Origin: Chloroflexota bacterium | GTDB taxonomy: Bacteria; Chloroflexota; Dehalococcoidia; GIF9; AB-539-J10 | Assembly (NCBI GenBank): GCA_037444365.1 | Contig: JBBIMO010000002.1 | Location: forward strand, 7,871-71,870 | DNA: 64,000 nucleotides | Direction of reading: 5' to 3' | Part shown: positions 1 through 64,000 of the stretch, piece after piece | Numbering within the stretch: position 1 is the stretch's first letter | Layout of the letters: every line of letters starts with the position of its first letter | Program-made: the position numbers and the translations under genes | The notes under the pieces: model-generated | Told to the model about the DNA's origin: nothing | Database searches by the model: none | What the model saw: only the letters and a program-made list of their open reading frames with translations

Positions 1-281
1 CTCAAGGAGGACGTCTGCAAGATCTGGATGTAGCTGTGGAGAAATATGGTGATGCCCTGAATATGACGCTGGCTAGGATAGAGTCGGGACGCGGTAAGGG
101 GCTGGCTACCAGAAACATAACGGCATCTGTGGCTGCGACTACGGCAGAGCATCTTTCTGCACTGAATAATGTCTATGAGACAGCGCCGGAGGAAGCCAAG
201 GCGGCCATAGCAAGAGCGATGGAAAAGGCACGAATAGCTCATGATTGGGCAGCCGAAAGATTGCAGCAGATGGGTCCATGA
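1..281 (+). CDS. 3' end of a DUF5667-like membrane/coiled-coil protein, truncated by the window edge. Paralog of the 2081-3166 gene.
   Basis: The reading frame is open to position 1. It shares a block (KYxxAxNMTLARI...TxNITAxVAxxTxxHL) with the ORF at 2081-3166. Confidence 0.5.
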   Translation, partial: QGGRLQDLDVAVEKYGDALNMTLARIESGRGKGLATRNITASVAATTAEHLSALNNVYETAPEEAKAAIARAMEKARIAHDWAAERLQQMGP

Positions 282-710
282 ACTCCTTCTGCTAGCATGG
301 GGAATACGCGCGGACGTGAAAGAAAGGTAGGCAGAGTAGCGATTCCCGGGTGGGAATTGGCGATACCGCGATTCCACGATAGCCTTGATTCTACGACAAG
401 AGATGTGGTGAATCGGGCATTGCGCTTCCAACGCATGGGAGTGCCAAAGGAGGGCGGTGGAGGGCAGCAAATCAAAGGGGCTTTATCTGACCGAAAGTGA
501 GGTCCTCGGCTTGAGCTCGGAGAATACAGGCAATGAGGAGCCTGCAATGAGGCTTGTTGTCTGTTGTGATAGGCGAGTTAGCGCGATTCAATTTCGGAAA
601 TGACCCCAAGAACTCTCAGGGTGCTTGCTAGGCCAATCTCTCTGTTGAAAGTGCAGCGAGTGATACGGAAAGCACTACAAGCTGCACATTACAAAGAGGT
701 TCAGCGTTAT

Positions 711-1829
711 GTGGCAAGGGTCAGCGTCTTTTTGATTGTAGTAGCCCTGGCTGTTGGAATGGTGGGCTGCGCTTCTTCTCCTGTTGAAGTCAAGGATTGG
801 TATGACTTGGATGCTATTAGACACAACATGAAGGGCTACTATCTTCTGATGAACGACATTGATTCCACCACCCCCGGGTATGAGGATCTGGCGGGCAGGA
901 CAGCCAATGGAGGAAAGGGGTGGCAGCCAATCGGGAATTCCTATAGGCGCTTTGTTGGAAAGTTTGACGGTCAGAGTCATGTGATAGGGGACGTATTCGT
1001 CAATCGGCCTGATGAGGCGCCAGGGGGGCTTTTTGGTGCCGTCGGTAAGGGAGGAGTAATCCAGAATGTCGGCGTGATGAATGCAAGTGTGACTGCCGAG
1101 TGGCTCGTCGGTGCACTGGTGGGGGGTAATTGGGGCACAGTGACGAACTGCTATTCGACCGGGACCGTCACTGGCGATGACTATGTGGGTGGTCTGGTGG
1201 GAGGCAGTGGGGGCGATGTGAGCAATTCCTATTGCACAGCCAGCGTGACTGGCTATCGAGATGTTGGTGGCTTGTTGGGATCTAATGATTGTTACGGCAC
1301 TGTGAGCATGTGCTATTTTGCCGGCAACGTAACTGGCGACTGGGCGATTGGTGGTTTGTTGGGCAGTAATCTCGGCGGCACCATAAGATACTCCTATTCT
1401 GCGGGCAATGTGAGTGGAGGCGATTATGTTGGCAGCCTGGTCGGCGATAATCAGGGCAGCGTGAGCAATTGCTATTCCGTAGGCGACGTGAACGGCGATT
1501 GGCACGTCGGGGGTCTGGTGGGATACAATCAAGGCACTGTAGACAGCTGTTACTCCACTGGTAGAGTGGCTGGCGACTGGCGTGTCGGCGGGCTCATGGG
1601 AAGCAATGAAGGCAGTGTGAGCAAATCGTTTTGGGACGCGCAAACCAGCACACAGGCTACTTCAGATGGCGGAACGCCGAAGACCACCTCAGAAATGAAG
1701 AGTGTCACCACCTTCGCACAATCGAATTGGAATATAGTTGCCGTCACTCCTAGCGTCACCAACCCGAGCTACATCTGGAATATCGTTGAGGGACAGACTT
1801 ATCCCTTCCTTAGCCGTTCATCCTTCTAA
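711..1829 (+). CDS. GLUG-motif repeat surface protein, probably a lipoprotein. The start is uncertain: the track ORF begins at 600, and an internal GTG at 711 with an upstream AAGAGG gives a signal peptide ...ALAVGMVGC.
   Basis: About eight tandem 26-28-aa repeats of the form VGGLVGxNxGxVxNCYSxGxVxGDW, which is the GLUG motif. There is a hydrophobic N-terminus with a Cys lipobox-like site. Confidence 0.7.
   Translation: MARVSVFLIVVALAVGMVGCASSPVEVKDWYDLDAIRHNMKGYYLLMNDIDSTTPGYEDLAGRTANGGKGWQPIGNSYRRFVGKFDGQSHVIGDVFVNRPDEAPGGLFGAVGKGGVIQNVGVMNASVTAEWLVGALVGGNWGTVTNCYSTGTVTGDDYVGGLVGGSGGDVSNSYCTASVTGYRDVGGLLGSNDCYGTVSMCYFAGNVTGDWAIGGLLGSNLGGTIRYSYSAGNVSGGDYVGSLVGDNQGSVSNCYSVGDVNGDWHVGGLVGYNQGTVDSCYSTGRVAGDWRVGGLMGSNEGSVSKSFWDAQTSTQATSDGGTPKTTSEMKSVTTFAQSNWNIVAVTPSVTNPSYIWNIVEGQTYPFLSRSSF
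1017..1635 (+). repeat. Intragenic tandem repeat encoding the GLUG modules. The period is about 78-84 bp with about eight copies.
   Basis: The periodic GDWxVGGLxG...CYSxG units are visible in the translation of the 600-1829 ORF. Confidence 0.6.
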
Positions 1830-2080
1830 GATAGGTTCCCTCCACCCCGGATCCAAACAGCCTGAACAAGTGTCTCTGTGTGCTTTGGCTGCTGGAGTGG
1901 CTGCTAAGGATTGTATTCTGGAGTTTCTCAATCACCCGATTTGAAATCCTTCCCAGTTGTCAACCAAAGGCGGGCGTGCGGCTTGTGGGGCAGAGTCCTG
2001 GCAGGCGTGCTGTAACAAAACGGTAATGGTTTCGTTATAAGGGTTGGGCAAAACTAATACTGAATCGAAGGAGGTTAAGA

Positions 2081-3166
2081 GTGAAGAGGCTCAAAATAAG
2101 AACGGCAGGTGTAATCATAACAATTGTGGTGCTGCTCCTTCTCTTGGTCGGGGGTACCGTTTACGCAGCGCAGGACAGTCTGCCGGGCGACGGGCTCTAC
2201 CCGGTAAAACTCGCTGCTGAGCGGGCGGGGGTTATGCTGAGGGGGAATGACGTTGTGAGAGCAGAAAGAGCTCTAAGCTTCGCCAACAGGAGAGTGAGGG
2301 AAATGGCGATGCTGACTGAAAGGGAACAGCTGCGGTACCTTAGCCCGGCTGTGGGGAAATATGAACAAGCTATGAACATGACACTGGCTCGAATACGAAT
2401 AGTGGCCAACAACAGGCTGCGCACGGGAAACATAACTGCCATGGTAGCTGAGGCTACAACACATCATCTTCTGGTGCTTGATATTGCTTGGGATACAGCA
2501 TCGTCTGAGGGGAAGTTGGCGATAGCACGTGCAAGAGAGGTGGCGCAGAGAGGGCAGGAAAATGCATTGTCAGCCCTGGCAAACGAGAGTCCGGGATGGG
2601 CCATGCAGATTAATCTGGCGGCTATGGGGGAGAGGCTGAACAGGGTGAGGGTGATGGCCGAACATGGGAATACTACGGGCATAGAGAATGCGATATGGCA
2701 GTGTGAGGGAATGACCGTGTTCGGTGACAAGATCTACGGAATCGCGCAACAAGTGGGCAAGGACACGCAGAAGATAGAAGAGTTTGTGGCGTCGGCGGCT
2801 TGTAGACAATTGGAGGAGCTTGCTGAAGTCTGGGGAAGAGTGTCGGAACCGGCTCAACCAGTTATGGAGAGAGTGATGGCCAAGTTGCTCATACAGTATC
2901 GCTGGGCAGCCCGAGCGATGGAACACAGGGGGGTTGAATCGCCCAGGGCTCCAGTTATTCCTGAACCAATTCGACAGCGACTGGAGGAGGGAATCAGGGA
3001 ACAGCAACGGATGCAGCAGCAACAGATGACGTCGATGCAAGAGAGAGCGCAGGAACAGGAGGTGATTCAGGAGCAAGAAAGGGCACGGAAAGAGCAAAGG
3101 ATGCGGGAACAACGCATGGAGGGGAGACTTGGCGGCACAGATGACGTGCTAGCAGGGTGGCCCTAA
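2081..3166 (+). CDS. DUF5667-like membrane-anchored protein with a C-terminal Gln/Glu/Arg-rich coiled coil.
   Basis: It has an N-terminal TM helix, a 'SLPGDGLYPVKLAAE' motif typical of DUF5667, and a QEQERARKEQRMREQRME tail. An RBS (GAAGGAGG) precedes the GTG/ATG start. Confidence 0.6.
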   Translation: MKRLKIRTAGVIITIVVLLLLLVGGTVYAAQDSLPGDGLYPVKLAAERAGVMLRGNDVVRAERALSFANRRVREMAMLTEREQLRYLSPAVGKYEQAMNMTLARIRIVANNRLRTGNITAMVAEATTHHLLVLDIAWDTASSEGKLAIARAREVAQRGQENALSALANESPGWAMQINLAAMGERLNRVRVMAEHGNTTGIENAIWQCEGMTVFGDKIYGIAQQVGKDTQKIEEFVASAACRQLEELAEVWGRVSEPAQPVMERVMAKLLIQYRWAARAMEHRGVESPRAPVIPEPIRQRLEEGIREQQRMQQQQMTSMQERAQEQEVIQEQERARKEQRMREQRMEGRLGGTDDVLAGWP

Positions 3167-3242
3167 GACTATGAGCGACCCGACTTGGGTACTAGGGAAT
3201 CAGTAGCCAGTGGCAAAAAAGATCTGAAAAAGGAGGATAAGC

Positions 3243-4142
3243 ATGAAAAATATTGTACTGGGAGTAGTAATTGTGGCGGTGCTCGTGGCATTGGGAGTAG
3301 GTTGCGGAACTACGGGACAAACATCAGGAACGGGAACCTTGGAACTCTATCTTTCCGATTCGCCAACAGACGCTGAAAATGTTACCGGTGTGTACATCAC
3401 TATTAACGAAATCCAATATCATATGAATGACCAATGGATAACCTGCGAGGAATTCGAGGGCCCCAAAACATATGACTTACTGGAACTAACCAACGGGAAC
3501 TCCGCACTATTAGGCGAGTTAGTATTACCCGGTGGGCATTACAATCAAATTCGCTTCATGCTGGATATTCCACAAATGGGCCAGAATCCGGCCAATCCAG
3601 GCTGCTACATCACATTCGCTGATAATTCCACCCGGCCTCTCTTCGTCCCCAGCGGTAACACGACAGGCTACAAGGCAGTTGGAGCATTTGTTGTGCCAGT
3701 CAACGGAACTGTGGAGATTACTGCAGACTTTGATGTTCGTAAAGCTGTCCAGCTGGCAGCTTCCCACTACATCTTACGGCCAACAATCAGGTTGGTGGTC
3801 AACAACGAAGCAGGGCGCATCTCTGGTTTAATTACCAACGAATCCGGCTACACAGACATAATTGTTTTCGCCTATGCAGATGGAACGTGGACCGACACGG
3901 AAGACGATGAGCCAGTAGCTCCGGACCCCAGATTTCCTAATGCGATTCACAGCGGGAAGATGTGTGACGACGGCCATTACACAATACCCTATTTGGTCGC
4001 CGGAACTTATGATCTGGTTGTCGCCGGGTATAACGGCGCCAGCTTCGAAAAGGTGCTGGGTTTCGTATCCAATGTGGAAGTTGTAAGCAACCGCACCACG
4101 ATTCAACATATAGACACCGATGCTCTGGAGGCTAGCCATTAG
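3243..4142 (+). CDS. DUF4382 domain lipoprotein.
   Basis: It has a signal peptide with a lipobox (LGVGCG). The N-terminal 'LELYLSDSPTDAENVTGVYITINEIQYH...DQW' matches the DUF4382 signature. The RBS is AAAGGAGG. Confidence 0.6.
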   Translation: MKNIVLGVVIVAVLVALGVGCGTTGQTSGTGTLELYLSDSPTDAENVTGVYITINEIQYHMNDQWITCEEFEGPKTYDLLELTNGNSALLGELVLPGGHYNQIRFMLDIPQMGQNPANPGCYITFADNSTRPLFVPSGNTTGYKAVGAFVVPVNGTVEITADFDVRKAVQLAASHYILRPTIRLVVNNEAGRISGLITNESGYTDIIVFAYADGTWTDTEDDEPVAPDPRFPNAIHSGKMCDDGHYTIPYLVAGTYDLVVAGYNGASFEKVLGFVSNVEVVSNRTTIQHIDTDALEASH

Positions 4143-4302
4143 ACCATGTGATTGACTGTTGCTGGATTTATCCGTTGCGGGTACACGATCCAAAACGCTG
4201 TATCCGCAACGGGTAAGTCCTCTCAGAATCTGTACCTGGCGTACTCGTAATGTCTATGGCAAATCGTGTTTGGATTTCGAAAAGAGGCAAAATACTCCTC
4301 GA

Positions 4303-4968
4303 ATGGGCCGGAGCCTGTTTATGAAGAGATACTCTGTAATCCTCCTCACCTGTGGAATCGTCCTTGGCTTACTCATCGTGCCCGGGTTGAGTTGCGTTGC
4401 CTACTACCAGAGCCCGACAGGTACTCTGTTTGGCATGACGGAGTCTGAAATCAGGGCCTACATCACGCCTGAATGCAGTTTGGTTAGGCAAAGTCTGCAA
4501 ACCATCGTTGGTGCTCCCCCGTATGAGCCTTCCAAAAGCGGCTTCGCAGCCATCCGGGATTGGGTTGCTGCTAGTGTCGAATACAAGAGCGACCAGGAGC
4601 AATGGGGCGTTATCGACTATTGGCAGACCCCGGATGAAACATTAGCCCTGCACACCGGAGATTGCGAGGATTTCGCCATTCTGCTTTGTACCCTCCTCAG
4701 AGCGTATGGAATTCCTGCGGAGCAGATGTATGTTGCTGTTGGCGTTGACAATCAAGGGCATGGCCATGCCTTCCTGATAGAGAACTGGTATCTCGGCGGG
4801 GAATGGCGGGCCATAGAGCCGCAGGTGGGCACCCAGACCTTTCCGCCGGGGCGTCGCTTCAAGGACTATAACCTGGCCGATTTTAAACTGCTCCGTGACT
4901 ACGAAATCGTCGCGGGCTTCAATGACTCCTACTATTACGATGCCTCGTTTCCGTGGGATGAAGGTTAA
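4303..4968 (+). CDS. Transglutaminase-like cysteine protease-fold protein, secreted or membrane-anchored.
   Basis: The core is 'HTGDCEDFAILLCTLLRAYGIPA...GHGHAF...EPQ', a Cys/His/Asp transglutaminase-like triad. It has an N-terminal TM/signal segment. The start may be 4303 or 4321. Confidence 0.65.
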   Translation: MGRSLFMKRYSVILLTCGIVLGLLIVPGLSCVAYYQSPTGTLFGMTESEIRAYITPECSLVRQSLQTIVGAPPYEPSKSGFAAIRDWVAASVEYKSDQEQWGVIDYWQTPDETLALHTGDCEDFAILLCTLLRAYGIPAEQMYVAVGVDNQGHGHAFLIENWYLGGEWRAIEPQVGTQTFPPGRRFKDYNLADFKLLRDYEIVAGFNDSYYYDASFPWDEG

Positions 4969-4992
4969 GGAGGGGCACCCTGTGCGGGGGCG

Positions 4993-5928
4993 TCAATAGG
5001 CGGAGATGGGTTGTTTGTCGGTGATAAGTCTCTTCCTGGCAGCTAGCTTCCGGCGGATATGCTTGGGGATGGTGAAGATCCCTTGGTGGGTGAAGCCATC
5101 GTAGGACTTCAGCCTGTTTGAGATTCTGGTTGAGATTCTGGCATCGATTTCCTCTGCTGTCAGCTCACATGGGTCAAGGCTTTGAGAAGCCGCGACGAAG
5201 CCCCACAAGCCAAAGAAGGAGGGCACATGTACTTGATAGGGGCGGGCTATCGGGAAGACGTCTCTTAGAGTATTGACAATAGCGGTGAAGTTGTCCAGAT
5301 TTCTCCAGTCGGAAGGTTCAGCCTGCACTGACATGATGCCGGCTGGCCCAAGTTTCCGTTTAACTATCTGATAGAATTCCCGGGTGTATAGCAAGCGTGC
5401 TGGTCCCTGCTCCAAAGGGTCAACCAGGTCAATGATGATGACATCGAACCTGCCGCTGCTCCTTTCCAGGTATTCTCTGGCGTCAGCAAAATGAAGCTCT
5501 GCCCTGGGGTCATCGAAGGCATTCCGGTGCCAGGAGGGCAAGAAGCGGCGACAGAGACTGACCACCTCTTCATCAATATCCACCATGACAGCCTTCTTCA
5601 CCGTTCTGTGTGCCAGCACCTCTCTTAACGTAGCACCCTCGCCTCCCCCGGCGATAAGCACTCTTTCCGGCCGGGGATGCGTCAGCATGGCTGGATGCAC
5701 CAGAGCTTCGTGATATATGAATTCATCCGCCTCGCTGGACTGGATCTTGCCGTCCAGAACGAGACAAACGCCGAAGCTGCCCGTATTGATGATATCTACG
5801 GACTGAAACTTACTTCGCCCTGAATAAATCCTTTCCTTAGTGCTATGCAGCACAGTGATGTCAGGAGTTATATAGTCAGAGAAGTATTTATGTTTATCAG
5901 GGTCGCTGTCTCTTTTCATTTTATGCAT
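4993..5928 (-). CDS. speE: Polyamine aminopropyltransferase (spermidine synthase).
   Basis: It has VLDGKIQSSEADEFIYHEALVHP and the GGGEGATLREVL and VDIDEEVV motifs. Its 5' end overlaps the 3' end of speH (5916-5928), which lies upstream on this strand. Confidence 0.9.
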   Translation of the reverse strand: MHKMKRDSDPDKHKYFSDYITPDITVLHSTKERIYSGRSKFQSVDIINTGSFGVCLVLDGKIQSSEADEFIYHEALVHPAMLTHPRPERVLIAGGGEGATLREVLAHRTVKKAVMVDIDEEVVSLCRRFLPSWHRNAFDDPRAELHFADAREYLERSSGRFDVIIIDLVDPLEQGPARLLYTREFYQIVKRKLGPAGIMSVQAEPSDWRNLDNFTAIVNTLRDVFPIARPYQVHVPSFFGLWGFVAASQSLDPCELTAEEIDARISTRISNRLKSYDGFTHQGIFTIPKHIRRKLAARKRLITDKQPISAY

Positions 5929-6290
5929 CCAACCTGGCTATCCTCCATGACTCCCCTGCGAAGTTCGATTAAGGAGTGGGATTTGGCTCCCAGCCTCTCT
6001 GTTATGAATTTTGCAGCCTTTTCCGGGTCTACAGTGCTCCCACAGGTGAACACATCCACGGCAGCATATCTGTGCTCCGGCCAGGTGTGAATGGCAATGT
6101 GTGATTCGGCGATATTGACGACTCCGCTTACACCCTGGGGGGAGAAATGATAGAAGGACTCGCCAACTACTGTAGCGCCACATCGAGTGGCAGCTTCGTT
6201 AAGACATTCCTGCAGGAAACCTAGGTCATCTAGCACCTCCTTATTGCAGATTTTCAGTTCTAGTAACAGATGTCTTCCAAGCGCATACAA
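5916..6290 (-). CDS. speH: S-adenosylmethionine decarboxylase proenzyme (small class 1, pyruvoyl-dependent).
   Basis: The sequence FSPQGVSGVVNIAESHIAIHTWPEHRYAAVDVFTCG matches AdoMetDC. An RBS (GGAGGG) lies upstream of the ATG at 6290. Confidence 0.85.
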   Translation of the reverse strand: MYALGRHLLLELKICNKEVLDDLGFLQECLNEAATRCGATVVGESFYHFSPQGVSGVVNIAESHIAIHTWPEHRYAAVDVFTCGSTVDPEKAAKFITERLGAKSHSLIELRRGVMEDSQVGCIK

Positions 6291-6411
6291 ATCACCTTCC
6301 CTCCTTCAAATTTCTTGTTGCCTTTCTAGGCAGCGACGCAAATTTTATATAATGCGCATTCTTTTAGCAATACTCTAAGACTTTCTGTTAGAATAAACGG
6401 GAGCGATACGT

Positions 6412-6645
6412 ATGTCAGCAACCGAATCACTGGCTACTGTGCGCACTTCCAGGTACATGGAGGCGCAGATAATCAAGGGACGCCTGGAGAGTGAAGGCAT
6501 ACCTGTCCTCTTGAGCTATGAGAGCGCCGGCCTGATTTATGGGCTTACGGTTGATGGATTGGGCGAGGTTAAGATAATGGTGCCCCGGCATCTGGCTGCG
6601 GAAGCCAGGGAAATCCTGGAAGTTAGTCTGGGAAGCAAAGAGTAA
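6412..6645 (+). CDS. DUF2007 (putative signal-transducing) small protein.
   Basis: It is 77 aa and resembles DUF2007 (ARxxxAEAQIIKGRLESEGIPV...). It is preceded by an A/T-rich region containing TATATAAT. Confidence 0.5.
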   Translation: MSATESLATVRTSRYMEAQIIKGRLESEGIPVLLSYESAGLIYGLTVDGLGEVKIMVPRHLAAEAREILEVSLGSKE

Positions 6646-6692
6646 GTTCTGAATTCTGCTGTGTAGTTTTGAGTTTTGTCGTTTGATTTTTC

Positions 6693-8165
6693 ATGGCCTC
6701 AAGATTAGAGCGCGTAACTGAGCAGCGACTGGAGAGCCTGAACAGAATTCGGGCCCGCGGCATGGATCCCTATCCTCATTCCTACCTTCCCAGCCATACT
6801 ATTCGAGAGGCGATGATTCTCTTTGTTGCGCACGAGGCTGAAGCCTCACACTCCAGCATATCGCTGGCTGGTCGCATGATGTCCAAGCGTTCTATCGGTA
6901 AGATGTCCTTTGCTGATATTCGCGATGGCTCGGGGAAGATACAGCTTTCTTTTCGCTACGACCTCCTGGGCAAGGAGAAATACGAATTTCTTCAGGACAT
7001 TGATATTGGAGACATTATCGGGGCTACAGGTAGACTCTTCCGGACAAAAGCCGGAGAACTCACTCTGGAGGTGTCCGATTTTGCCATGCTCTGTAAATCA
7101 CTGCGTCCATTGCCGGAGAAATGGCATGGGCTGGCTGACGTAGAAAAACGCTATCGTCAAAGATATCTCGACCTGATTTCTAACGAAGAGAACAGAAACA
7201 CTTTTGTCCTGCGTAGCAAGACTATCACTGCCCTAAGGGGTTTTCTTGACAGCCGAGGGTTCATGGAGGTAGAAACCCCTGTCCTTCAGCCTCATGCCGG
7301 CGGAGCGATGGCACGCCCTTTTGTCACTCATCACCACGCCCTTAACCAGGACCTCTACTTACGAATTGCTCTGGAGCTCCACCTCAAAAGACTGGTGGTC
7401 GGTGGCTTCGACAGGGTCTATGAGATCGGACGCACCTTTCGCAACGAGGGCATTTCTACCATGCATAACCCGGAGTTTACTTTGCTCGAGTGTTATCAGG
7501 CCTACGCCGATTACAATGACATCATGAGGTTGGTTGAGGAGATGTTCTCTCACCTGGCAAAAAGCGTTCTCGGCGACACCAGGATTACGCGTAATGGCCA
7601 GACTGTTGACTTCGGTCACCCGTGGCAAAGAGTATATCTTCGCCAGGCAATAAAGGATTGCTGCGGCATTGATTTTGAAGGCTATCCTGATGCCGCCTCA
7701 CTGAGGGCGCGGATGGCGGAGCTCAATATGGATGTTGATCCGACTAAAGGGAAAGGCAAGCTGATAGAAGACTTGATTTCCACTTTTGTGGAGCCAAGAC
7801 TTGTTCAGCCTACGTTTCTTCTGGATTACCCGGTGGAAATGTCGCCTCTGGCCAAGAGGAAGAGGGGGGATGATCAGTTGGTGGAGAGGTTTGAGGGTTT
7901 CGTGTATGGTATGGAGGTTGCTAACGCCTTCACTGAGCTCAATGACCCGCTGGAGCAAAGAGAGAGGTTTCGCCAGCAACTGCAGGACCGGGTAGGTGAT
8001 GAGGAAGCGGAAATCGGAGACGAGGATTTTCTCCAGGCTCTGGAGTACGGTATGCCGCCCACTGGCGGATTGGGAGTAGGCATTGACCGACTGGTGATGC
8101 TGCTCACCGGGCAGCAATCTGTCCGGGAAGTGATACTATTTCCCCAGCTAAAGACGATGAAATGA
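6693..8165 (+). CDS. lysS: Lysine--tRNA ligase (class II).
   Basis: It has FRNEGISTMHNPEFTLLECYQAYADY and the class II motifs, with an N-terminal OB anticodon-binding region. Confidence 0.95.
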   Translation: MASRLERVTEQRLESLNRIRARGMDPYPHSYLPSHTIREAMILFVAHEAEASHSSISLAGRMMSKRSIGKMSFADIRDGSGKIQLSFRYDLLGKEKYEFLQDIDIGDIIGATGRLFRTKAGELTLEVSDFAMLCKSLRPLPEKWHGLADVEKRYRQRYLDLISNEENRNTFVLRSKTITALRGFLDSRGFMEVETPVLQPHAGGAMARPFVTHHHALNQDLYLRIALELHLKRLVVGGFDRVYEIGRTFRNEGISTMHNPEFTLLECYQAYADYNDIMRLVEEMFSHLAKSVLGDTRITRNGQTVDFGHPWQRVYLRQAIKDCCGIDFEGYPDAASLRARMAELNMDVDPTKGKGKLIEDLISTFVEPRLVQPTFLLDYPVEMSPLAKRKRGDDQLVERFEGFVYGMEVANAFTELNDPLEQRERFRQQLQDRVGDEEAEIGDEDFLQALEYGMPPTGGLGVGIDRLVMLLTGQQSVREVILFPQLKTMK

Positions 8166-8227
8166 GTAGGCAGTAGTCAGCAGTCAGAATTGATCTGAAA
8201 TCTGATTGCCTAAATCTGGAAACTGAA

Positions 8228-9478
8228 ATGCTTGATATTAAGCTGATTCGTGAGAAACCTGAGTTCGTTCGGGAGGCTCTGCAGAAAAGGGGAGATAGCT
8301 TTGCTCTCGATAGGATTCTGGAGATTGACGCACATTATCGAAACTCGCTCCGTCAGACCGAGGAACTCCGCGCCAAGCATAACGAAGCGAGCAAGAAGCT
8401 GGGACAGAGCAAAGAAAAGCCGCCCAAACTGATCGCCGAGATGCGCCAACTCGGAGAGCAGATATCATCGTTACAGCAGCAGACGAAGGAATCCAAGGCC
8501 GGCCTTGATTCCCTGCTGTTGGAGCTGCCCAACATCCCCCACCACAGCGTGCCTCTGGGAAAAGGCGCGCCTGATAATCTGGTAGTGCGTAGCTGGGGGA
8601 AGCCAAAGGAATTCCCCTTCAAGCCCTTGCCTCACTGGGAGTTAGGAGAAAGGCTGGGCATCATAGATTTCCAGCAAGGGGTGAAGCTCTCAGGGACCAG
8701 GTTCTATGTGCTCAAGGGACTGGGGGCACATCTTCAGCGAGCCCTTATCTCATTTATGCTCGATGTTCACGCAGACGAGCATGGCTACAAGGAAATCTAT
8801 CCTCCCTTCATGGTCAAGAGAGAGTGCATGGTCGGCTCCGGAAATCTACCTAAGTTCGGCGATAACTTGTACCACGATGAACAAGACGACTTCTGGTTCA
8901 TACCTACGGCAGAAGTCCCGCTGACTAACCTGCACCGCGACGAAATACTGAGTGGCGGCAATTTGCCTATTCGGTACGTCGCCTACACGCCCTGCTTTCG
9001 CCGCGAGAAGATGTCCGCCGGCAAAGACATCAGGGGCATCAAGCGAGGACACCAGTTTGACAAAGTGGAGCTCTACAAGGTTACCGACCCTGAGACTTCC
9101 GACGAGGAGCTGGAGAAACTGGTAGCTGATGCCGAGGACATTTGTCGGAAGCTGGACATAGCTCATCGTGTGGTGCAACTATGCACCGGAGACCTGGGGT
9201 TTGCAGCCTGCAAAACATACGATATTGAAATGTGGGCTCCTGGCTGCGCTGAATGGCTGGAGGTCAGTTCCTGCAGCAATTGCGGCGATTTTCAAGCCAG
9301 GCGAGCCAATATCCGCTACCGCCCTGAGGCTGGCGCCGGGACAGAGTTTGTTCACACGCTCAATGGCTCAGGACTGGCTTTGCCGCGGGTCCTTATCGCT
9401 GTGCTGGAAAACTATCAGCAACCTGATGGCACAGTATTAATCCCCGAGGTGTTGGAGCCTTATCTGAGAGTAGCCTAG
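8228..9478 (+). CDS. serS: Serine--tRNA ligase.
   Basis: It has the N-terminal coiled-coil arm (MLDIKLIREKPEFVREALQKRG...) and the class II core. Confidence 0.95.
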   Translation: MLDIKLIREKPEFVREALQKRGDSFALDRILEIDAHYRNSLRQTEELRAKHNEASKKLGQSKEKPPKLIAEMRQLGEQISSLQQQTKESKAGLDSLLLELPNIPHHSVPLGKGAPDNLVVRSWGKPKEFPFKPLPHWELGERLGIIDFQQGVKLSGTRFYVLKGLGAHLQRALISFMLDVHADEHGYKEIYPPFMVKRECMVGSGNLPKFGDNLYHDEQDDFWFIPTAEVPLTNLHRDEILSGGNLPIRYVAYTPCFRREKMSAGKDIRGIKRGHQFDKVELYKVTDPETSDEELEKLVADAEDICRKLDIAHRVVQLCTGDLGFAACKTYDIEMWAPGCAEWLEVSSCSNCGDFQARRANIRYRPEAGAGTEFVHTLNGSGLALPRVLIAVLENYQQPDGTVLIPEVLEPYLRVA

Positions 9479-9613
9479 ACACGGCGTATAGGCGCTGCGG
9501 TGCACACTATTACACTCAACAGACGAGGGAGTCTTTAGGAGTGCAGTGCGAGGCTTTAGCTTCGTTCTGCACGACCCCGAAGGAATGCGCTACGAAAACC
9601 TGGAGGTGACATC

Positions 9614-10405
9614 ATGACAGATTGGGCTGCAAAAGCGGGAGCGCTGAACAGACTCATAAGACCCGTGACTTTCCCTATCGCGGTTAAGCTGGTCAAGAGC
9701 GCTGACGAGTTCCCGGGAAAGGCCCGCCGTCCTTCCAGGGACATGGGATTCAAGACCAATCCCTGCGTTGCTATGACGATGGCCCGCAAGTACGGCTGGA
9801 CAGTGGGCATGACCTCCGATGATAACGCCTGTCTGATTGCTGCCTATACATATGGATGGAGCGAGCCCGAGCCTGAGACCAGGAAAGCTCTGATTGACTT
9901 CATGATAGCAATGAAGTACTCAGCTGGCGAGCAGGCAGCGAAGACCACGATGGAGGCTGTCGAGCAGGTCAAGCTGGGCAAGGGCAAGTGTGCCGGCGTA
10001 GTTTTTTCTCCACTGGAGAGGACAAAAGTCGACCCGGACCTGGTTATGGTGTTCTGCAATGCCGCTCAGTTGATGCGCCTGGTGCACGGAGCGACGCAGG
10101 AAACAGGTGTAGCCGTGCAGTCTATATTCAGCGGACGCGGTGGGACCTGCACTGAAGGAGTCCTGCAGACATTCAAGACCGGGAAGCCGAAGGTAGTCCT
10201 GCCGGGAAATGGCGATAGGGTCTGGGCGATGGTGCAAGATGAGGAGATGGTTTTCACTATACCGGCGAACTGGCTTGACTCGGTGATAGGAGGGCTGGAA
10301 GCCACCCACCAGACTGGCATTCGCTACCCCATACCGGTGGACGTGAGACACGAGCCGACGTTCCCGGGACAGCTCAAAGACGCAGCACCCAAGGTATGCA
10401 AGTAG
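9614..10405 (+). CDS. DUF169 family protein.
   Basis: The sequence 'PVTFPIAVKLVK...DMGFKTNPCVAMTMAR' matches the DUF169 pattern. An RBS (GGAGGTG) precedes the start. Confidence 0.5.
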   Translation: MTDWAAKAGALNRLIRPVTFPIAVKLVKSADEFPGKARRPSRDMGFKTNPCVAMTMARKYGWTVGMTSDDNACLIAAYTYGWSEPEPETRKALIDFMIAMKYSAGEQAAKTTMEAVEQVKLGKGKCAGVVFSPLERTKVDPDLVMVFCNAAQLMRLVHGATQETGVAVQSIFSGRGGTCTEGVLQTFKTGKPKVVLPGNGDRVWAMVQDEEMVFTIPANWLDSVIGGLEATHQTGIRYPIPVDVRHEPTFPGQLKDAAPKVCK

Positions 10406-10608
10406 AGTGGCCCCTTGGGTCATTGCGGTGTCGCAATAACATGGCACTTCTGTCGTTCAGTGTGTGTGTTTGATGCGGCAAGTCACAACACAACGTTCTC
10501 AGTTGGTGCGCTGAAGTAACAATACGGGTTTCCCTGCAATTCAGGAGGTTGCACAGCAGTCAGGAGTGTTAAGTAACAAAGAGATGGTCTGTCTAGTCAC
10601 CCCGGGGT

Positions 10609-10638
10609 TTGCACAATGAACACTGATTTGTGTATGAT
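10609..10638 (+). promoter_or_regulatory. Sigma70-like promoter for the Yip1-family gene.
   Basis: TTGCAC, then an 18-nt spacer, then an extended -10 TGTATGAT. Confidence 0.4.
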
Positions 10639-10674
10639 TAGCGCAAACGTAGGATAAATAAAGGAGGCAAGGAA

Positions 10675-11238
10675 TTGGTAGCATCAAGTTCTCTTATTAA
10701 CAGAATGATTCGAGCTGCTAGACTGGACGTCAATCTTTACGAAGAGGTGGAGGCTGATACTACAGCCAATAAACAAGCTCTGCTTGCTGTAGTTGTTGTC
10801 AGTCTGCTAAGCGGCATTGGCAGTGGCATAGGAGGGCTGGTCACAAAGGGTGGATTGTGGTTCATCTGGGGTTTGCTCATAGGATTGGCCAGCTCCATAG
10901 TCGGATGGCTTGCCTGGTCTTTGGTGACTTATGTTATTGGAACCAAGTTATTCAAGACTGCGCAGACTTCAGCTACATGGGGAGAGCTGCTCCGCACCAT
11001 AGGCTTCTCCAATTCCCCCGGGGCTCTCCGGTTCTTCTCGTTTGTTCCTTTTCTAGGAGGTATTATTGCTCTAGGTGCATCGGTGTGGTCTCTGATTGCT
11101 GGTGTGATTGCTGTTAGACAGGCACTGGATTTCTCTACTGGCCGTGCAATCCTCACTTGCATCGTGGGTTGGATCATCTACATGGTCATCACATTCCTGG
11201 TCAGAATTCTGTTCCTGGGTGCGGGGGCGATTTTCTGA
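10675..11238 (+). CDS. Yip1-family integral membrane protein.
   Basis: The N-terminal region is hydrophilic (...AARLDVNLYEEVEAD...) and is followed by four to five TM helices, as in Yip1. There is a TTG start after AGGAGG. Confidence 0.6.
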   Translation: MVASSSLINRMIRAARLDVNLYEEVEADTTANKQALLAVVVVSLLSGIGSGIGGLVTKGGLWFIWGLLIGLASSIVGWLAWSLVTYVIGTKLFKTAQTSATWGELLRTIGFSNSPGALRFFSFVPFLGGIIALGASVWSLIAGVIAVRQALDFSTGRAILTCIVGWIIYMVITFLVRILFLGAGAIF

Positions 11239-11320
11239 CAGTACCGAGAGTAAGCATTGTGACTTGGTGTACAGTCAGCTCCTCTCTGTTGCTTGTCTCA
11301 TACAGGGTCACGCGGCTGGC

Positions 11321-11800
11321 TTAGTCTCTTGTCGCTATTGATTTCAGGTATTCTATGTAGCCAAGAGGGAAGCCATATCTTTCCGCATTCCGGATTACTA
11401 ACTGGAGATACTCCCTGGTAGGGGGCTGATGCTCAGGTGCTTCCCGGCGTTTTATTACCTTGTAGGTCGTGACATCTCGTATCGTCGTTCCATCGAACGT
11501 TTCTACGTCAACATGAATCTCCTGGTAGCAATGGGGGCAGCCCTCTTTCTTCCTTATAGCATCAAGGTCGTTTTCCTCCACGTCCAACAGTAGTCCATAA
11601 ACGGAATCCTCTGCAGACTTCATTATGTTTGCAACGCCACCACTTCTCGTTCTGGAAAAGCAGTTGAAAGCAAGTCTGTAGTGAGGTAGCTTTGCAGGGA
11701 GTTCACCTTGACTCTTGATCAAGGGTATGCCCCTTTGACTGCACCACTTATTCAGGTCGTCCCTGTCCATGTTTGAGCCGTATGCAAAGTACTTGTTCAT
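11321..11800 (-). CDS. Gamma-glutamylcyclotransferase (AIG2/GGCT-like) family protein.
   Basis: It begins MNKYFAYGSNMDRDDL..., the YGSNM signature of the AIG2/GGCT fold. Confidence 0.7.
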   Translation of the reverse strand: MNKYFAYGSNMDRDDLNKWCSQRGIPLIKSQGELPAKLPHYRLAFNCFSRTRSGGVANIMKSAEDSVYGLLLDVEENDLDAIRKKEGCPHCYQEIHVDVETFDGTTIRDVTTYKVIKRREAPEHQPPTREYLQLVIRNAERYGFPLGYIEYLKSIATRD

Positions 11801-11970
11801 GTTGTGTCCTCCTCTGCCTCATCTGCGATCCATGCCAAATCCTGCACCCATGTTTTGAAGCGAGTCAGCGCTTTGACTTTTCTCATGCTTGTGACGACAT
11901 TCAGATACCCTGTAGGAAGTCCGCATTGTAAATTCGTTCTAGATATGAGCTTCGATCTGACATATAGTAG

Positions 11971-12351
11971 CTAGCAATTGAACCGGGGACTCTGCTCGAT
12001 GGCGTTTTCGATGAGCTCGATACGGTTGGCTTTGCCCTTGTCATCCAGTTCAACCGCTACGACATCTATGCGCCATTCGGATGGCGGTTTTTGATGGGTG
12101 CTGACATAGGTCAGGGCTGAGGCGATGAGTTTCTCCTTTTTGGCCTGTGTTATTGACTCCTCAGGAGTGCCGAAGTCCAGACTGCTCTTGGTGCGGACCT
12201 CGACAAAGACCAGATAGTCCTTCTGCTGGGCAATGATATCAATCTCTCCGTGATGGCAACGAAAACCCGTCTCGCGAATCCGGTAGCCCCGCTTTCTGAG
12301 GAATTTCTGGGCTGCTTTCTCCCCCAGCTTACCAACTTCCTTGCGGTCCAT
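11971..12351 (-). CDS. yraN: YraN-family (UPF0102) endonuclease.
   Basis: The track ORF is trimmed to the internal Met, giving MDRKEVGKLGEKAAQKFLRKRGYRI...GEIDIIA...LVFVEVRTK, which is typical of YraN. Confidence 0.75.
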   Translation of the reverse strand: MDRKEVGKLGEKAAQKFLRKRGYRIRETGFRCHHGEIDIIAQQKDYLVFVEVRTKSSLDFGTPEESITQAKKEKLIASALTYVSTHQKPPSEWRIDVVAVELDDKGKANRIELIENAIEQSPRFNC

Positions 12352-12509
12352 TACCTGATCCTTCGACAAGCTCTTGCTCCTCTCCCATCTAGGGGGAAAA
12401 GAGTTGACTTGCCGCAACTCGCCTCCATCTAGAGGCAATGTCAGTCGCGTTACTTGCCACCTCAGTGAAGTCCGATGATTTGCCCAGCAACTCCTGAGGA
12501 CTTGATGCC

Positions 12510-12944
12510 TCACATCTCCAAGCGTTGGGGGCTTGCCATGGGGATGAGCAGATGTAACTCAGATTGGCTGCGATAGTATTCCAGCGCATATCCATCTGGG
12601 TCCATCGGGAAGTCTCGCATGAGTTCGCCGAATATCTGCCCAATCTGATCCTTATGGTTTGTCCAGTCCAATAGCTTGGCCCTGGCATATTTGCCGCCCT
12701 TAATCGTCATAGTGGGGAGCCCGAGCGCCTGGACCTCTCCCTCGCCTGTAGGCACGACGCCAGCAAAATACGCCAGTTGTGACCCTTCGCAGCGCGATAC
12801 GCCGTAGAACTTGCGGCCCCTGAGTGAGGAAAGCTTCGACTCAAGTCTGTCCCACGCTGCCTGGACTCCGCTGGGGAACTCATCGGCACGGCTGACTATC
12901 AACCTTATGTCTGGCAAATCTATGATCGTCGCCTTGTATGGCAT
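12510..12944 (-). CDS. GyrI-like small-molecule-binding domain protein.
   Basis: I chose the Met with an AAGGAGG RBS (MPYKATIIDLPDIRLI...). The sequence resembles the AraC-effector/GyrI-like fold. Confidence 0.5.
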   Translation of the reverse strand: MPYKATIIDLPDIRLIVSRADEFPSGVQAAWDRLESKLSSLRGRKFYGVSRCEGSQLAYFAGVVPTGEGEVQALGLPTMTIKGGKYARAKLLDWTNHKDQIGQIFGELMRDFPMDPDGYALEYYRSQSELHLLIPMASPQRLEM

Positions 12945-13163
12945 GTGCAGCCTCCTTGTGGTCGGATGTGTGATATGCTTCTCCTTCTGAGTCAATCATA
13001 TCACCGCCTGATTGCCAAAGGAAGACATCTGCGAACGGGTGAGTTCCTGGCAAGAAATGCTATCCGCTGTGCCCGGTTTGTCTTCGACCTTACTGGGTGG
13101 CCAGACCAAGCCGTAGACGGTTGAATACGTCCTATCTGGTTTGTTGGTTCATTGGTTGACTGT

Positions 13164-13916
13164 TCACGGAGTATGTCCTGAATGAGACTCTTCCCGTCCA
13201 CTTGGTTCAGGGTCAGAATGACACGAAGGAGAAGGGTCGGGAGGGAATGGGAACGGCTTAGAGTGGTCGGTACTTGAATGACGAGAGGCTTGGTCCGCGA
13301 TTATGTTCCTGACAGGGGCAAAGTATAGACGGTGAATTGGCGAGGGCCCGAGTTTTCGCAGACAGGATATGTGCTCTGCTGTTCCATAGCCTTTATGCTG
13401 GGCAAATCCATAGCCGGGATAGATTTGGTCAAATCCCGCCATCATACGGTCTCTGGTGACCTTGGCTACGATAGAAGCACAGGCAATGGAGAGACATAAT
13501 TTGTCGCCTCTGGTTATCCCTCTCTGAGGGATGGGGCATTGAGACAAAGTCACTCTATCAATGATGAGGAAGTGCGGTTGTCTGGGCAGTTCTTCCACCG
13601 CCTGCATCATTGCCAGCCTGGTTGCCTTGAGGATATTGATGGAGTCAATCACTTGAGAGGGAACGATGCCAATGCCCACAGCCACGGCCTCCTTGGTAAT
13701 CAACTCGAAGAGGGATTCCCGCTTGCCGGAGGTTAATTCCTTGCTATCCCGGACCAGCTCAAACCAGGGCAAATTGGCTGGGTAGGGTAGGATAACAGCG
13801 CCAGCTACTACCGGGCCGGCCAGAGCCCCCCGCCCGACTTCGTCTATGCCAGCGATGAGCTCGTAGCCCTGGGATTTGAGCTCGTTTTCGTGATAGAAGT
13901 TTGGAAACTGAGGCAT
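13164..13916 (-). CDS. rnhB: Ribonuclease HII with an unusual Pro/Ser-rich C-terminal tail.
   Basis: It has the GIDEVGRGALAGPVVAGAVIL catalytic motif and a C-terminal ...PFPFPPDPSPS... extension. Confidence 0.9.
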   Translation of the reverse strand: MPQFPNFYHENELKSQGYELIAGIDEVGRGALAGPVVAGAVILPYPANLPWFELVRDSKELTSGKRESLFELITKEAVAVGIGIVPSQVIDSINILKATRLAMMQAVEELPRQPHFLIIDRVTLSQCPIPQRGITRGDKLCLSIACASIVAKVTRDRMMAGFDQIYPGYGFAQHKGYGTAEHISCLRKLGPSPIHRLYFAPVRNIIADQASRHSSTDHSKPFPFPPDPSPSCHSDPEPSGREESHSGHTP

Positions 13917-14007
13917 GTCTTTCTCAAAATCAGAATTCAAAAGTCAGAAATCGAAAGGGCAACCCAAAATGCAGAACCTTTGACCTTTGCTCTGTCATTT
14001 TGCACTT

Positions 14008-15048
14008 TCATCTTTCCGTTTGATACATAGTCCCGCCTCCCAGCACCTCATCACCATTATAGAACACGATGGCCTGCCCCGGGGTTACCGCCTTTTGTGG
14101 CTGAGTGAACTGAACATCTACGGAGTCATTACTCAAAAACAGAATAGCTTCTGCTTCTTTTGACTTATAGCGTATCTTGGCCCTGGCTGTAATGGGCTCC
14201 ACCGGTGACTTGCCTGATATCCAGTTCAGTTTTCGGGCGGTAAGCGCCTGGCTGTAGAGTTCCTTCTCAGGACCGAGTACAATTCTATTGCTTTCAGGCT
14301 CTATCCTTATGACGTAGAGTGGCTTTCCAGTGGATACACCTATGCCATGCCTCTGCCCGATGGTATAGAAGGCTATTCCCCGGTGCTGACCTAACTTCAT
14401 TCCCTGGGTATCTACAGCATCACCAGTCGGAGTGGGAAACCTCTGGCTGAGAAAGGCGCCATGGTTCTTCTGAGAAATGAAGCAAATGTCCTGGCTGGAT
14501 TTGATGGCTGTGGGCAATCCCGCCTGCTTAGCTATCTGTTTAACTTCGTCTCTGGTATACCTGCCTAAAGGAAATAGGACATGCTCGAGCCTTTCCTGAG
14601 TTAGAGTATAAAGAAAGTAGGATTGATCTCTACTGGTGTCTGCTGCCTTAAGCAGGCGATGGCCATCACGGGAATGCTCTACTCTGACGTAATGTCCTGT
14701 AGCCAGATAGTCAGCGCCCAGTGAGAGCGCCTGTTCGAGGAGGATGCCGAACTTGACATAATGGTTGCAGGCGACGCAGGGATTGGGAGTCCGCCCTTGC
14801 TGGTATTCCCGGCAGAAATAGTTAACTACACGGGACTCAAATTCCTTCTGCAGGTCAAGCTCGTGGTAGGGAATGTTCAGGATGCGGCAGATATCTGCTG
14901 CCCGCTGTGCCTGGTCGTCGAACGAGGGAGAGTCCCAGAGGCGCATGTGGATGCCTATCACCTCATAGGCGGCTTCTTTGAGCAACAGGGCGGCCACGGA
15001 GGAATCCACGCCTCCGCTCAACGCCACAGCCACTTTTCTTTTGGGCAT
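14008..15048 (-). CDS. mnmA: tRNA 2-thiouridine(34) synthase MnmA.
   Basis: It has VAVALSGGVDSSVAALLL (PP-loop). The start is trimmed to MPKRKVAV.... Confidence 0.9.
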   Translation of the reverse strand: MPKRKVAVALSGGVDSSVAALLLKEAAYEVIGIHMRLWDSPSFDDQAQRAADICRILNIPYHELDLQKEFESRVVNYFCREYQQGRTPNPCVACNHYVKFGILLEQALSLGADYLATGHYVRVEHSRDGHRLLKAADTSRDQSYFLYTLTQERLEHVLFPLGRYTRDEVKQIAKQAGLPTAIKSSQDICFISQKNHGAFLSQRFPTPTGDAVDTQGMKLGQHRGIAFYTIGQRHGIGVSTGKPLYVIRIEPESNRIVLGPEKELYSQALTARKLNWISGKSPVEPITARAKIRYKSKEAEAILFLSNDSVDVQFTQPQKAVTPGQAIVFYNGDEVLGGGTMYQTER

Positions 15049-15310
15049 AGGTGCTGTATAAGTATATCCCACGACGTGAATGGTGACGAGATTGCTTCGT
15101 CGTCCCGATTTCATGGGAACTCCTCGCAATGACGAGGAGGAAGTTAATAGCCGCCTCGTTTCTTCCACACTCTCACCTTAGTCCTTTCCCGTCAAGGCAG
15201 AGTAGAATTGACTTGTCCCGGTATGTCTCTCATCAATGTAGAAGGAATTCCAAAGTTCTGAATTCCTTGCTCCCCCGGCGGGAGGGACTCGGATGGAGGG
15301 GGGATTCAGT

Positions 15311-15934
15311 TCACAATGAACAAGTAGGCAACAGCTGGCTCACTTTATGCCAGACAATTTCAGCAACTTGCTCTTTGGGCAAAGAGGCGTCTATCACCAG
15401 CCAGCGGTCAGTCTCAGCAGCGGCCATTTTTTGGTATCCCTCCCTCACACGCCGATGGAACGACAAATCCTCTAGCTCAAAGCGGTCTTTCAAGCTTCGC
15501 TTGCGTGCCAGTCCCTGCTCGGGTGAAATATCCAGGAAGATTACGAGGTCGGGATTGAGATTCCCTGTTGCCAAACCATTGATCTTCTCCACCATAGCTA
15601 GATTGAGTCCTCGCCCGTAGCCTTGATAGACAAGAGTGGAGTGAGTGAAACGGTCACAGATAACGACCTTGCCTTCTTTCAAGGCAGGACGGATTACCTC
15701 AGCTATCAACTGGGCGCGGGAAGCGGCGAACAGAAACAGCTCAGCCTCGGGGGAAATAGAAGAGCCCCCTTTCCTCTTAACCACTTTCCTTAACTCATCA
15801 CCCAGAGACGTGCCTCCCGGCTCATGAGTCAACACCACAGGGATGCTTTGCTGCTCAAGCCTTCTCAGCAGCAGCCGGGATTGGGTGCTTTTGCCACAGC
15901 CTTCGCCACCCTCAAAGGTGATGAACAGACCCAA
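15311..15934 (-). CDS. tmk: Thymidylate kinase.
   Basis: It begins MGLFITFEGGEGCGKSTQ (P-loop) and has the DRF motif. Confidence 0.9.
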   Translation of the reverse strand: MGLFITFEGGEGCGKSTQSRLLLRRLEQQSIPVVLTHEPGGTSLGDELRKVVKRKGGSSISPEAELFLFAASRAQLIAEVIRPALKEGKVVICDRFTHSTLVYQGYGRGLNLAMVEKINGLATGNLNPDLVIFLDISPEQGLARKRSLKDRFELEDLSFHRRVREGYQKMAAAETDRWLVIDASLPKEQVAEIVWHKVSQLLPTCSL

Positions 15935-15937
15935 GGA

Positions 15938-17341
15938 TTACCTCGATTTCCTTCTGCCGCCCGATTCCCAGCGCTGGTTACCAGAGTTGAAACCGCGGCG
16001 TCCAGCCAGGATTCGCTGTAGATTGTGGACGTAGGTAGATTGCGCCTCATGGGGATAGAGGGCGTCCAGGCAGTGCTTCATTTGAGCGGCATTATTGCTT
16101 TTGAGAACATAAATTGGTATACCCAGCGCTTCGGCATCCCGTATCTTCTGTGGCTTACGGCGATAATAGCTCCGAGTCGTGAGGAAGATGTCGGCTTGTC
16201 TAAGATCAGCGACGACTCTCAGCTCTTTTCGCCCCTCCTTGGCAACTTGTTCCAATCGAGACCGATTAGCGCCAAAGAGGTAGAACCGCTGCGTTTTCTG
16301 CGGCTGCTTCTCCTCCTTGCCCTCCCATGTCAGAGGGGAAGTTATCGCCTCCTTCTTCACCTCACCATCTTCATCCATCGAGCGCACTTCGGCTTTTGGG
16401 GGTTGCCCATGCAAGAGAGCATCAACGGCCTCGGTCACGCTGGGATGCACGGTTACCTTGTAGTAATCTACAATTTCCACCACTATATCAAAGGTCGGCG
16501 GAGCCTTACGCTCCAGGATAGATTTCTGCGTATGCCGTCGCCTGGCCTCTTCGTCTCCTAGGGTAACCGTCTGGACGCCGCCGATAAGGTCAGACAGCGT
16601 AGGATTCATTATCAGGTTTTCCAGAGTGTTGCCATGTGCCGTGCCTACTAATTGCACTCCACGTTCAGCGATAGTTCGCGCTGCTTTGGCTTCGAGTTCA
16701 GTGCCTATTTCGTCAATGATAATAACCTCAGGCATGTGATTTTCCACCGCTTCAATCATTACGGCATGTTGTTCAGCGGGAGCAGCTACCTGCATTCGCC
16801 GGGCATGCCCGATGGCGGGATGAGGAATGTCGCCATCCCCGGCAATTTCGTTGGAGGTGTCAATCACGATAACCCTTTTCTTGAAATCATCAGCCAGCAC
16901 TCGAGCCACTTCTCGCAACATAGTGGTTTTGCCTATGCCCGGCCGTCCCAGCAGCAGGACGTTTTTGCCCGATTCGATAAGGTCTTGAATCATTCCTACG
17001 GTGCCAAACACAGCCCTGCCCACCCGACAGGTCAAGCCAATTATGTAGCCGTTTCTATTACGTATGGCTGAGATGCGGTGAAGGGTGTGGTTGATGCCGG
17101 CGCGATTGTCTCCGCTGAACTCGCCAATGCGTGATACCACATAATCAATATCGGACTGGCTCACCTCTTTGGAGTTGAGGACCAATTCCCTGTGAGGAAA
17201 GCGAGCTTCGGGGAGACGCCCTAAGTCTAAGACTACCTCTAGCAGTTCGCTGTGATCGGGCTGCTGGTAAAGAGGCTCACGGATATGGAGTGGAAAGATA
17301 TCAAGCAGCGCATCTAAGTCGTCAGTGACTACCCTTCGCAT
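15938..17341 (-). CDS. R3H-domain AAA+ ATPase (Ycf45/SpoIIIAA-like).
   Basis: It has the P-loop LLLGRPGIGKTTML, a Walker B motif IIIDEIG, and a C-terminal R3H-like region. It ends 4 bp from the tmk start, consistent with an operon. Confidence 0.6.
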   Translation of the reverse strand: MRRVVTDDLDALLDIFPLHIREPLYQQPDHSELLEVVLDLGRLPEARFPHRELVLNSKEVSQSDIDYVVSRIGEFSGDNRAGINHTLHRISAIRNRNGYIIGLTCRVGRAVFGTVGMIQDLIESGKNVLLLGRPGIGKTTMLREVARVLADDFKKRVIVIDTSNEIAGDGDIPHPAIGHARRMQVAAPAEQHAVMIEAVENHMPEVIIIDEIGTELEAKAARTIAERGVQLVGTAHGNTLENLIMNPTLSDLIGGVQTVTLGDEEARRRHTQKSILERKAPPTFDIVVEIVDYYKVTVHPSVTEAVDALLHGQPPKAEVRSMDEDGEVKKEAITSPLTWEGKEEKQPQKTQRFYLFGANRSRLEQVAKEGRKELRVVADLRQADIFLTTRSYYRRKPQKIRDAEALGIPIYVLKSNNAAQMKHCLDALYPHEAQSTYVHNLQRILAGRRGFNSGNQRWESGGRRKSR

Positions 17342-17365
17342 CCTGTGACAATACCTTTTTTCGCC

Positions 17366-18247
17366 TTACCAGCCCCGTGGAGACAGCAATTCCTGCTGGG
17401 GTATAGCTTTTATGTCCAGACCGGGCATGGCGGTTCCCAAACCTCTAGATACCTCAGCCAGAATAGACGGGTCCTGGTAGTGGGTGGTAGCTTTAACGAT
17501 GGCGTGCGCTCTAGCCGCGGGGTCGCTGGACTTGAAAATGCCCGAGCCCACAAACACCCCCTCGGCACCCAGCTGCATCATCAAGGCGGCATCGGCAGGC
17601 GTCGCTACGCCTCCGGCAGCAAAGTTCACGACAGGCAACTTCCCTGTCCTATGCACCTCGATCACTAACTCCAGAGGAGCACCCAGAACTTTCGCCTCAG
17701 CCACTAATTCGTCCTGGGGTAGAGCCTGAAGCCTGCGAATGCCGTCCTGGACCGCCCGCATGTGTCTGACAGCTTCCACGATGTTGCCTGTCCCCGCTTC
17801 TCCCTTGGTGCGGATCATGGCAGCTCCTTCGGCGATGCGGCGCAAAGCTTCGCCCAGGTCACGGCAGCCGCAGACAAAAGGAACCTTGAAATCATGTTTC
17901 CAAATGTGATGGCTTTCATCGGCAGGAGTGAGCACCTCGGACTCATCTATGAAATCAATAGCCAGTGCCTCCAGCACCTGGGCTTCAACAAAGTGACCGA
18001 TACGGCATTTAGCCATTACTGGAATGCTCACTGTTTCCTTTATGGCAATGATCACGGTAGGGTCTGCCATCCGAGCCACTCCGCCAGCAGCCCGAATGTC
18101 TGCCGGCACACGTTCCAGTGCCATCACGGCGCAGGCACCGGCTTCCTCTGCAATTCTGGCTTGCTCGGGAGTGACCACGTCCATAATCACCCCGCCCTTC
18201 AGCGTCTGAGCCAGCCCAGTCTTAACTTTCCATGTACCTTTTTCCAT
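17366..18247 (-). CDS. pdxS: Pyridoxal 5'-phosphate synthase lyase subunit PdxS.
   Basis: It has [22 protein letters not shown] and the conserved C-terminus. No pdxT is adjacent. Confidence 0.95.
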
Positions 18248-18420
18248 AGATTTTCATTATAACGCCGCACAAATCAAATCACAAATGCCAGAATCCGAAT
18301 GACGAGCGGAACTCAAAGTCCAAATGACAGGACAGAGACCTTTGATTCGGCCGGTATGACGGTTGGCTTTGTCATTTCGAGGCGCGATGGCGACTAAGCA
18401 ATCTTGGGGGACAGCAAGAT

Positions 18421-18450
18421 TGCCCCGCCCTGACGAGTCAGGGCGGGGCA
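18421..18450. terminator. GC-rich hairpin with a 13-bp stem and a 4-nt loop. It lies between the lipoprotein gene stop and the pdxS start. It may be a terminator or attenuator, but it has no U-tract.
   Basis: The sequence is TGCCCCGCCCTGA-cgag-TCAGGGCGGGGCA, a perfect inverted repeat. Confidence 0.35.
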
Positions 18451-18478
18451 ATAAGTAGACGCCTAGTTATGACCGATT

Positions 18479-19621
18479 CTATGGTCCGGGGATAACATGC
18501 CAGAGACACATCCAGTTCGCCCACGGTATGGCTACATTTTCGGGGGTGGTCGCCCAGTTATCGTGGACGATAACCCAGTCGGCTGAAGGTATCGGGCCTG
18601 CACCATCGGGGTCCCAGTTCAGAATATACCCAACGCCGGTGACCGCATGTCCGATATCGCCGTAAGTCCAGCTCTCGGGAGGGTTAGGCGGAAGCGAACT
18701 GGATTGGTAACTCCCCCAAACAAATACAGATATTGTCTCTCCAGTCTGGGGATCTGGGAAACTAGCTTTAGATATGGGGTTCCAGTAGTCAAAAGCGACG
18801 ACCAATGGTCGGCCGTTGTTAATTTCATTCTTGTAGAAATTCAGGGTTGCATTGTAATTCACGTCACAAGTCATAACCAGCCCGCAATTGTAACCAAGTT
18901 TCCCGGCGGGGAGACCGAAGGGGGGAGGAGTGGCGGGTGGTGGCGCGGGTGGGTGGGTAGCGTCCCAGCGGACATAATCGATAGTCCCGGGTATTACGTC
19001 AAGTCTGTGGGTTCCCAACAGGCCAGGATTATTAACTCGGTCGGGGCTGCCCAGATTATTGGTATCCATAAAATAGCCGAGGTACTCCGCCACCGTCTCG
19101 GGTGGGAGACCGGCGGTCACGTTTTGAGCACTGGCGTTGTTGGCTACGTCGTCCCAATACTCCAGGACATTGGCCACCGCCATCGGAGCACAGAAATTGG
19201 TGGGGTTGGGAGGCGGCAAGGTGTTAGTAGGTGGCTGGTTTGCGTCGGGGACATTTTCTATGAAAGCCATCACAAACGCGAAGCGAGCGGTGACCGTGGC
19301 GTTTTGAGCCGGCATGGTGTAGGTAGTCTGGGCAGCAGTTGCATTAGCAAATGTGCCCGCTGTCGCCGTCCAGTTCACAAACCGGTAGCCAGTACTTGGA
19401 GTGGCGTTGAAGTTAACCACCGTGCCATTGCTATAGGTAAACATCGTTGTCCCAGGGATGGTTACATTGTTAACCGCGACTGCACCTCCAGCAGTACTTG
19501 TGACGGTGAGGGTGTAGGACCCACCACCTCCGCCGCCACCCCCACCGCAGCCGATGACGTTGACAAAAAGCGTGAATAACAGGACTGTGACTACGGCAAG
19601 TGAGATTAGTTTGTGTTTCAT
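18479..19621 (-). CDS. Secreted lipoprotein with an N-terminal InlB-B-repeat-like beta domain and a C-terminal papain/C39-like putative cysteine-peptidase domain.
   Basis: An RBS (AAAGGAGG) precedes the ATG. It has a signal peptide with the lipobox VIGC followed by a Gly9 linker. 'SYTLTVTS...GYRFVNW' resembles a bacterial repeat domain. A Cys in 'NFCAPMAVANVLEYW' and a His in 'GHAVTGVGY' suggest a thiol-protease fold. Confidence 0.5.
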   Translation of the reverse strand: MKHKLISLAVVTVLLFTLFVNVIGCGGGGGGGGGSYTLTVTSTAGGAVAVNNVTIPGTTMFTYSNGTVVNFNATPSTGYRFVNWTATAGTFANATAAQTTYTMPAQNATVTARFAFVMAFIENVPDANQPPTNTLPPPNPTNFCAPMAVANVLEYWDDVANNASAQNVTAGLPPETVAEYLGYFMDTNNLGSPDRVNNPGLLGTHRLDVIPGTIDYVRWDATHPPAPPPATPPPFGLPAGKLGYNCGLVMTCDVNYNATLNFYKNEINNGRPLVVAFDYWNPISKASFPDPQTGETISVFVWGSYQSSSLPPNPPESWTYGDIGHAVTGVGYILNWDPDGAGPIPSADWVIVHDNWATTPENVAIPWANWMCLWHVIPGP

Positions 19622-28770: not shown

Positions 28771-30015
28771 TTACCTTTTCTCCAGAACCTTGTTCACCGC
28801 CCACGATATCTTGGTTGAGTTCAACAGGTTCTCGATAAGGCTTAACTGCCTCCACATGTCGAACCACTCGTTAGAACGCCTCTCTATCAGCTGCTGCTTC
28901 ATTTCGTCGCCAACCTCACGCTCGCCTCTTTCCACAACCATAACCATCCAGTAGCCGCCCATGGTTGTGACCGATGTGTCCCTTTCCGGCTGACTGACCG
29001 TGTTCAGAGTGAGGTTAAAGGCGACCCGGTCGAAAGCCGTGCTGTTCATAGCGCCACGTCTCAAGCCAACAAGCTGACCGCCTTTGGCCTTACTCTCATG
29101 CTGTGAATAGTTTCCGGCCAGAGCGCTGAAGTTCCCACCGGCTAGCAATTGCGCTCGAATCTGATCTGCCTCGGCCTTGCTGCCCAGCAGCATGACCAGC
29201 GCATCTATCTTGTCATCCTGCTTGGCGGTGACGTTCATGAGCCAGTAGCCGATACTCTTGATTGCTGTTTCATCATAGATAGGCTGGCTTATGTTGCCGG
29301 GGGTAAGGTTGAAAGCAGCCTCGGCAACTAGCATATTCGGCATTAGCTCGGCAGGAAGCCATCCCAGGTCACCTTCGGTCGAAGGGTTGCAAGAGAAGTT
29401 TCTGACCAGAGCGGTGAAGTTGCCACCCGCTCTGACTCTGGCTATCACATCATTACCCACGTTCTGGCTTTCGACCAGCATTACCTGTATGCGGGCCTGT
29501 GGCATGGTAGCATTCACCCCGGGGCCGAAATATTGCTCACTCAACTTCTGTCCCAGCAGCATCGCCCTTACAATGTCCCTTAATGCCGGATCATAACCCA
29601 ATAGCTTCACCTTGGCGTCCAGTTCAGCGTCAGAAACTGAAATATTCAGGCTCTCTGCTCCTTGCCTCATCACTTCAGCCTCGATAATCTTGCTGGCGAC
29701 CATGCCGGCGAAATAATTGCCGTAGGCACGGAGAAATGTGGAGTTAACCTCTCCGGTGAAGGCATCGAGCGCCTTCACGAAGTATTCCATCGTGAAGTTG
29801 GCCCTGTTCACCCAGAGGACAATTTCGCGCAATGCTGTGTTCTTGGCTTCGTAGTCCTTGTGGTATCCGTAGCCTACCCAGCTCGAAATGCCGACCAGGA
29901 ACACAACGGCAGCGACTATCACTATTCGGCGTATCCTCATCTGGCGCTGCCACTTGGAGAGCTGGTGCTTGGTGGGGGTTCGCTCAGGTGTAGCTTTCTT
30001 CTGTTTCTTAGCCAA
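28771..30015 (-). CDS. Membrane-anchored parvulin-type peptidyl-prolyl isomerase (PrsA/SurA-like).
   Basis: It has an N-terminal TM helix and two segments with PpiC-like motifs (VRAGGNFTALV...GDLGWL and LLAGGNFSALAGNYS). Confidence 0.6.
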   Translation of the reverse strand: MAKKQKKATPERTPTKHQLSKWQRQMRIRRIVIVAAVVFLVGISSWVGYGYHKDYEAKNTALREIVLWVNRANFTMEYFVKALDAFTGEVNSTFLRAYGNYFAGMVASKIIEAEVMRQGAESLNISVSDAELDAKVKLLGYDPALRDIVRAMLLGQKLSEQYFGPGVNATMPQARIQVMLVESQNVGNDVIARVRAGGNFTALVRNFSCNPSTEGDLGWLPAELMPNMLVAEAAFNLTPGNISQPIYDETAIKSIGYWLMNVTAKQDDKIDALVMLLGSKAEADQIRAQLLAGGNFSALAGNYSQHESKAKGGQLVGLRRGAMNSTAFDRVAFNLTLNTVSQPERDTSVTTMGGYWMVMVVERGEREVGDEMKQQLIERRSNEWFDMWRQLSLIENLLNSTKISWAVNKVLEKR

Positions 30016-30092
30016 GAGTCAAAACCTGCCTCTCTATTAAGATTTTCCTTGCGGCGGGCACTATGATAACATATTGATAAAAGTTGTGGCGA

Positions 30093-30166
30093 CGGGGTGT
30101 AGCGCAGCCTGGTAGCGCACCTGAATGGGGTTCAGGTGGTCGGTGGTTCAAATCCACTCACCCCGA
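30093..30166 (+). tRNA. tRNA-Pro (anticodon GGG).
   Basis: I folded it by hand. The acceptor is CGGGGTG/CACCCCG, the D-arm is GCGC/GCGC, the anticodon stem is CCTGA/TCAGG with loop ATGGGGT, and the T-arm is GGTGG-TTCAAAT-CCACT. There is no encoded CCA. Confidence 0.85.
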
Positions 30167-30496
30167 TTTTGTTTCCTGGGCGTTGCCGGGCGGATCGGAA
30201 TGGGGTCAACTGTGTTCTTCTCCGCGTCCCGTCGCGCCCGCATCACGGAAGGCAAGCAGAACATCCCCGGCTGGTGAAGCGCAGGGAGAAAAAGAGAGGC
30301 GACCCCATTTTCACCTACACTTAGTCCTGCCCTCTGGATCACCGGGTGTTGGACGGGGCGTATACGGGCAGGTGGCGATCGATTAGCATTTTCCGGTATC
30401 GGTTTCTCTCAACACTGATCCTGTATTTCAGCCCAATGGTCCTTCATGTGGTTTGACGAATACTGATACAATCTGATATCGCTGTAGGGAGATCAG

Positions 30497-32482
30497 ATGC
30501 TTACTGTCACCGGCGTTTCGAAGTCATATGGCGACCATGAGCTGTTCAGCGGAGTCAGCTTCACCGCTGGCATGGCGGACCGCATCGCTGTGATTGGACG
30601 AAATGGCACGGGCAAGACCACCCTTTTCGAGATCATAGCGGGCAACATCGTCCCGGATTCCGGAAGCGTGTCTCTGCGACGGGACACCGCTATCGGTTAT
30701 CTCCGCCAGGATGTCCAACCATCATCGCAGCAGAGCCTGCAGGAATATGTCTCTGCTTCGTCCGATGTTGTCAGGAACCTCGCACATAAGATTGGGCTGG
30801 TACAAGAAGACCTGGCAGAGGAAAGGGACGAGGAAACCGTGAATAGCCTGCTGAGAAAGCTGGGCGAGTTGCAGTCTCTGTATGAAGCGAAGGGGGGCTA
30901 TAGCTCCGAACACGAGGCAAAGATTGTCCTCTCCGGACTGGGGTTCACCCCATCAGATTTCGGGCGTCCGCTGTGCGAATTCAGCGGCGGCTGGCGAACA
31001 CGTGTTGAACTGGCCAGGCTCCTTTTCCTCAATCCAGATATCCTGCTGCTTGATGAACCTACAAACTATCTCGACCTGGAGACGCAGCGCTGGTTTGAAA
31101 CCTATCTGAAACGCTACCACGGTGCCATCCTGGTCACGTCGCACGACCGAGCCTTTCTGAACAATGTCGCAGGCAAAATCATAGCCATCGAGGATGACGG
31201 CGTCATCTTCTATCACGGCGATTATGATAGCTACATCCGTGCCCGCGAGAAGGACATCGAGACTCGCCGGGCAGCAGCCCGGCGGCAGGAGCTGGAGATC
31301 AGACGGCAGATGCGCTTCATTGAGCGCTTCCGGGCCAAGAACACCAAGGCTTCTCAGGTGCAGAGCCGGGTCAAGCAACTGGACAAGATTGAGCGGATCA
31401 TAGTTCCCCGGGCAACAAAGAGGATACATTTCAACTTCAGAGAGCCACCCCGGAGCGGTCGCGTCGTAGTTGAGCTCAAGCACATTGCCAAATCCTATGG
31501 TCAACATGTCGTATACCAGGATCTTAACCTGACGCTGGAGCGGCGAGATCGCGCCGCCATAGTGGGGATGAATGGGGCTGGCAAGACAACCCTTCTGCGC
31601 ATACTGGCTGGTGTTCTGCCTTTTGAAAGAGGCGAGCGTGTGCTCGGGCATAACGTGACCACCGCATACTTCGCCCAGTATTACATAGAGTCTCTCAACC
31701 CCTGCAACAGCATCATCGAGGAATTGCGGGGTGCAGCACCGGACGAGCCAGAACAACGCTTGCGCGGTCTGGCCGGGGCGTTCCTCTTCAGTGGCGACGA
31801 CGTGACCAAGAGGATATCGGCGCTCTCGGGCGGGGAAAGGACCCGAGTTGCCATTGCCAGGATGCTGGTAAAGCCGGCCAATTTCCTTCTTCTGGATGAA
31901 CCTACCAATCATCTGGACATTCCATCCCGCGAAATTCTGACCGATGCCCTGGATGCTTATGAAGGGACTCTGTGTTTCATCACTCACGACCGTACCCTCA
32001 TCCGCGAGCTGGCCAACAAAATCATTCAGGTGCGTGATGGCCAGGTGACGGTTTTCCCCGGTAGCTACGATGATTATCTGTGGCGGACCAGGTCACCGAA
32101 CGGTCAAGCGGAGATGACGGAAACCCGGCCTCGGATAAGCCAGCTGCATCAGCCATCAATGGCCGCGAGGAATCGTCAGCGCAAGGCACTGGAGGGCGAG
32201 CTGCGTAACGAGTACTACCGCGCCATATCGCCCGTAAGGGCACGCATCGCGGAAATAGAGCAGGAGATGCAGGCGAGCACACAGCGAATCGAGGAAATCG
32301 AAGTCATGATGTCCGACCCCTCCCATTACAAGGATTCCCGGAACGTGATTGCTGTGAATCGTGAATATGTGACGTTAAGGGAGAAGGTGGCGAGGTTGAC
32401 TGCCGAATGGGAGGGCTTGATGGGCGACGCTGAGCGAATAGACCTGGACTACCGCAGGAGACGAGAGGAACTGGCCGGATAG
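30497..32482 (+). CDS. ABC-F family ATPase (tandem ABC domains, no TM domain). Probably a translation factor of the EttA/Uup type.
   Basis: It has two Walker A motifs (GRNGTGKTT and GMNGAGKTT), two signature motifs, a linker and a C-terminal coiled coil. Confidence 0.85.
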   Translation: MLTVTGVSKSYGDHELFSGVSFTAGMADRIAVIGRNGTGKTTLFEIIAGNIVPDSGSVSLRRDTAIGYLRQDVQPSSQQSLQEYVSASSDVVRNLAHKIGLVQEDLAEERDEETVNSLLRKLGELQSLYEAKGGYSSEHEAKIVLSGLGFTPSDFGRPLCEFSGGWRTRVELARLLFLNPDILLLDEPTNYLDLETQRWFETYLKRYHGAILVTSHDRAFLNNVAGKIIAIEDDGVIFYHGDYDSYIRAREKDIETRRAAARRQELEIRRQMRFIERFRAKNTKASQVQSRVKQLDKIERIIVPRATKRIHFNFREPPRSGRVVVELKHIAKSYGQHVVYQDLNLTLERRDRAAIVGMNGAGKTTLLRILAGVLPFERGERVLGHNVTTAYFAQYYIESLNPCNSIIEELRGAAPDEPEQRLRGLAGAFLFSGDDVTKRISALSGGERTRVAIARMLVKPANFLLLDEPTNHLDIPSREILTDALDAYEGTLCFITHDRTLIRELANKIIQVRDGQVTVFPGSYDDYLWRTRSPNGQAEMTETRPRISQLHQPSMAARNRQRKALEGELRNEYYRAISPVRARIAEIEQEMQASTQRIEEIEVMMSDPSHYKDSRNVIAVNREYVTLREKVARLTAEWEGLMGDAERIDLDYRRRREELAG

Positions 32483-32773
32483 CGGCTGGGCGGGAGGAAT
32501 GAAAAGCCCTGCAAATCAATCGGCTACCGCAAGCTTGAGCACCTTCCGAAGTGTTATCCCGGGAGGCAGAGACAGAGTGATGCAACAATCCTACACATGG
32601 TGACCCCTGAGCTTTGAGGGACGTCTGAGACGCGGCACCGGTGTGCTGCCTGTCTTTCTCCAGTGGAGTAGATTGAAAGGGAGTCTGGCGGAATCCGCAG
32701 CCCTGTGTTGCCTATGTGGTCAGTCAGGGGATGGGCTCAGTGGGGGAGCAATTCGCAGATCTTTTGCCTGTCT

Positions 32774-34027
32774 CTATTCTATGATTACTCCGCTCTTGAC
32801 CACTTTCGCAACCAGGTTGCCGCCGAACCAGTAGGGCAGCTGTTGATGATTCGGGATGTCGAGAATGATGACGTCGGCCTTCTTCCCGACCTCGATGCTG
32901 CCCACCTTGTCACCTCTGTCCAGCGCATAAGCAGCATTGATGGTAGCAGCATTGATGGCTTCGGCAGGCGTCATCTTCAGGTGGCGACAGGCCAGAGCGA
33001 TTATCATCTGCATCGAAAGCGTGGGACAGCTTCCGGGGTTGAAGTCGGTAGCCAGAGCGATGGGAACTCCGGCTTCAATGAGCTTTCTGGCCGGCGCATA
33101 CCTGTCGGTCATCAGGTGAAAAGAAACACCGGGCAGGAGAACTCCAATGGTCTTCTTCTCGGCCATGAGCGCCATGCCTCTTTCGGAAATGTAGTCCAGG
33201 TGATCGATTGAGGTAGCTCCCAGTTCTGCGCCCAGCTCCGCACCACCTATGTCATTGAATTCCCCGGCGTGCAGCTTCAGCTTCAAGCCCTGTTTCTTTG
33301 CCCGCTCCAGGATTGTCCTGGCCTCTGACGGCGAAAACGCTCCCACTTCCACAAAAACGTCGCAGTACTCCGCCAAGCCTTCAGTCTTAACCCGTTCCAG
33401 CATGCCCAGCACGAGCTGAATGTAGTCCGCCTTCCTTTCCCTGTATTCTTTGGGAAAGGCGTGAGCGCCCAGAAAGGTGGAGACAATGTCCACCGGCTGG
33501 GATTTCTTCAGCCTGGCGATAATCCTGAGCAGGGCGAGTTCTGACTCCATTGACAGACCATAACCCGTCTTTATCTCTGCGGTGGTCGTGCCGAAGGCGA
33601 GCATCTTGTCGAGGAAAGCCTCAGCGCGCTTCAGCAGCGCCTGGGGAGCAGCCAGAGCCTCTCTTGTTCTTCTGACGGTGCTGAAAATGCCTCCGTTTCC
33701 CTGCATAATGTCCAGATACGACCTGCCCGCTGTCTTCTGGATGAACTCGTCTTCTCTGGAACCGCCAAAAACCACATGTGTATGGCAGTCCACAAACCCC
33801 GGCAGGACGATTCTGTCTGTGGCATCAATTACCGTTGCTGCCCGCCTGACAGTGGCCAGGACTTCATCCGTCTCCCCGACGGCGATAATTTCCTTGCCGT
33901 CTATAGCCAGCGCTCCGTTCGTGATGATGCCCAGGTCCTGCATGCCTGCCTTCGTCTTTGGGCCGCCCCGGGCATCTCGAGCCGTGACCAGTTCAGCAGC
34001 GTTTTTGATCAAGAGGTCAGCTATCAC
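32774..34027 (-). CDS. hutI: Imidazolonepropionase.
   Basis: It has the amidohydrolase motifs PGFVDCHTH...HAGE and the HutI N-terminus. It overlaps hutU by 4 bp. Confidence 0.9.
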
Positions 34028-35715
34028 TTTGGGATGTTAACCCCCTTGTGTTTGGCTGTCCTGAGGGCTATTTCATAGCCGGCATCCGCGTATCTGGCAA
34101 CGCCGATTCCGGGATCTACTGTCAGCACCCTTTCCAGTCTTTTTTCTTTCTCTTTTGTGCCGTCAGCCACAATGACCATTCCGGCATGCAGGGCATAACC
34201 TATGCCCACTCCGCCTCCATCATGGAAGGAGACCCAGGAAGCTCCATTGATGGCATTCAAAGCGAAGTTGAGGAGCGGCCAGTCGGCAATGGCATCAGAG
34301 CCGTCCATTATGCCCTCGGTTTCGCGATTAGGAGAAGCCACTGAGCCCGTATCCAGATGGTCTCTGCCGATAACAACGGGGGCGCTGACTTTCCCCCGCG
34401 CCACCAGGCGATTTATCCTCTTCCCAAACTCGGCCCGGTCGCCATACCCCAGCCAGCAGATCCTGGCTGGCAGTCCAGTGAACGGAACCTTGTCTTGAGC
34501 CTGGCGAATCCACTTGTGAAGACGCCTATCTTCGGGAAAGGCTGTCAGGACAGCTTCATCCAGAGTCAGGATATCTTTGGGGTCGCCGGATAAGGCTACC
34601 CATCGTGAGGGCCCCTTGCCTTCGCAAAACAAAGGTCTGATGTAAGCCAGCAGGAACCCGGGGTAGAGAAAGTTTCCCTCTGCATCTCTTACTTTGAGCC
34701 CGCCGACCTCTGCCTGCTGCCGCAGATTGTTGCCGTAGTCAAAGCAGATTGCGCCCCGCCTTTGCATCGCCAGAATTGCCTCCACGTGCTTAACGATTGA
34801 TTCATAGGCTCTGCGCTTGTAGGCTGCGGGGCTAGTGCGGCGCAATTCTTCCATTGCGCTCAGTTCGCCTACGGGCACGTAGCTCCAGATATCATGGGCC
34901 GGTGTTTGGTCCGTAACGATGTCAGGGGTCACTCCCATTCTGACGAGCTGCGGATGAATCTCGGCAGCATTGCCCACCAGCCCCACGGAAAGCGGCAGTC
35001 TCTTTCGCTTCGATTCCTCGATCCAAGCCAGGGCTTCCTTAAGGTCGGCCGTCATCCGGTCGCAGTATCCTTCTGCAATCTTCCTTCTGATCCTTTCAGG
35101 TCTGACCTCTACATCGAGGATGACCGCCTCATTCATGGTGGCAGCCATAGGTTGAGCACCGGACATTCCGCCCATTCCGGCGGTAAGAACAAACTTCCCC
35201 ACCAGAGAATCCTTGCCGAACTCCTTTCTGGCCAGGGCGGCCAGGGTTTCATAGGTTCCCTGCAGAATTCCCTGGGTTCCAATGTAGATCCAGGAGCCTG
35301 CGGTCATTTGACCATACATCGTCAGCCCCATTTCGTCGTAGCGATCGAAGTTCTCCTGAGTGGCCCATCTGGGAACGATGTTGGAATTGGCAATCACAAC
35401 CCGGGGTGCTTCCTTGTGAGTCGGGGCGATATAGACCGGCTTGCCCGATTGAACGCAAAGAGTCTCCTCGTCGGTGAGGCTCTTCAGAGCACTCACAATT
35501 CTATGATACTCCCGCCAATTCCGGGCGGCACGTCCCTGACCGCCATAGATAATGAGTTGTTGCCAGTCCAGGGCAACCCGGGGATCCAGATTGTTGCTCA
35601 ACATGCGCAGGGCTGCCTCTGCGTCCCAGTTCTGGCATTGCAGTCTTCCGCCGGTCTGCGCCTTGATTGCTCTCTTGGGTCTTAACTCTGCGTATATTGG
35701 CCTTGGCATTTCCAC
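34024..35715 (-). CDS. hutU: Urocanate hydratase.
   Basis: It is about 560 aa with a [10 protein letters not shown]...NAD-binding core typical of urocanase. Confidence 0.9.
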
Positions 35716-35755
35716 CTCCCTACGATGTCAGGCTGTCTTGCTTGTACAATACTCG

Positions 35756-36277
35756 TCAACGGAGACGAGCTTCAACTTCATTTACTATAGTCTCGGCCAG
35801 CGAGTCGGGGCGGGAAAATTCCTCCGCCTCTTTCAATACAGCTTGCTTGAAATCTTCATCCCTGATAGAAACCAGATTGACTTCCACGTTTAGCAGAGCT
35901 CCCTTTACGGCTGATTCAGCCATCTTGGCTGCTACGCCGATATCAGTGATGACTCTGGGATTACAGGTCTCCAGCAAAGCCGCAGCTAGCTTGAGAACGG
36001 CGTAGCTATGTCGTGCCGTTTGCAGGGGAACCTGTGTGGCCTCTCTTAAATCACGGGCGGCGAAAGCTTTGGCGTCCTTGTCAATCAGGTCTGTCAATTT
36101 ACTCATCAATGTTCGGGCCTGTCCGGAGACGTCTTTGTTTCCGGAGAACTCGGCTGCCATGCACACGAGTCCGGCCGACAATGCTCCGGAAAGGGCGGCC
36201 ACAGAGCCTCCGCCGGGCGTCGGTTTTCTGGCTGCCAACTCCTCCAGGAATTCCTCGATGGTCAATTCTTGTAGCAT
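35756..36277 (-). CDS. Formimidoyltetrahydrofolate cyclodeaminase (FTCD C-terminal domain-like protein).
   Basis: It has 'KPTPGGGSVAALSGALSAGLVCMAA', the cyclodeaminase/cyclohydrolase family signature. I chose the start at the Met with a GAGGGAG RBS. Confidence 0.75.
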   Translation of the reverse strand: MLQELTIEEFLEELAARKPTPGGGSVAALSGALSAGLVCMAAEFSGNKDVSGQARTLMSKLTDLIDKDAKAFAARDLREATQVPLQTARHSYAVLKLAAALLETCNPRVITDIGVAAKMAESAVKGALLNVEVNLVSIRDEDFKQAVLKEAEEFSRPDSLAETIVNEVEARLR

Positions 36278-36320
36278 ACCTATATCTCCCTCATTGACTA
36301 TCCTGTCAGAATTGAGCCCG

Positions 36321-37325
36321 TTACCGGGCACCAATCAGATACTCGATGATCTTAGCCCGTGGATTGAACTCCTGAGGCGAATCAAGCTTCAGATTCCTCA
36401 CTGCCGCTTCAATGAGTTTCTTCTCCGACCTTGCTGCTGGCTGGTAGAATCTGCCTGTCTGCAACATTGCCTCCTTGGGAATCAACCCCACAATCTCGCT
36501 GCGGAGAATCCTTGCACCTCCCAGCTCACCGAGCTGTTTTATCTTCTCAAAGACGAGGTGCAGGGGAGCAACCCTGTAGTCTGTAAGGTTCATTGAGACC
36601 TCAACGACCCCCGGCTCTCCAGGTGAAATACCGACTGCCTTAACTGATTTGAAAATCCCGGGTATCATGATTTTCCCGCCATCATTTGCAGTTGACAGGC
36701 AGCCCGACTCGCGAATAATCCGGGCAATCCTGTGACCAAGCTCCTTATCAGTGGTGCCCAGGTAAACGTTATAGGCGATGAGAAACTCTCTGGCGCCGAT
36801 AACGGTGGCTCCGCTCTTCTTGTTGAAACTGGCTGGACCGTAGTCCGGCTTCCAGCGGGGGTCTCTCAGTTTTGCTTCCAGGCCCTCATACTCGCCAGAC
36901 CTGATACTGGCCAGGTCTCTTCTTTCTGGAGCTCTGGCTGCCTCCCCGTACAGAAAGACAGGGATCCGCAGCTTCTCTCCGACTTCGCAGGCAAGCTCGT
37001 TTGCCAGAGCGACGCAGTCTGCCATGGTGACATTCTGCACAGGGACAAAAGGACAGACGTCACAGGCTCCCAGTCTTGGGTGCTGCCCTTGATGTCTGGC
37101 CATGTCAATGACTTCTATTGCCCTGGCAATGGCCTTGTAGCCTGCTCTCTTGATTGGCTCCGGTCCTCCCACGAAGGTCAACACTGTACGATTGTGATGA
37201 GCATCAGGGGCCACATCCAGCAGCTTGACACCGCGAACCCTCTCAACCTCAGCAGCGATCTGCGCAATCTTAGTGGTGTCTCTGCCTTCGCTGAAGTTAG
37301 GCACGCACTCAATTATCTTTCTCAT
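36321..37325 (-). CDS. Glutamate formimidoyltransferase (FTCD N-terminal domain homolog).
   Basis: It begins MRKIIECVPNFSEGRD...NRTVLTFVG, which matches the formiminotransferase domain. Its start overlaps the hutH stop. Confidence 0.8.
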   Translation of the reverse strand: MRKIIECVPNFSEGRDTTKIAQIAAEVERVRGVKLLDVAPDAHHNRTVLTFVGGPEPIKRAGYKAIARAIEVIDMARHQGQHPRLGACDVCPFVPVQNVTMADCVALANELACEVGEKLRIPVFLYGEAARAPERRDLASIRSGEYEGLEAKLRDPRWKPDYGPASFNKKSGATVIGAREFLIAYNVYLGTTDKELGHRIARIIRESGCLSTANDGGKIMIPGIFKSVKAVGISPGEPGVVEVSMNLTDYRVAPLHLVFEKIKQLGELGGARILRSEIVGLIPKEAMLQTGRFYQPAARSEKKLIEAAVRNLKLDSPQEFNPRAKIIEYLIGAR

Positions 37326-38799
37326 AACATCCCGCCTCCTCTGCCAATCTACCACTGTGGACAAGTCCGTAGAGCTCCTCGATGTCTTCAGCCAGGACTC
37401 TGCTTTTCTCAAAATGAGTAACGCGACTTCTCACGATCTCATGAATCTTCGCCAGTGTTGACTTCTTGGGTAAGTGTTCGCGGAAGTCCAGAGCCTGAGC
37501 AGCGCACAGAATCTCGATGGCTATGACGTACTCCGCGTTCTTGCAGATCTCCCGCGCTTTGCTGACAGCCCAGGCACCCATACTGACGAAGTCTTCTTGT
37601 CCGGCTGAGACGGGAATGGAGTCAACAGAAGCGGGGTGAGCCAAGGTCTTGTTTTCGGAAACCAGAGCAGCGGCGGTATATTGAGTGATCATCAAGCCAG
37701 TGTTCAATCCCTCGTTCCTGGCTAGAAACAGAGGGAGACCGTTGCCACCGCGACCGACCAACCTATCTATTCTCCTTTCCGAAATGCCCGAGATACTGCA
37801 GAGGGCAATCGACAGACTATCGGCTGCCTGAGCCAGAATCTGACCATGGAAATTGCCGCTGCCCTGGCAGATTTCGGCTTTCGCTCCTGTGGTTGAAATC
37901 CAGGGATTGCCGCCAAAGGAGTTGATCTCGGTATCTACAACAGCTCTGGCGCGTGCAAGAATGTCCCGAAAAGCGCCGTGGACCTGAGGAATGCATCTCA
38001 GGGAATAAGCATCCTGCAATGAACAAGCCGGCTTCTTGCCCCCGCTTGTCTTGGGAAGAAGTTGGTTCAAGTAGCGGGCAGTTGTGATTTGCCCCGTATG
38101 AGGTCTCAGTTCTTGAATTGCAGGCACAAATGATTTGCTGCTGCATCCCAGAGCTTCAATGGTCATGGCGGCAGCGATATCGGCTGTTCGGATCAAGTTG
38201 TCGGACTGGAAAACCAGGAAGGCCAGACAACTTGTCATGAAGCTCGTGCCGTTAAGCAGTGCGATGGCTTCCCCGATCTGCAGCTTCGCTGGCTCCAGTC
38301 CTGCGGCAGGCAAAACTCGCTGCGGATCCTTGCCAATCAAGGCCAGGGCAATGTGAGCCTGAGGGACCAGATCGCCGCTGGCACCCAGAGACCCCTTCGC
38401 CGGGACAACCGGAATGACGTTTCTGTTGAACATCTCGACCAGGAGCTCCAGCGTCGGCAATCTTATGCCGGAATATCCTTTCCTCAGATTCAGAATCATG
38501 TGAAGCATGATGCCTTTGACTATCTCCGTCTCCAGTGGGGGGCCTATCCCACAGGCGTGGCTCATGATGAGATTATCCTGGAATTCCTCCGTTCTGCCCT
38601 TGGGAATGCGCCTGTTCAGGAGGGCACCGACGCCGGTGTTTATTGCATAGTAGGATTTGCGAGGGCTAGACCTCAGAATAGCCTCAAGAGCCATTCTGGA
38701 GCGCCTGACTCTTTCCTTGTCTCTTCTTGCTAACTCGATTGTCCTCTGGGCGCGGCACAGATCGACGAATTCGGAATAGTCCAGCTTGTCTTTTGTCAT
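37309..38799 (-). CDS. hutH: Histidine ammonia-lyase.
   Basis: It has GSLGASGDLVPQAH, the Ala-Ser-Gly MIO-forming triad. Confidence 0.9.
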   Translation of the reverse strand: MTKDKLDYSEFVDLCRAQRTIELARRDKERVRRSRMALEAILRSSPRKSYYAINTGVGALLNRRIPKGRTEEFQDNLIMSHACGIGPPLETEIVKGIMLHMILNLRKGYSGIRLPTLELLVEMFNRNVIPVVPAKGSLGASGDLVPQAHIALALIGKDPQRVLPAAGLEPAKLQIGEAIALLNGTSFMTSCLAFLVFQSDNLIRTADIAAAMTIEALGCSSKSFVPAIQELRPHTGQITTARYLNQLLPKTSGGKKPACSLQDAYSLRCIPQVHGAFRDILARARAVVDTEINSFGGNPWISTTGAKAEICQGSGNFHGQILAQAADSLSIALCSISGISERRIDRLVGRGGNGLPLFLARNEGLNTGLMITQYTAAALVSENKTLAHPASVDSIPVSAGQEDFVSMGAWAVSKAREICKNAEYVIAIEILCAAQALDFREHLPKKSTLAKIHEIVRSRVTHFEKSRVLAEDIEELYGLVHSGRLAEEAGCYEKDN

Positions 38800-39375
38800 T
38801 TATCTCCTCACCAGTAGGATTGCGGCTTCGACAGCAGGAATCGTGTGCCACCATACTGGCTCGCGCGATCTTGTTGCAATCGTATCACGGGGCTGGTTCT
38901 TCCTGGCCGCACCAATGGCGTCCCTCTCCAAAATGATAGCGCTGAACGGCACTGCAGGATTCCTGAGAATCGAGTACTGTGTTCCTATCAGCAGACTTCA
39001 CAGTGACATCTCAAGGTGGCTCCTCTACCCCGCGTTCCTCTGGAACGGCATTACGCGGAGGAGCGCACCACCATCGGTCGCCGCACCTCCAGAACATTAT
39101 AGTCTCTGGCATCTTGGGTTTCAACACGATTCCGTAGCTCCAGATTCGCAGAAGCAGAGCCATGACAGGAACAGCATTGGATAGCCAGCCTTCCTGCGCA
39201 GTAATCCACTTGTTATCCAGGGGCACTTTTCGTCGGGGTGGCATTGCTGACTTGCTGCACCGGGCGTGTCGGTGTAGGCGGCAGCTGACTTGTTTGGCTT
39301 CTATCCAGCGGGGTCTTCCCGAAGAGGGAGACGAACGGTTCTCGCCTTTTGTCTAGCTTGCCCTGGAATCATGAG

Positions 39376-39403
39376 ACTGGTGGTTCAAATCCTCTCTGGC
39401 TTT
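39376..39403 (+). other. Degenerate tRNA-like T-arm fragment within a 750-bp non-coding gap.
   Basis: GGTGGTTCAAATCC is identical to the T-arm of the two tRNA-Pro genes in this window. The 3' half of the stem is mutated (CCTCT) and I could find no matching acceptor or D/anticodon arms. Confidence 0.35.
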
Positions 39404-39547
39404 TTCCCGATACAAGACTTGCTGGCTTCAGACGGCGTGGGCTATCACCTACGACTGTAGAGTCAATTGTGTTCCTTGACTCCATTCGCGCGAGGCTAAA
39501 GCAGAACTCTCTATTTGCCTCTGAAAACCTTCGTCCTTCATGCGGCA

Positions 39548-40438
39548 CTAGGCAGCAAGTCCTGCGGCTTTCAAGATGGCGGGAACCACTTCCTCCCTGC
39601 CTATAGCCATGACATGGACTCCGTGGCACATTGAGTCTTTTTTTATGGTGGCAATCATCCTGCCAGCGATCTCTATACCCTTATTGATTGCCTCGCCTTT
39701 GGGGGCAGCCGCCAATTCGTCGATCAGGTTTTGGGGCACAATGACGCCCGGGACATTGTCCGTCATATACTTGGCCATCTTGGCTGACACAAGCAAAATG
39801 ATGCCAGCCAGTATCTTCACCGGGAATTGACGGGCATATTCCATAAACCTGGCGAATCTGTCCAGGTCATAGATGGCTTGAGTCTGAAAGAATTCGGCAC
39901 CGGCTTCAACCTTCTTTTCAAACTTCATTAACTGAGGCTCAATTGGGTTTGCTTCAGGTGTGACTATGGCTCCGGCGCAGAACTCCACGGTCCCATTGAG
40001 CGCATTCCCTCCCAGGTCTTTGCCCGATTCCATCTGCCGGATTGCCTTCAGTAACTGTGTTGAGTCCAGGTCGAAAACACCCTTAGCCCCCTTGTGGTCG
40101 CCGACTACAACAGCATCTCCGGTTAGACAGAGAACATTTCTGATGCCTCTGGTATATGCGAAGAGAAGCTCGGCTTGAAGGGCAAGGCGATTACGGTCCC
40201 GGCAAGTTATCTGTAAGATGGGCTCTCCACCCCGCTCCTTGATGTCCAGGCAGCCACCAATGGAGGGAAAGCGCATGACGGAACTCTGGTGGTCAGTAAC
40301 ATTCAGCGCGTCGACCTTGTCCTTGAGAAGGTCAATATGGTGGAGCATCTTCTCAATGTTTGTCCCCTTGGGAGGACCGATTTCGCTGGTTATCACAAAT
40401 TTGCCAGATTTGAGGACTTCCCTAAAACTCGGTGCCAT
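39548..40438 (-). CDS. metF: Methylenetetrahydrofolate reductase, acetogen/anaerobe MetF type (no C-terminal regulatory domain).
   Basis: It is about 296 aa with a TIM-barrel MTHFR sequence (VITSEIGPPKG...ITCRDRNR...LCLTGD). Confidence 0.85.
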   Translation of the reverse strand: MAPSFREVLKSGKFVITSEIGPPKGTNIEKMLHHIDLLKDKVDALNVTDHQSSVMRFPSIGGCLDIKERGGEPILQITCRDRNRLALQAELLFAYTRGIRNVLCLTGDAVVVGDHKGAKGVFDLDSTQLLKAIRQMESGKDLGGNALNGTVEFCAGAIVTPEANPIEPQLMKFEKKVEAGAEFFQTQAIYDLDRFARFMEYARQFPVKILAGIILLVSAKMAKYMTDNVPGVIVPQNLIDELAAAPKGEAINKGIEIAGRMIATIKKDSMCHGVHVMAIGREEVVPAILKAAGLAA

Positions 40439-40448
40439 AGCTCCTCCT

Positions 40449-41093
40449 TCATGTGATCCTGATCGTTCGCGGCCTGGGTGCCACGCTGTAATCTCTTGGA
40501 GAATGATGCTTGCGCATCAACTCAAGTCGTCCCTGTTCTTTTAGGCGCTGATATATGACAGCCCAGGCACAGTCCTTTGCCTTGTCCACCTCGCACTTGC
40601 CGTTATTGGTGCCTCCACACGGACCGTTCAGCAAACCCTTGTGACATGCCGTCAGAGGACAAATGCCCGCAGTCTCTCCCAGGATGCATTGACCACACTG
40701 GGCACAGACTTCCTGGAAACAGCCGGGGCCGACCTCGACACCCATGAAGAGAGTATCCAATGCGGGAATGGCTGGCTTGTCAACATAGGTGCCCAGCTTA
40801 TGCACGCCTAGAGCACAGGCCATGACCAGGATACAGGCGGCATTCTGGATGGCTCCATTATTCTCCTTAATAGCTACTGCGGTCATCTCATCGCAGGCGG
40901 TGGGGATGACTATCCAGCCGGTGACCAGCTTGCCCAGCTCTTGTAGGCGCTTCCCCATCTCCAGGACCTCCTCTTTCCCGCCAGTCCTGGTCATTGTGGA
41001 GCATGTGCCGCAACCGGCAACATACACCCGGTCAAACCCCTCTAGCTGTTGCTTGATTTCCTCAAAAGGCTTCTGTTTGGTGATAGATTTCAT
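40449..41093 (-). CDS. metV: MetV, the Cys-rich zinc-ribbon partner subunit of MetF-type methylene-THF reductase.
   Basis: It is about 214 aa with AGCGTCST...CAQCGQC...CPLTACHKGLLNGPCGG cysteine clusters. It lies immediately upstream of metF, as in acetogen metVF operons. Confidence 0.75.
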   Translation of the reverse strand: MKSITKQKPFEEIKQQLEGFDRVYVAGCGTCSTMTRTGGKEEVLEMGKRLQELGKLVTGWIVIPTACDEMTAVAIKENNGAIQNAACILVMACALGVHKLGTYVDKPAIPALDTLFMGVEVGPGCFQEVCAQCGQCILGETAGICPLTACHKGLLNGPCGGTNNGKCEVDKAKDCAWAVIYQRLKEQGRLELMRKHHSPRDYSVAPRPRTIRIT

Positions 41094-41232
41094 GTGTAAC
41101 CTCCGTATGAACTAAATCCCAAGCTCCAAATCCTAGATAAACCCAAATATCCAAATTGGAAGTCCGAGACGTGGCATCTTGGTCATTGGGATTCTGCACT
41201 TTGATATTGTCTGGCATTTAGTGCTTGGTGCT

Positions 41233-44200
41233 TCATTTCTCTAGGTCGCACCTTAAGCATCGCTTAGCCTCCTGTCTCGCCTTCTCTTCAGAGAAGCTCA
41301 GCTCTATCTCCTTGAAGCTACCTTTCCTCTCCTGGAGAGGGAGATGAGGTGTTTCTGGCCTGAGTTGTGGTTCCCAGGTTTCCTCTGCCGAGGCTGCTTC
41401 CTCGCCAACGTTCCTCGCAGTGACAGGGGACATAACGCTGGGCTTCAGGTCATACATCTCGACCCGTGAGGTATCTCCACGGAGATACTTGTCAATGGCA
41501 ATGGCTCCTCTCCGGCCAGCCGCAATAGCTTCTATAACCATACCCGGCCCGGAGACGAAGTCTCCCCCGGCAAAGATCCCGGGAACATTGGTGACCAATC
41601 TGTTTTCATCAACTGCCAGCCTTTCCCACCGGGTGCGCTCAAGAGCACTACCCGGGGGCAGGAAGGAAAGGTCCGGAGCCTGTCCCACAGCTGCAATGAC
41701 AGTTTCCGCCGGAGCAAGGAACTCCGAGCCCGAAATTGGGATTGGCCTACGGCGCCCGCCGGCGTCGGCCTCACCCAGCTTCATGCGGACACACTGTAAG
41801 CCGGTCACTTTCCAGTCGTTGCTTACTATGCGGGTGGGACTAACAAGAAAACTGACCTGAACGCCTTCAGCCAGAGTCTCATCATACTCCACCTCAGTTA
41901 CCGGCATCTCCTCACGTGACCGGCGGTAGAAGATGCTGACCTCATCAGCACCAAGGCGAAGAGCGGTGCGAGCCGAGTCCAGGGCTACGTTGCCACCCCC
42001 AATAACAGCTACCTTGCGCCCAACCTTGACAGGCTTGCCAATCTTCACATCTCTCAGAAACCTCAGGCCATAGTAGAAGCCTTCGACGTCCTCCAGTTCC
42101 CCGGGTATACCAATGTTCTGGCTTCTTTGTGCCCCGGCGGCAATGAACACAGCTTGAAAACCACTGTTTCTGATATCGTCCACGGTAAAATTCACATTGA
42201 TTGGTGTGTTGTATCTTATCTCCACGCCGCGCTTAGCGACATGATCTATCTCCTTATCGATGACATCCCGCGGCAAGCGGAAGTCGGGTATAGCTACGGA
42301 AAGCATGCCACCACCTATGGGGAGGGCTTCGAAGACAGTGACAGGATAGCCCATTTGAGCCAGAAAGTACGCGCAGGACAGCCCGGTAGGTCCCGCTCCC
42401 ACCACTGCAACTTTCTGGTTGTGAGTCCGTGGAAATGGTTCTGGTTCAGGTGATTCCCTAACGTGGTCAAAATACCAGTCGGCGGCAAATCGCTTAAGCG
42501 CCCTGATTGCTACGGATTCATCGAGTTCCCCGCGGCGACATCTCCCCTCGCAGGGGTGATGACAGATGCGGCCGCAAATGGCAGGGAAGGGATTACGCTC
42601 CCTGATCGTATCGATGGCCTCCAGGTACTCACCTGCTGAAATGTGAGCGATGTACTTGGGGACGTTTATTCCCACCGGGCAGGTATGCTGGCACGGTGAT
42701 ATCATGAGGGCATCGCACACAGCAGCCGGGCATTTCTTCTCCTTGATATGAGTCTCATATTCATCTCTGAAATAGGCAAGGGTGGTGAGCACGGGGTTGG
42801 GGCAAGTCTGTCCCAGACCACAGAGTGAGCACTCCTTAACCGTCTTGGCTATGGTAAGCAGGGTATCCATGTCCTGTTCACGCCCTTTGCCCTGAGTGAT
42901 TCTGGTCAGTATTTCCAGCATTTGTTTGGTTCCCAGGCGGCAAGGGACACACTTTCCACAGGACTCCGCTTGAGTGAAGCTCAAAAAATACTTGGCCACG
43001 TCCACCATACAGGTTGTCTCGTCCAGCACGACCATGCCACCGGAACCCATGATGGAGCCCAATTGAGCCAGCGTTTCATATTCCACCGGCGAGTCGAGAA
43101 ATCGGGCAGGGATGCAACCACCTGAAGGCCCACCCGTCTGCACCGCCTTGAATCGCTTGCCTCGTGGAATGCCGCCACCGATATCAAATATGATGGCAGA
43201 TAGGGAAGTGCCCATAGGCACCTCCACCAATCCGCTGTTGGCAATCTTCCCGGTGAGGGCGAACACCGCCGTCCCCTTGCTCTTTTCGGTGCCAATGCTG
43301 CTAAACCAATCAGCCCCGCGGTCAATGATTATGGGGATGGAAGCCAGGCTCTTTACATTGTTAATGGTGGTAGGCTGTCCATTCAGGCCTGATTGGGCGG
43401 GAAATGGGGGGCGGGGACGAGGCATGCCCCGTCGGCTCTCAATAGAAGCCATCAAGGCTGTTTCCTCGCCACAAACAAAGGCCCCCGCACCTTCCTTGAC
43501 GTGAACCACAAAATCGAAGCCTGAGCCAAGGATATTCTCTCCCAGGAAAGACATCTGTCGGGCTTGCTCTAAGGCAGTGCGAACCCGTCTTACTGCTAAG
43601 GGATACTCGGCGCGGACATAGATGTAGCCCTCGTTGGCACCTATGGCATATCCAGCAATTGTCAGTCCTTCAACAACAGCGTGGGGATCAGCTTCCAATA
43701 TGGAGCGGTCCATGAAAGCCCCCGGGTCGCCTTCATCCGCATTACAGATAACATATTTCCTTTCCCCATGAGCCCTGCGGCAAAACTCCCACTTGAGGGC
43801 AGTGGGAAAACCGGCACCACCCCGCCCGCGGAGACCAGACTTCCTCACCTCCTCAATGACCTGCTCGGGAGTCATCAACAGAGTCTTTTTCAGTGCCCGA
43901 TAACCTCCACGAGCAATATAATGCGAGATTTTCTCCGGGTTGATTTGTCCGCAGTTACGCAGGATGACACGTTGCTGTTTCCTGTAGAAGTTTATCTCTG
44001 AATAACGCGGTACGGCTTCGCCAGTTACAGGGTCATGGTAGAAAAGGCGCTCCACGGGTTTGCCATCTCGAAGATGAGAGGTGGCGATTTGCTGAGCATC
44101 CTCGGGCTGCACATGGGTATAGAAAACGCCTTCGGGTTCAACCACTACATTGGGACCCTGCTCACAGAAACCATGGCAACCGGTGAAATCCACCTCGGCA

Positions 44201-44325
44201 TGGCTAATCCTATGTTGTCTTATTGCTTCCCTGATCGCCTCATAGACGGCATCGGAGCCGGTGGAAACACATCCCGTTCCCTGACAGACAAAGACAGTAT
44301 GATGGTCTTTCATTCTATCTTTCAC
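41233..44325 (-). CDS. Fusion protein with three parts: an N-terminal thioredoxin-like [2Fe-2S] domain, a NuoF/HydB-like NAD(P)H-FMN-[4Fe-4S] domain, and a C-terminal GltD/NfnB-like NAD(P)H:FAD oxidoreductase domain.
   Basis: It has GLRGRGGAGFPTALKWEF (the NuoF FMN site). It has a C-terminal Fe-S pair CPVGINVPKYI...CGRICHHPCEGRC followed by VAVVGAGPTGLSCAYFLAQ (FAD) and VAVIGGGNVALDSA (NAD(P)) Rossmann motifs. Confidence 0.8.
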   Translation of the reverse strand: MKDRMKDHHTVFVCQGTGCVSTGSDAVYEAIREAIRQHRISHAEVDFTGCHGFCEQGPNVVVEPEGVFYTHVQPEDAQQIATSHLRDGKPVERLFYHDPVTGEAVPRYSEINFYRKQQRVILRNCGQINPEKISHYIARGGYRALKKTLLMTPEQVIEEVRKSGLRGRGGAGFPTALKWEFCRRAHGERKYVICNADEGDPGAFMDRSILEADPHAVVEGLTIAGYAIGANEGYIYVRAEYPLAVRRVRTALEQARQMSFLGENILGSGFDFVVHVKEGAGAFVCGEETALMASIESRRGMPRPRPPFPAQSGLNGQPTTINNVKSLASIPIIIDRGADWFSSIGTEKSKGTAVFALTGKIANSGLVEVPMGTSLSAIIFDIGGGIPRGKRFKAVQTGGPSGGCIPARFLDSPVEYETLAQLGSIMGSGGMVVLDETTCMVDVAKYFLSFTQAESCGKCVPCRLGTKQMLEILTRITQGKGREQDMDTLLTIAKTVKECSLCGLGQTCPNPVLTTLAYFRDEYETHIKEKKCPAAVCDALMISPCQHTCPVGINVPKYIAHISAGEYLEAIDTIRERNPFPAICGRICHHPCEGRCRRGELDESVAIRALKRFAADWYFDHVRESPEPEPFPRTHNQKVAVVGAGPTGLSCAYFLAQMGYPVTVFEALPIGGGMLSVAIPDFRLPRDVIDKEIDHVAKRGVEIRYNTPINVNFTVDDIRNSGFQAVFIAAGAQRSQNIGIPGELEDVEGFYYGLRFLRDVKIGKPVKVGRKVAVIGGGNVALDSARTALRLGADEVSIFYRRSREEMPVTEVEYDETLAEGVQVSFLVSPTRIVSNDWKVTGLQCVRMKLGEADAGGRRRPIPISGSEFLAPAETVIAAVGQAPDLSFLPPGSALERTRWERLAVDENRLVTNVPGIFAGGDFVSGPGMVIEAIAAGRRGAIAIDKYLRGDTSRVEMYDLKPSVMSPVTARNVGEEAASAEETWEPQLRPETPHLPLQERKGSFKEIELSFSEEKARQEAKRCLRCDLEK

Positions 44326-44803
44326 CCTCCCGCTTCCTGAATAGTTGCTCCACCTTCTTAGGGTTCATGTGACCATGGACGTGGTCACTGACGACTATAT
44401 TGGGGGCTAGGGCACAAACGCCGATGCAGGCCACAGTTTCCAATGTGTATTCCCAATCAGGGCTGGTCTCCCCCTCTTCTATGCCCAGGTGTTGCTTAAC
44501 CAATTTCAATATCGTCTTTCCCCCCCGCACATGGCAGGCAGTTCCCCGACACACTCTGACAACCTTTCTGCCGCGTGGCTGCGTATAAAGCTGAGTGTAA
44601 AAGCTAATCACTCCCTGCACCTGGCTGGGGAAAAGCCCCAGGCTTTGGGCGATGAGTGGTATAGACTGAGGCGGTATGTAGCCGAACTTGCCCTGGATCT
44701 CCTGCAGCAGCGGTATGAGAGCCCACTTTCGCTGACTATGCTCAGCAACAAGGGCTCTTATTCGTTCCATGTCGATCTCTCTAGCTATTTCTGCTCCATC
44801 CAT
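44315..44803 (-). CDS. NuoE-like [2Fe-2S] thioredoxin-fold subunit (24-kDa subunit family).
   Basis: It has CRGTACHVRG...ACIGVCALAPNIVV (the NuoE Cys4 pattern). I chose the start at the Met with an AAGGAG RBS (the track ORF starts at a GTG at 44884). Confidence 0.8.
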   Translation of the reverse strand: MDGAEIAREIDMERIRALVAEHSQRKWALIPLLQEIQGKFGYIPPQSIPLIAQSLGLFPSQVQGVISFYTQLYTQPRGRKVVRVCRGTACHVRGGKTILKLVKQHLGIEEGETSPDWEYTLETVACIGVCALAPNIVVSDHVHGHMNPKKVEQLFRKREGER

Positions 44804-44847
44804 CTCCGCTGACTCCTTCGCTTCATTGTGAACAAAGCTCATCTCCT

Positions 44848-47565
44848 TCAGGCGGTAGGGAGCTTCTCTATCCTCACGCTGCACGCTTTCAGTGACGGTG
44901 CTTTTGTGTGACGATCTAGGATAATGTCAAATAGCGCATTGACCGGAGTTTCTGGGAATGAAATCGGCATGAAGAGCATGCCTTCGGGCAGTGTATTGGT
45001 GATCCTGACCCTCGCCATCACCTTGCCTACAGGTGACGTTACGTTGACCATCTCGCTGTTGGTGATGGCAAGCTCTCTGGCATCCGGCTCACAAATCTCC
45101 ACAAAAGCCTGGGGGCAGAATTTCCTTAACCGTGCAGACCGGGAGCTTCTGGAGCCCGTGCCGAAATGATTCAATATCGTCCCGGCGATCAAGGTGAAGG
45201 GATAGCCTCTCTTTCCCTCGGCAGGTGGAACATACTCAACCGGACAGAAGCGGGAAAAGCCCGCCGGGAACTGGCCGCCATGTATGCGACCGACTCCTCG
45301 GTGGCCACTCGGGTCAGCCCCATACAGGCTCTTTGCTTCTGACTCAATATAACCATTCTCTTCATATGAACTGTAGGCTGGTAGCTGAGAGCAGCTGATT
45401 ATCTCGTCCATAACTTGCTGGGGAGAGGAATATGGCATTGGAGTCCCCATCTTGTCGGCGAGTCGCAGGATAATCTTCCAATCTGGCAGGCTGTCGCCCA
45501 TAGGGGGGATTGCCGGCTGCACCTTTTGGATACTTCCTTCGAAGTTAGTGAATGTCCCCTCCTTTTCAGCGAAGCTTGCGGCTGGCAGGACTACGTGAGC
45601 CAATTTGGCCGTCTCGGTGAGGAACATATCCTGGACCACGAGGAAATCAACGGAAGCTAGAACCCCTTGAATGAAATTCGACTTTGGAAAGCTCAAGACA
45701 GGGTTTTCTCCCACGATATACACAGCTTTGATCTTTTGTTTCTCTATCTGTTCCATGATCTCCAGAGCCGTCAGCCCGGCTTCAGCCGGCAGACTCACTT
45801 TCCAACGTTCCTCGAACTTTTTCCTGGCTTGGGCATCCACCACGCTCTGATATCCAGGCAGGAATCCGGGCAATGTTCCCATGTCGCAGGCACCTTGCGC
45901 GTTGTTTTCTCTTTGCAGGGCATAGATGCCGCCTCCTCTGCGCCAGATGTTTCCCGTCAGCAACGCCAAATTTGCCAGAGCTTTCACTCCGTCTGTTCCT
46001 GTAATGTGCTGTGTGACTCCTGTGCCATAGACGATTGCTGCCTGGTTAGCCTTGGCGTACAGTCGAGCGGCGTCACGAATTGCCTCGCCCGGAACACCGG
46101 TGACCTTCTCGACGTACTTCAGGCTGTACCTTTTCAGGCTTCTGTCAAAGGCGTCGAAATTGTCTGTCCTTCTGGTGACGAATTCCTCGTCCAGCAGACT
46201 TTCGTCAATAATCACCTTGGCTAAGCCATTTATCAGAGCCAGATCAGTGCCAACTTTGGGTCTTAACCAGAGATGGGCAAACAAGGAGAGCTTTGTCTGC
46301 CGGGGGTCTATCAGCAATAATTTGACGCCATGCTGTTTGACAGCACGCTTTATGGCGTAGCCGATGGCGGGGGCTGAGGCATCAGGATCAGCCCCAATGA
46401 CTAACAGGAGCTCCGATTGCTCTAGATCCCTGAGACAATCTGTTGTGCCCAAAGAACCCAGCGATGACGCTAAACTGATACGACTGGCACAGTTGTACGA
46501 GCGACTGCCATTATCAATATTGTTGGTGCCCAGGACAGCTCTGGCGAATCTCTGCAAGAGGTAGTTCTCTTCGTTAGTGCACTTGGAAGAGCCTAAGATG
46601 GCCAGGCTGTCGGCGCCATATTCATCTTTCATCCGCCGGAATTGTGTAGCTACCAGTTGCAGGGCTTCATCCCACGATGATTCCTCGAAACCACCCATGT
46701 TCCTGACCAGAGGTTTGAGTAACCTATCCGGGCTATGGACAAAATCACAGCCATAGCTTCCCCTCACGCAAAGCGTACTTCTATATACCGAGCCTTGCTT
46801 GCCTGGCGTGGCTCGCACTACACGTCCATTCCTAGCTTCCAGGTAGATACTGCAGCCGCAACCACAGAAGGGACAGGTTGTCCGCGCAACACTCTGGGTT
46901 GTCCCTCCAAAGATTCTCTCCTTTTCTGTCAATGCGCCTGTAGGGCAGAGTGCCACGCAAGTTCCACAAAAGGTGCACTCGGAGTTTTCCAGCGGCAGGT
47001 TGCCCAGCGTCGCCGGTATGGTCGCAAATCCCCGTTGAAAGTAATCAATAGCGCCTTCAACAACCAGATCCTGACAGGCCCGAATACATTTGGCGCACAG
47101 TATACACTTGCTCAAATCCCGCTCGAGGAAGGGGTTGACTTCCTCAATGCTGGCCATGTGTGGAATCCTTTGTAGATTCACCAGGCCGATGCTCAGGTCG
47201 GCAGCAATCTGTCGTAGCTGACACCGATTACCTTTATCGCATACCAGGCAAGAATCAGGATGGCTGGCGAGCATCAACTCGACTACGGTTTTGCGGCGCT
47301 CTATGACTCTGGGGGAATGTGTGTTGATTACCATTCCCGGCGCTATCGGGGCGACACAGGATGCTAGTAGAGCCCCATTCTGTTCATTCTCTACCAGACA
47401 GACGCGGCAGGCCCCGACTGATGCGAGCTGAGGGTCATGACAGAGAGCGGGAATGTTTATGCCGGATTCCTTTGCCAGTTCCAGAATGGTCATCCCGGGA
47501 TAGCCACTCACCTCACGCCCATCGAGAGTAATGGTTATCGCCTGCAAACCAATATCCTCCTTCAC
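44848..47565 (-). CDS. FdhF/NuoG-like molybdopterin oxidoreductase. It has an N-terminal 2Fe-2S domain, a His-Cys3 4Fe-4S site and 2x[4Fe-4S] domains. It is the 'formate dehydrogenase alpha'-like subunit, but the canonical Sec/Cys-His active-site motif is absent.
   Basis: It is strongly FdhF-like (NEENYLLQRFARAVLGTNNID...NNAQGACDMGTLPGF). At the position of FdhF 'RV-U-HGPS' it reads 'RSYNCAS'. There is no in-frame TGA. Confidence 0.75.
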   Translation of the reverse strand: MKEDIGLQAITITLDGREVSGYPGMTILELAKESGINIPALCHDPQLASVGACRVCLVENEQNGALLASCVAPIAPGMVINTHSPRVIERRKTVVELMLASHPDSCLVCDKGNRCQLRQIAADLSIGLVNLQRIPHMASIEEVNPFLERDLSKCILCAKCIRACQDLVVEGAIDYFQRGFATIPATLGNLPLENSECTFCGTCVALCPTGALTEKERIFGGTTQSVARTTCPFCGCGCSIYLEARNGRVVRATPGKQGSVYRSTLCVRGSYGCDFVHSPDRLLKPLVRNMGGFEESSWDEALQLVATQFRRMKDEYGADSLAILGSSKCTNEENYLLQRFARAVLGTNNIDNGSRSYNCASRISLASSLGSLGTTDCLRDLEQSELLLVIGADPDASAPAIGYAIKRAVKQHGVKLLLIDPRQTKLSLFAHLWLRPKVGTDLALINGLAKVIIDESLLDEEFVTRRTDNFDAFDRSLKRYSLKYVEKVTGVPGEAIRDAARLYAKANQAAIVYGTGVTQHITGTDGVKALANLALLTGNIWRRGGGIYALQRENNAQGACDMGTLPGFLPGYQSVVDAQARKKFEERWKVSLPAEAGLTALEIMEQIEKQKIKAVYIVGENPVLSFPKSNFIQGVLASVDFLVVQDMFLTETAKLAHVVLPAASFAEKEGTFTNFEGSIQKVQPAIPPMGDSLPDWKIILRLADKMGTPMPYSSPQQVMDEIISCSQLPAYSSYEENGYIESEAKSLYGADPSGHRGVGRIHGGQFPAGFSRFCPVEYVPPAEGKRGYPFTLIAGTILNHFGTGSRSSRSARLRKFCPQAFVEICEPDARELAITNSEMVNVTSPVGKVMARVRITNTLPEGMLFMPISFPETPVNALFDIILDRHTKAPSLKACSVRIEKLPTA

Positions 47566-47598
47566 AACTCAGCAGATTGGGGTGGGCTTTCTGAGAGA

Positions 47599-48426
47599 TT
47601 ACTTGGTTCTGCCTAGGCCTTCCGGCCAGTTTGCAGACACGTAGGCAAAGGACGGCGGGAAATATCTTCCTTCGCCTACTGTCCTTATGCCGGTCAAGAG
47701 ATCAGAACTGGCAGCATTCTTGGCGATGAAGCCGTAAGCCCCAACCTGCTTGGCAACAAACATATTCTCCTCTTCGTCATATTGGGTTAGAATCAGAACT
47801 CTGGTGTCGGGGTATTCCGCGGTTATTCGTTTCGTTGCTTCAAGTCCGCTCATCACCGGCATGACTATGTCCATCACCGTTACATTCGGCCTAAGACGTT
47901 GCACCTTATCAATGGCGTCTCTCCCGTCAACTGCTTCACCCATTACTTCAATGTCTTTTTGCAGGCTCAGCAGGGCACGAATTCCTTCCCTGACTACAGA
48001 GTGGTCGTCTACCACCAGCACCTTGATTCTTCTAAGTGTCTTGTCCAGGAATTTCTCAGCCCAGGCTACTACCGAAGCTAACTCGACTGGCTTGATTAAG
48101 TATTGTTCAGCCTCGAGCTTCAAACCTTCATCCATACGCCAGCCCTTGAGCAGATGCTTTTCCGGCGGGGCGTCCACCACGATGAGGGGCACCTGTCTGA
48201 AGTCGGGGCTTTGTTTGAACCACTGGTGTAACTGGAAGGCATCGCCACGCGGCATTATAGTGCCCAAAATGATCAGGTCAGGTTTTTCCCGGCGCGCTAC
48301 CTCCTCCGCCTGTGATTTGTTGCCGGCAGCAAACACCCGCCAATTCTTTGCCACCAATTTGGCTTGCATGTCCGCGACAAAGTCGGGTTCATCATCTACT
48401 AGCAGAATTTTGGTACTTCTTTCCAT
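47599..48426 (-). CDS. Tandem receiver-domain (REC-REC) response regulator without an output domain.
   Basis: It has two CheY-like modules (ILLVDDEPDF...D...K and VLVVDDHSVVREG...MDIVMP...K). The second is NarL-like but has no HTH. Confidence 0.7.
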   Translation of the reverse strand: MERSTKILLVDDEPDFVADMQAKLVAKNWRVFAAGNKSQAEEVARREKPDLIILGTIMPRGDAFQLHQWFKQSPDFRQVPLIVVDAPPEKHLLKGWRMDEGLKLEAEQYLIKPVELASVVAWAEKFLDKTLRRIKVLVVDDHSVVREGIRALLSLQKDIEVMGEAVDGRDAIDKVQRLRPNVTVMDIVMPVMSGLEATKRITAEYPDTRVLILTQYDEEENMFVAKQVGAYGFIAKNAASSDLLTGIRTVGEGRYFPPSFAYVSANWPEGLGRTK

Positions 48427-48645
48427 CTTTCACCCCCTTGCCAACTGCTCGTCCTGGCAATCCGTTTGGCCTGCTGTCAACAGTATAGTGCTCGATTTGC
48501 TGAAGGACTAGAGGCATTCACCCCAGAAATCATGGAAATGTTACTGTAACTTTCCTGGGGTTGATTACCCATTTATGAGGATCGGGCTTGCCATCGGTCT
48601 GGTGGGGGGAGCAAACCGTGACAGCGACGCCGCCAGGCGATAATA

Positions 48646-49299
48646 TCAGACTGCGATAATGCCCTTCTTCAGGGCATATTTGAACAAGTCGAGGCGGTTG
48701 TGGATATCCAGTTTCGCCATCAAGTTAGTCTTGTGTCTTTCCACGGTCTTGGGACTGATGATCAGCATTTTGGCTATCTCGTGAGTAGAGTGGCCTTCCG
48801 CCAGGAGTTTCAGTATTTCCCTCTCCCGGTTGGTAAGTTGCTGGGACGTGTCCTGGCTTCTTCCTACTCTGGCCATCTGACGATAGTCTTCGACTAAGAG
48901 TCTGGCTATGGAAGGAGAGAGGAAGGAATCACCACGGTACACAGACCGGATCGCAGAGGTAAGTTCTGAGGAGGCTGCCATCTTGCTGATGAAACCACTG
49001 GCTCCAGCTTCGATTACGGGCAATACGTACTCTCTGTCTTCATATTGAGTCAGTACTATCACCTTTGTCTGCGGGGACTCCTTGTGTATGCGGCGGGTTG
49101 ATTCCAGTCCGTCCATAAGAGGCATAGCGATATCCATAAGCACCACGTCGGGCGCAAGCCTCTTGACCAGCTCCAGCGCCTCCCTGCCGTTGGTGGCTTC
49201 GCCCACTGCTTCTATATCGCCGGTAAGAGCCAGCAAGGCGCAGATACCATCACGCACAATGGCATGATCGTCAGTCACCAGCACTCTTATCTTTCCCAT
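48646..49299 (-). CDS. NarL/FixJ-family response regulator (REC + LuxR HTH).
   Basis: It has VLVTDDHAIVRDG...LTNREREILKLLAEGHSTHEIAKMLIISPKTVERH. Confidence 0.9.
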   Translation of the reverse strand: MGKIRVLVTDDHAIVRDGICALLALTGDIEAVGEATNGREALELVKRLAPDVVLMDIAMPLMDGLESTRRIHKESPQTKVIVLTQYEDREYVLPVIEAGASGFISKMAASSELTSAIRSVYRGDSFLSPSIARLLVEDYRQMARVGRSQDTSQQLTNREREILKLLAEGHSTHEIAKMLIISPKTVERHKTNLMAKLDIHNRLDLFKYALKKGIIAV

Positions 49300-50575
49300 A
49301 TCTAAGCTCTTGACCTATTGGAATCCTGGCCCAAACCGTGGTTCCCGCTCCAATCTTGGACTCGACGCCACTCGTGCCGCCGAGAAAGCCGATCCTCTCT
49401 CTCATGCTGAACAACCCACGGCCTCGCCCAGTTTCCTCTACGTCAGTGAGTCTGGAAACATCAAATCCCTGTCCATCGTCTCGAATAGTCAACGAGAACT
49501 CGTCTGGTTGATACGCCAGGACTATGGAGACGTTCTTTGCCTGAGAATGCTTGATAATGTTGCCAACGGAACCCTGAATAACGCGAAAGAGAGCAGCTTC
49601 CACATCAGGAGGAAAGCGCATTTCAGTCCCTTTCAGCTCCACTGAAGCGCTAATGTTCAGGGGCTGGAGAGTGTTCTTGACGTGTTGGCGAGCAGCAGCG
49701 ACTAACCCCAACGTATCCAGGACAGTAGGGTGGAGGTTGGAAATCACCCTGCTTACCTCCTTGTGTACCTGCACTGTCAGCGCCTGGACTTTCTTTAGTC
49801 CAGCGATAAGCTGAGTGTCCGGATTGGCGGACTTTGAATAGATTTCTATCAACGCTTCCAGCTGAAGTGCTATGCCGGAAAGCGATTGACTGGTCTCATC
49901 GTGTAGCTCACGGGCGATCCTTCGCCGTTCTTCCTCTTCGGCTACAAGGTTCTGTCGCGCAAGCTTGCGTAGTCTTTCCCGCGCTTTTCTCAGCCGCTCG
50001 TAGAGCATTGCCTGCTCAATAGCTGTGCCAAGCTGGTCTCCAATCGTGTGCAGGAGATGCACATCTTCTTTGGTGAAGCGATGCGGCACATGGCTGGCAA
50101 CATTCATCACTCCCAGGACGGTATCTTTGGCTCGCAGGGGGACGCTCACAAACGCCCTTAGACCTTCTGAACCTATCAAGTCAAGCCGGGCGGCAGACGG
50201 CTCCGATGAAATGTCCTCCAGCAGCACTGACCTGCCGCTTTGGGCTACCTTTCCCGCAATTCCCTCGCCAAGTTTAAGGTGCATCTCTTCAGCATACTTA
50301 TCAGACAGACCGTGATAAACTCGATAGGACAGCATCTGACTCGATTCACTCAGCAGCATTATTCCCCCGACAGTCCCATTCATGATATTGAGCACATTGT
50401 CGAGGCCGATTTTGAGAATAGTGTCTAAGTCCTGCAGACCGCTGATTGCCGCCGAGACTCGACTCAAAGCCACAAGGTCATTGTAGTGTTTCTCAGCCTT
50501 GTTGCCTTGATCAGACAGACTCGTGTCAGGACTAGCTGAATCGGGGGCTTGATTGACTCCCTTGCCATTTTTCAT
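49271..50575 (-). CDS. GAF-domain sensor histidine kinase (HisKA_3/NarX-type).
   Basis: It has a GAF region followed by ARELHDETSQSLSGI (the His box of the HisKA_3 family) and an HATPase G-box. It overlaps the response regulator start by 29 bp. Confidence 0.8.
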   Translation of the reverse strand: MKNGKGVNQAPDSASPDTSLSDQGNKAEKHYNDLVALSRVSAAISGLQDLDTILKIGLDNVLNIMNGTVGGIMLLSESSQMLSYRVYHGLSDKYAEEMHLKLGEGIAGKVAQSGRSVLLEDISSEPSAARLDLIGSEGLRAFVSVPLRAKDTVLGVMNVASHVPHRFTKEDVHLLHTIGDQLGTAIEQAMLYERLRKARERLRKLARQNLVAEEEERRRIARELHDETSQSLSGIALQLEALIEIYSKSANPDTQLIAGLKKVQALTVQVHKEVSRVISNLHPTVLDTLGLVAAARQHVKNTLQPLNISASVELKGTEMRFPPDVEAALFRVIQGSVGNIIKHSQAKNVSIVLAYQPDEFSLTIRDDGQGFDVSRLTDVEETGRGRGLFSMRERIGFLGGTSGVESKIGAGTTVWARIPIGQELRYGKDKSAGD

Positions 50576-50903
50576 CGTCCTGCCCTCACAGAAGTATCCC
50601 CGGACCTTCAGGAGCTAGCGAGGAAACTCACAAAATGCTTCGTCGCTGACAGAGATACTTTACCTTCAGATAAGACTATACAAAATCATCACCTTTTGCA
50701 ACCTGTCGCGTTTGCTGCGATTAAGCCACACATCACCTTCCCTTCAAGATATGGGCGTCATCTCACCTTGCGATCAGGCTGAGGGTTTCCTGGGGTCACA
50801 CGAATGGAGCGACTGCGTCATCTTCAGGCATCGCCCAGCGCTTTTCACTACGTTTGTGTGCCACATAGTAAATCTGGCTTGCCGGCCGGAGCCCCGGCGC
50901 AGG

Positions 50904-50995
<92 letters not shown>

Positions 50996-50996
50996 G

Positions 50997-51084
50997 CGGA
51001 GAGGGTGGGATTCGAACCCACGCTCCGATATAATCGGAGACCGCTTTTCGAGAGCGGCACCATAATCCTCTCGGTCACCTCTCC
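50997..51084 (-). tRNA. tRNA-Ser (anticodon CGA), class II. No CCA is encoded.
   Basis: The reverse complement has acceptor GGAGAGG/CCTCTCC, anticodon stem CCGCT/AGCGG with loop CTCGAAA, and the same T-arm. A single nucleotide separates it from the other tRNA-Ser. Confidence 0.8.
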
Positions 51085-51196
51085 TTGATTTGTAGCCAAT
51101 TATACCACATGGGGTATCTGTGGCTGGCTGGTACTTGGCAGGCTTCCTTTCTACCGAGTATAATTGCGCTACTGTGCTTAATTCTAGGAGCTGCTT

Positions 51197-52204
51197 TTGA
51201 TTTGGGTCCAGTTTGCCCTTTGTCTGGGCGCAATCTCATTTGCCGGAACAAAGCTAAGTCTCTATGGTGACGCCATCGCCGAAAAGACTGGATTGGGGCG
51301 AATATGGATAGGCCTGGTGCTTATCTCTGCTGTTACCACTATGCCCGAGCTGGTCACTTCAATTAGCTCTGTGGCACTGGTGCGCTCGGCTGATTTGGCT
51401 CTGGGCACCGTTCTGGGAAGTTGCCCTTTCAATCTTTCCATCGTAGCTTTGCTGGATGTTCTCCACCGGGCGACTCCGGTTCTGTCTGTGGCGAGCCGGA
51501 GGCATGCCATAACAGCCGGTTGGGGAGCATTGCTCATTGCCATCGTTGGCACAGGCATAGTCGCAGGCGACAGGTCTTCTTTCCTCGCCTCAAGCTGGGT
51601 GGGCATCCCGAGCATTGCTATTCTCATACTGTTTTTGCTGGGAATGTGGTGGATATTCCGTCAGGAACGCGGTGAGCAATTGAAGGCTGACCTGGCTCTC
51701 GGTCCGCAGTATGAAAACCTGAATGCAAGGACAGTGCATCTCAGATTTGCGCTGGCAGCAGCGGTGATAATTGCTGCCGGAATTTGGCTGTCATATATTG
51801 GCGATGAAATCAGCCAATCTACCGGTTGGGGAGGAAGCTTTGTCGGAAATCTGTTTTTGGCGATCACTACCTCGGCGCCGGAGTTAGTGGTGGCTATTAG
51901 TGCCGTTCGTATAGGTGCCATAGATTTGACAGTGGGCAATATACTGGGCGCCAATATGCTGGATATCGCTGCGATTTTTCCACTTGATCTTGTGGATGGT
52001 AGAGGCTCTATTCTCTCCTCGGTTTCCAGAAGTCATCTTATTGTTGTTTTGGTAGCAGTGCTGATGAGTCTTGTGGTTGCTGTTGGGCTCAGGTTCCGGC
52101 AAGAGCGCAAAGGTTTCAGAGTGGTTAGCTGGTATGCACCCATTCTGGTTGCGCTCTATATTTTCGGCTCCTATGCCTTGTTTAGGTCGGTCACCGGTTT
52201 ATGA
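51197..52204 (+). CDS. Ca2+/cation antiporter (CaCA family, YrbG-like) membrane protein.
   Basis: It has two alpha-repeat motifs (G...PELVTSISS and GTSAPELVVAISA) in a roughly 10-TM protein. Confidence 0.75.
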   Translation: MIWVQFALCLGAISFAGTKLSLYGDAIAEKTGLGRIWIGLVLISAVTTMPELVTSISSVALVRSADLALGTVLGSCPFNLSIVALLDVLHRATPVLSVASRRHAITAGWGALLIAIVGTGIVAGDRSSFLASSWVGIPSIAILILFLLGMWWIFRQERGEQLKADLALGPQYENLNARTVHLRFALAAAVIIAAGIWLSYIGDEISQSTGWGGSFVGNLFLAITTSAPELVVAISAVRIGAIDLTVGNILGANMLDIAAIFPLDLVDGRGSILSSVSRSHLIVVLVAVLMSLVVAVGLRFRQERKGFRVVSWYAPILVALYIFGSYALFRSVTGL

Positions 52205-52225
52205 TAGACTATCGAAGATTAAGCG

Positions 52226-52297
52226 GCCCCTGTAGCTCAGAGGATAGAGCACTGGCCTCCGGAGCCAGGTGCAAGGGTTCGAGTCCCTTCAGGGGCG
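52226..52297 (+). tRNA. tRNA-Arg (anticodon CCG).
   Basis: The acceptor is GCCCCTG/CAGGGGC, the D-arm is GCTC/GAGC, the anticodon stem is CTGGC/GCCAG with loop CTCCGGA, and the T-arm is AAGGG-TTCGAGT-CCCTT. Confidence 0.85.
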
Positions 52298-52401
52298 CTT
52301 TGCAATTGGGACTGCTTAGTCAGGTAGCGACAACAGCGTGCAGAATTGAGTGGGAAACCGAAGTTGAGCAGCTTCTCTTCACGATATGGAGGTTTTGAGT
52401 C

Positions 52402-53280
52402 ATGAGTGAGCTTCTTGAGATAAGATGGCATGGCCGAGGAGGGCAGGGGGCAGTAACCTCGGCTGAATTAGTAGCTTTGGCTGCTATCGAAGAGGGTAAG
52501 TTCGCTCAAGCCTTTCCCAGCTTCGGTCCGGAGAGAAGAGGCGCGCCCGTGCTTGCCTTCAACCGCATCAGTCCAGACCAGCCCATCAGAACTAGAACCA
52601 CAGTAGAACATCCTGATATTGTTGTTGTGCTGGATACCACCCTGCTCTCTATTGTTGATGTTACCTCTGGCCTCAAGGAAGACGGTACGATCATAGTGAA
52701 CACCCACAAGGCTGCCGCTGACGCAAAGTCGGAATTAGGCAATCATTGGCGAATAGCTGTGGTCAATGCCACCGCTATTGCTCGGGAGACTCTGGGCGCG
52801 CCTATTGTCAATACAACCATGCTGGGCGCTCTTGTCAAAGCCACGAGAGTGGTGGAGATGGAATCTCTTGCCGAACCTATTAAAGAGCGTTTCGGGCTTA
52901 GAGCCAAGGTCAACATTGATGCCTGTCGCCGGGCTTATCAGGAAACATCTGTTTTTGAGCGTGAGACTGCAGCAACCAAACGACGCAAGGCATTTCAGGC
53001 GGAGAGACTCCTTTCCTGGCGGGAGCTACTTGTGGGGTGCGTTGTCGCCGAGTCGGGCAGCGCCAGCCAGTACCGGACCGGGGACTGGAGATCGCAGCAT
53101 CCTGTCTGGGATTACGAAAAGTGCAATAGTTGTGGTCTCTGCTACCTCTTTTGCCCTGAGTTTTGTGTTAAGCTGAATAAAGAAGAATGTTTTGAAGCCG
53201 ACCTCTATTACTGCAAAGGCTGCGGCATATGCAGTCAGGAGTGCCCGAAGCAGGCCATAAGTATGGTTCAGGAGAGCTGA
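52402..53280 (+). CDS. porG: 2-Oxoacid:ferredoxin oxidoreductase, fused gamma (N-terminal) and delta (C-terminal 2x[4Fe-4S] ferredoxin) subunits.
   Basis: It has the PorG-like N-terminus (WHGRGGQGAVTSAELVALAA) and C-terminal CNSCGLCYLFCPE...CKGCGICSQECP. Confidence 0.8.
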   Translation: MSELLEIRWHGRGGQGAVTSAELVALAAIEEGKFAQAFPSFGPERRGAPVLAFNRISPDQPIRTRTTVEHPDIVVVLDTTLLSIVDVTSGLKEDGTIIVNTHKAAADAKSELGNHWRIAVVNATAIARETLGAPIVNTTMLGALVKATRVVEMESLAEPIKERFGLRAKVNIDACRRAYQETSVFERETAATKRRKAFQAERLLSWRELLVGCVVAESGSASQYRTGDWRSQHPVWDYEKCNSCGLCYLFCPEFCVKLNKEECFEADLYYCKGCGICSQECPKQAISMVQES

Positions 53281-53281
53281 A

Positions 53282-54451
53282 ATGAAAAGAGTTGGTATGG
53301 AAGGTTGTTCTGCTGTTGCTGAGGCAGTCAAGTTAGCCAGAGCTGATGTTGTTGCTGCCTACCCCATTACCCCACAGAGCCACATAGCTGAACGTCTGGC
53401 TGAAATGGTGGCTAACGGCGAACTGGATGCCGATTATATCCCTGTTGAGTCAGAACACTCAGCTATGAGTGCCTGTCTTGGGTCTTCTGCCGTTGGCTCC
53501 AGGACTTTCACTGCTACTGCCGGACAGGGATTGGAACTGATGCACGAAGTCCTTTACGTCGCCTCATCCCTGCGTCTTCCCATAGTTATGGTTGTGACCA
53601 ATCGAGCTCTCTCAGGACCGCTAAACGTCTGGGGGGACCATTCTGATGTCATGGCTACACGCGACTGCGGCTGGATTCAGGTCTTCGCCGAAAATGTCCA
53701 GCAAGCCTTTGACCTTACCTTGTGTGCCTTCCGCATTGGCGAAGACCAGAAAGTCCTCTTTCCGGTAATGGTCCATATTGATGGGTTTCATCTGTCGCAT
53801 GTTGTTGAATCCCTGTGCCTTGTTGAGCAGGAAAAGGTTGACAAATTCCTTCCCCCTTATCACCATCCCTATGCTCTTAATCCGGACAAGCCGGTGACTA
53901 TGGGAGCTTATGCAGCGCCCAATTACTACACGGAAGCCAGGAAATCTCAGGATGTGGCTTTGCGAGCTGCTCACACAACAATTCTGAGGGTATGGGAGGA
54001 GTTTGGGAAAATTACCGGGCGTTCCTATTCACCGGTGGAAAGCTATGAGAGCCAGGATGCCGAGGTGCTATTGGTAGCCCAGGGCAGCTATAGTGAAACG
54101 GCCATGCTAGCCATAGACAAATTGAGAGCGGCCGGTCACAGAGTGGGACTGATCAGGTTACGCCTGTGGCGTCCTTTTCCCCTTAACGAATTGCGGAGAT
54201 CTGTAGCCAAAGCTCAACTCCTTGTTGTGCTTGACCGAGCTTTCTCCTATGGTGGTCCAGCACCGCTTTGCTCCGAGGTACAGGCGGCTCTCTGTCCTTT
54301 GGCTACAAGACCAAAGGTGGTCAGTTTCGTTGGCGGTCTCGGGGGCAGGGATATTTCGACTGAAACCTTTGAAGAGATGATACTTCGTGGCATCGACAGG
54401 GGTCGTCAAGGGGAACTTGACGAGCTGGAAGTCATTGGGGTGAGGGAATAA
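53282..54451 (+). CDS. porA: 2-Oxoacid:ferredoxin oxidoreductase alpha subunit.
   Basis: It has MEGCSAVAEAVKLARADVVAAYPITPQS...TATAGQGL, typical of PorA/VorA. Confidence 0.85.
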   Translation: MKRVGMEGCSAVAEAVKLARADVVAAYPITPQSHIAERLAEMVANGELDADYIPVESEHSAMSACLGSSAVGSRTFTATAGQGLELMHEVLYVASSLRLPIVMVVTNRALSGPLNVWGDHSDVMATRDCGWIQVFAENVQQAFDLTLCAFRIGEDQKVLFPVMVHIDGFHLSHVVESLCLVEQEKVDKFLPPYHHPYALNPDKPVTMGAYAAPNYYTEARKSQDVALRAAHTTILRVWEEFGKITGRSYSPVESYESQDAEVLLVAQGSYSETAMLAIDKLRAAGHRVGLIRLRLWRPFPLNELRRSVAKAQLLVVLDRAFSYGGPAPLCSEVQAALCPLATRPKVVSFVGGLGGRDISTETFEEMILRGIDRGRQGELDELEVIGVRE

Positions 54452-55380
54452 TGAAAACTACGAAGAGCGTACCTCGTCGAATCCGTGATCTGATGGCAAT
54501 TGAGGAGTTCTTTGCGTCTGGACACCGAGCTTGCGTTGGCTGTGGTCAGGCAGTAGCCATCAGACTCGTCTGTAAGGCTCTCGGCCAAGATACAATCATT
54601 GTTAACCCTACTGGCTGTACTGAAATCATCTCATCCCTGTTCCCCCAAACCTCGTGGAGAGTACCCTGGATTCATACTCTATTTGATAACACAGGGGCAG
54701 TGGCATCAGGAGTAGAAGCTGGCTTGAAAGTTTTGACTCGAAAGGGCAGATACTCCAGGAGCACTAAGGTTGTTGCCATGGCTGGCGATGGTGGCACTGC
54801 TGATATTGGCCTGCAAGCACTCTCAGGGGCCCTGGAAAGGGGACATAACTTCATATACGTCTGTTACGATAACGAAGCTTATATGAATACCGGAATTCAA
54901 AGGTCAGGCTCCACTCCTTATGGAGCTTCCACTACCACGGCACCTGCCGGCAAACTTAGCATTGGCCAGACTACCTGGAAGAAGAATATGCCAGCTATTG
55001 CCGCTGCCCATGATATCCCTTACGTAGCTACCGCTTGTTCCAGTTATCCTTTTGACCTGATGAACAAAGTTAAGAAAGCCAAGGAAATCAATGGTCCTTC
55101 ATATATCCACATTCTGTCGGTGTGCCCCACCGGCTGGCGGGCGTCTCCTGATTTGGTGGTCAGGCTGGGACGATTGGCTGTGGAAACAGGCATATTTCCA
55201 CTATACGAGATAGAAGGAGACAAGTACACTCTGAATTACGACTTCCCTCAGCTGCGTCCTGTGCAGGAGTACTTTCAGCTCCAGGGCAGATTCAGGCATC
55301 TGTCTGCTGACATGATGGCCCAGATACAAGGCAGAGTGAACAGCGAATTTGCCAAGCTCAAGGAAAAGGCTGCAAGGTAG
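54451..55380 (+). CDS. porB: 2-Oxoacid:ferredoxin oxidoreductase beta subunit (TPP-binding).
   Basis: It has the Cys cluster and the TPP motif (GDGGTADIG). Its start overlaps the alpha-subunit stop. Confidence 0.85.
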   Translation: MKTTKSVPRRIRDLMAIEEFFASGHRACVGCGQAVAIRLVCKALGQDTIIVNPTGCTEIISSLFPQTSWRVPWIHTLFDNTGAVASGVEAGLKVLTRKGRYSRSTKVVAMAGDGGTADIGLQALSGALERGHNFIYVCYDNEAYMNTGIQRSGSTPYGASTTTAPAGKLSIGQTTWKKNMPAIAAAHDIPYVATACSSYPFDLMNKVKKAKEINGPSYIHILSVCPTGWRASPDLVVRLGRLAVETGIFPLYEIEGDKYTLNYDFPQLRPVQEYFQLQGRFRHLSADMMAQIQGRVNSEFAKLKEKAAR

Positions 55381-55578
55381 TCGCTGTTATTGGCAAACAC
55401 AATATCGTCTCTGGGCGAATAGTATCTATGCCGCAGGATGTCCAGACACAGTGTAGGACAGATTATTCGTAGCTATGGCGATCCATTCAATATCCGCCGC
55501 AGTTGCGAGTGGAAATTTCCTTGACCAGCTTGACTTATGTAAGTTATATTCTCCCCGGCGGGGTGTGGCGCAGCGGCT

Positions 55579-55651
55579 AGCGCGCATGGTTTGGGACCAT
55601 GAGGTCGGTGGTTCAAATCCACTCACCCCGACCATAGAACTCAAGTCTCCT
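55579..55651 (+). tRNA. tRNA-Pro (anticodon TGG).
   Basis: The acceptor is CGGGGTG/CACCCCG, the anticodon stem is CATGG/CCATG with loop TTTGGGA, and the T-arm is identical to that of tRNA-Pro(GGG). Confidence 0.85.
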
Positions 55652-55926
55652 CACTTGTCAGCGGTTTTTCGTGCCGTTTGATCTCTTCTCAGCTGCACCA
55701 CTGAAGGCGGAGATGGATCTGCCGCTCAGCATTTGCAGAGGCTCTGAAAGTTGCGAGTGAGCCAGACGGTCTCATGAGGTAACACTCCGCCTCCTTGTTA
55801 CTTCACATTCCTGGCTTCTGGTAGGTGCTCCGCATTCCTGCGGATTGCTGGAATAGTGAGAGGTCAAAACTTGACATGTGAGCTATACTGTAGGGGAATT
55901 GCATCGTAGCTTTGGAGGTGTACGTA

Positions 55927-56130
55927 ATGGGTTACTACAGTGAGAAGATGGAGAAACTGAGAAACCAGCCAAATCGCTATTTCCTGTTGTTCGTCACAGC
56001 TAAGGTGCTGGGTGGAATAGGCATAGGTATACTCCTGGCAAATTGGCTGTCCGTGTGGACTTGGTGGGTTTTTGTGGTCATTGCTTGCGTAGTAGCGATT
56101 CCCGTTGCTTGGAAGGTTTTTGGCAAGTAA
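55927..56130 (+). CDS. Small hypothetical membrane protein (2 TM).
   Basis: An RBS (GGAGGTG) lies upstream. There are two hydrophobic helices and no recognisable family. Confidence 0.35.
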   Translation: MGYYSEKMEKLRNQPNRYFLLFVTAKVLGGIGIGILLANWLSVWTWWVFVVIACVVAIPVAWKVFGK

Positions 56131-56345
56131 CGTTACTCAGGTTTGTTCAACAAAAACCCGGAATGATTGTTTCTACTTGCCGAGCAGTCACGAAGACCCT
56201 TTGACCGAAAGCCAAGCCAGTAATAGAATGGCGTGCGCAACAAGCTGGTGATTCCTGTTGGCCCGCAGAGGATTTGGGGACATCAGGCATAGGCCGCGCT
56301 TGGGGCGAGTCTGCAAATACAGCCTAAGGAGGATGCCACGAAAAC

Positions 56346-57230
56346 ATGAGACTTCAACCGTATCGCAAGAGAATTCTGCCGAAGGTGCTGAGCCTTGTGA
56401 ATGAAGCTGAGGCAGGATCATACGAATTCATCCCCTATACTGAGCAGAGTCTGGAGGCAGAGTTGAAAAGAGCGAGCCCAGTCCTGCTGGTCGCCGATGA
56501 CCAGGACCGCGTCGTCGGGCTCGCGTACCTTGGTCGGCAGTGGTATGGTGGCACCATCACGCTTCATGTGCGGCCTGGCGTGGGTCGGTGGGAGGTCGGT
56601 GCCCTTCTGCTCTCTTCTATCGAGCCACGGGCTCAAACCCAGGAACTGAGTACATATGTGGATAAGGCCGATCGTGAGCGGCTTGCCTTTTTCCTGGAGA
56701 GGGCGTATCGCCCCGAGAGCAGCTTCTACGAGATGATCGCCGCCCTTGATCGAAAGCGACGCCGCGGACGTCTGCCGACGGGCTGCGTGATTGACACTCT
56801 AAAGGCGGATGAAGAGGAGGCACTCATAGAACTGGCGAACACCGCCTATGTTGGAGAGCGGCTTCGGCCGGGGATTCTGACCCGGTGGCAAGCAGATGAC
56901 CCAGATTTCAACACAGATTGGATTCAGGTTGTCCGGTGTGACGGGCAGCTTGTAGCTGCTGTCGTGGCTCGATCGGACCGGGGATACAACGAACATTTTC
57001 AAGGCAACCGTGGCTATCTTGGCCCGGCGGCTACCCTCCCAAGCTACCGAGGGAAAGGTCTGAGCCAAGCCCTCACTGCCCAGGCGATGAACTTCCTGCG
57101 TGAGCGAGGTATGCGCACAGTCTGCCTGCACACGTGGGAGCGGAATAAGCCCGCCGTAAAGCTCACGACGAACCTGGGATTCCGTGTGGTGCATGAATGG
57201 AAGATCCTCAGCAAGAGGGTGGGGCGATGA
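56346..57230 (+). CDS. GNAT-family N-acetyltransferase (two-lobed, MshD-like architecture).
   Basis: It has a C-terminal acetyl-CoA motif (LGPAATLPSYRGKGLSQAL) and an N-terminal GNAT-like half. Confidence 0.65.
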   Translation: MRLQPYRKRILPKVLSLVNEAEAGSYEFIPYTEQSLEAELKRASPVLLVADDQDRVVGLAYLGRQWYGGTITLHVRPGVGRWEVGALLLSSIEPRAQTQELSTYVDKADRERLAFFLERAYRPESSFYEMIAALDRKRRRGRLPTGCVIDTLKADEEEALIELANTAYVGERLRPGILTRWQADDPDFNTDWIQVVRCDGQLVAAVVARSDRGYNEHFQGNRGYLGPAATLPSYRGKGLSQALTAQAMNFLRERGMRTVCLHTWERNKPAVKLTTNLGFRVVHEWKILSKRVGR

Positions 57231-57558
57231 TACTCAAGAAGCCGCATAACCAAAACAAATGACCACTCGCGACTTCGCTTCGACTAATTAGCCAGGTCTT
57301 GGTTGAGGCCTTTTCCCAATCTATCTTGGCACCCGAGATGCCCGCCCGGAGGTCGCTGACTTCGGCGAGCCGGTCACGTCAGCTCGTCTTCTCACTTCAT
57401 CACACAGTCTGGCAAAAAGCTGCGTCCAATTCGAGGGCAAGTCATTACGCCAAAGGGCAGTATTAGGCACCCGAAACGAAGAGAATTCGTGGTACCAGCT
57501 GGCCGATCTATGGCATATTGAAGAGGAAGGAAGAGCTGTATCAGGACGATTCAGAAGC

Positions 57559-58206
57559 ATGTCGCGAAGAGATAAGACCCGGAAGGCGATTCGTCGTGGA
57601 AAAGCTAAATCAAGGCAAACAGGCATCTGGTCAACCAGAAAGAAGCTGCTGATCGGGCTGTGTGCAGCTACTGGACTGGTTCTCATAGTTGTATTTGTCA
57701 TCATCCCTGGCTTGAAAGAAGATTCACAATCGCCTAAGAGGTACTCTGCACCACCACCGATGACCATCAATACAAGCAAGCAATACACTGCCACCATTGA
57801 AACTGCAAAAGGAGATCTTGTTCTCGATCTCTTCGCCAGCGATGTTCCGATAACAGTGAATAACTTCGTATTCCTTGCCCGCGAGAGGTTCTATGATGGC
57901 ACAATATTTCACCGGGTCATCCCCGGCTTTGTGGCTCAGGGAGGAGACCCTACCGGCACCGGGACTGGTACTCCCGGCTACAGATTTGATGACGAAATCA
58001 CCGAGCATACCCATGTTACGGGTGCCCTATCAATGGCTAATTCTGGTCCTAATACCAATGGTTGCCAGTTTTTCATTACCTATGCGCCTCAGCACCACCT
58101 CGACGGTAAGCACTCGGTGTTTGGTCAGCTGATAGAGGGAATGGACGTTCTGGAAAGGCTTGAGCCAGGCGATGTCATCATACGAATAAGGATAGATGAG
58201 GAATAG
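57559..58206 (+). CDS. Cyclophilin-type peptidyl-prolyl isomerase with an N-terminal membrane anchor.
   Basis: It has the cyclophilin core FHRVIPGFVAQGGDPTGTGTG...NGCQFFIT, preceded by a basic/TM segment. Confidence 0.85.
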   Translation: MSRRDKTRKAIRRGKAKSRQTGIWSTRKKLLIGLCAATGLVLIVVFVIIPGLKEDSQSPKRYSAPPPMTINTSKQYTATIETAKGDLVLDLFASDVPITVNNFVFLARERFYDGTIFHRVIPGFVAQGGDPTGTGTGTPGYRFDDEITEHTHVTGALSMANSGPNTNGCQFFITYAPQHHLDGKHSVFGQLIEGMDVLERLEPGDVIIRIRIDEE

Positions 58207-58535
58207 TTGACCGCGATGAGACTGCGCTTGCCAGCACTTTGCCTGAAGCTATCTTAGTCGTCATATTGCTGCAGCGCTGGGGCACCAGGCAAAAAACCTC
58301 ATAGAATAGGGCGTGTTGTCTAGCCCTGGTAACCATTACTTGAAATGTTACTCGGTTGCACAATGACCAAGACTGTTACTCCACCAGTAAGACAAGTTCA
58401 ACAGTAGTTTGTGTAGAACCTCTCACGCCGGCAAACGGTTACCGGGTTATTCATCCTTCTTGAATGACAGTTCACTGACACTCCGTCGATTTGAAATTCA
58501 CCTGGCGATGGCGTAATCTATGACTAATAGGAAAC

Positions 58536-59369
58536 ATGGATATCCCTTTCTCAAGATGGCACCCAGCAATCAAAGAGCGGAGGTCACGCAGGCAGTTCGA
58601 CCCAAACCGACCCATAGCACCAGTGGCCCTGTCAGCTCTGGACAAAGTCTGTAACGAGTTCACTCCATTTCCCCACGCACGGTCACGTCTTGTGACTGAA
58701 TCGGCGGGGAGCGTTTTCAAAGGCATTGTGGGAAGCTACGGCAAGGTCAAGCACGCCTCGGCCTTCATTGCCTTTGTCGGAAATATGGATGACCCATTTG
58801 TTCAGGAGGAGGTTGGCTACACGGGAGAGGGAATCATCTTAGAGGCGACAGCTTTGGGGTTGAATACGTGTTGGATTGCCGGCTTTTTCAGGCGGGAGAT
58901 TGTTGCCTCCCTCGTGAAAGTGAACGACAATGAGCAGGTGCTGGCCGTGACTCCGGTGGGCTATGCGCTGGCGTCCGAGTCATGGGTAGAGAAGATGATG
59001 ACCGGCTTCGGTCGATCACATCATCGTCTGCCAGTGTCTAGGTTGGTTAGAGGCTTGCCGAGGGAGAAGTGGCCTGACTGGGTGAACGCATGTCTGGAAG
59101 CTGCTAGACTCGCTCCCTCTGCTGTGAATCGTCAACCGTGGGGCTTCGACGTACAGGAAGATGGTATCACAGTTTTCGTAAGGACCGGCGGACCAGAGTT
59201 CAATGTCTCTAAACGTCTGGATTGCGGTATTGCGATGTTGCACCTAGAAGTGGCTGCTGCAGCCTGTGGTCGCAGGGGGCACTGGGAATTCCTGCCATCT
59301 CCACAGGTAGGCAAGTTTAAGCCCTATCCCCAAAGCGTTCTTTCGGCGTTGACGCAGTTTGGTCCATAG
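58536..59369 (+). CDS. Nitroreductase-family (FMN-dependent) protein.
   Basis: RRSRRQF at the N-terminus and ...ASAFIAFVG...GLNTCWIAGF are consistent with the nitroreductase fold. Confidence 0.45.
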   Translation: MDIPFSRWHPAIKERRSRRQFDPNRPIAPVALSALDKVCNEFTPFPHARSRLVTESAGSVFKGIVGSYGKVKHASAFIAFVGNMDDPFVQEEVGYTGEGIILEATALGLNTCWIAGFFRREIVASLVKVNDNEQVLAVTPVGYALASESWVEKMMTGFGRSHHRLPVSRLVRGLPREKWPDWVNACLEAARLAPSAVNRQPWGFDVQEDGITVFVRTGGPEFNVSKRLDCGIAMLHLEVAAAACGRRGHWEFLPSPQVGKFKPYPQSVLSALTQFGP

Positions 59370-59545
59370 TGAGAGCCAGGAATATTATCTGCGACCCGGC
59401 ATTCCAGCGTCTTGCTGGTTGAGACTTCAGAGCTTTGTTCCGAGGCTGGAGGTCGGCCTGCCTAGTCTTCGGTCTATTGACACAGGCCGCCTGCTGGTTT
59501 ACATTGCTGGTTGCTGGGACAGAGAAACATGTCCGGGAGGAAACC

Positions 59546-60895
59546 GTGGAGAAGAAATTCGATGCATATATTGAGGCCAATGCAGGGCGGTTCATAGAGG
59601 AACTGAAGGGCTTTTGCCGTCAGCCAAGCATCGCTGCTCAGGGAATCGGATTGGAGGAGATGGCAGCGCTGGTGCACGCCAGACTGAAGAAGCTGGGGGC
59701 TAAGACCCGCTTGATGGCGGTGCAGGATGGCCCCCCTGTGGTCTATGGTGAAATGGGCGGTGGGCAGCGTACATTGCTCATCTATGATCACTATGACGTG
59801 CAACCACCGGATCCACTTGACCTCTGGAAGTCCAAACCCTTCGATCCTAAGGTTCGAGGGGGCAAGATCTACGCCCGAGGCGTAGCTGACAACAAGGGAA
59901 ACCTGTTGGCACGGGTGCAGGCAGTGGAAGCCTATTTGGCCACAGTAGGGAGACTGCCCCTCAAGATCAAGTGGGTTGTAGAGGGAGAGGAAGAAGTGGG
60001 TAGTCCTCATCTAGAGTCCTTCGCCGCGGAGCATGCTGCACTGCTGGCCGCCGATGGCTGCCTGTGGGAAGCGGGACAGAAGGACGAGAACGAGCGGCCA
60101 ACCATCTCACTCGGTGTCAAGGGCATCGCGTATCTCGAACTGAGGGCCAGCGGAGCCAGAAGCGATCTGCATTCGTCGCTGGCTACAATAGTACCCAATC
60201 CGGCATGGCGTCTTGTATGGGCTCTGTCCACTATTAAGGACGAAAACGACAACATTCTGGTTGATGACCTGATGGATCATGTAGCCAAGCCCACCGCTGC
60301 CGATATGCGGATGCTGGCTGCCATCCCCTTTGACGAAGAGAAGATGAAAGCAAGATTCGGCATCCCTCGTTTCATACGCGGCCTGACTGGTATAGAAGCT
60401 CTAAGGAAGCACCTCTTTGAGCCTACCTGCACTATCTGTGGTTTCAAGGCCGGTTACCTCGAGGAAGGGGCGAAGACCGTCCTGCCCAGCACGGCTACGG
60501 TTAAGCTGGACTTCCGCCTTGTACCGAATCTGGAGCCAGACCTGGTAGTCAAGCTGTTGCGTCGCCACCTCGACAGACGCGGTTTTGCAGATATCGAGAT
60601 AGTACCCACCCATGGGGGACACTCAGCCAAAACGCCGTCAAATGCCCCCATAGTGCGGGCAGCCATCGCCGCAGTCCGTGCCGCCTACGGCCAGGATCCA
60701 GTCGTCTATCCGCTGATGGCTGGCAGCGGTCCGATGTATCCTCTCACGCAAGCATTGGGGACGCCGGCTTTCTCCGCCGGGGTCGGCTACGCTGGCAGCA
60801 ATGTACATGCTCCCAATGAGAACATCCGTCTCAAGGACTACTTCGAGGGCATACGCTTCGTGGGGGAGCTCATTCGCTGCTTCGGTAGGGAATAG
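59546..60895 (+). CDS. M20-family metallopeptidase (dipeptidase/ArgE-DapE-like).
   Basis: It has YDHYDVQP...GVADNKG...EGEEEVGS metal-ligand motifs. A GTG start follows a GGGAGG RBS (the track ORF at 59435 is probably over-extended). Confidence 0.8.
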   Translation: MEKKFDAYIEANAGRFIEELKGFCRQPSIAAQGIGLEEMAALVHARLKKLGAKTRLMAVQDGPPVVYGEMGGGQRTLLIYDHYDVQPPDPLDLWKSKPFDPKVRGGKIYARGVADNKGNLLARVQAVEAYLATVGRLPLKIKWVVEGEEEVGSPHLESFAAEHAALLAADGCLWEAGQKDENERPTISLGVKGIAYLELRASGARSDLHSSLATIVPNPAWRLVWALSTIKDENDNILVDDLMDHVAKPTAADMRMLAAIPFDEEKMKARFGIPRFIRGLTGIEALRKHLFEPTCTICGFKAGYLEEGAKTVLPSTATVKLDFRLVPNLEPDLVVKLLRRHLDRRGFADIEIVPTHGGHSAKTPSNAPIVRAAIAAVRAAYGQDPVVYPLMAGSGPMYPLTQALGTPAFSAGVGYAGSNVHAPNENIRLKDYFEGIRFVGELIRCFGRE

Positions 60896-61086
60896 CGCAA
60901 CGCGGCGGAAACGCTCAACTTGGCACCTTCACTGCCTTGGATTCTCCGCACACTGCAGTGAAAGGCTCAGCGCATGTTCTGGCTACCTGCTCACATATTC
61001 GAAGTCACGGGAGTTCGTTTTGTGACCTCTTAACTCTGCAGAGTATCCGGGGCACCGCAGACAAATCATTTGAGCGAATACATATC

Positions 61087-61137
61087 TTGACAAAAGACAT
61101 GAGTTATATCACAATTGTTAGACATGTCTAACAATTG
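61087..61137 (+). promoter_or_regulatory. Promoter with a 26-bp perfect palindrome, probably a DtxR-family operator, overlapping its -10/+1 region.
   Basis: A -35 TTGACA is followed by a 17-nt spacer and CACAAT. The palindrome CAATTGTTAGACA|TGTCTAACAATTG (61112-61137) contains a TTAG...CTAA core that resembles iron boxes. Confidence 0.5.
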
Positions 61138-61149
61138 CAGGAGTGGGCA

Positions 61150-61647
61150 ATGGTAAAACAAGAGGCGCAAAAAGAGCAGACCGCCAGCATGGAGGATTAC
61201 CTTGAGGCGATAGCTAAGCTCGGGGAGGAAAAGAAGGTGGTGAAGGTGAAACAGCTCAGCCAAATGCTGGGAGTTAAGATGCCCAGTGTTACTTCTGCCT
61301 TGAAGAAACTCTCAGAGCAGGAGCTTGTGGTGCATGAGAGATATGGCCATATAAAGCTCACTCCCGAAGGTGATGAGCTTGCCCGTGATGTGATTTGCCG
61401 CCATGAAGCCTTGACGCGCTTTTTTGCGCAAGCTCTAGGCATTGACCGGGAGACCGCGGAAGAAGACGCCTGCAAAATTGAGCACCTCATCAGTCCCTTG
61501 AGTATGGAGAGGCTGACAAAGTTTGTGGAGTTTATGGAGGCCTGTCCCCTGGGAGGGGTCAATTTCCCCAGCAGGTATGAATACTATTTGGAGCACGGCG
61601 TGCTCCCTCAGGATTGTTCTGGAAGGCGTGTGAGGCAAAGAAAATAG
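61150..61647 (+). CDS. DtxR/MntR-family metal-dependent transcriptional repressor.
   Basis: It has a wHTH (KQLSQMLGVKMPSVTSALKKL) and a metal-binding/dimerisation region. An RBS (AGGAG) precedes the ATG. Confidence 0.8.
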   Translation: MVKQEAQKEQTASMEDYLEAIAKLGEEKKVVKVKQLSQMLGVKMPSVTSALKKLSEQELVVHERYGHIKLTPEGDELARDVICRHEALTRFFAQALGIDRETAEEDACKIEHLISPLSMERLTKFVEFMEACPLGGVNFPSRYEYYLEHGVLPQDCSGRRVRQRK

Positions 61648-61713
61648 AGACGGCAGGAAATTTGGCGTGTGCAAGTCAGACAGGGCTAGCTTATCGGAGT
61701 TAGGGGAGAAGCC

Positions 61714-61983
61714 ATGATGGCAAACAAGGACGAGCAATTAACTCTGGTCGAGATGAAGACCGGGCAGACAGGCACTGTGGTTGAGGTATTGGGGGGACGC
61801 GGCTTGATTCGGCGTCTGGATGCTTTGGGCATCAGACCAGGGAAGAAGGTGACCAAGATAAGTGCCACGCTATTCCATGGCCCGGTCACCATCAGGGTGG
61901 ACAATGCCCAGGTAGCTGTGGGTTTCGGCATGGCCCGGAAGATAATAGTTGAATTAGATAGATGTCTGCCTCGAACTTGCTGA
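61714..61983 (+). CDS. feoA: FeoA family protein.
   Basis: It is 89 aa with an SH3-like FeoA pattern (LTLVEMKTGQTGTVVEV...G.R.G). Confidence 0.8.
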   Translation: MMANKDEQLTLVEMKTGQTGTVVEVLGGRGLIRRLDALGIRPGKKVTKISATLFHGPVTIRVDNAQVAVGFGMARKIIVELDRCLPRTC

Positions 61984-61984
61984 G

Positions 61985-63700
61985 ATGATGCGCATCCTGC
62001 TTGTCGGTAACCCCAATGTGGGCAAGAGCGTCCTTTTCTCTCGACTAACCGGCACACGCATTATCGCTTCTAACTATCCCGGCACCAGTGTCGGGTTCAC
62101 CAAAGGGTATCTGAAGATGGGAGCAGGACAGGCTGAGGTCATTGATGTACCCGGCAGCTATACTCTTGAGCCAAGTTCCAGGGCAGAGGAAGTAGCTGTG
62201 GAAATGCTCAAAGAGGGAGACGTCATCATAAATGTCGTTGACGCCACCAATTTGGAGAGAAACCTCAATCTGACCCTGCAGTTGCTGGAACGACAGACTC
62301 CAGTAATAGTTGCCCTGAATCTGTGGGATGATACCCGGCACCGGGGCATAAGCATAGATGTTGCCAGATTGGAGGAGCTTCTCGGGGTGCCGGTTGTCCC
62401 CACAGCAGCCATTACCGGACAGGGAATCCATGAGTTAGTCATGCGTCTTCCCGAGGCGAGGGTGGCCAAAAACGCTCGCATTTTTCCCGATAGCGGCGAG
62501 CGATGGTTGAGAGTAGGCGACATTGTGAGCCAGGTGCAATCGCTGAGCCATCGTCACCATCGCTGGTACGAGCGTTTGGAGGACGCCAGTAGCCATCCGG
62601 TAGGTGGGATAATCGTCGCCCTGCTGGTCCTGTTTGCTACCTTCTGGTTTGTCCGGTTCGTTGGCGAGGGAATGATTAGCCATATAGCTGATCCTCTGTT
62701 CGAACGGGCATGGACACCGCTGCTAATGAAACTGAGCCTGGCTTTGGGACCAGAGAGTTTCTGGCACACTATCTTGATAGGGAAGCTTATCGGGGGAGAG
62801 CTTGACTATCTTCAGTCTTTCGGCTTGCTTAGCACTGGACTTTACATCGAGTTCGCAGTGGTGTTGCCCTATATCATCTCTTTCTATCTGGCGTTAGGCA
62901 TTCTGGAGGATGTTGGCTACCTGCCGCGACTGGCCGTGTTGATGGATACCATAATGCACCGCCTGGGGATGCATGGTTACGCAGTCATCCCCACTATTCT
63001 GGGCTTTGGGTGTAATGTGCCGGGCATCATGGCGACTCGTATCTTGGAGAGCCGTAAACAGAGATTCATTGCCGCGACTCTGATCTCTATCGGCGTTCCC
63101 TGTGCCGCCTTGCAGGCCATGGTAATTGGGCTGTTGGGGGAGCAAGGGATAGGATACGTAGCTATGGTGTATGCCAGCCTGTTCATATCCTGGGTTGTCA
63201 TAGGGCTCATCCTTAATCGCACTGTCAAAGGATTCAACCCGGAACTCCTGGTTGAGATTCCGCCTTATCGCCTGCCGCCATGGCGTGCCGTTGGCGAGAA
63301 GCTCTGGCTGCGTGTCTCTGCCTTTATCAAAGAAGCTTTGCCCATAGTGCTAGGTGCCGTGGTGGTGGTGAACATCCTGTATACTGTTGGGGTCTTTGAT
63401 GCCATTGCCGATGTCGCCGCCCCAGTATTGACCGGGCTGTGGGGGTTGCCTAAGGAGTCAGTGGTTGCCATACTAGTAGGTTTTCTGCGCAAAGACGTGG
63501 CTATGGGCATGCTGGCTGCCCTGGACCTGACGGCCAGGCAACTGGTTATCAGCAGCACGGTCCTGGCTATGTCTTTCCCGTGCGTAGCTACCTTGGTGAT
63601 ACTGGCTCGGGAGCTGGGCGTGAGAGACCTGCTTAAGGCTATCGGAGTGATGGTAGCAGCAGTATTGATAATGGGTAGACTGCAGAACCTGATTCTCTAG
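61985..63700 (+). CDS. feoB: Ferrous iron transport protein B (short form, about 571 aa).
   Basis: It has an N-terminal G-domain (LVGNPNVGKSVLFSRLTG) followed by a polytopic gate-motif membrane domain. Confidence 0.85.
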   Translation: MMRILLVGNPNVGKSVLFSRLTGTRIIASNYPGTSVGFTKGYLKMGAGQAEVIDVPGSYTLEPSSRAEEVAVEMLKEGDVIINVVDATNLERNLNLTLQLLERQTPVIVALNLWDDTRHRGISIDVARLEELLGVPVVPTAAITGQGIHELVMRLPEARVAKNARIFPDSGERWLRVGDIVSQVQSLSHRHHRWYERLEDASSHPVGGIIVALLVLFATFWFVRFVGEGMISHIADPLFERAWTPLLMKLSLALGPESFWHTILIGKLIGGELDYLQSFGLLSTGLYIEFAVVLPYIISFYLALGILEDVGYLPRLAVLMDTIMHRLGMHGYAVIPTILGFGCNVPGIMATRILESRKQRFIAATLISIGVPCAALQAMVIGLLGEQGIGYVAMVYASLFISWVVIGLILNRTVKGFNPELLVEIPPYRLPPWRAVGEKLWLRVSAFIKEALPIVLGAVVVVNILYTVGVFDAIADVAAPVLTGLWGLPKESVVAILVGFLRKDVAMGMLAALDLTARQLVISSTVLAMSFPCVATLVILARELGVRDLLKAIGVMVAAVLIMGRLQNLIL

Positions 63701-63716
63701 AGTGGGATTCAGAGGC

Positions 63717-64000
63717 TCATCTGGCGGGCAACAGCTCTTTCAAAATCCGCGAGACGTCTTTGACAACCAGCTTATCATCCAGGTTTTCCGACTTCACAGC
63801 ATCGGTGAGCATCGTCAGGCAACTGGGACAGGCGACTGCCAGAGTATCGGCTCCGATTTCGTAGGCTTCTCTGGCTCTGATTCGTGCCGGGCTGTCGGCA
63901 CTGCCAGCCAGAAGGTCGGTAACGAAATTGCCACTGCCGCCGCCACAGCAAAAAGCATCCTTTCTGCTCCGCTCCATCTCCACCAGCTCAATGCCGGGAA
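63717..64000 (-). CDS. C-terminal part of a CCG-domain (Cys-rich, HdrD/GlcF/LutA-like) Fe-S oxidoreductase. The gene continues beyond the window.
   Basis: It has CCGGGSG and CPSCLTM motifs. The frame is open to the window edge. Confidence 0.5.
   Translation of the reverse strand, partial: PGIELVEMERSRKDAFCCGGGSGNFVTDLLAGSADSPARIRAREAYEIGADTLAVACPSCLTMLTDAVKSENLDDKLVVKDVSRILKELLPAR

What the first reader, a model, noticed from the sequence alone, without database searches (positions are those of the whole stretch)
1..4968. Surface-protein cluster: GLUG-repeat lipoprotein between two DUF5667 paralogs, followed by a DUF4382 lipoprotein and a transglutaminase-like protease
There are five consecutive same-strand genes for exported or membrane-anchored proteins. 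The GLUG protein carries about eight tandem 26-28-aa repeats. GLUG modules are best known from IgA-protease-associated adhesins. Its two flanking genes are clear paralogs of each other and share an internal KYxxAxNMTLARI block. The second has a long Q/E/R coiled-coil tail. The arrangement looks like a dedicated envelope or adhesion module, perhaps with a DUF5667 duplication event. Intragenic tandem repeats also make this a candidate contingency or length-variable locus.
Basis: partly seen in the sequence, partly recalled or inferred. Interest (0 to 1): 0.5.

Follow-up and report, generated by a model that had tools for sequence, protein, structure and literature searches.

The report
Sigma-factor-controlled envelope protein gene cluster
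The five genes are the downstream part of a conserved Dehalococcoidia signalling locus in which membrane proteins carrying the uncharacterised DUF5667 domain appear to act as anti-sigma sensors for an alternative (ECF) sigma factor that switches on surface lipoproteins and a LapG-like protease; this is an undescribed variant of a familiar regulatory scheme, not a repeat-driven adhesin locus.

Summary
There are five same-strand genes for exported proteins, and the Pfam calls are significant: Glug, DUF5667, DUF4382 and a BTLCP/transglutaminase-fold protease.

The interpretation needs changing.
- **DUF5667 genes pair with a sigma factor.** In 70 of 76 related loci an ECF sigma-factor gene lies directly upstream of a DUF5667 gene. 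That gene's product has a conserved cytoplasmic N-terminal domain, one membrane helix and a helical-repeat ectodomain, which is the layout of an anti-sigma factor.
- **Gene 1 is the tail of the anti-sigma gene.** The closest relatives (Glug about 80% identical) read sigma, anti-sigma (263 aa), Glug, DUF5667, DUF4382, protease. The sigma gene therefore lies just beyond the window's 5' end.
- **Gene 3 is a paralogue that lost its N-terminal domain.** A decayed remnant sits at 1859-2026, with a TAA stop. Gene 3 kept an ECF-type promoter (GTAAC-N16-CGTT, 2011-2037), the only such site in 64 kb. It probably drives gene 3, DUF4382 and the protease.
- **Not a contingency locus.** The GLUG repeats are diverged at the DNA level and constant in number across orthologues.

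Verdict: a new variant of a known kind (ECF sigma/anti-sigma), moderately interesting.

The parts
3..281 (+). g1: last 92 codons of a roughly 263-aa DUF5667 anti-sigma factor gene. Its start and the ECF sigma gene lie beyond the window's 5' end.
   Evidence: 77-80% identical to residues 173/174-262/263 of L086/L089 DUF5667 proteins, which overlap the stop of an ECF sigma gene by 4 nt. Custom DUF5667 HMM E 2.5e-27.
282..710 (+). Long spacer between g1 and the Glug gene. It is conserved with the closest relatives only. Function unknown.
   Evidence: Alignment A2. No Rfam match. No ECF promoter. Terminator-like hairpins occur no more often than in shuffles.
711..1829 (+). g2: Glug-repeat lipoprotein. 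The likely start is GTG 711; the longest ORF starts at ATG 600. It has a signal peptide with lipobox VGMVG-C20, an N-terminal cap, 7-8 GLUG units and a C-terminal 'FWD..TS...GG.GKT..EM' tail.
   Evidence: Pfam Glug E 2.6e-26. Repeat spacing. Orthologue starts. Lipobox rule. Profile A3 hits the beta-helix region of pneumococcal IgA1 protease structures at E 2.5e-9 to 4.5e-8 (beta-helix residues per PMC7695701).
1859..2026 (+). Decayed, in-frame remnant of the cytoplasmic N-terminal (putative sigma-binding) domain of the g3 ancestor. It lacks the first ~25 codons and ends in TAA at 2024-2026.
   Evidence: tblastn of intact relatives runs through it in the g3 frame. It scores 9.1 bits against the NTD profile, E 5.6e-5, and 0 of 2000 shuffles reach that score (max 4.6). 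L089 has the same junction.
2011..2037 (+). ECF-type promoter: -35 TGTAACA (2011-2017), -10 CGTTA (2033-2037), spacing GTAAC-N16-CGTT.
   Evidence: The motif was derived from sigma-gene upstream regions (59/78 loci). It recurs upstream of NTD-less DUF5667 genes in 29/42. A PWM scan of all 64 kb on both strands gives this single hit, 35.2 bits.
2069..2073 (+). Shine-Dalgarno GGAGG, 7 nt before the GTG start of g3.
   Evidence: Read directly from the sequence.
2081..3166 (+). g3: DUF5667 paralogue without the cytoplasmic domain. It has a signal peptide or anchor with a VYA|AQ site, a helical-repeat ectodomain and a long Q/E/R tail. It is fast-evolving.
3243..4142 (+). g4: DUF4382 lipoprotein (lipobox LGVG-C21) with two beta-sandwich domains.
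4321..4968 (+). g5: exported BTLCP / LapG-like transglutaminase-fold cysteine protease, 215 aa. Invariant residues are Cys115, His149 and Glu166.
   Evidence: Pfam Peptidase_C93 and Transglut_core. The best solved relatives are LapG 4u65_E at E 7e-8 and 4fgo at E 2e-6. Invariant columns in alignment A5. The start is as called in L001.

Best explanation
The region is the distal part of an ECF sigma / anti-sigma locus that is conserved in Dehalococcoidia.

**Inferred layout.** An ECF sigma gene lies just upstream of the window and is translationally coupled to g1. The g1 product has a conserved ~95-residue cytoplasmic N-terminal domain that would hold the sigma factor, one membrane helix and a DUF5667 helical-repeat ectodomain that would sense an envelope signal.

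**Inferred action.** When the anti-sigma factor is inactivated, most likely by regulated proteolysis, the sigma factor transcribes from GTAAC-N16-CGTT promoters. One sits in front of its own operon (seen in relatives). One sits at 2011-2037 in the window. The window copy would drive g3 and, by read-through, the DUF4382 lipoprotein g4 and the LapG-like protease g5.

**The individual genes.**
- g3 descends from a second anti-sigma gene that lost its cytoplasmic domain. It is now an exported, sigma-induced copy of the sensor ectodomain.
- The Glug beta-helix lipoprotein g2 is a constant neighbour, but it has no ECF promoter of its own.

**What is shown and what is inferred.** Shown: the domain identities, the synteny, the promoter motif and its uniqueness in the window, and the decayed remnant. 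Inferred: sigma binding by the N-terminal domain, the operon structure, the signal and the protease's substrate.
For: 1. **Sigma adjacency.** In 76 species-level loci found with the DUF5667 profile, 71 carry an ECF sigma gene. In 55 of them it lies directly before NTD-DUF5667, and in 15 more directly before a DUF5667 gene. The median sigma-to-NTD gap is 8 nt, and some pairs overlap.
2. **Closest relatives.** L089/L090 and L086-88 (Glug 79% identical) read sigma, DUF5667 (262/263 aa, 4-nt overlap with the sigma stop), Glug, (DUF5667), DUF4382, protease. g1 is 77-80% identical to the C-terminus of that anti-sigma protein.
3. **Family architecture.** Alignment A1 shows a conserved N-terminal domain, a membrane helix, an invariant YA[AS]QxSLPGD motif and helical repeats. 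Basic residues precede the helix and acidic residues follow it, which fits an N-in orientation.
4. **Promoter.** GTAAC-N16-CGT occurs upstream of sigma genes in 59/78 loci and of NTD-less DUF5667 genes in 29/42, g3 included. A PWM built from sigma promoters alone gives 203 + strand hits against 9 - strand hits over 1.7 Mb of loci. It gives one hit in the 64-kb window.
5. **Promoter outlasts the ORF.** In L086-88, where the g3 ORF has been lost, the same promoter sits 160 nt upstream of DUF4382.
6. **Protease linkage.** DUF4382 is the immediate upstream neighbour of the protease in 40/55 loci. A sigma gene lies within 4.5 kb in 18/26. The protease directly follows sigma and anti-sigma in L019, L021-23 and L040.
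7. **Domain fusion.** In L110 and about ten other loci the same N-terminal domain and membrane helix are fused to two DUF4382 domains instead of DUF5667.
8. **Weak homology hints.** The sigma factor is closest to the BldN ECF family. The anti-sigma protein gives a weak 'anti-sigma factor' NCBIfam hit, E 5e-4.
Against: - The sigma gene itself is not in the window, and the source contig could not be retrieved. Its presence rests on relatives.
- The N-terminal domain has no significant similarity to any Pfam or solved anti-sigma domain. AF2 confidence for it is only moderate.
- The promoter is a motif prediction with no transcript data.
- Glug (0/26) and the protease (0/19) have no ECF promoter of their own. 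Their control by the sigma factor rests on gene order and on the lack of convincing terminators.
- g3 is unusually divergent, and its counterpart was lost in L086-88. It may contribute little.
Confidence: 0.7

Rival explanations
1. This is a stand-alone envelope or adhesion module. The DUF5667 proteins are structural surface proteins that act with the Glug beta-helix, and the nearby sigma factor in relatives is only a neighbour.
For: All five products are exported. Glug repeats are homologous to the beta-helix of a surface protease. The DUF4382 fold resembles pilin, adhesin and carbohydrate-binding modules. Many DUF5667 genes lack the cytoplasmic domain.
Against: Sigma-DUF5667 adjacency in 70/76 loci with overlapping or near-overlapping reading frames is typical of sigma/anti-sigma pairs. 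The NTD-less DUF5667 genes carry the same promoter as the sigma genes. The cytoplasmic domain is the most conserved part of the long proteins.
Confidence: 0.12
2. g3 is a dying pseudogene remnant with no function. Only g1, g2, g4 and g5 matter, and the retained promoter serves g4-g5 alone.
For: The N-terminal domain is decayed and carries a stop codon. g3 deviates at 43/148 conserved positions. Identity to its L089 counterpart is 42%, against 63-79% for its neighbours. The ORF was lost in L086-88 while the promoter stayed.
Against: The 361-codon ORF is intact, with a GGAGG site and a signal sequence. All 35 invariant family residues are kept. The truncation junction is shared with L089, so the ORF has stayed open since before those lineages split. 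NTD-less DUF5667 genes with this promoter are a regular feature of the family (29/42).
Confidence: 0.25
3. This is a LapG/LapA-like release system. The BTLCP protease g5 cleaves the Glug or DUF4382 lipoprotein off the cell surface to control attachment, and the sigma factor only sets expression.
For: g5's closest solved relatives are LapG proteases. It is exported, and it is tightly linked to the DUF4382 lipoprotein (40/55).
Against: The LapG equivalog model scores 45.9 bits against a cutoff of 320. No LapD-type receptor, type I secretion genes or giant adhesin are in the neighbourhood. No TAAG-type site is evident near the N-termini of g2 or g4. The organism is most likely a single-membrane Chloroflexota member.
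Confidence: 0.2
4. This is a contingency locus in which the intragenic GLUG repeats expand and contract.
For: There are eight tandem 26-28-aa units.
Against: There is no DNA tandem repeat. The repeats are only 81-88% identical over 16 nt. Spacing is identical in orthologues at 55-83% identity.
Confidence: 0.02

Closest known systems
ECF sigma / single-pass anti-sigma systems activated by regulated proteolysis, especially sigmaV-RsiV and sigmaP-RsiP, where signal peptidase makes the site-1 cut (PMC4183432, PMC6066255, PMC8844934)
   Same: A sigma gene is followed by a co-directional, coupled gene for an N-in single-pass membrane protein. The promoter is autoregulatory, with 'AAC' in the -35 element and 'CGT' in the -10 element. 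An invariant AXA-type site (VYA|A, AYA|S) sits at the outer end of the membrane helix, where RsiV and RsiP are cut.
   Different: The cytoplasmic domain matches no known anti-sigma domain family. The sensor is a DUF5667 helical repeat, or in some loci DUF4382, not the RsiV or RsiP ectodomain. The locus carries extra NTD-less sensor paralogues and a BTLCP protease. No proteolysis has been shown.
sigmaBldN-RsbN of Streptomyces (ECF sigma controlling surface-sheath proteins)
   Same: The best NCBIfam model for the sigma factor is the BldN family, TIGR02952, at 157 bits. The anti-sigma is membrane-bound and co-transcribed downstream. The targets are secreted surface proteins (my own knowledge of BldN).
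   Different: The score is below the family cutoff of 206, so it is not an equivalog. The phylum is different. Similarity of the anti-sigma proteins was not detected.
LapG / BTLCP periplasmic cysteine proteases (PMC3032545, PMC4359373)
   Same: Transglutaminase-like fold family Peptidase_C93 with the DYWxTPxE...GDCEDFA active-site block. The protein is exported.
   Different: No LapD, LapA or type I secretion context. It is far below the LapG equivalog cutoff. The acidic triad residue is Glu rather than Asp. It is linked to DUF4382 and an ECF sigma factor instead.
GLUG beta-helix of Gram-positive IgA1 metalloproteases (PDB 6xja, 6xjb, 7uvk; PMC7695701)
   Same: The GLUG repeats align to chain residues 159-325 of 6xjb. 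These fall inside the described beta-helix, residues 781-1070 of the full protein.
   Different: g2 is a 372-aa lipoprotein made only of the helix and its caps. It has no protease, G5 or LPXTG parts.

Membership tests
ECF sigma / anti-sigma pair | An ECF sigma gene is adjacent to and co-directional with the gene for the membrane protein | tested here: met
   Met in relatives: 70/76 loci. The closest relatives L086-L090 show a 4-nt overlap. In the window itself the sigma gene would lie beyond base 1 and could not be seen.
ECF sigma / anti-sigma pair | The cytoplasmic domain is homologous to a known anti-sigma domain (for example zf-HC2 / class I ASD) | tested here: not met
   No Pfam family at E<=1. 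No solved structure at E<0.1 with profile A6. The only hit is a weak NCBIfam NF052375 'anti-sigma factor', E 5e-4, 20 bits against a cutoff of 100.
ECF sigma / anti-sigma pair | Physical binding and inhibition of the sigma factor | not testable with these tools
   This needs a complex prediction or an experiment.
ECF sigma / anti-sigma pair | An autoregulatory promoter with conserved -35 'AAC' and -10 'CGT' elements | tested here: met
   GTAAC-N16-CGT lies about 40 nt upstream of the sigma gene in 59/78 loci. Strand bias is 203 to 9. The window copy is at 2011-2037.
Pfam DUF5667 (PF18915) | Score above the gathering threshold | tested here: met
   g3 scores 45.6 bits against a cutoff of 27. 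The g1 fragment gives no Pfam hit, but it is 77-80% identical to Pfam-positive proteins.
Pfam Glug (PF07581) | Repeated GLUG motif above threshold, with a beta-helix fold | tested here: met
   90.6 bits against a cutoff of 20.5, 6 stretches. A profile match to the IgA1 protease beta-helix at E 2.5e-9. No structure was predicted for g2 itself.
Pfam DUF4382 (PF14321) | Score above the gathering threshold | tested here: met
   109.8 bits against a cutoff of 25.
BTLCP / Peptidase_C93 | Family score above threshold, an export signal and a Cys-His-acid triad | tested here: met
   47.8 bits against a cutoff of 27. Cys115, His149 and Glu166 are invariant in 10 relatives. There is an N-terminal hydrophobic signal. 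The acid residue is Glu, not Asp.
LapG proper (Lap adhesin-release system) | LapG equivalog score, a LapD receptor and a type I-secreted adhesin in the genome context | tested here: not met
   NF045674 scores 45.9 bits against a cutoff of 320. The neighbours are speE, speH, lysS and serS, with no LapD or adhesin-like gene.
Bacterial lipoproteins | A lipobox matching the PROSITE PS51257-type rule with Cys at 15-35 | tested here: met
   g2 has VVALAVGMVG-C20 and g4 has VAVLVALGVG-C21. The Cys is conserved in orthologues. g5 'PGLSC' narrowly fails, and g3 has no lipobox. No dedicated predictor was available.
Contingency / phase-variable repeat locus | Near-identical tandem DNA repeats, or copy-number variation among close relatives | tested here: not met

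The most novel reading that the evidence does not exclude
The ECF promoter in front of g3 is a fossil of a promoter that, in intact anti-sigma genes, lies inside the coding sequence. There the same 30 bases encode the conserved linker peptide AVTKWPWSRY and also form GTAAC-N16-CGTT. The sigma factor would then transcribe, from within its own anti-sigma gene, a version lacking the sigma-binding domain: an exported sensor ectodomain that could act as a decoy or partner and give feedback.

The tightly linked BTLCP protease, which lies downstream of the same promoters, could be the dedicated protease that cuts these ectodomains at the invariant site next to the membrane.

Supporting observations:
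- 17 of 73 long genes carry the full motif in frame, mostly in loci without a separate short DUF5667 gene.
- At the motif, codon choice is GTA 14/14, ACA 14/14 and CGT 13/14, against background frequencies of 0.26, 0.29 and 0.11.
- In the window and in L089 the motif is intact while the surrounding coding sequence has decayed and acquired stop codons inside the spacer.

Caveat: the sequences are related, so these counts are not independent events.
Probability: 0.3. Interest if true: 0.6.

Novelty: new variant of a known kind. Interest (0 to 1): 0.45.

Why it matters
- **A role for DUF5667.** DUF5667 is a large family. The profile finds 18,493 clusters at 50% identity with E<=1e-3, and 5,855 with E<=1e-10. 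No paper in the searched library mentions it. Placing it as the sensor domain of an ECF anti-sigma family gives it a testable role. The family also has an unclassified sigma-binding domain, a defined promoter motif and a small regulon: NTD-less sensor copies, DUF4382 lipoproteins, a LapG-like protease and a small Cys-rich secreted peptide.
- **An entry point into Dehalococcoidia.** These bacteria are mostly uncultured and little is known about how they regulate their envelope. A sigma factor, a promoter and their targets can be tested in a heterologous host.
- **A general caution.** A 'surface protein cluster' read from one window can be the output half of a regulatory locus cut by the window edge.

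Tried and rejected
- **Source contig.** I could not retrieve it to see the bases upstream of position 1. Only a 2.3-kb Logan contig carrying g4-g5 came back, and the g3 product was 'not on record'.
- **Contingency locus.** Rejected.
- **RNA elements.** Rfam found nothing in 1-6500.
- **Terminators.** The simple scan gave no more hits than shuffles, so it neither supports nor breaks the proposed operon.
- **ECF promoter upstream of Glug, DUF4382 and the protease.** Absent, except for DUF4382 in L086-88.
- **Homology of the N-terminal domain to known anti-sigma domains.** Nothing significant from Pfam, NCBIfam or a PDB profile search.
- **Fold searches with the full-length relative.** They returned only designed helical repeats and HEAT/TOG/14-3-3-like scaffolds, so no functional lead.
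- **DUF4382 model.** It matched only generic beta-sandwich surface modules.
- **LapG-type TAAG cleavage motif.** Not evident in g2 or g4. The YA[AS]Q site in DUF5667 is as well explained by signal peptidase.
- **Recoded stop codon at 2024-2026.** Rejected, because the upstream domain is also truncated and decayed, and L089 has two stop codons at other positions.

Full report
**1. What is in the window**

Positions 1-4968 hold five + strand ORFs.
- **g1 (3-281)** runs off the 5' end.
- **g2** (longest ORF from ATG 600; by homology with orthologues it starts at GTG 711; ends 1829) hits Pfam Glug at E 2.6e-26.
- **g3 (2081-3166)** hits DUF5667 at 45.6 bits against a cutoff of 27.
- **g4 (3243-4142)** hits DUF4382 at E 1.5e-31.
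- **g5** (ORF from 4159; real start ATG 4321, 215 aa, as called on an identical Logan contig) hits Peptidase_C93/BTLCP and Transglut_core.

The next genes are speE and speH on the opposite strand, then a DUF2007 gene, lysS and serS.

g2 has seven clear GLUG units spaced 26, 26, 28, 27, 26, 26 residues, plus a degenerate first unit. g2 and g4 satisfy the PROSITE-type lipobox rule. g3 has a signal peptide or anchor ending in VYA|AQ. g5 has an N-terminal hydrophobic segment ending in PGLSC.

**2. Not a contingency locus**

- Tandem Repeats Finder reports nothing in the Glug gene.
- The best internal DNA repeats are 16 nt at 81-88% identity.
- Orthologues at 55-83% protein identity keep the same number and spacing of units.

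The repeats are old and diverged structural units. A profile of the orthologues matches the solved pneumococcal IgA1 proteases at E 2.5e-9 to 4.5e-8. The match covers chain residues 159-325 of 6xjb, which lie inside the beta-helix described for that enzyme (PMC7695701). The beta-helix expectation is thus supported by homology.

**3. What the DUF5667 genes are**

Homologues of g3 are almost all from Dehalococcoidia/Chloroflexota metagenome bins. Most are longer than g3. Alignment A1 shows, in order:
- a strongly conserved ~95-residue N-terminal domain (NTD);
- a basic stretch and one hydrophobic helix;
- an invariant YA[AS]QxSLPGD..Y..KL motif;
- the Pfam DUF5667 segment and further helical modules;
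- a Q/E/R-rich tail.

I scanned one genome per species with this profile and annotated the 76 loci with profiles built here. Of these, 71 carry an ECF sigma gene. It lies directly before NTD-DUF5667 in 55, and directly before a DUF5667 gene in 15 more. The median gap is 8 nt, and some pairs overlap. The adjacency extends to a few Anaerolineae and candidate-phyla-radiation genomes.

This is the arrangement of sigma/anti-sigma pairs. The charge distribution fits an N-in single-pass protein whose DUF5667 part faces outward.

The NTD itself has no significant Pfam, NCBIfam or PDB relative. The only hit is a 20-bit match to an NCBIfam 'anti-sigma factor' model. The anti-sigma assignment therefore rests on context and architecture, not homology.

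The sigma factor is closest to the BldN ECF family, below that model's cutoff.

**4. Where the window fits**

The nearest relatives by Glug identity (79%) are L089/L090 and L086-L088. They read: ECF sigma, DUF5667 protein of 263/262 aa (4-nt overlap with the sigma stop), Glug, a DUF5667 protein of 327 aa (L089) or scraps of one (L086), DUF4382, BTLCP protease.

g1 is 77-80% identical to the last 90 residues of the 263/262-aa proteins. So g1 is the tail of the anti-sigma gene. The sigma gene should begin about 1.1 kb before the window. This is an inference, because the source contig could not be retrieved.

No sigma gene or intact NTD occurs anywhere in the 64 kb.

**5. What g3 is**

tblastn of intact long relatives aligns through the g3 start into 1859-2026, in the same frame and across a TAA at 2024-2026. 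Taken alone, that 63-residue stretch scores 9.1 bits against the NTD profile (E 5.6e-5), and none of 2000 shuffles exceeds 4.6 bits.

The first ~25 codons of the NTD are missing. The remnant starts right after the Glug stop. L089 has the same junction, with two stop codons at other positions. A single ancestral deletion therefore removed the 5' part of a second anti-sigma gene. The rest of its NTD has since decayed.

The downstream ORF has stayed open in both lineages. It has a GGAGG site 7 nt before GTG 2081. g3 keeps all invariant family residues. It nevertheless deviates at 43 of 148 conserved ectodomain positions, far more than any other member. It is only 42% identical to its L089 counterpart, while its neighbours are 63-79% identical. 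In L086-88 the ORF is gone.

g3 is thus an orphaned sensor ectodomain under relaxed or altered selection.

**6. The promoter**

Enumerating spaced word pairs upstream of the sigma genes gave TGTAACA...TCGTTA (GTAAC-N16-CGT) in 59 of 78 loci, about 40 nt before the start codon. This has the -35 'AAC' and -10 'CGT' signature known for ECF promoters (my own knowledge).
- The same motif precedes NTD-less DUF5667 genes in 29 of 42 cases. These include g3, at 2011-2037, 70 nt before its start.
- A matrix built only from sigma-gene promoters finds 203 sites on the gene strand and 9 on the other strand across 1.7 Mb of loci.
- A matrix scan of the whole window on both strands finds only this one site, at 35.2 bits.
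- Glug (0/26) and the protease (0/19) lack the motif.
- DUF4382 has it only in L086-88. There the lost g3 ORF leaves the promoter 160 nt upstream of DUF4382.

Short gaps separate the genes (76 and 178 nt in the window), and no terminators exceed chance. Together this suggests a g3-g4-g5 transcription unit under the sigma factor.

**7. Links among DUF4382, the protease and the sigma system**

I searched metagenome contigs with the protease profile.
- DUF4382 is its immediate upstream neighbour in 40 of 55 loci with enough flank.
- A sigma gene lies within 4.5 kb in 18 of 26.
- In another sub-clade the protease directly follows sigma and anti-sigma, without Glug or DUF4382 (L019, L021-23, L040).
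- In L110 and about ten other loci the same NTD and membrane helix are fused to two DUF4382 domains in place of DUF5667. A DUF4382 lipoprotein and the protease follow.

This fusion ties DUF4382 to the signalling system.

The protease's closest solved relatives are LapG enzymes (4u65_E at E 7e-8; 4fgo at E 2e-6). Cys115, His149 and Glu166 are invariant. It is far below the LapG equivalog cutoff and has no LapD or adhesin context, so it is a BTLCP family member but not LapG.

**8. Proposed mechanism**

Only steps a and d have direct sequence support. Steps b, c and e are inference.
- **a.** Sigma and anti-sigma (g1) are co-expressed. Supported by context in relatives.
- **b.** The NTD holds the sigma factor at the membrane. 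Inferred.
- **c.** An envelope signal sensed by the DUF5667 repeat leads to removal of the anti-sigma factor. Inferred. The invariant AXA-type site at the outer end of the helix recalls RsiV and RsiP, which signal peptidase cuts at site 1 (PMC4183432, PMC8844934). The linked BTLCP protease is an alternative candidate.
- **d.** The freed sigma factor uses GTAAC-N16-CGTT promoters. Supported by motif evidence.
- **e.** In this genome that means its own operon and g3-g4-g5. In relatives it also includes a small Cys-rich secreted peptide. Glug is a constant neighbour of unknown control.

**9. Novelty and score**

The scheme is a known kind (ECF sigma/anti-sigma). The parts are undescribed.
- No paper in the library mentions DUF5667, and one mentions DUF4382 in passing.
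- None links ECF sigma factors, anti-sigma factors and Dehalococcoidia.
- The family is large, at 18,493 clusters with E<=1e-3.

I rate it a new variant of a known kind, with interest 0.45.

The most novel reading still open is that the promoter is normally embedded in the anti-sigma coding sequence.
- 17 of 73 long genes carry it in frame as AVTKWPWSRY.
- Codon choice at the motif is GTA 14/14, ACA 14/14 and CGT 13/14.
- g3's promoter would be the surviving fossil of such a site.

Relatedness of the sequences limits the weight of these counts.

Noticed in passing
L086:5295-5555, L011:877-1137, L016:2695-2937, L093:722-982, L106:1935-2195 (not in the window; would lie upstream of base 1): A small secreted Cys-rich peptide gene (68-116 aa; signal peptide plus an ECLCGECPCGECVCGDCDP-like motif) has its own ECF promoter (23-28 bits). 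It sits just upstream of the sigma gene or between Glug and sigma. More distant loci (L052, L060, L065) have analogous Cys/Pro-rich small ORFs behind the same promoter.
   Followed up: partly
L110:3687-5153 (also L108, L112-L114, L119, L123, L125, L137, L142, L144): A 488-aa protein carries the anti-sigma N-terminal domain and membrane helix fused to two DUF4382 domains instead of DUF5667. It lies after an ECF sigma gene and before a DUF4382 lipoprotein and the protease.
   Followed up: partly
long anti-sigma genes, e.g. L017:8923+, L021:10019+, L033:6329+, L024:8751+; window 2009-2041 as the decayed counterpart: The ECF promoter motif lies inside the coding sequence of 17/73 long anti-sigma genes, in frame as AVTKWPWSRY. 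Codon choice is strongly biased toward the promoter bases. Loci with a separate short DUF5667 gene mostly lack it.
   Followed up: partly
window 282-710: The unusually long spacer (about 430 nt) between g1 and Glug is conserved with L086/L089 at about the level of coding sequence. It has no Rfam match, no ECF promoter and no convincing ORF. It remains unexplained.
   Followed up: partly
L008:3720-3911; L110:3530-3730; L113:4318-4533: Short ORFs (63-71 aa) encode only the first half of the anti-sigma N-terminal domain. They lie directly upstream of a complete anti-sigma gene. They may be duplicated fragments or stand-alone mini-proteins.
   Followed up: no
L022:414-1055, 3271-3933, 4195-4827: Three paralogous BTLCP protease genes surround one sigma/anti-sigma pair in a single Dehalococcoidia genome.
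   Followed up: no
window 4993-9478 and the same genes in L005, L008, L011, L013, L015, L091 and others: The sigma/DUF5667 locus is repeatedly found next to speE-speH (opposite strand), a DUF2007 gene, lysS and serS. This is a stable chromosomal position across many Dehalococcoidia.
   Followed up: no
window 50905-51084: Two tRNA-Ser genes (anticodons gga and cga) lie head to tail with no spacer on the - strand.
   Followed up: no

Follow-up and report, generated by a model that had tools for sequence, protein, structure and literature searches.

A five-gene formiminotransferase-type hut operon behind a metVF cluster at a variable tRNA-Pro(GGG) site in an uncultured Dehalococcoidia lineage

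Genes and features of the hut locus

The minus strand of the window, by which we mean the whole 64-kb stretch of DNA analyzed here, carries five consecutive genes of histidine utilization between 38799 and 32774: hutH, ftcD, a gene of the FTCD_C family, hutU, and hutI (Table 1). The distances between them are −17 nt (the ftcD start lying over the hutH stop), 43 nt, 46 nt, and −4 nt (hutI lying over the hutU stop), which is the spacing expected for one operon. An earlier note on this DNA had proposed these gene identities, and both Pfam and NCBIfam bear them out, with NCBIfam E-values of 1e-40 to 1e-249 for HutH, FtcD, HutU, and HutI that are far beyond chance. HutH additionally scores 528.7 bits with TIGR01225 in the NCBIfam search, slightly below the cut-off of 539, and its translation contains a GASGD segment and a LIMSHACG motif with a Ser-His pair; we take the former to be the MIO-forming segment (Ala-Ser-Gly) and the two together to be signatures of histidine ammonia-lyase (HAL). 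The sequence upstream of the hutH ATG start is GGTGAGGAG. Thiourocanate hydratase models of NCBIfam score far under their cut-offs on HutU, and a thiourocanate- or ergothioneine-type pathway was rejected on this basis.

Table 1. Features of the hut locus and its flanks, in window positions.
Feature	Position	Strand	Evidence and remarks
tRNA-Pro(GGG), intact	30093-30166	plus	ARAGORN and Rfam; one segment boundary
abcF, ABC-F family ATPase	30497-32482	plus	Pfam ABC_tran (twice), ABC_tran_Xtn, ABC_tran_CTD; other cargo, convergent with hutI
hutI, imidazolonepropionase, 417 aa	32774-34027	minus	TIGR01224 460 bits (cut-off 298); Amidohydro_1 103 bits
hutU, urocanate hydratase, 561 aa from ATG	34024-35709	minus	Urocanase_N/Urocanase/Urocanase_C 184/259/298 bits; TIGR01228 828 bits (cut-off 375)
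FTCD_C family gene, 173 aa	35756-36277	minus	Pfam FTCD_C (PF04961) 137 bits in two stretches (cut-off 24.5)
ftcD, glutamate formimidoyltransferase, 334 aa	36321-37325	minus	Pfam FTCD_N 245 and FTCD 125 bits; NCBIfam equivalog TIGR02024 355 bits (cut-off 221)
hutH, histidine ammonia-lyase, 496 aa	37309-38799	minus	Pfam Lyase_aromatic 514 bits; NCBIfam NF006871 541 bits (cut-off 524)
hutH 5' leader, about 290 nt	38800-39089	minus	Conserved 5' and 3' blocks, variable middle (alignments A1, A3)
Sigma-70-like promoter, TTGAAA-17 nt-TATAAT	39096-39124	minus	11/12 consensus matches
tRNA-Pro(GGG) 3' half, decayed copy	39362-39400	plus	24/32 matches to tRNA positions 36-67; other segment boundary, beside metF
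metF	39548-40438	minus	MTHFR 142 bits; neighbor outside the hut unit
metV	40449-41093	minus	PF12225 119 bits; neighbor outside the hut unit

The starts of two of the genes deserve mention. The longest open reading frame (ORF) of ftcD extends up to 37412, the Pfam match begins only at residue 33, and the gene as called in Logan has 334 aa, the call being identical in L001, L160, and L161. The hutU ORF reaches a GTG at 35715, while the 561-aa gene call on L001 begins at the ATG two codons further on. As the earlier note had claimed, the counterparts of the two halves of FTCD are encoded separately: ftcD and the FTCD_C gene are distinct ORFs with a stop codon between them, they are two gene calls in relatives too, and the Pfam check that the note had recommended places FTCD_N in the first product and FTCD_C in the second.

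Pfam scans of the other ORFs in the 64-kb window revealed no arginase-family HutG, FGase, or HutF, so that the proposed absence of hutG holds across this stretch, and equally no fhs, folD, or CODH/ACS. The position given for metVF, upstream of hutH and on the same strand, is likewise correct, with metF lying 749 nt away. An independent Logan contig (L001) spans window positions 33270-39888 with 3 mismatches, and therefore the junction between metF and hutH is no assembly artefact.

The metVF neighborhood and the tRNA-Pro(GGG) site

Upstream of the hut genes, metV and metF follow fdhA, nuoE, and a gene for a 1030-aa 2Fe2S-NuoF-GltD fusion, and this fdhA-nuoE-nuoF/gltD-metV-metF cluster is conserved. 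The earlier note had seen in this proximity a sign that histidine serves as a source of C1 units and reductant, or that its C1 unit is coupled to the methyl branch, and there are several observations with which such a functional or transcriptional coupling of the hut operon to FDH/NuoEF/MetVF would agree. The two modules act on one folate pool, metF and hutH share a strand, the minus strand shows no intrinsic terminator from metF to the hut promoter, which makes read-through from metF into the hut genes possible, and a comparable proposal exists for Clostridium ljungdahlii, in which a folate-dependent hut route into the Wood-Ljungdahl methyl branch was already put forward (PMC12090709).

This seeming tie to the Wood-Ljungdahl methyl branch nevertheless disappears on comparison with relatives. 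No hut gene follows metF in any of 80 metagenome loci with a MetF 86-95% identical to that of the window; the sequence beyond metF amounts to 2.5 kb or more in 52 of these loci and to 9 kb or more in 25. Among 76 loci of GTDB species that contain ftcD, none has metF or metV within 10 kb of it. The five-gene order is retained at 80-92% amino-acid identity in a dozen relatives' loci (L003-L006, L060, L074, L078, and L160-L164), and not one of the close hut loci (L004, L006, L074, and L160-L164) adjoins metF or metV; instead, they occupy at least four other contexts (L004, L160, L161/L162, and L163/L164). The conserved upstream cluster, for its part, ends at metF in all relatives, which leaves the adjacency unique to this strain. 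The hut genes, moreover, would probably be transcribed from a conserved predicted promoter of their own, located about 300 nt upstream of hutH within the spacer that separates it from metF. Its hexamers, TTGAAA and TATAAT, are invariant in ten out of ten aligned Dehalococcoidia hut loci, the surroundings being about 80% identical, and this promoter and the upstream region travel with the operon.

The operon is also contained in a variable insertion associated with a tRNA gene. A 9.2-kb segment comprising abcF and the hut genes is flanked by an intact tRNA-Pro(GGG) gene on one side and, on the other, by a decayed copy of its 3' half, a remnant that includes GGTGGTTCAAATCC. In relatives, tRNA-Pro(GGG) sits between metF and a PPIase gene; in two of them (L107 and L087) it lies within about 100 nt after metF and is followed by PPIase and PALP genes, which in the window are found beyond the hut segment, and window positions 39401-39547 align with the tRNA-to-metF spacer of these same two loci. 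In a further relative (L136), the tRNA half is duplicated exactly over 43 nt at the position of the remnant, and in three others (L129, L131, and L153) the site is occupied by inserts of 2.4-8.5 kb whose cargo is unrelated. The second cargo gene of the window, abcF, is absent from all the metF loci and hut loci examined.

This arrangement shares with tRNA-targeted genomic islands the intact tRNA at one end, the tRNA's 3' half directly repeated at the opposite end, and a cargo that varies between strains. It differs from them in that no integrase or mobility gene was found and in that the repeat is decayed (24/32): by Pfam, abcF and the hut genes make up the whole gene content of the inserted segment, and the ORFs scanned from the inserts of L129, L131, and L153 contain no integrase domain. 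A mechanism of insertion would thus have to be deduced from the duplicated tRNA half alone. The hut operon is found behind fdhA-nuoE-nuoF/gltD-metVF here because the variable tRNA-Pro(GGG) site holds cargo that differs between strains, and its adjacency to metVF has the appearance of an insertion at a tRNA gene that is particular to this strain, with no functional link. We consider it very probable that the locus is a self-contained five-gene formiminotransferase-type hut operon with its own promoter, brought behind the metVF cluster by chance through this site, and quite unlikely that the two are coupled, be it by delivery of methenyl-THF to the methyl branch or by the use of histidine as a dedicated source of C1 units and reductant. 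The coupling suggested earlier consequently finds no support. A metabolic connection via the common cellular folate pool is trivially possible, but gene order gives no evidence of it, and the case advises caution against reading function from the gene order of one genome.

As a side observation, the upstream flank of one relative's hut locus (L004) resembles genes situated 7-8 kb downstream of metF in two metF loci (L109 and L140), and the hut operon of some relatives may share this broad region while being farther from metF.

The leader of hutH

Between the promoter and hutH lies a leader that moves with the hut operon between genomic contexts. RNAalifold predicts a 5' hairpin supported by 4 compensatory pairs and a 3' helix in which UUCUU pairs with the Shine-Dalgarno sequence GGAGG. 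These features, namely the invariant promoter, the hairpin with its compensatory changes, and a 3' helix able to sequester the Shine-Dalgarno sequence, are the points behind a reading of the leader as a new regulatory RNA responsive to a ligand such as histidine, urocanate, formiminoglutamate, or folate. The sequence comparison, on the other hand, led us to reject a conserved leader RNA under selection: identity upstream of hutH is 76-82%, which is not above the 84% of hutH third codon positions, and leader conservation is therefore by itself no evidence of function. In this upstream region, the promoter hexamers alone stand out in conservation. No Rfam family matches the leader at gathering thresholds, and the E-value mode returned one chance-level match (E = 1.2). 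A covariance model of the leader (R1) matched solely upstream of hutH within this clade; it gave no further copies in the rest of the window, in metF loci, or in distant hut loci, and there is thus no sign of a leader regulon. That either the leader is such an RNA or the insertion has led, by read-through, to joint expression of the genes for C1 reduction and for histidine breakdown strikes us as very unlikely.

Two coding candidates within the leader were also rejected. One, considered as a leader ORF or small regulator, is an ORF of 83-88 aa situated in a 180-nt leader insert of two relatives (L003 and L004); it has no Pfam match, is frame-disrupted in a third (L006), and is absent from the window. 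The other, a short peptide with a TTG start that follows the 5' hairpin, lacks conservation.

The predicted pathway and its relation to known Hut systems

Judged from family scores and gene order, the locus has every component of a formiminotransferase-type Hut pathway: HAL, HutU, HutI, and clustered FtcD and FTCD_C proteins. On the chemistry of the characterized families, HutH would deaminate histidine to urocanate, HutU would hydrate urocanate to 4-imidazolone-5-propionate, and HutI would open the ring to give N-formimino-L-glutamate. FtcD would then transfer the formimino group to tetrahydrofolate (THF), freeing glutamate, and the small FTCD_C protein would convert 5-formimino-THF to 5,10-methenyl-THF and ammonia, the methenyl-THF presumably entering the general cellular C1-folate pool. 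The delivery of the histidine C2 carbon to 5,10-methenyl-THF that the earlier note had put forward would thus follow from the gene identities, by way of 5-formimino-THF.

The step that calls for most discussion is the last one, for which the product of the FTCD_C gene is best read as a 5-formimino-THF cyclodeaminase of a short form, its reaction being suggested by context. The protein is about 33 residues shorter than its solved homologues owing to an internal gap. Its closest solved relative by raw score is the methenyl-THF cyclohydrolase 7vg4 (64 bits, compared with 51 each for rat FTCD and for TM1560, 1o5h), with which it shares the Pfam family; the FchA model NF045657 is its sole NCBIfam match, and NCBI names its relatives "cyclodeaminase/cyclohydrolase family protein". 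It might accordingly be an FchA-type methenyl-THF cyclohydrolase, with 5-formimino-THF deaminated non-enzymatically or by another enzyme. The score with this equivalog model, however, reaches 115 bits where the cut-off is 275, which places the protein outside FchA as the model defines it, and its context is that of histidine catabolism: in all close relatives the gene is located between ftcD and hutU within the hut operon, and across many phyla it comes immediately after ftcD in 38 of the 76 GTDB loci, hut genes being nearby in 34. JGI, too, names it formiminotetrahydrofolate cyclodeaminase. We thus give the cyclohydrolase assignment little chance and retain the cyclodeaminase.

The pathway reading is sound and already known, and public pipelines name the products of all five genes. 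The folate route had been presented as a departure from the usual one; it is in fact one of three standard Hut branches and has been described in several bacteria (PMC3223725, PMC12288474). Like these formiminotransferase-type systems, the window has hutH, hutU, and hutI, no hutG in the cluster, and transfer of the C1 unit to THF. Fusobacterium nucleatum, an example of this COG3643-type Hut route, also possesses a stand-alone transferase (FN1407) and a stand-alone cyclodeaminase (FN1405) (PMC12288474, PMC3223725), whereas the host here belongs to an uncultured Dehalococcoidia lineage, its cyclodeaminase is the 173-aa short form, the gene order is hutH-ftcD-cyclodeaminase-hutU-hutI, and the cluster contains neither fhs nor folD. 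Mammalian bifunctional FTCD (rat, PDB 1tt9/2pfd) has both catalytic domains (FTCD_N with FTCD, and FTCD_C) and catalyzes both consecutive reactions, but as one fused polypeptide rather than from two genes 43 nt apart; the cyclodeaminase of the window is about 34 residues shorter than its counterpart there across the aligned stretch. The closest parallel in metabolic setting is the cluster CLJU_c21460-21500 of C. ljungdahlii, likewise a formiminotransferase-type hut cluster, in an anaerobe with MetVF-type C1 metabolism, and the idea of passing the histidine C2 carbon to the methyl branch is common to both (PMC12090709); there, however, it is backed by co-expression data, whereas here it would depend on a gene order that is unconserved in relatives.

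It is hardly credible that ftcD serves mainly in folate housekeeping, where it would stand in for the cycloligase YgfA in removing 5-formyl-THF. In favor of this reading, formiminotransferases of COG3643 from prokaryotes can complement a ygfA mutant of E. coli, ygfA is generally missing from bacteria with this type of Hut pathway (PMC3223725), and Pfam scans of the 64-kb window found no 5-FTHF cycloligase domain. The gene, however, is embedded with overlapping or nearly abutting frames in a strictly conserved operon, with hutH on one side and hutU/hutI on the other, and the moonlighting role in the literature adds to the Hut role and does not replace it.

A literature search on hut genes in Dehalococcoidia returned nothing specific. 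Although no new biochemistry is implied by the operon, the predicted metabolism of a widespread uncultured lineage of sediment Dehalococcoidia gains the catabolism of histidine, derived from peptides, with a folate-bound C1 output. Metagenome protein clusters with this same operon number well above one hundred.

A formiminotransferase-type Hut operon

The Pfam and NCBIfam assignments of the five genes of the operon are unambiguous: by NCBIfam, hutH encodes a histidine ammonia-lyase (NF006871, 541 bits, cut-off 524), ftcD matches FtcD (TIGR02024, 355 bits, cut-off 221), hutU encodes a urocanate hydratase (TIGR01228, 828 bits, cut-off 375) and hutI an imidazolonepropionase (TIGR01224, 460 bits, cut-off 298), while by Pfam the remaining 173-aa gene carries FTCD_C (PF04961, 137 bits, cut-off 24.5). 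Successive genes from hutH to hutI are separated by −17, 43, 46, and −4 nt. Both formiminotransferase subdomains, FTCD_N and FTCD, lie within the single ftcD gene and Pfam places the cyclodeaminase domain in a separate one, so the earlier note described these genes, as the two halves of FTCD, correctly. Its report of a missing hutG also holds for the 64-kb window, whose other ORFs, scanned with Pfam, include no HutG, HutF, or formylglutamate amidohydrolase, nor any fhs, folD, or CODH/ACS. An independent Logan assembly (L001) reproduces window positions 33270-39888 with three mismatches, and the metF-hutH junction is therefore real.

Judged from the characterised families, HutH, HutU, and HutI would convert histidine to N-formimino-L-glutamate, FtcD would move the formimino group onto THF to give glutamate and 5-formimino-THF, and the FTCD_C protein would cyclise the latter to 5,10-methenyl-THF with release of ammonia. 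This pathway assignment, already made in the earlier note, is right, but the idea that it departs from the usual bacterial route does not stand, since of the three onward routes of formiminoglutamate the formiminotransferase route is known from "certain bacteria and animals" (PMC3223725), including Fusobacterium nucleatum, where transferase and cyclodeaminase are separate genes as in the window (PMC12288474). Entry of histidine-derived methenyl-THF into the Wood-Ljungdahl methyl branch has likewise been raised for Clostridium ljungdahlii (PMC12090709). What the window carries is a formiminotransferase-type Hut operon of the standard kind, in a host lineage new for it.

At least one of hutH, hutU, and hutI occurs within the fetched flank of 34 of 76 ftcD loci, and all three in 13. 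Among GTDB species representatives, the closest ftcD loci, at 82-84% identity, belong to Dehalococcoidia/Chloroflexota MAGs (e.g., RBG_13_51_36); HutH and the 173-aa protein have homologues with 78-90% identity in more than 100 90%-identity clusters from environmental metagenomes, several of which JGI already names "histidine ammonia-lyase" and "formiminotetrahydrofolate cyclodeaminase". In three relatives, hutI is followed by a MarR-family regulator gene (L161 16300-16980, L162 16177-16980, L163 16293-16883), a candidate hut regulator that is missing at this position in the window strain, where a convergent ABC-F gene is found instead.

Coordinates of the operon, its metF-side neighbours, and the tRNA-Pro(GGG) site in the window
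Feature	Position	Strand	Remark
hutH	37309-38799	minus	496 aa
ftcD	36321-37325	minus	334 aa
FTCD_C gene	35756-36277	minus	173 aa
hutU	34024-35709	minus	561 aa
hutI	32774-34027	minus	417 aa
promoter-like TTGAAA-17-TATAAT	39124..39096	minus	hexamers invariant in 10/10 aligned loci
metF	39548-40438	minus	upstream of hut operon
metV	40449-41093	minus	upstream of hut operon
spacer	39401-39547		homologous to relatives', directly downstream of metF
decayed tRNA-Pro(GGG) 3'-half copy	39362-39400		next to spacer; 24/32 positions match, including GGTGGTTCAAATCC
intact tRNA-Pro(GGG)	30093-30166		
PPIase gene	28771-30015		same as in L107/L087
PALP gene	27476-28537		same as in L107/L087

The last step: cyclodeaminase or cyclohydrolase

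The weakest step of the pathway is the last, for the FTCD_C protein could instead be a methenyl-THF cyclohydrolase. Its raw score against a solved enzyme of that kind (7vg4) is 64 bits, marginally above the 51 bits against both rat FTCD and TM1560, and the protein is some 33 residues shorter than solved homologues, owing to an internal gap that leaves 17 residues between residues 48 and 66 where these have about 50, which was counted against a cyclodeaminase. Given that the 173-aa length is constant in over 100 related clusters, this short form presumably functions. Scored with the FchA equivalog model, the protein reaches 115 bits where the cut-off is 275; all close relatives have its gene between ftcD and hutU, and across many phyla an FTCD_C gene lies immediately 3' of ftcD at 38 of 76 loci. 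Because of the failed cut-off and the conserved position beside ftcD, context favours a predicted cyclodeaminase activity and disfavours the cyclohydrolase.

Placement beside metVF and the tRNA-Pro(GGG) site

As the earlier note had stated, metVF lies upstream of hutH on the same strand; 5' of metV follow a 1030-aa 2Fe2S-NuoF-GltD fusion, nuoE, and a formate dehydrogenase alpha subunit. The coupling of histidine breakdown to a MetVF/NuoEF methyl branch that it drew from this adjacency is not supported by comparison with other loci. We compared 80 metagenome loci on the metF side (MetF 86-95% identity), of which 52 include 2.5 kb or more, and 25 include 9 kb or more, of sequence past metF, and 24 extend upstream to the histidine kinase, most others being short contigs. 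The order kinase, two response regulators, fdhA, nuoE, nuoF/gltD, metV, metF recurs in every locus long enough upstream, and hut genes occur in none of the 80, even at E 1e-5; conversely, neither metF nor metV occurs within 10 kb of ftcD at any of the 76 ftcD loci. In close relatives the five-gene hut order is retained in other contexts, among them those with divergent upstream genes (L004, L006), alcohol dehydrogenase, GNAT, and nitroreductase (L160), SAM synthetase and AdoHcy hydrolase (L161/L162), or a trypsin-like protease (L163/L164).

Comparison with relatives suggests how the two clusters came to be neighbours. In L107 and L087, about 100 nt downstream of metF comes tRNA-Pro(GGG), encoded on the other strand, and beyond it the PPIase and PALP genes; other relatives hold 2.4-8.5 kb of unrelated cargo between metF and the tRNA (e.g., a trehalose-related enzyme fusion, an ABC-2 transporter, a GLUG protein); in L136 the metF-proximal site holds 43 nt that copy the tRNA 3' half exactly, and the intact tRNA lies 3.7 kb off. 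In the window, this interval (30167-39361, 9.2 kb) consists of abcF, the hut operon, and its upstream region, and given the tRNA 3'-half copy, the PPIase and PALP genes beyond the intact tRNA, and the varying cargo of relatives, it is best read as strain-specific cargo at a tRNA-associated variable site. Neither this segment nor the scanned inserts of relatives yielded an integrase, and it is only from the repeat that a mechanism of insertion can be deduced. In L109 and L140, 7-8 kb downstream of metF, there are genes resembling those that flank hut in L004, and hut may in some relatives occupy the same broad interval, much further from metF.

The tRNA-Pro(GGG) (window 30093-30166, 39321-39400) serves as a recurrent insertion site in the lineage (L085, L088, L098, L109, L136, L143, L146, L148), at which strains differ in cargo and where no integrase was noted. 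Many relatives have a metF-side tRNA 3'-half copy, cut at the anticodon loop (...GAACCCCAT) and followed by a conserved hairpin-like element, GTAGCTAGTAGAAAAGGCAGAGGCCGCTTGCCTCCTTTC, which in other loci lies right at the metF stop, preceded by a similar CCCCATG. The TM1586-type nitroreductase and GNAT genes of the window (56346-59369) lie 18-20 kb from its hut operon, across the fdhA-metF cluster; their homologues in relative L160 (5915-7940) adjoin the operon, an indication that local rearrangements in its vicinity are frequent.

The metF cluster (39548-50575, minus; compared in L082-L158) includes a GAF histidine kinase, and its 905-aa FdhA joins a NuoG-like N-terminus to Mo-FDH. In its NuoE/NuoF/GltD/NuoG-like domain set the cluster is similar to the Stn transhydrogenase (PMC7483475), from which it differs in the arrangement of these domains and in their union with a true FDH domain and MetVF. 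It could be an electron-input module, not described before, that serves methylene-THF reductase or formate dehydrogenase. Elsewhere, the window holds two tandem tRNA-Ser genes (GGA, CGA; 50905-51084), a three-gene 2-oxoacid:ferredoxin oxidoreductase (gamma/delta fusion, alpha, beta; 52402-55380), GTP cyclohydrolase I of the folate/pterin branch beside a flavin reductase (26137-26703), and a spermidine synthase gene overlapping that of AdoMet decarboxylase by 13 nt (5916-5928).

The hutH upstream region

About 455 nt 5' of hutH (38800-39255, minus) move with the operon between contexts, as compared across L003-L006, L074, L078, and L160-L164. They include the promoter-like TTGAAA-17-TATAAT site (39124..39096), whose two hexamers do not vary among the ten loci aligned. 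At 76-82%, identity in this region does not exceed the 84% of third codon positions in hutH, and constraint is therefore not proven by conservation alone; between the window and L003-L006, L074, and L078, HutH is 88% identical in amino acids and first and second positions are 93% identical, and with third positions at 84% synonymous sites are far from saturated, which limits conservation arguments for non-coding elements in the clade. The stretch from metF to the promoter-like site showed nothing terminator-like, so read-through from metF may occur.

The central leader carries large indels, up to about 290 nt; the 5' and 3' blocks are always kept. RNAalifold predicts a conserved 5' hairpin with four compensatory pairs that would sequester an AGAGGAG motif, and a 3' helix in which UUCUU would pair with the hutH Shine-Dalgarno sequence. 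The leader has no Rfam match, and a covariance model of the 5' block matches hutH leaders of this clade only. In three relatives (L004 8163-8429, L003 282-533, L006 8193-8432), an extra 180 nt of leader holds an ORF of 83-88 aa (MQEINRDFFAKSYSEGEIVRKLKK...DIVDVARKN) for which Pfam gave no match. In L006 a 25-nt deletion alters this ORF, and the window retains a remnant, so it is possibly a decaying gene fragment.

What the first reader, a model, noticed from the sequence alone, without database searches (positions are those of the whole stretch)
39548..47565. Operon encoding an FdhF-like subunit, NuoE, a NuoF-GltD fusion, MetV and MetF: a candidate flavin-based (possibly electron-bifurcating) methylene-THF reductase complex
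Five co-directional genes with short or no gaps encode the following, in order. First comes a NuoG/FdhF-like molybdopterin subunit. Second comes a NuoE-like 2Fe-2S subunit. Third comes a roughly 1030-aa NuoF-like FMN/Fe-S protein fused to a GltD/NfnB-like FAD-NAD(P)H domain. Fourth and fifth are MetV and MetF. MetF-type reductases cannot use NAD(P)H directly. Known partners are the Hdr-Mvh-like subunits in Moorella and the NuoF-like RnfC2 in Acetobacterium. Here the partner appears to be a NuoEF/NfnB-like module physically linked to an FdhF-like protein. That suggests a formate- and/or NAD(P)H/ferredoxin-coupled MTHFR architecture that, to my knowledge, is undescribed.
Basis: partly seen in the sequence, partly recalled or inferred. 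Interest (0 to 1): 0.75.

Follow-up and report, generated by a model that had tools for sequence, protein, structure and literature searches.

The report
MetVF reductase wired to bifurcation-type module
Five co-directional genes, conserved in this order in two bacterial phyla, probably encode a previously uncharacterised form of methylene-tetrahydrofolate reductase, in which the MetVF enzyme gets electrons from NAD(P)H through a hydrogenase-like flavin/iron-sulfur module and a formate dehydrogenase that has lost its active site.

Summary
The organism is probably a Dehalococcoidia-type Chloroflexota bacterium.

Three points change the picture:
- **The "FdhF-like" protein is not a formate dehydrogenase.** The Sec/Cys-His pair is Tyr-Asn and the catalytic Arg is Gln. 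Every Fe-S cysteine is kept.
- **The NuoF half of the 1030-aa fusion looks like a bifurcating BfuB/HydB subunit.** It has the N-terminal 2Fe-2S, FMN/NADH site, [4Fe-4S] and the Cys/Thr/His/Cys/Cys "B2" site. A GltD/NfnB-type NADPH-FAD domain replaces the usual C-terminal ferredoxin-like domain.
- **The gene order recurs.** Pseudo-FdhA, NuoE, NuoF-GltD, MetV, MetF appear in that order in Chloroflexota and Desulfobacterota loci with unrelated flanks. Every metVF-linked copy has a degenerate FDH site. Loci that pair an FdhA with NuoE and NuoF (five of them with the fusion) but lack metV all keep canonical Cys/Sec-His-Arg.

Elsewhere the same NuoE/NuoF-GltD pair sits beside hydrogenases, true FDHs, Hdr-like or glutamate-synthase-like genes.

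Best reading (about 0.55): a fifth, Bfu-type MTHFR architecture driven by NAD(P)H, possibly energy-coupled. The formate coupling is not supported. The main rival is a permuted Stn/NfnABC-like transhydrogenase that is only co-expressed with MetVF. A physical complex and bifurcation are both untested.

The parts
44848..47565 (-). Pseudo-formate-dehydrogenase alpha subunit (BfuA/NuoG-like, 905 aa). It has an N-terminal 2Fe-2S, a His-ligated 4Fe-4S, two 4Fe-4S clusters and the Molybdop_Fe4S4 cluster, followed by a molybdopterin-type domain with a degenerate active site. Proposed role: an electron wire or scaffold.
   Evidence: Domains from Pfam. TIGR01591 scores 681.6, just above its 666.25 cut-off. 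Best PDB relatives are YjgC, FdsA and HDCR FdhF. Where FDHs have CARLC/U-H the query has GSRSYN, and PLRGQNN is ALQRENN. These changes are conserved in 120 homologues. All Fe-S cysteines are kept, but Cys353, Cys/Sec357 and Cys751 are lost. FDH-invariant columns are kept at 93% in the Fe-S part and 68% in the pterin domain.
44315..44884 (-). NuoE/BfuC-like [2Fe-2S] subunit. The longest ORF is 189 aa; the probable real start is the ATG at 44803, giving 162 aa.
   Evidence: PF01257 at 1.6e-45. NF005722 NuoE scores 151 against a 141 cut-off. Cys-x4-Cys...Cys-x3-Cys is present in the translation. Orthologues are about 161-162 aa.
41233..44325 (-). NuoF-GltD fusion (1030 aa; database form 1026 aa from the ATG at 44313). 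Residues about 6-94 form a [2Fe-2S] domain (B5). Residues about 118-533 form the NuoF/BfuB core with the FMN/NADH site, the [4Fe-4S] B1 cluster and the B2 (Zn) site C439/T477/H526/C532/C537. From about residue 543 a GltD/NfnB-type domain follows, with Fe-S cysteines, an FAD motif (GAGPTG) and an NADPH motif (GGGNVA...YRRS).
   Evidence: Pfam and NCBIfam. Translation. The NuoF part matches bifurcating HydB/NfnB/StnB best (7t2r_B at 1e-236, 7q4v_B, 8a6t_B, 9bov_B, 9n5u_B, 8oh5_B). The GltD part matches the GltD domains of 9bov_A, 9n5u_A and 8oh5_C. The B2-site alignment is, using the criterion from PMC9304861.
41094..41232 (-). Intergenic spacer of 139 nt between the fusion gene and metV. No transcript boundary was detected.
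   Evidence: No promoter-like or terminator-like site. Fold z-score -0.09. No Rfam hit. Only the RBS and start codon are conserved among relatives. The same junction is -29 to 13 nt in 8 related loci.
40449..41093 (-). MetV (214 aa), the Cys-rich Fe-S/Zn subunit of MetVF-type MTHFR.
   Evidence: PF12225 at 8e-35. The Cys-rich sequence is visible. It is always adjacent to the fusion gene in the metVF-linked clade.
39548..40438 (-). MetF (296 aa), methylene-THF reductase catalytic subunit of the acetogen/MetVF type.
   Evidence: PF02219 at 2.9e-41. It scores below the cut-off for the NAD(P)H-type MetF family TIGR00676 (80 against 293.7). It starts 10 nt after the metV stop. It is 70-76% identical to the Desulfobacterota orthologues, the most conserved of the five.
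47599..50575 (-). Upstream regulatory genes that travel with the cluster in Dehalococcoidia: a GAF histidine kinase (49271-50575), a LuxR-type response regulator (48646-49299) and a double-receiver protein (47599-48426).
   Evidence: Pfam. The same three genes lie upstream of the five-gene cluster in L001, L002, L003, L005, L007 and L017; in L037, cut off at its 5' end, only the double-receiver gene is within the contig. Desulfobacterota clusters carry a different two-component pair instead, a PAS kinase and an HTH-REC regulator.

Best explanation

**Proposed electron path**
- NADH binds at the FMN of the NuoF (BfuB-like) half of the fusion. Together with the NuoE [2Fe-2S] and the NuoF [4Fe-4S], this forms the same B1-FMN-C1 arrangement that performs electron bifurcation in HydABC hydrogenases and NfnABC/Stn.
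- NADP(H) binds at the FAD of the GltD/NfnB-like half. That half sits where other BfuB proteins carry their ferredoxin-reducing B3/B4 clusters.
- The former formate dehydrogenase alpha subunit has lost its catalytic site. It keeps its chain of five Fe-S clusters and acts as a wire (BfuA) between the flavin module and MetV. MetV passes electrons to the MetF flavin and on to methylene-THF.

**Proposed energetics**
- Methylene-THF/methyl-THF (about -200 mV) is well above NAD(P)H. The likely logic is that exergonic methylene-THF reduction by NADH is coupled to an endergonic reduction on the GltD arm, of ferredoxin or NADP+.
- In reverse, a low-potential donor would pull the otherwise endergonic oxidation of methyl-THF.

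**What is shown and what is inferred**
- Shown: domain content, intact cofactor motifs, loss of the FDH site, conserved gene order across two phyla, and modular partner swapping of the NuoE/NuoF-GltD pair.
- Inferred: the physical complex, the route through the pseudo-FdhA, energy coupling, its stoichiometry and its direction.
For: 1. The gene order pseudo-FdhA, NuoE, NuoF-GltD, MetV, MetF is found in the window and in 8 Chloroflexota loci (L001-L007, L012), plus L017 and L037, contigs that end inside the fusion gene and show only the first three genes. It is also in 6 Desulfobacterota loci (L008-L011, L013, L015), with L023 cut off inside the fusion gene, and in L083 and L084. Flanking genes are unrelated.
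2. There is a perfect correlation. Every metVF-linked FdhA-like protein lacks Cys/Sec-His and Arg. Ten loci that have an FdhA with NuoE and NuoF but no metV (five with the NuoF-GltD fusion, five with unfused NuoF; one, L018, does carry a metF) keep CARLC/U-H, and nine also show PLRGQNNVQG; in the tenth, L035, the contig ends before that motif.
3. Constraint has shifted from catalysis to electron transfer. FDH-invariant columns are retained at 88-95% in the Fe-S domain but only 46-75% in the pterin domain, against a leave-one-out baseline of 88-100%. All cluster cysteines are kept. The Fe-S domain is now more conserved than the pterin domain (0.75 against 0.61 within Chloroflexota, 0.56 against 0.36 between phyla), the reverse of real FDHs (0.45 against 0.57).
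4. The GltD domain is on BfuB, not BfuA. The conserved Fe-S chain of the pseudo-FdhA would therefore end nowhere unless a partner docks, and MetVF is the only co-conserved candidate (inference).
5. The NuoF part matches structurally characterised bifurcating enzymes best. It keeps the B2-site His/Cys that PMC9304861 reports as absent from non-bifurcating homologues.
6. The NuoE/NuoF-GltD pair is a swappable module. It is followed by [FeFe] hydrogenase, [NiFe] hydrogenase, true FDH, Hdr-like or glutamate-synthase-like genes in other lineages. In this clade MetVF occupies that slot.
7. MetVF-linked fusions form one clade in an NJ tree, sister to a Sec-FDH-linked fusion.
8. The fusion-to-metV junction is -29 to 13 nt in 8 loci, and no boundary signal is present in the window.
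9. MetVF-type enzymes lack an NAD(P)H site and are known to recruit NADH-binding partners: RnfC2 in type III and HdrA in type IV (PMC8760232).
10. Frank et al. 2016 detected all products of an fdh-nuoE-nuoF-metVF cluster in a metaproteome (PMC5080403).
Against: - No direct evidence of a physical complex exists. Co-transcription alone is weak. In Sporomusa ovata the stn genes lie next to metVF, yet purified Stn contains no MetVF (PMC7483475).
- The trio has the same domain inventory as Stn/NfnABC, which is a stand-alone transhydrogenase with an inactive FDH-like domain.
- The canonical ferredoxin-binding B3/B4 domain of BfuB is missing, so ferredoxin coupling is uncertain.
- The window itself has a 139-nt gap before metV.
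- The pterin domain is still moderately conserved within each phylum (about 0.55-0.61 identity), and the substitutions Gly->Arg and Gln->Glu next to the lost Arg are shared by both phyla. A new, unknown function of that domain is therefore not excluded.
- The NJ tree has no bootstrap support.
- All genomes are MAGs, and no cultured host was found among the best hits.
Confidence: 0.55

Rival explanations
1. There are two separate enzymes in one operon. NuoE, NuoF-GltD and the pseudo-FdhA would form a domain-permuted Stn/NfnABC-type transhydrogenase linking NADH, NADPH and ferredoxin. MetVF would be an independent type II, ferredoxin-dependent MTHFR that is only co-regulated because both serve C1/redox metabolism.
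For: - The trio holds exactly the Stn domain set: NuoE, NuoF, GltD and a NuoG/FDH-like dead domain. The best PDB matches include StnB/StnC (8oh5) and NfnABC (9bov, 9n5u).
- StnC is also annotated as FDH but has no FDH activity, and the stn genes lie next to metVF in S. ovata without forming a complex with it (PMC7483475).
- Type II MetVF enzymes work alone with reduced ferredoxin in vitro (PMC8760232).
- The window has a 139-nt gap before metV.
Against: - In Stn/NfnABC the GltD domain is part of BfuA and feeds the A-cluster chain. Here GltD is on BfuB, which leaves the fully conserved A1-A5 chain of the pseudo-FdhA without a terminal redox site unless a partner docks.
- The degenerate FdhA form is found only with metVF, across two phyla.
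- The fusion and metV genes abut or overlap in most loci.
- Other NuoE/NuoF-GltD loci always carry a catalytic partner gene next door.
Confidence: 0.3
2. It is a formate-linked system. The FdhF-like subunit would be an active NAD(P)+-dependent or bifurcating formate dehydrogenase (FdsABG, Moorella NADP-FDH or Fdh-Bfu type), possibly passing formate electrons to MetVF.
For: - TIGR01591 (FDH alpha) scores just above its cut-off at 681.6 against 666.25.
- The protein aligns over its full length to R. capsulatus FdsA and other solved FDHs at E about 1e-170.
- Closely related NuoE/NuoF-GltD loci do carry true FDHs.
- Sources annotate the homologues as formate dehydrogenase alpha subunit.
Against: - The Sec/Cys ligand is Tyr, the adjacent His is Asn, the catalytic Arg is Gln, and the Lys between the pterin and the 4Fe-4S is Arg.
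- The substitutions hold in 120 homologues. Desulfobacterota orthologues are even more degenerate at these positions (Ser/Ala-Gly, Ala).
- 31 FDH-invariant pterin-domain positions are lost in both phyla.
Confidence: 0.05
3. The FdhA-like domain has gained a new catalytic function at a remodelled pterin or metal site with an unknown substrate. The complex would couple that reaction, rather than or in addition to MTHFR, to NAD(P)H.
For: - The Tyr-Asn and Gln-Arg-Glu replacements are strongly conserved within the Chloroflexota clade.
- Arg and Glu next to the lost catalytic Arg are shared by both phyla.
- The pterin domain is not decaying freely, at about 0.6 identity within each clade.
Against: - The replacements at the former metal-ligand position differ between the phyla (Tyr against Ser/Ala/Tyr). 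No Cys, Sec, Ser or Asp ligand is conserved there.
- Several conserved His and Arg residues of canonical FDHs are lost.
- No candidate substrate emerges from the gene neighbourhood.
Confidence: 0.1

Closest known systems
Stn / NfnABC (Nfn-Bfu) electron-bifurcating transhydrogenase of Sporomusa ovata, Caldicellulosiruptor saccharolyticus and Thermococcus sibiricus (PMC7483475, PMC11829005, PMC9304861)
   Same: - It has the same domain inventory: a NuoE-like 2Fe-2S subunit, a NuoF-like FMN/NADH subunit with the B2 site, a GltD/NfnB-like FAD/NADPH domain, and a NuoG/FDH-like Fe-S subunit whose pterin domain is inactive.
- It gives the best or near-best PDB matches for both halves of the fusion.
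   Different: - GltD is fused to the C-terminus of the NuoF subunit, replacing the B3/B4 ferredoxin domain. In Stn/NfnABC it is inserted into the NuoG-like subunit.
- The FDH-like domain here is much closer to real FDHs (590 bits to YjgC).
- MetV and MetF are conserved members of the gene cluster.
Type III MTHFR of Acetobacterium woodii (MetF-MetV-RnfC2) and type IV of Moorella thermoacetica (MetFV-HdrCBA-MvhD) (PMC8760232)
   Same: A MetVF core lacks its own NAD(P)H site and is joined to an NADH-oxidising flavin/Fe-S partner encoded next door. Type IV is likewise suspected of electron bifurcation with an unknown second acceptor.
   Different: - The partner here is neither RnfC2 nor Hdr/MvhD. 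None is present in the window.
- It is a three-protein Bfu-like module with two nicotinamide sites and a dead FDH.
BfuABC family (HydABC [FeFe], NiFe-HydABCSL, Fdh-Bfu) (PMC9304861, PMC11829005)
   Same: - BfuC (NuoE) is present.
- BfuB has B5, FMN, B1 and the B2 His/Cys site.
- BfuA has the A1-A5 clusters.
- The catalytic partner is exchanged in a modular way.
   Different: - The C-terminal B3/B4 4Fe-4S ferredoxin-type domain that the family survey used as a defining domain is replaced by GltD.
- No MTHFR-linked type is listed in that survey.
NADP-dependent formate dehydrogenase of Moorella thermoacetica (FdhA plus an SfrB-like beta subunit) and Geobacter SfrAB
   Same: An FdhA-type subunit is paired with a GltD-like NADPH/FAD/Fe-S subunit. 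Many 640-660 aa proteins of unknown identity match residues about 410-1026 of the fusion; I take these to be SfrB-like from the matched span alone, which that search cannot confirm because it carries no annotation.
   Different: - Here the GltD part carries a complete NuoF module and there is a NuoE subunit.
- The FdhA has lost its catalytic residues.
That the Moorella alpha subunit contains Sec rests on my own knowledge.

Membership tests
Formate dehydrogenase alpha subunit (FdhF/FdhA/FdsA, TIGR01591) | Overall sequence family membership (profile score above the curated cut-off) | tested here: met
   TIGR01591 scores 681.6 bits against a 666.25 cut-off. Full-length PDB matches to FdsA, YjgC and FdhF.
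Formate dehydrogenase alpha subunit (FdhF/FdhA/FdsA, TIGR01591) | Sec or Cys ligand to Mo/W followed by the catalytic His (U/C140-H141 in E. coli FdhH numbering, from my own knowledge of that structure) | tested here: not met
   Aligned to CARLCH/CARLXH of 7qv7_S, 9t1s_L and 9wxb_B, the query has GSRSYN, i.e. Tyr-Asn. The family consensus is GGRLYNSAS. Cys/Sec357 is absent in 13 of 13 metVF-linked sequences.
Formate dehydrogenase alpha subunit (FdhF/FdhA/FdsA, TIGR01591) | Catalytic Arg in the PLRG(Q/H)NNVQG motif (Arg333 of FdhH) | tested here: not met
   The query has ALQRENNAQG, so Arg is replaced by Gln. It is Gln or Ala in all metVF-linked orthologues, while nine canonical neighbours keep PLRGQNNVQG.
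Formate dehydrogenase alpha subunit (FdhF/FdhA/FdsA, TIGR01591) | Bound Mo/W-bis-pyranopterin cofactor and formate oxidation activity | not testable with these tools
   31 FDH-invariant pterin-domain positions are lost. This suggests the cofactor may be lost but does not prove it.
BfuABC electron-bifurcating family (HydABC/NfnABC type) | BfuB with an FMN/NADH site and the B1 [4Fe-4S], plus BfuC with the C1 [2Fe-2S] (the B1-FMN-C1 flavobicluster, PMC11829005) | tested here: met
   The motifs GRGGAGFPT, CNADEGDPGAF, GAGAFVCGEETAL and ESCGKCVPC...SLCG are in the translation. The NuoE cysteines are present. Top PDB hits are bifurcating HydB/NfnB.
BfuABC electron-bifurcating family (HydABC/NfnABC type) | B2 (Zn or 2Fe-2S) site ligands Cys, Cys/Thr, His, Cys, Cys. 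The His is reported absent from non-bifurcating homologues (PMC9304861). | tested here: met
   C439, T477, H526, C532 and C537 align with C438, C476, H525, C531 and C536 of A. mobile HydB 7t2r_B (criterion).
BfuABC electron-bifurcating family (HydABC/NfnABC type) | C-terminal ferredoxin-type domain of BfuB with the B3 and B4 [4Fe-4S] clusters (the proposed ferredoxin site) | tested here: not met
   Homology to HydB ends at about residue 541. From about 543 the sequence is the GltD/NfnB Fer4_20 domain followed by FAD/NADPH domains.
BfuABC electron-bifurcating family (HydABC/NfnABC type) | BfuA with the A1 2Fe-2S and A2-A4 4Fe-4S clusters | tested here: met
   Fer2_4, NADH-G_4Fe-4S_3, a Fer4 dicluster and Molybdop_Fe4S4 are present. 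All ligand cysteines are conserved.
BfuABC electron-bifurcating family (HydABC/NfnABC type) | Tightly coupled three-substrate (bifurcating) activity | not testable with these tools
   This needs enzyme assays.
Stn/NfnABC transhydrogenase | GltD-like NADPH/FAD domain fused into the NuoG-like (A/StnC) subunit | tested here: not met
   The GltD domain is at the C-terminus of the NuoF-like subunit. The FdhA-like subunit has no Pyr_redox domain.
MetVF-type methylene-THF reductase (types II-IV, PMC8760232) | Adjacent metV (PF12225) and metF (PF02219) genes; MetF not of the NAD(P)H-binding type I family | tested here: met
   PF12225 at 8e-35 and PF02219 at 2.9e-41. The genes are 10 nt apart. TIGR00676 scores 80 bits against a 293.7 cut-off.
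MetVF-type methylene-THF reductase (types II-IV, PMC8760232) | Type III partner RnfC2, or type IV partners HdrCBA and MvhD, encoded alongside | tested here: not met
   No RnfC, Hdr (CCG) or FlpD domain appears in any of the window's larger ORFs scanned.

The most novel reading that the evidence does not exclude
This is a fifth class of methylene-THF reductase and the first MTHFR built on the Bfu (HydABC/NfnABC) bifurcation core. NADH oxidation at the B1-FMN-C1 site would be split between exergonic methylene-THF reduction, via an exapted catalytically dead formate dehydrogenase acting as a wire to MetVF, and endergonic reduction of ferredoxin or NADP+ on the fused GltD arm. Run in reverse, it would make methyl-THF oxidation feasible in subsurface Dehalococcoidia and Desulfobacterota. 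That would supply the long-sought energy-coupled MTHFR step of the Wood-Ljungdahl pathway.
Probability: 0.33. Interest if true: 0.85.

Novelty: new variant of a known kind. Interest (0 to 1): 0.68.

Why it matters
**An open question in C1 energetics.** How the methylene-THF reductase step is coupled to energy conservation has been debated since 1977. So has how methyl-THF is oxidised in the reverse Wood-Ljungdahl pathway. Types I and III do not conserve energy, type II appears to waste reduced ferredoxin, and the second acceptor of type IV is still unknown (PMC8760232).

**A concrete candidate to test.** This is a conserved operon that puts MetVF next to a module with all the sequence marks of a bifurcating flavin/Fe-S core and two nicotinamide sites. 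It occurs in lineages that dominate anoxic sediments: Dehalococcoidia, Desulfobacteraceae and Desulfatiglans-type bacteria.

**An annotation problem.** This family of "formate dehydrogenase alpha subunits" is currently annotated as FDH in public sources, but the members checked here lack the catalytic residues. Metabolic reconstructions that count them as FDH would be wrong.

**A gap in the Bfu census.** The NuoF-GltD fusion is a widespread module that swaps partners: hydrogenases, FDH, Hdr-like and glutamate-synthase-like proteins. The published census of the Bfu family appears to have missed it.

Tried and rejected
**Dead ends**
- The look-up of encoding contigs with the exact database form of the fusion (P0001) found nothing on record. 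The listing of cluster members gave no name or accession for the window's proteins. The taxon is therefore inferred only from named close relatives.
A 3-sequence alignment worked.
- The final protein search, made to find a cultured host, returned only MAGs.
- Papers on Chloroflexi, serpentinite acetogens, syntrophic acetate oxidisers, ANME partners and Dehalobacteriia describe Hdr-type MetVF clusters or FdhA-NuoEF complexes, not this one.

**Checks for a regulatory element or boundary in the 139-nt spacer**
- Promoter and terminator scan, RNA folding, Rfam over the whole window (tRNAs only) and alignment with the longer spacers of relatives all found nothing.

**Ideas considered and rejected**
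- An active formate dehydrogenase or formate-coupled MTHFR: rejected on the catalytic residues.
- A functional link to the downstream histidine-utilisation genes: rejected as a conserved feature, because no relative has hut genes next to the cluster. It may still matter in this organism.
- Plain respiratory NuoEFG: rejected, because no membrane Nuo genes are nearby and the B2 site and GltD fusion are present.

**Not done**
- Structure prediction. Single-chain models without cofactors would not decide whether MetV docks.

Full report
**1. The observation**

- Pfam and NCBIfam confirm the domain calls. They are an FdhA/NuoG-like molybdopterin protein (905 aa), a NuoE-like 2Fe-2S protein, a 1030-aa NuoF-GltD fusion, MetV (PF12225) and MetF (PF02219).
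- The NuoE gene probably starts at the ATG at 44803, because orthologues are about 161-162 aa.
- The fusion probably starts at 44313, giving the 1026-aa form held in the protein database.
- Genes are tightly packed except for a 139-nt spacer before metV.
- That spacer has no promoter-like or terminator-like site, no unusual fold (z = -0.09) and no Rfam match. It is not conserved in relatives.
- The closest relatives that carry a name are Dehalococcoidia/Chloroflexota MAGs.

**2. The FdhF-like protein is a dead formate dehydrogenase**

- It aligns over its full length with solved FDHs: B. subtilis YjgC, R. capsulatus FdsA and HDCR FdhF. It just passes the TIGR01591 cut-off.
- Where FDHs have CARL-(Cys/Sec)-His it has GSRS-Tyr-Asn. 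Where they have PLRGQNNVQG it has ALQRENNAQG.
- Among 120 homologues of 72% identity or more, the consensus is GGRLYNSAS and ALQRENNGQG. The Cys two residues downstream in the window's copy is not conserved.
- I compared 13 metVF-linked sequences with 9 canonical neighbours, looking at columns invariant in real FDHs.
  - In the N-terminal Fe-S region, 88-95% of those columns are retained.
  - In the pterin domain only 46-75% are retained, against a leave-one-out baseline of 88-100%.
  - 31 invariant pterin-domain positions are lost in both phyla. One is the Lys between the pterin and the 4Fe-4S cluster, which is now Arg.
- Every cysteine of the five Fe-S clusters is kept. One becomes Asp in some lineages. 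Cys353, Cys/Sec357 and Cys751 are gone in all 13.
- The conservation pattern is inverted.

| Comparison | Fe-S domain identity | Pterin domain identity |
|---|---|---|
| Real FDHs | 0.45 | 0.57 |
| Pseudo-FdhA within Chloroflexota | 0.75 | 0.61 |
| Pseudo-FdhA between phyla | 0.56 | 0.36 |

Selection now acts on the electron wire rather than the catalytic site.

**3. The fusion protein**

- The NuoF half matches structurally characterised bifurcating subunits best. These are A. mobile NiFe-HydB 7t2r_B (1e-236), A. woodii and T. kivui HydB, S. ovata StnB 8oh5_B, and the NuoF-like B subunits of 9bov and 9n5u (NfnB).
- The NuoF half has these features:
  - an intact four-Cys N-terminal 2Fe-2S domain;
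  - the FMN and NADH motifs;
  - the B1 4Fe-4S motif;
  - the B2 site ligands C439/T477/H526/C532/C537, aligned to C438/C476/H525/C531/C536 of 7t2r_B.
- The Bfu family survey reports that this His is present in virtually all bifurcating BfuB proteins and absent from non-bifurcating homologues (PMC9304861).
- At about residue 543, homology switches to the GltD/NfnB-like domains of 9bov_A, 9n5u_A (NfnA) and StnC. This half has FAD (GAGPTG) and NADPH-type (GGGNVA...YRRS) motifs.
- The GltD module therefore sits where other BfuB proteins carry the B3/B4 ferredoxin-type domain, which is the proposed ferredoxin site (PMC11829005).

**4. Comparative genomics**

- A representative search found about a dozen 50%-identity clusters of full-length fusions.
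- A scan of one genome per GTDB species returned 80 loci, about 70 of them with the full-length fusion. They come from Chloroflexota, Desulfobacterota, Firmicutes, Acidobacteriota, the PVC group, Bacteroidota, a Promethearchaeota (Loki) archaeon and others.
- A tblastn census gave these partner types (Pfam spot checks). NuoE always precedes the fusion.

| Catalytic partner | Loci |
|---|---|
| [FeFe] hydrogenase HydA | about 15 |
| [NiFe] hydrogenase | about 14 |
| Glutamate-synthase-like protein | 6 |
| Hdr-like proteins | L016, L030, L044 |
| Canonical FDH | L018, L021, L022, L025, L035 |
| Pseudo-FdhA upstream plus MetV-MetF downstream | below |

- The pseudo-FdhA/MetVF arrangement occurs in:
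  - the window;
  - L001-L007 and L012 (Chloroflexota), plus L017 and L037, which end inside the fusion gene and show only the first three genes;
  - L008-L011, L013 and L015 (Desulfobacterota), with L023 cut off inside the fusion gene;
  - L083, a complete 4.99-Mb Desulfobacteraceae MAG, and L084, a Desulfatiglans MAG.
- The catalytic-motif check is clean. All metVF-linked FdhA-like genes are degenerate.
- Ten loci have an FdhA with NuoE and NuoF but no metV: five with the NuoF-GltD fusion, five with unfused NuoF. All ten keep CARLCH, or CARL-TGA-H for selenocysteine. Nine also show PLRGQNNVQG; in L035 the contig ends before that motif.
- One of these ten, L018, does carry a metF gene but no metV (see section 8).
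- In an NJ tree of 64 fusions, the metVF-linked ones form one clade with a Chloroflexota and a Desulfobacterota branch. Its sister is a Sec-FDH-linked fusion (no bootstrap).
- This points to a true FDH-linked ancestor that recruited MetVF and let the FDH site decay. Many substitutions are shared by both phyla, which fits a single origin followed by transfer.
- The fusion-to-metV junction is -29 to 13 nt in eight loci, about 50 nt in two and 139-155 nt in three.
- Flanking genes differ between loci, except for a dedicated two-component system.
  - Dehalococcoidia carry a GAF kinase, a LuxR regulator and a double-receiver protein.
  - Desulfobacterota carry a PAS kinase and an HTH-REC regulator, plus an extra MetF paralogue.

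**5. Mechanism**

Shown:
- All cofactor motifs of a B1-FMN-C1 bifurcation core are present.
- There is a second, NADPH-type nicotinamide site.
- An intact five-cluster wire ends at a dead pterin site.
- A MetVF pair without its own NAD(P)H site is always encoded next door.

Inferred:
- Electrons pass from NADH/FMN through B1 and the A clusters of the pseudo-FdhA to MetV, and then to MetF and methylene-THF.
- This exergonic branch is coupled to an endergonic reduction of ferredoxin or NADP+ on the GltD arm. In reverse, a low-potential donor would pull methyl-THF oxidation.
- The wire argument is the strongest. In Stn/NfnABC the GltD domain feeds the A chain. Here GltD is on the other subunit, so the conserved A chain needs another terminal partner, and MetVF is the only co-conserved one.
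- The direction cannot be decided. I expect Desulfobacterota of this type to oxidise acetyl-CoA by the reverse Wood-Ljungdahl pathway. That is my own background knowledge and was not tested here.

**6. Rivals**

- Two enzymes in one operon: a permuted Stn-like transhydrogenase plus an independent type II MetVF. This is the serious alternative (0.3), because stn lies next to metVF in S. ovata without forming a complex with it (PMC7483475).
- An active FDH is very unlikely (0.05).
- A new catalytic function for the remodelled pterin domain cannot be excluded (0.1).

**7. Comparison with what is known, and novelty**

- The four described MTHFR architectures are MetF alone, MetVF, MetVF-RnfC2 and MetVF-HdrCBA-MvhD (PMC8760232). 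None contains NuoE, NuoF-GltD or an FdhA-like subunit.
- The Bfu family survey lists FeFe, NiFe, Nfn, Fdh, Por, Codh, F420, Wor, Bam, Rub, Mbh and Nuo types. It never mentions MetF or methylene-THF.
- That survey selected BfuB by a ferredoxin-type 4Fe-4S domain. My inference is that this criterion would exclude the GltD fusions.
- The only prior mention I found is one sentence on an fdh-nuoE-nuoF-metVF cluster in an uncultured Firmicute, with all products detected in a metaproteome (PMC5080403). I could not check whether that cluster has the fusion or the dead site.
- I rate the finding a new variant of known kinds: a new MTHFR architecture and a new Bfu-like module arrangement built from known parts.

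**8. Limits**

- Everything here is sequence inference from MAGs.
- The tree lacks support values.
- The census covers 10 kb either side of 80 best-scoring loci out of at least 596 candidates.
- Cofactor occupancy, complex formation and energy coupling are all untested.
- In L012 and L015 the fusion reading frame is interrupted. These could be assembly errors or pseudogenes.
- L018 (metF, DUF3786, NuoE, fusion, canonical FDH, next to acsD) and L044 (HdrCB, NuoE, fusion, NuoG/HdrA-like, MvhD, MetVF) show MetF also associates with this module in other arrangements. That supports a link between MetF and the module. It also shows that the pseudo-FdhA form is only one of several solutions.

Noticed in passing
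window 32774-38799 (- strand): A complete histidine-utilisation set lies directly downstream of metF on the same strand. It comprises hutH (37309-38799), formiminotransferase (36321-37412), formimino-THF cyclodeaminase (35756-36334), urocanase (34024-35715) and imidazolonepropionase (32774-34027). It would feed formimino-THF and methenyl-THF into the same C1-THF pool. The adjacency is not conserved in any relative checked.
   Followed up: partly
L008-L010, L013, L083, L084 (e.g. L083 5741-6616): Desulfobacterota versions of the cluster carry an extra 291-aa MetF paralogue immediately upstream of the pseudo-FdhA. It is about 28% identical to the window's MetF and scores about 62 bits on PF02219. 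Its role is unknown, and the Chloroflexota clusters lack it.
   Followed up: partly
L044 7467-18791: A hybrid cluster in an uncultured bacterium reads HdrC-like, HdrB (CCG), a 325-aa protein with a NuoE domain, the NuoF-GltD fusion, a 1101-aa NuoG-N-terminal/HdrA-like flavoprotein, MvhD (FlpD), MetV and MetF. It appears to mix the type IV (Hdr) MTHFR partners with the Bfu-like module.
   Followed up: partly
L018 5562-15775: In a Dehalococcoidales MAG the order is acsD (CdhD), a short unscanned ORF on the opposite strand, MetF, DUF3786, NuoE, NuoF-GltD, then a canonical Cys-type FdhA. MetF is linked to the same module here, but with a real FDH and a DUF3786 protein in place of MetV.
   Followed up: partly
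L026-L070 (various), e.g. L027 9407-14859, L055 9381-15764, L045 9433-15345: The NuoE plus NuoF-GltD pair is widespread. It is followed by [FeFe] hydrogenase (Firmicutes, PVC and others), by [NiFe] hydrogenase (Acidobacteriota and others), or by a small 2Fe-2S protein plus a glutamate-synthase-like protein (including a Loki archaeon). These look like an uncatalogued NADP(H)-linked branch of Bfu-type enzymes.
   Followed up: partly
window residue Cys164 of the FdhA-like protein (about nt 47074-47076); alignment: One ligand cysteine of the 4Fe-4S dicluster is Asp in L006, L007, L012 and all five Desulfobacterota pseudo-FdhA sequences. It is Cys in all canonical FDHs and in the window. This may be an Asp-ligated or 3Fe-4S cluster.
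   Followed up: no
window 52402-55380 (+ strand): A 2-oxoacid:ferredoxin oxidoreductase gene set lies 2 kb beyond the kinase gene. It comprises a POR gamma domain with a 4Fe-4S delta domain, then POR_N/PFOR_II alpha and TPP-binding beta subunits. It is a possible local source of reduced ferredoxin.
   Followed up: no
window 50908-51084 (- strand): Two tandem 88-nt tRNA genes lie only one base apart, between the kinase gene and a Na+/Ca2+ exchanger gene. Three more tRNAs are at 30093, 52226 and 55559.
   Followed up: no
L012 and L015, fusion gene: The NuoF-GltD reading frame is interrupted in these two MAG contigs. The GltD part aligns only to about 12500, and there is a gap of about 550-600 nt before metV. 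These are frameshifts, pseudogenes or assembly errors.
   Followed up: no
window 36321-37412 vs 37309-38799: The longest ORF for the formiminotransferase (TTG start) overlaps hutH by about 100 nt. Its Pfam match starts at residue 33, so the true start is probably further downstream.
   Followed up: no

What the first reader, a model, noticed from the sequence alone, without database searches (positions are those of the whole stretch)
44848..47565. FdhF-like subunit lacks the Sec/Cys-His catalytic dyad
The protein aligns well by eye to E. coli FdhF. Matches include the NuoG-like N-terminus, the CPFCGCGC cluster, NEENYxxQRFARAVLGTNN and NNAQGACDMGTLP. In FdhF the Mo-ligating SeCys140-His141 sits in 'ARV-U-HGPS'. 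Here the sequence is 'SRSYNCAS'. The aligned residue is Tyr or Asn, a Cys is shifted by two positions, and no His follows. There is no in-frame TGA, so this is not a selenoprotein. The subunit may be a non-catalytic or differently catalytic MopB scaffold, as in NuoG or the hydrogenase-associated FdhA-like subunits. If so, it would be an electron-transfer subunit of the MetFV module rather than a formate dehydrogenase.
Basis: partly seen in the sequence, partly recalled or inferred. Interest (0 to 1): 0.6.

Follow-up and report, generated by a model that had tools for sequence, protein, structure and literature searches.

The report
Dead formate dehydrogenase wired to MetFV
This gene is annotated as a formate dehydrogenase but has lost all three residues that make such enzymes work, and it most likely serves as an iron-sulfur "wire" linking an NAD(P)H-oxidising module to the methylene-tetrahydrofolate reductase MetVF in uncultured Chloroflexi.

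Summary
The 905-aa ORF lies on the minus strand (47565..44848). It is a full-length FdsA/FdhF-type protein. It has Tyr357-Asn358 where formate dehydrogenases (FDHs) have Sec/Cys-His. The Cys two residues downstream is not conserved, so it is not a shifted ligand.

About 150 Dehalococcoidia relatives share Tyr and Gln. Positions that are invariant in canonical FDHs (Lys44, Arg581) vary freely in this clade. The MopB half evolves twice as fast as the Fe-S half, but every Fe-S ligand is kept.

The gene always sits in the same operon: FdhA*, NuoE, a HydB-type NuoF fused to a GltD/NfnB-like NADPH module, MetV, MetF. At least five further lineages with other scrambled active sites show the same linkage to MetV or an MTHFR-family gene.

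Best reading: a catalytically dead, NuoG/StnC-like electron-transfer subunit of the predicted but uncharacterised "X-type" (NuoEFG-MetFV) methylene-THF reductase. Loss of the Mo/W cofactor and physical coupling to MetVF are inferred, not shown. Public pipelines name these proteins "formate dehydrogenase subunit alpha". Interest is moderate.

The parts
44848..47565 (-). FdhA* : 905-aa FdsA/FdhF-type protein with a degenerate active site (annotated 'formate dehydrogenase subunit alpha')
   Evidence: ORF and translation. Pfam finds Fer2_4, NADH-G_4Fe-4S_3, Fer4, Molybdop_Fe4S4, Molybdopterin and Molydop_binding. TIGR01591 scores 681.6 against a cutoff of 666.25.
46891..47565 (-). N-terminal Fe-S domain (aa 1-225). 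Candidate ligands: [2Fe-2S] C42/C53/C56/C70; His-ligated [4Fe-4S] H102/C106/C109/C115; two ferredoxin-type clusters from C154/C157/C160/C164/C197/C200/C203/C207
   Evidence: These Cys/His are invariant across 12 divergent non-canonical sequences, except C164, which is Asp in many. All 16 columns that are at least 95% conserved in canonical FDHs are kept. dN is 0.081.
44851..46890 (-). MopB-like part (aa 226-905). It has an intact FS0 cluster motif (C231/C234/C238/C266) and a dead Mo site
   Evidence: MAFFT alignment. 42 of 56 canonical-conserved columns are kept. dN is 0.175, twice that of the Fe-S part. In the AF2 model most 10-residue blocks of the MopB region have mean pLDDT of 80 or more, and TM is 0.88 to FdhF 1fdi.
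46492..46497 (-). Codons for Tyr357-Asn358, at the positions of Sec140-His141 of E. coli FdhF
   Evidence: Clade census.
45907..45915 (-). Codons for Gln551-Arg552-Glu553, at the positions of Arg333-Gly334-Gln335 of FdhF
   Evidence: Gln is nearly invariant in the clade.
44315..44884 (-). NuoE/HydC(BfuC)-like [2Fe-2S] subunit (C112/C117/C153/C157). The true start is probably internal, because homologues align from about aa 28
   Evidence: Pfam 2Fe-2S_thioredx, NCBIfam NuoE. Cys positions. Synteny.
41233..44325 (-). 1030-aa fusion. The HydB/BfuB-type NuoF part (aa 1-~541) has an N-terminal [2Fe-2S] domain, FMN/NADH site and [4Fe-4S]. The GltD/NfnB-like part (aa ~543-1027) has 2x[4Fe-4S], FAD and an NADP(H) site
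   Evidence: Pfam. The NuoF part scores 793 bits to the bifurcating NiFe-HydB 7t2r_B, against about 400 to FdsB/Nqo1. The GltD part is closest to NfnABC NfnA 9bov_A and StnC 8oh5_C.
40449..41093 (-). MetV (Fe-S/Zn subunit of methylene-THF reductase)
   Evidence: Pfam PF12225, 118.8 bits. Synteny.
39548..40438 (-). MetF (flavin subunit of methylene-THF reductase)
   Evidence: Pfam MTHFR, 142 bits. It is the most conserved gene of the operon: dN 0.049 and 79-94% identity.
47599..50575 (-). Conserved upstream regulators: GAF histidine kinase (50575-49271), NarL-type response regulator (49299-48646) and a double-receiver protein (48426-47599, only 33 nt from fdhA*)
   Evidence: Pfam/NCBIfam. They are present upstream in every Dehalococcoidia locus with enough flank.

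Best explanation
The protein (FdhA*) descends from an NAD(P)-linked formate dehydrogenase alpha subunit that has lost its Mo/W active site. What is still conserved is its chain of up to five Fe-S clusters and the folded MopB body.

It most likely acts like NuoG, BfuA or StnC: an electron wire and scaffold. It would dock onto a flavin module made of NuoE plus a HydB-type NuoF fused to a GltD/NfnB-like NADPH-FAD domain. Electrons would then pass between NAD(P)H and the MetV-MetF methylene-THF reductase encoded directly downstream.

This matches the predicted 'X-type' NuoEFG-MetFV reductase of Chloroflexi and Desulfobacterales.

Shown here:
- The catalytic triad is absent.
- The substitutions are conserved across the clade.
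- The MopB part is under relaxed constraint and the Fe-S part under strict constraint.
- Operon synteny is invariant.

Inferred:
- Absence of the pterin cofactor (about 0.8).
- A physical complex with NuoE/NuoF-GltD (about 0.8).
- Electron delivery to MetVF (about 0.6).
- Whether the complex bifurcates electrons is open.
For: (1) Tyr357, Asn358 and Gln551 replace Sec/Cys140, His141 and Arg333. No known FDH motif class fits 'YN...QRE'; the classes are C/U-H + RGQ/RGE/RGH or C-Q + RGH (PMC8808070).

(2) Fourteen of 56 MopB columns that are at least 95% conserved in 48 canonical representatives are changed. They include K44, H181, R333, G334, V338, R460 and R581. All 16 N-terminal columns are kept.

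(3) In about 150 clade members the K44 position is R/K/M/L and the R581 position is T/G/V/S/I/A/F.

(4) Among the 150 best 50%-identity cluster representatives, 48 are canonical (K44 48/48, R581 43/43). The other 102 are scrambled at the same positions.

(5) dN is 0.175 for MopB and 0.081 for the Fe-S domain. In canonical FDH pairs MopB is the better-conserved half in 98% of pairs; in non-canonical pairs this holds in only 16%.

(6) The order fdhA*-nuoE-nuoF/gltD-metV-metF holds in all loci long enough to show it. It recurs in independent degenerate lineages:
- S-T
- A/S-G
- H-A, a short contig showing only an MTHFR-like gene, fdhA* and nuoE
- N-M, in an Actinobacteria MAG that has a classical BfuB and no GltD
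- Y-S

(7) No terminator-like site lies in the nuoF/gltD-metV gap.

(8) Precedents: StnC is annotated as FDH, has no formate activity, and its genes lie next to metVF (PMC7483475). Its FdhF-like domain is inactive (PMC10482914). The NuoEFG-metFV 'X type' was proposed for Chloroflexi (PMC8515935).
Against: - The MopB fold is complete and confidently modelled (TM 0.88 to FdhF), and 42 of 56 canonical-conserved columns survive. It is still under purifying selection (pN/pS about 0.27). Retention of a pterin cofactor cannot be excluded from sequence.
- Tyr357 and Gln551 are themselves conserved, which could mean a new function at the old site.
- Two metagenomic clade members carry Cys at the ligand position together with Lys at the K44 position (L032, L034).
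- Gene adjacency does not prove a complex. In S. ovata the neighbouring Stn enzyme purifies without MetVF.
- Canonical Cys-FDHs with the same NuoE/NuoF-GltD partners also lie between metF and metV in a Wood-Ljungdahl cluster (L040). Part of the linkage may therefore be inherited pathway clustering.
Confidence: 0.65

Rival explanations
1. A stand-alone Stn/NfnABC-like transhydrogenase (NADH + reduced ferredoxin + NADP+ interconversion). Its genes would only be co-regulated with metVF, and FdhA* would be its NuoG-like wire. MetVF would receive electrons from soluble carriers.
For: The cofactor modules are those of StnABC/NfnABC: NuoE, a BfuB-type NuoF, a GltD-like NADPH domain and a NuoG/FDH-like Fe-S subunit. 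In S. ovata stnABC lies next to metVF, yet Stn purifies as a separate trimer (PMC7483475).
Against: - The C-terminal 2x[4Fe-4S] domain of BfuB, proposed to serve ferredoxin, is missing. The GltD module is fused in its place.
- In an Actinobacteria lineage the GltD module is absent, but FdhA*-NuoE-BfuB-MetV persists. The constant partner is therefore MetV, not the NADPH domain.
- No other electron-input module (RnfC2, HdrABC-MvhD) accompanies metVF in the loci examined.
- Yi et al. report that X-type clusters form their own MetFV phylogenetic group.
Confidence: 0.2
2. A still-active molybdo/tungsto-enzyme with an unprecedented site (a Tyr ligand, or no protein ligand as in arsenite oxidase). 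It would catalyse formate oxidation or another reaction.
For: - The MopB fold is complete and is under purifying selection.
- Tyr357 and Gln551 are conserved.
- Rare Cys variants occur with Lys at the K44 position.
- B. subtilis ForC shows that one triad residue (His to Gln) can change without loss of activity.
Against: - All three triad residues are changed at once, together with Val338, Lys44, His181, Arg460 and Arg581.
- The Lys44 and Arg581 positions are hypervariable within the clade.
- Sister lineages carry S, A, H, N, T or E at the ligand position. No common chemistry is preserved.
- The conservation pattern between MopB and the Fe-S domain is reversed.
- From my own knowledge, no Tyr-ligated member of the DMSO-reductase family is known.
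Confidence: 0.08
3. A decaying pseudogene or an assembly/frameshift artefact.
For: The only support is the faster evolution of the MopB half.
Against: The 905-codon frame is intact. More than 150 full-length relatives from independent assemblies carry the same substitutions. pN/pS is 0.13-0.27. Synteny is conserved.
Confidence: 0.01

Closest known systems
StnABC / NfnABC (Bfu-family NADH/ferredoxin:NADP+ transhydrogenases; PDB 8oh5, 9bov, 9n5u)
   Same: Same set of modules: a NuoE-like subunit, a HydB-type NuoF, a GltD/NfnB-like NADPH-FAD domain and an FDH/NuoG-like Fe-S subunit whose FDH-like domain is inactive. stn genes lie beside metVF in S. ovata.
   Different: Here GltD is fused to the C-terminus of NuoF, replacing the B3/B4 ferredoxin domain. 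In Stn it is inserted into the NuoG-like subunit. Here the FDH-like subunit keeps a complete MopB fold with 40-45% identity to real FDHs. The operon includes metV-metF.
NAD+-dependent formate dehydrogenase alpha subunits (R. capsulatus FdsA 6tg9; B. subtilis ForC/YjgC 8rqz; E. coli FdhF 1fdi)
   Same: Domain order, all Fe-S motifs and overall fold. E-values are 1e-170 to 1e-176 and TM is 0.78-0.88. The sequence passes the TIGR01591 cutoff.
   Different: It lacks the Cys/Sec ligand, His141, Arg333, Lys44 and Arg581. ForC changes only His to Gln and keeps the Cys and Arg.
Predicted 'X-type' MTHFR: NuoEFG homologue + MetFV (Yi et al. 2021, PMC8515935; representative Dethiosulfatarculus sandiegensis)
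   Same: nuoE/F/G-like genes lie directly upstream of metV-metF, and the type is said to be widespread in Chloroflexi. This locus fits that description.
   Different: That paper gives one paragraph and no biochemistry. In the sections read here, it does not describe the 'NuoG' as an FDH paralogue with a dead triad, nor the NuoF as a BfuB-GltD fusion. I did not compare sequences with D. sandiegensis.
NuoG/Nqo3 of respiratory complex I
   Same: N-terminal [2Fe-2S] and [4Fe-4S] chain, followed by a cofactor-less MopB-derived domain used as scaffold.
   Different: NuoG is far more diverged (TM 0.59-0.69, 19-22% identity) and is part of a membrane complex.
Characterised MetVF reductases: type III RnfC2-MetVF (A. 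woodii) and type IV HdrABC-MvhD-MetVF (M. thermoacetica)
   Same: A MetVF core served by an added NADH-oxidising flavin/Fe-S module encoded next to metVF.
   Different: The input module here is NuoE + BfuB-GltD + FdhA*, which matches none of types I-IV.
FDH-like subunit of the Dehalococcoides organohalide-respiration complex (Ser instead of Cys/Sec)
   Same: Another Chloroflexi FDH homologue with a substituted ligand, thought to lack FDH activity (PMC5736913).
   Different: That protein is a membrane-associated FdnG-type subunit associated with Hup hydrogenase and reductive dehalogenases. It is not a cytoplasmic FdsA-type protein with NuoEF and MetVF.

Membership tests
Mo/W-bisPGD formate dehydrogenase alpha subunit (FdhF/FdsA, TIGR01591) | Whole-protein profile match above the curated cutoff | tested here: met
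   TIGR01591 scores 681.6 bits against a cutoff of 666.25. This is why pipelines name it FDH alpha (names).
Mo/W-bisPGD formate dehydrogenase alpha subunit (FdhF/FdsA, TIGR01591) | Sec or Cys ligand to Mo/W (FdhF U140) | tested here: not met
   Tyr357. Tyr is found in about 147 of 150 clade members.
Mo/W-bisPGD formate dehydrogenase alpha subunit (FdhF/FdsA, TIGR01591) | His next to the ligand, or Gln with a compensating His in RGH (classes in PMC8808070) | tested here: not met
   Asn358, and 'QRE' instead of RGQ/RGH/RGE.
Mo/W-bisPGD formate dehydrogenase alpha subunit (FdhF/FdsA, TIGR01591) | Catalytic Arg (FdhF R333 / FdsA R587) | tested here: not met
   Gln551. The Arg at +1 is not conserved in L010, L051 or P0114.
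Mo/W-bisPGD formate dehydrogenase alpha subunit (FdhF/FdsA, TIGR01591) | Proximal [4Fe-4S] (FS0) Cys4 motif | tested here: met
   C231, C234, C238 and C266 are invariant.
Mo/W-bisPGD formate dehydrogenase alpha subunit (FdhF/FdsA, TIGR01591) | Other residues invariant in canonical FDHs (K44, H181, R460, R581, V338) | tested here: not met
   They are R, A, G, T and A in the query. The K44 and R581 positions are hypervariable in the clade. That these residues contact the pterin rests on my memory of the FdhF structure and was not checked here.
Mo/W-bisPGD formate dehydrogenase alpha subunit (FdhF/FdsA, TIGR01591) | Bound Mo/W-bisPGD and formate oxidation / CO2 reduction activity | not testable with these tools
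   Needs purified protein.
NuoG/BfuA/StnC-type non-catalytic Fe-S subunit | N-terminal [2Fe-2S] plus His-ligated and ferredoxin-type [4Fe-4S] motifs conserved | tested here: met
   The ligands are invariant across divergent lineages.
NuoG/BfuA/StnC-type non-catalytic Fe-S subunit | MopB-derived domain without catalytic residues, encoded with NuoE/NuoF homologues | tested here: met
NuoG/BfuA/StnC-type non-catalytic Fe-S subunit | Strongly diverged or reduced MopB domain | tested here: not met
   Full-length fold, with TM 0.88 to FdhF against 0.59-0.69 to NuoG.
Bfu family (BfuABC electron-bifurcating enzymes, PMC9304861) | BfuB core: FMN/NADH site, [4Fe-4S] B1, N-terminal [2Fe-2S] domain | tested here: met
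   793 bits to NiFe-HydB 7t2r_B over aa 11-541. C14/C19/C50/C54 and C456/C459/C462/C502 are present.
Bfu family (BfuABC electron-bifurcating enzymes, PMC9304861) | B2/Zn-site motif after the NuoF [4Fe-4S] | tested here: inconclusive
   'HIKEKKCPAAVC' aligns with 'HIKDKRCPAKIC' of HydB. The same Cys pair could also serve the fused GltD cluster domain.
Bfu family (BfuABC electron-bifurcating enzymes, PMC9304861) | C-terminal 2x[4Fe-4S] ferredoxin domain of BfuB (B3/B4), proposed route to ferredoxin | tested here: not met
   The alignment to HydB stops at aa 541. The GltD Fer4_20/FAD/NADPH module follows instead. The Actinobacteria relative does have this domain.
Bfu family (BfuABC electron-bifurcating enzymes, PMC9304861) | BfuC (NuoE-like) with [2Fe-2S] | tested here: met
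   Pfam PF01257 at 154.9 bits; C112/C117/C153/C157.
Bfu family (BfuABC electron-bifurcating enzymes, PMC9304861) | Coupled three-substrate (bifurcating) activity | not testable with these tools
   Needs enzyme assays.
'X-type' NuoEFG-MetFV methylene-THF reductase (predicted, PMC8515935) | nuoE/F/G homologues immediately upstream of metV-metF | tested here: met
   Window operon. It is conserved in the Dehalococcoidia loci long enough to show it.
'X-type' NuoEFG-MetFV methylene-THF reductase (predicted, PMC8515935) | MetFV falls in phylogenetic group III of Yi et al. | not tested
   No D. sandiegensis sequence was retrieved.

The most novel reading that the evidence does not exclude
The five proteins form a new, Bfu-derived, energy-coupled methylene-THF reductase. 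NADH would be oxidised at the HydB-type flavin site. One electron path would run downhill through the dead-FDH Fe-S wire and MetV to MetF and methylene-THF. That would pay for an uphill path to NADP+ through the fused GltD domain, or to ferredoxin in the Actinobacteria variant that keeps the B3/B4 domain.

Relatives with a live Cys-FDH in the same position, between metF and metV in a Wood-Ljungdahl cluster (L040), would then couple CO2 reduction to methylene-THF reduction.

This would answer the long-standing question of how the most exergonic step of the Wood-Ljungdahl pathway is used for energy conservation.
Probability: 0.25. Interest if true: 0.85.

Novelty: new variant of a known kind. 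Interest (0 to 1): 0.5.

Why it matters
1. Annotation. In the searches run here, relatives that carry a name are called "formate dehydrogenase (NADP+) alpha subunit". They pass the curated TIGR01591 cutoff although they lack every catalytic residue. Metabolic reconstructions of Dehalococcoidia and other subsurface Chloroflexi that count this gene as the first step of the Wood-Ljungdahl pathway are probably wrong.

2. Bioenergetics. How methylene-THF reduction is fed with electrons, and whether it is energy-coupled, is an open question in acetogen and subsurface metabolism. Here MetVF is fused genetically to a HydB-type flavin module, an NADPH module and a dead-FDH wire. The arrangement is conserved across several deep lineages. 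It is a concrete, expressible candidate for a fifth reductase type that has so far been mentioned only speculatively.

3. Enzyme evolution. It is a clean example of a catalytic molybdoenzyme becoming an electron-transfer scaffold. Both live and dead versions exist in the same gene context.

Tried and rejected
- Exact-sequence look-up of the window protein and of its 100%-identical cluster representative found no contig on record, so the source record was not identified.
- A literature search for MetFV + Dehalococcoidia gave nothing relevant. The Sewell 2017 and Merino 2020 papers describe Hdr-type metVF clusters, not this one.
- An Rfam scan of the window found only five tRNAs. There is no riboswitch near the operon.
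- The promoter/terminator scan was at chance level. It was used only to note that no terminator-like site lies between nuoF-gltD and metV.
- MetV has no relative among solved structures, and MetF has only distant ones.
- The idea that Cys359 is a ligand displaced by an indel was rejected. The alignments are ungapped there, and the Cys is present in only 2 of 120 homologues.
- The idea that Arg552 replaces Arg333 after a one-residue shift was weakened. It is Gly, Asp or Lys in some clade members.
- The AF2 model and Foldseek search confirm an intact FDH-like fold.
- The adjacency to the histidine-utilisation genes was checked in other loci and is not conserved.
Full report
**What is at the coordinates**

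The interval 44848..47565 is one ORF on the minus strand. It has a GTG start, encodes 905 aa and has no internal stop. Pfam finds an NuoG-like N-terminus (Fer2_4, NADH-G_4Fe-4S_3, Fer4), followed by Molybdop_Fe4S4, Molybdopterin and Molydop_binding. NCBIfam TIGR01591, "formate dehydrogenase subunit alpha", scores 681.6 bits, just above its curated cutoff of 666.25. The best matches among solved structures are:
- B. subtilis ForC/YjgC (4e-176)
- NAD-dependent FdsA-type enzymes (about 1e-171)
- M. extorquens Fdh1A
- E. coli FdhF (2e-129)

**Check of the observation**

The phmmer alignments are ungapped around the active site. They align 'NNIDNGSRSYNCAS' with 'NNVDNCSRYCQSPA' (ForC) and 'NNTDTCARVCHSPT' (FdsA type). 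I fetched E. coli fdhF and nuoG and made a MAFFT alignment with five canonical FDHs taken from related loci.

| FdhF residue | Query residue |
|---|---|
| Sec140 | Tyr357 |
| His141 | Asn358 |
| Arg333-Gly334-Gln335 | Gln551-Arg552-Glu553 |
| Lys44 | Arg268 |

The four FS0 cysteines are intact. The codons are at 46492-46497 and 45907-45915.

The loss is larger than noted, because the catalytic Arg is gone too. Known FDH active-site classes are C/U-H with RGQ, RGE or RGH, or C-Q with RGH (PMC8808070). 'Y-N ... QRE' fits none of them.

**Is it a one-off?**

No. A search of 5.8 billion proteins returned 120 homologues at 72-100% identity. Those that carry a name are called formate dehydrogenase alpha subunit of Chloroflexota/Dehalococcoidia MAGs. 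Adding proteins from genome and metagenome loci gives about 150 clade members at 60% identity or more.
- The ligand position is Tyr in all but three: one His and two Cys. Tyr to Cys is a single A/G change.
- Gln551 is nearly invariant.
- The query's Cys359 is Ser in almost all others.
- The Lys44 position is R/K/M/L.
- The Arg581 position is T/G/V/S/I/A/F.

**Wider family**

An exhaustive HMMER search of 1.84 billion cluster representatives gave 150 best hits. Of these, 48 carry the canonical triad. In those, Lys44 (48/48), Arg581 (43/43), His181 (47/48) and Arg460 (47/47) are also fixed. The other 102 have scrambled residues at all these positions.

Using columns at least 95% conserved in the 48 canonical sequences, the query keeps 16 of 16 in the N-terminal Fe-S domain but only 42 of 56 in the MopB part. 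The 14 lost are, in FdhF numbering:
- G39
- K44
- C140
- H141
- H181
- G323
- P331
- R333
- G334
- V338
- R460
- W528
- P529
- R581

Val338 corresponds to Val592 of R. capsulatus FdsA. The sixth Mo ligand is oriented towards that residue (PMC7171172).

In a neighbour-joining tree the non-canonical sequences form one long-branched group apart from the canonical ones. Long-branch attraction cannot be excluded.

**Selection**

I compared the window with eight syntenic loci.

| Region | dN |
|---|---|
| MopB part | 0.175 |
| Fe-S part | 0.081 |
| NuoF | 0.093 |
| GltD | 0.076 |
| MetV | 0.077 |
| MetF | 0.049 |

pN/pS is 0.27 for MopB against 0.10-0.16 for the others. The MopB part is relaxed but not decaying.

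Among canonical representatives the MopB half is the better-conserved half in 98% of pairs (0.43 against 0.34 identity). Among non-canonical ones this holds in only 16% of pairs (0.34 against 0.40). This reversal is what one expects if the constraint moved from catalysis to electron transfer.

**Structure**

An AF2 model built from a 70-sequence alignment has mean pLDDT 76. Most 10-residue blocks of the MopB region score 80 or higher. The Fe-S loops and residues 729-765 are low. Foldseek places it on FdsA-type FDHs (TM 0.78) and on E. coli FdhF (TM 0.88, rmsd 2.9 Å). It is well above NuoG (0.59-0.69). The fold is thus a complete FDH fold. Fold alone cannot say whether a pterin is bound.

**Neighbourhood**

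Downstream on the same strand lie:
- a NuoE-like [2Fe-2S] protein
- a 1030-aa fusion protein
- MetV
- MetF

The first 541 residues of the fusion score 793 bits to the electron-bifurcating NiFe-HydB of A. mobile. They score 660-730 bits to other HydB, NfnB and StnB proteins, against about 400 to non-bifurcating FdsB/Nqo1. The N-terminal [2Fe-2S] domain and the 'HIKEKKCPAAVC' motif are kept.

The alignment ends where HydB's C-terminal two-cluster ferredoxin domain would begin. A GltD/NfnB-like module follows, and it is closest to NfnABC NfnA and StnC. The full cofactor inventory of the Stn/NfnABC transhydrogenases is therefore present but differently fused. One defining Bfu feature, clusters B3/B4 (PMC9304861), is replaced.

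**Synteny**

Every Dehalococcoidia locus long enough to show it has this order:
- GAF-kinase
- NarL regulator
- double receiver
- fdhA*
- nuoE
- nuoF-gltD
- metV
- metF

The same core recurs around proteins only 41-51% identical to the query, with other residues at the dead site.

| Lineage (ligand positions) | Gene order |
|---|---|
| S-T | fdhA*-nuoE-nuoF/gltD-metV-metF, next to a formate-THF ligase |
| A/S-G | MTHFR-like, fdhA*, nuoE, nuoF/gltD, metV, metF |
| H-A | MTHFR-like, fdhA*, nuoE (contig ends) |
| N-M (Actinobacteria MAG) | fdhA*-nuoE-classical BfuB with ferredoxin domain-metV, no GltD |
| Y-S | same core as the window, with GAF-kinase and regulator downstream |

A canonical control (C-H-R) sits with a plain NuoE/NuoF and a MobA-like gene, and has no metV.

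Canonical Cys-FDHs with the same NuoE/NuoF-GltD partners also exist. In L040 one lies between metF and metV inside an acsB-cdhD-acsE Wood-Ljungdahl cluster. The linkage to MetVF therefore probably predates the loss of the active site.

**Comparison with the literature**

- In Sporomusa ovata the StnABC genes lie next to metVF. StnC was annotated as FDH and showed no formate activity (PMC7483475).
- The StnC FdhF-like domain is catalytically inactive and mediates tetramerisation (PMC10482914).
- Four MetF/MetVF reductase types are characterised (PMC8760232).
- Yi et al. 2021 noted a fifth arrangement, "NuoEFG homolog" genes upstream of metFV. They said it is widespread in Desulfobacterales and Chloroflexi, has not been studied, and may bifurcate; they called it "X type" (PMC8515935).
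- Frank et al. 2016 saw an expressed FDH-nuoE-nuoF-metVF cluster in a Firmicutes population. They read it as linking the first and last steps of the pathway (PMC5080403).

The window's operon fits the X type. What this analysis adds:
- The 'NuoG' is an FDH paralogue with a dead triad that still passes the FDH profile cutoff.
- The 'NuoF' is a BfuB-GltD fusion.
- Several independent scrambled lineages share the MetV linkage.
- Live-FDH relatives occupy the same context.

**Mechanism and confidence**

I consider it very likely (about 0.9) that this protein is not a formate dehydrogenase. It is likely (about 0.8) that it has no Mo/W-bisPGD. It is likely (about 0.8) that it acts as the Fe-S wire and scaffold of a NuoE/NuoF-GltD flavoprotein module. 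It is more likely than not (about 0.6) that this module exchanges electrons with MetVF.

Whether the enzyme is a plain NAD(P)H-dependent reductase or couples methylene-THF reduction to NADP+ or ferredoxin reduction cannot be decided from sequence.

The main rival is a stand-alone Stn-like transhydrogenase that is only co-regulated with metVF.

**Verdict**

- Observation: confirmed.
- Interpretation: supported.
- Novelty: moderate. The kind has been predicted but never characterised, and the molecular details are new.
- The practical consequence is a systematic misannotation of "formate dehydrogenase" in Chloroflexi genomes.

Noticed in passing
window 32774-38799 (- strand): A complete folate-dependent histidine-utilisation cluster lies directly downstream of metF. 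It comprises histidine ammonia-lyase (38799-37309), glutamate formiminotransferase (37412-36321), formimino-THF cyclodeaminase (36334-35756), urocanase (35715-34024) and an imidazolonepropionase-like amidohydrolase (34027-32774). It would feed C1 units into the THF pool used by MetVF. The adjacency is not conserved in other loci.
   Followed up: partly
window 47599-50575 (- strand): A GAF-domain HisKA_3 kinase, a NarL-type response regulator and a protein with two receiver domains are conserved immediately upstream of the operon in all Dehalococcoidia loci. The double-receiver gene ends 33 nt before fdhA*. Other lineages have PAS or HAMP kinases and regulators beside the operon instead.
   Followed up: partly
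L040 3848-14820 (also L039, L042): A canonical Cys-His-Arg FDH alpha subunit, with NuoE and the same 1027-aa NuoF-GltD fusion, lies between metF/DUF3786 and metV. It sits inside a cluster with acsB, cdhD and an acsE-like gene. This may be a live-FDH ancestor of the arrangement, or an FDH-MTHFR combination.
   Followed up: partly
L112 114-5863 (Actinobacteria MAG GCA_018725585.1): A degenerate FdhA* (Asn-Met at the Cys-His positions) is followed by NuoE, a 635-aa classical BfuB with the C-terminal ferredoxin domain and no GltD, and then MetV. In this variant ferredoxin rather than NADP+ could be the third partner.
   Followed up: partly
L032 1-2421 and L034 3097-4857: Two metagenomic members of the Tyr clade (60% and 77% identity) carry Cys-Ser at the ligand positions and Lys at the Lys44 position, while keeping Gln at the Arg333 position. 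This may be a reversion, a polymorphism or an intermediate state.
   Followed up: no
L110 41-4258 (protein P0123): A 1405-aa protein appears to contain a duplicated NuoG/FDH-like architecture (Glu-His at the ligand positions, Arg333 kept). It is followed by cNMP-binding proteins, NuoE and a 594-aa BfuB, with no metV in the 5.6 kb downstream.
   Followed up: no
window 52402-55380 (+ strand): A three-gene 2-oxoacid:ferredoxin oxidoreductase (gamma-delta fusion, alpha, beta) is flanked by tRNA genes at 52226-52297 and 55559-55631. It is a ferredoxin-reducing enzyme close to the operon.
   Followed up: no
window 50908-51084 (- strand): Two adjacent 88-nt tRNA genes (long-variable-arm type by length) lie just upstream of the kinase gene.
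   Followed up: no
window 44848-44884: The longest nuoE ORF overlaps the 3' end of fdhA* by 37 nt. Homologues align only from about residue 28, so the real start is probably internal. The nuoE stop overlaps the GTG start of nuoF-gltD by 11 nt, which suggests translational coupling.
   Followed up: no
window 46891-47565, residue C164 of FdhA*: The fourth Cys of one ferredoxin-type cluster motif (C164 in 'CILCAKCIRAC') is present in the query. It is Asp in the consensus of other non-canonical lineages, so that cluster may be differently ligated or absent in relatives.
   Followed up: no
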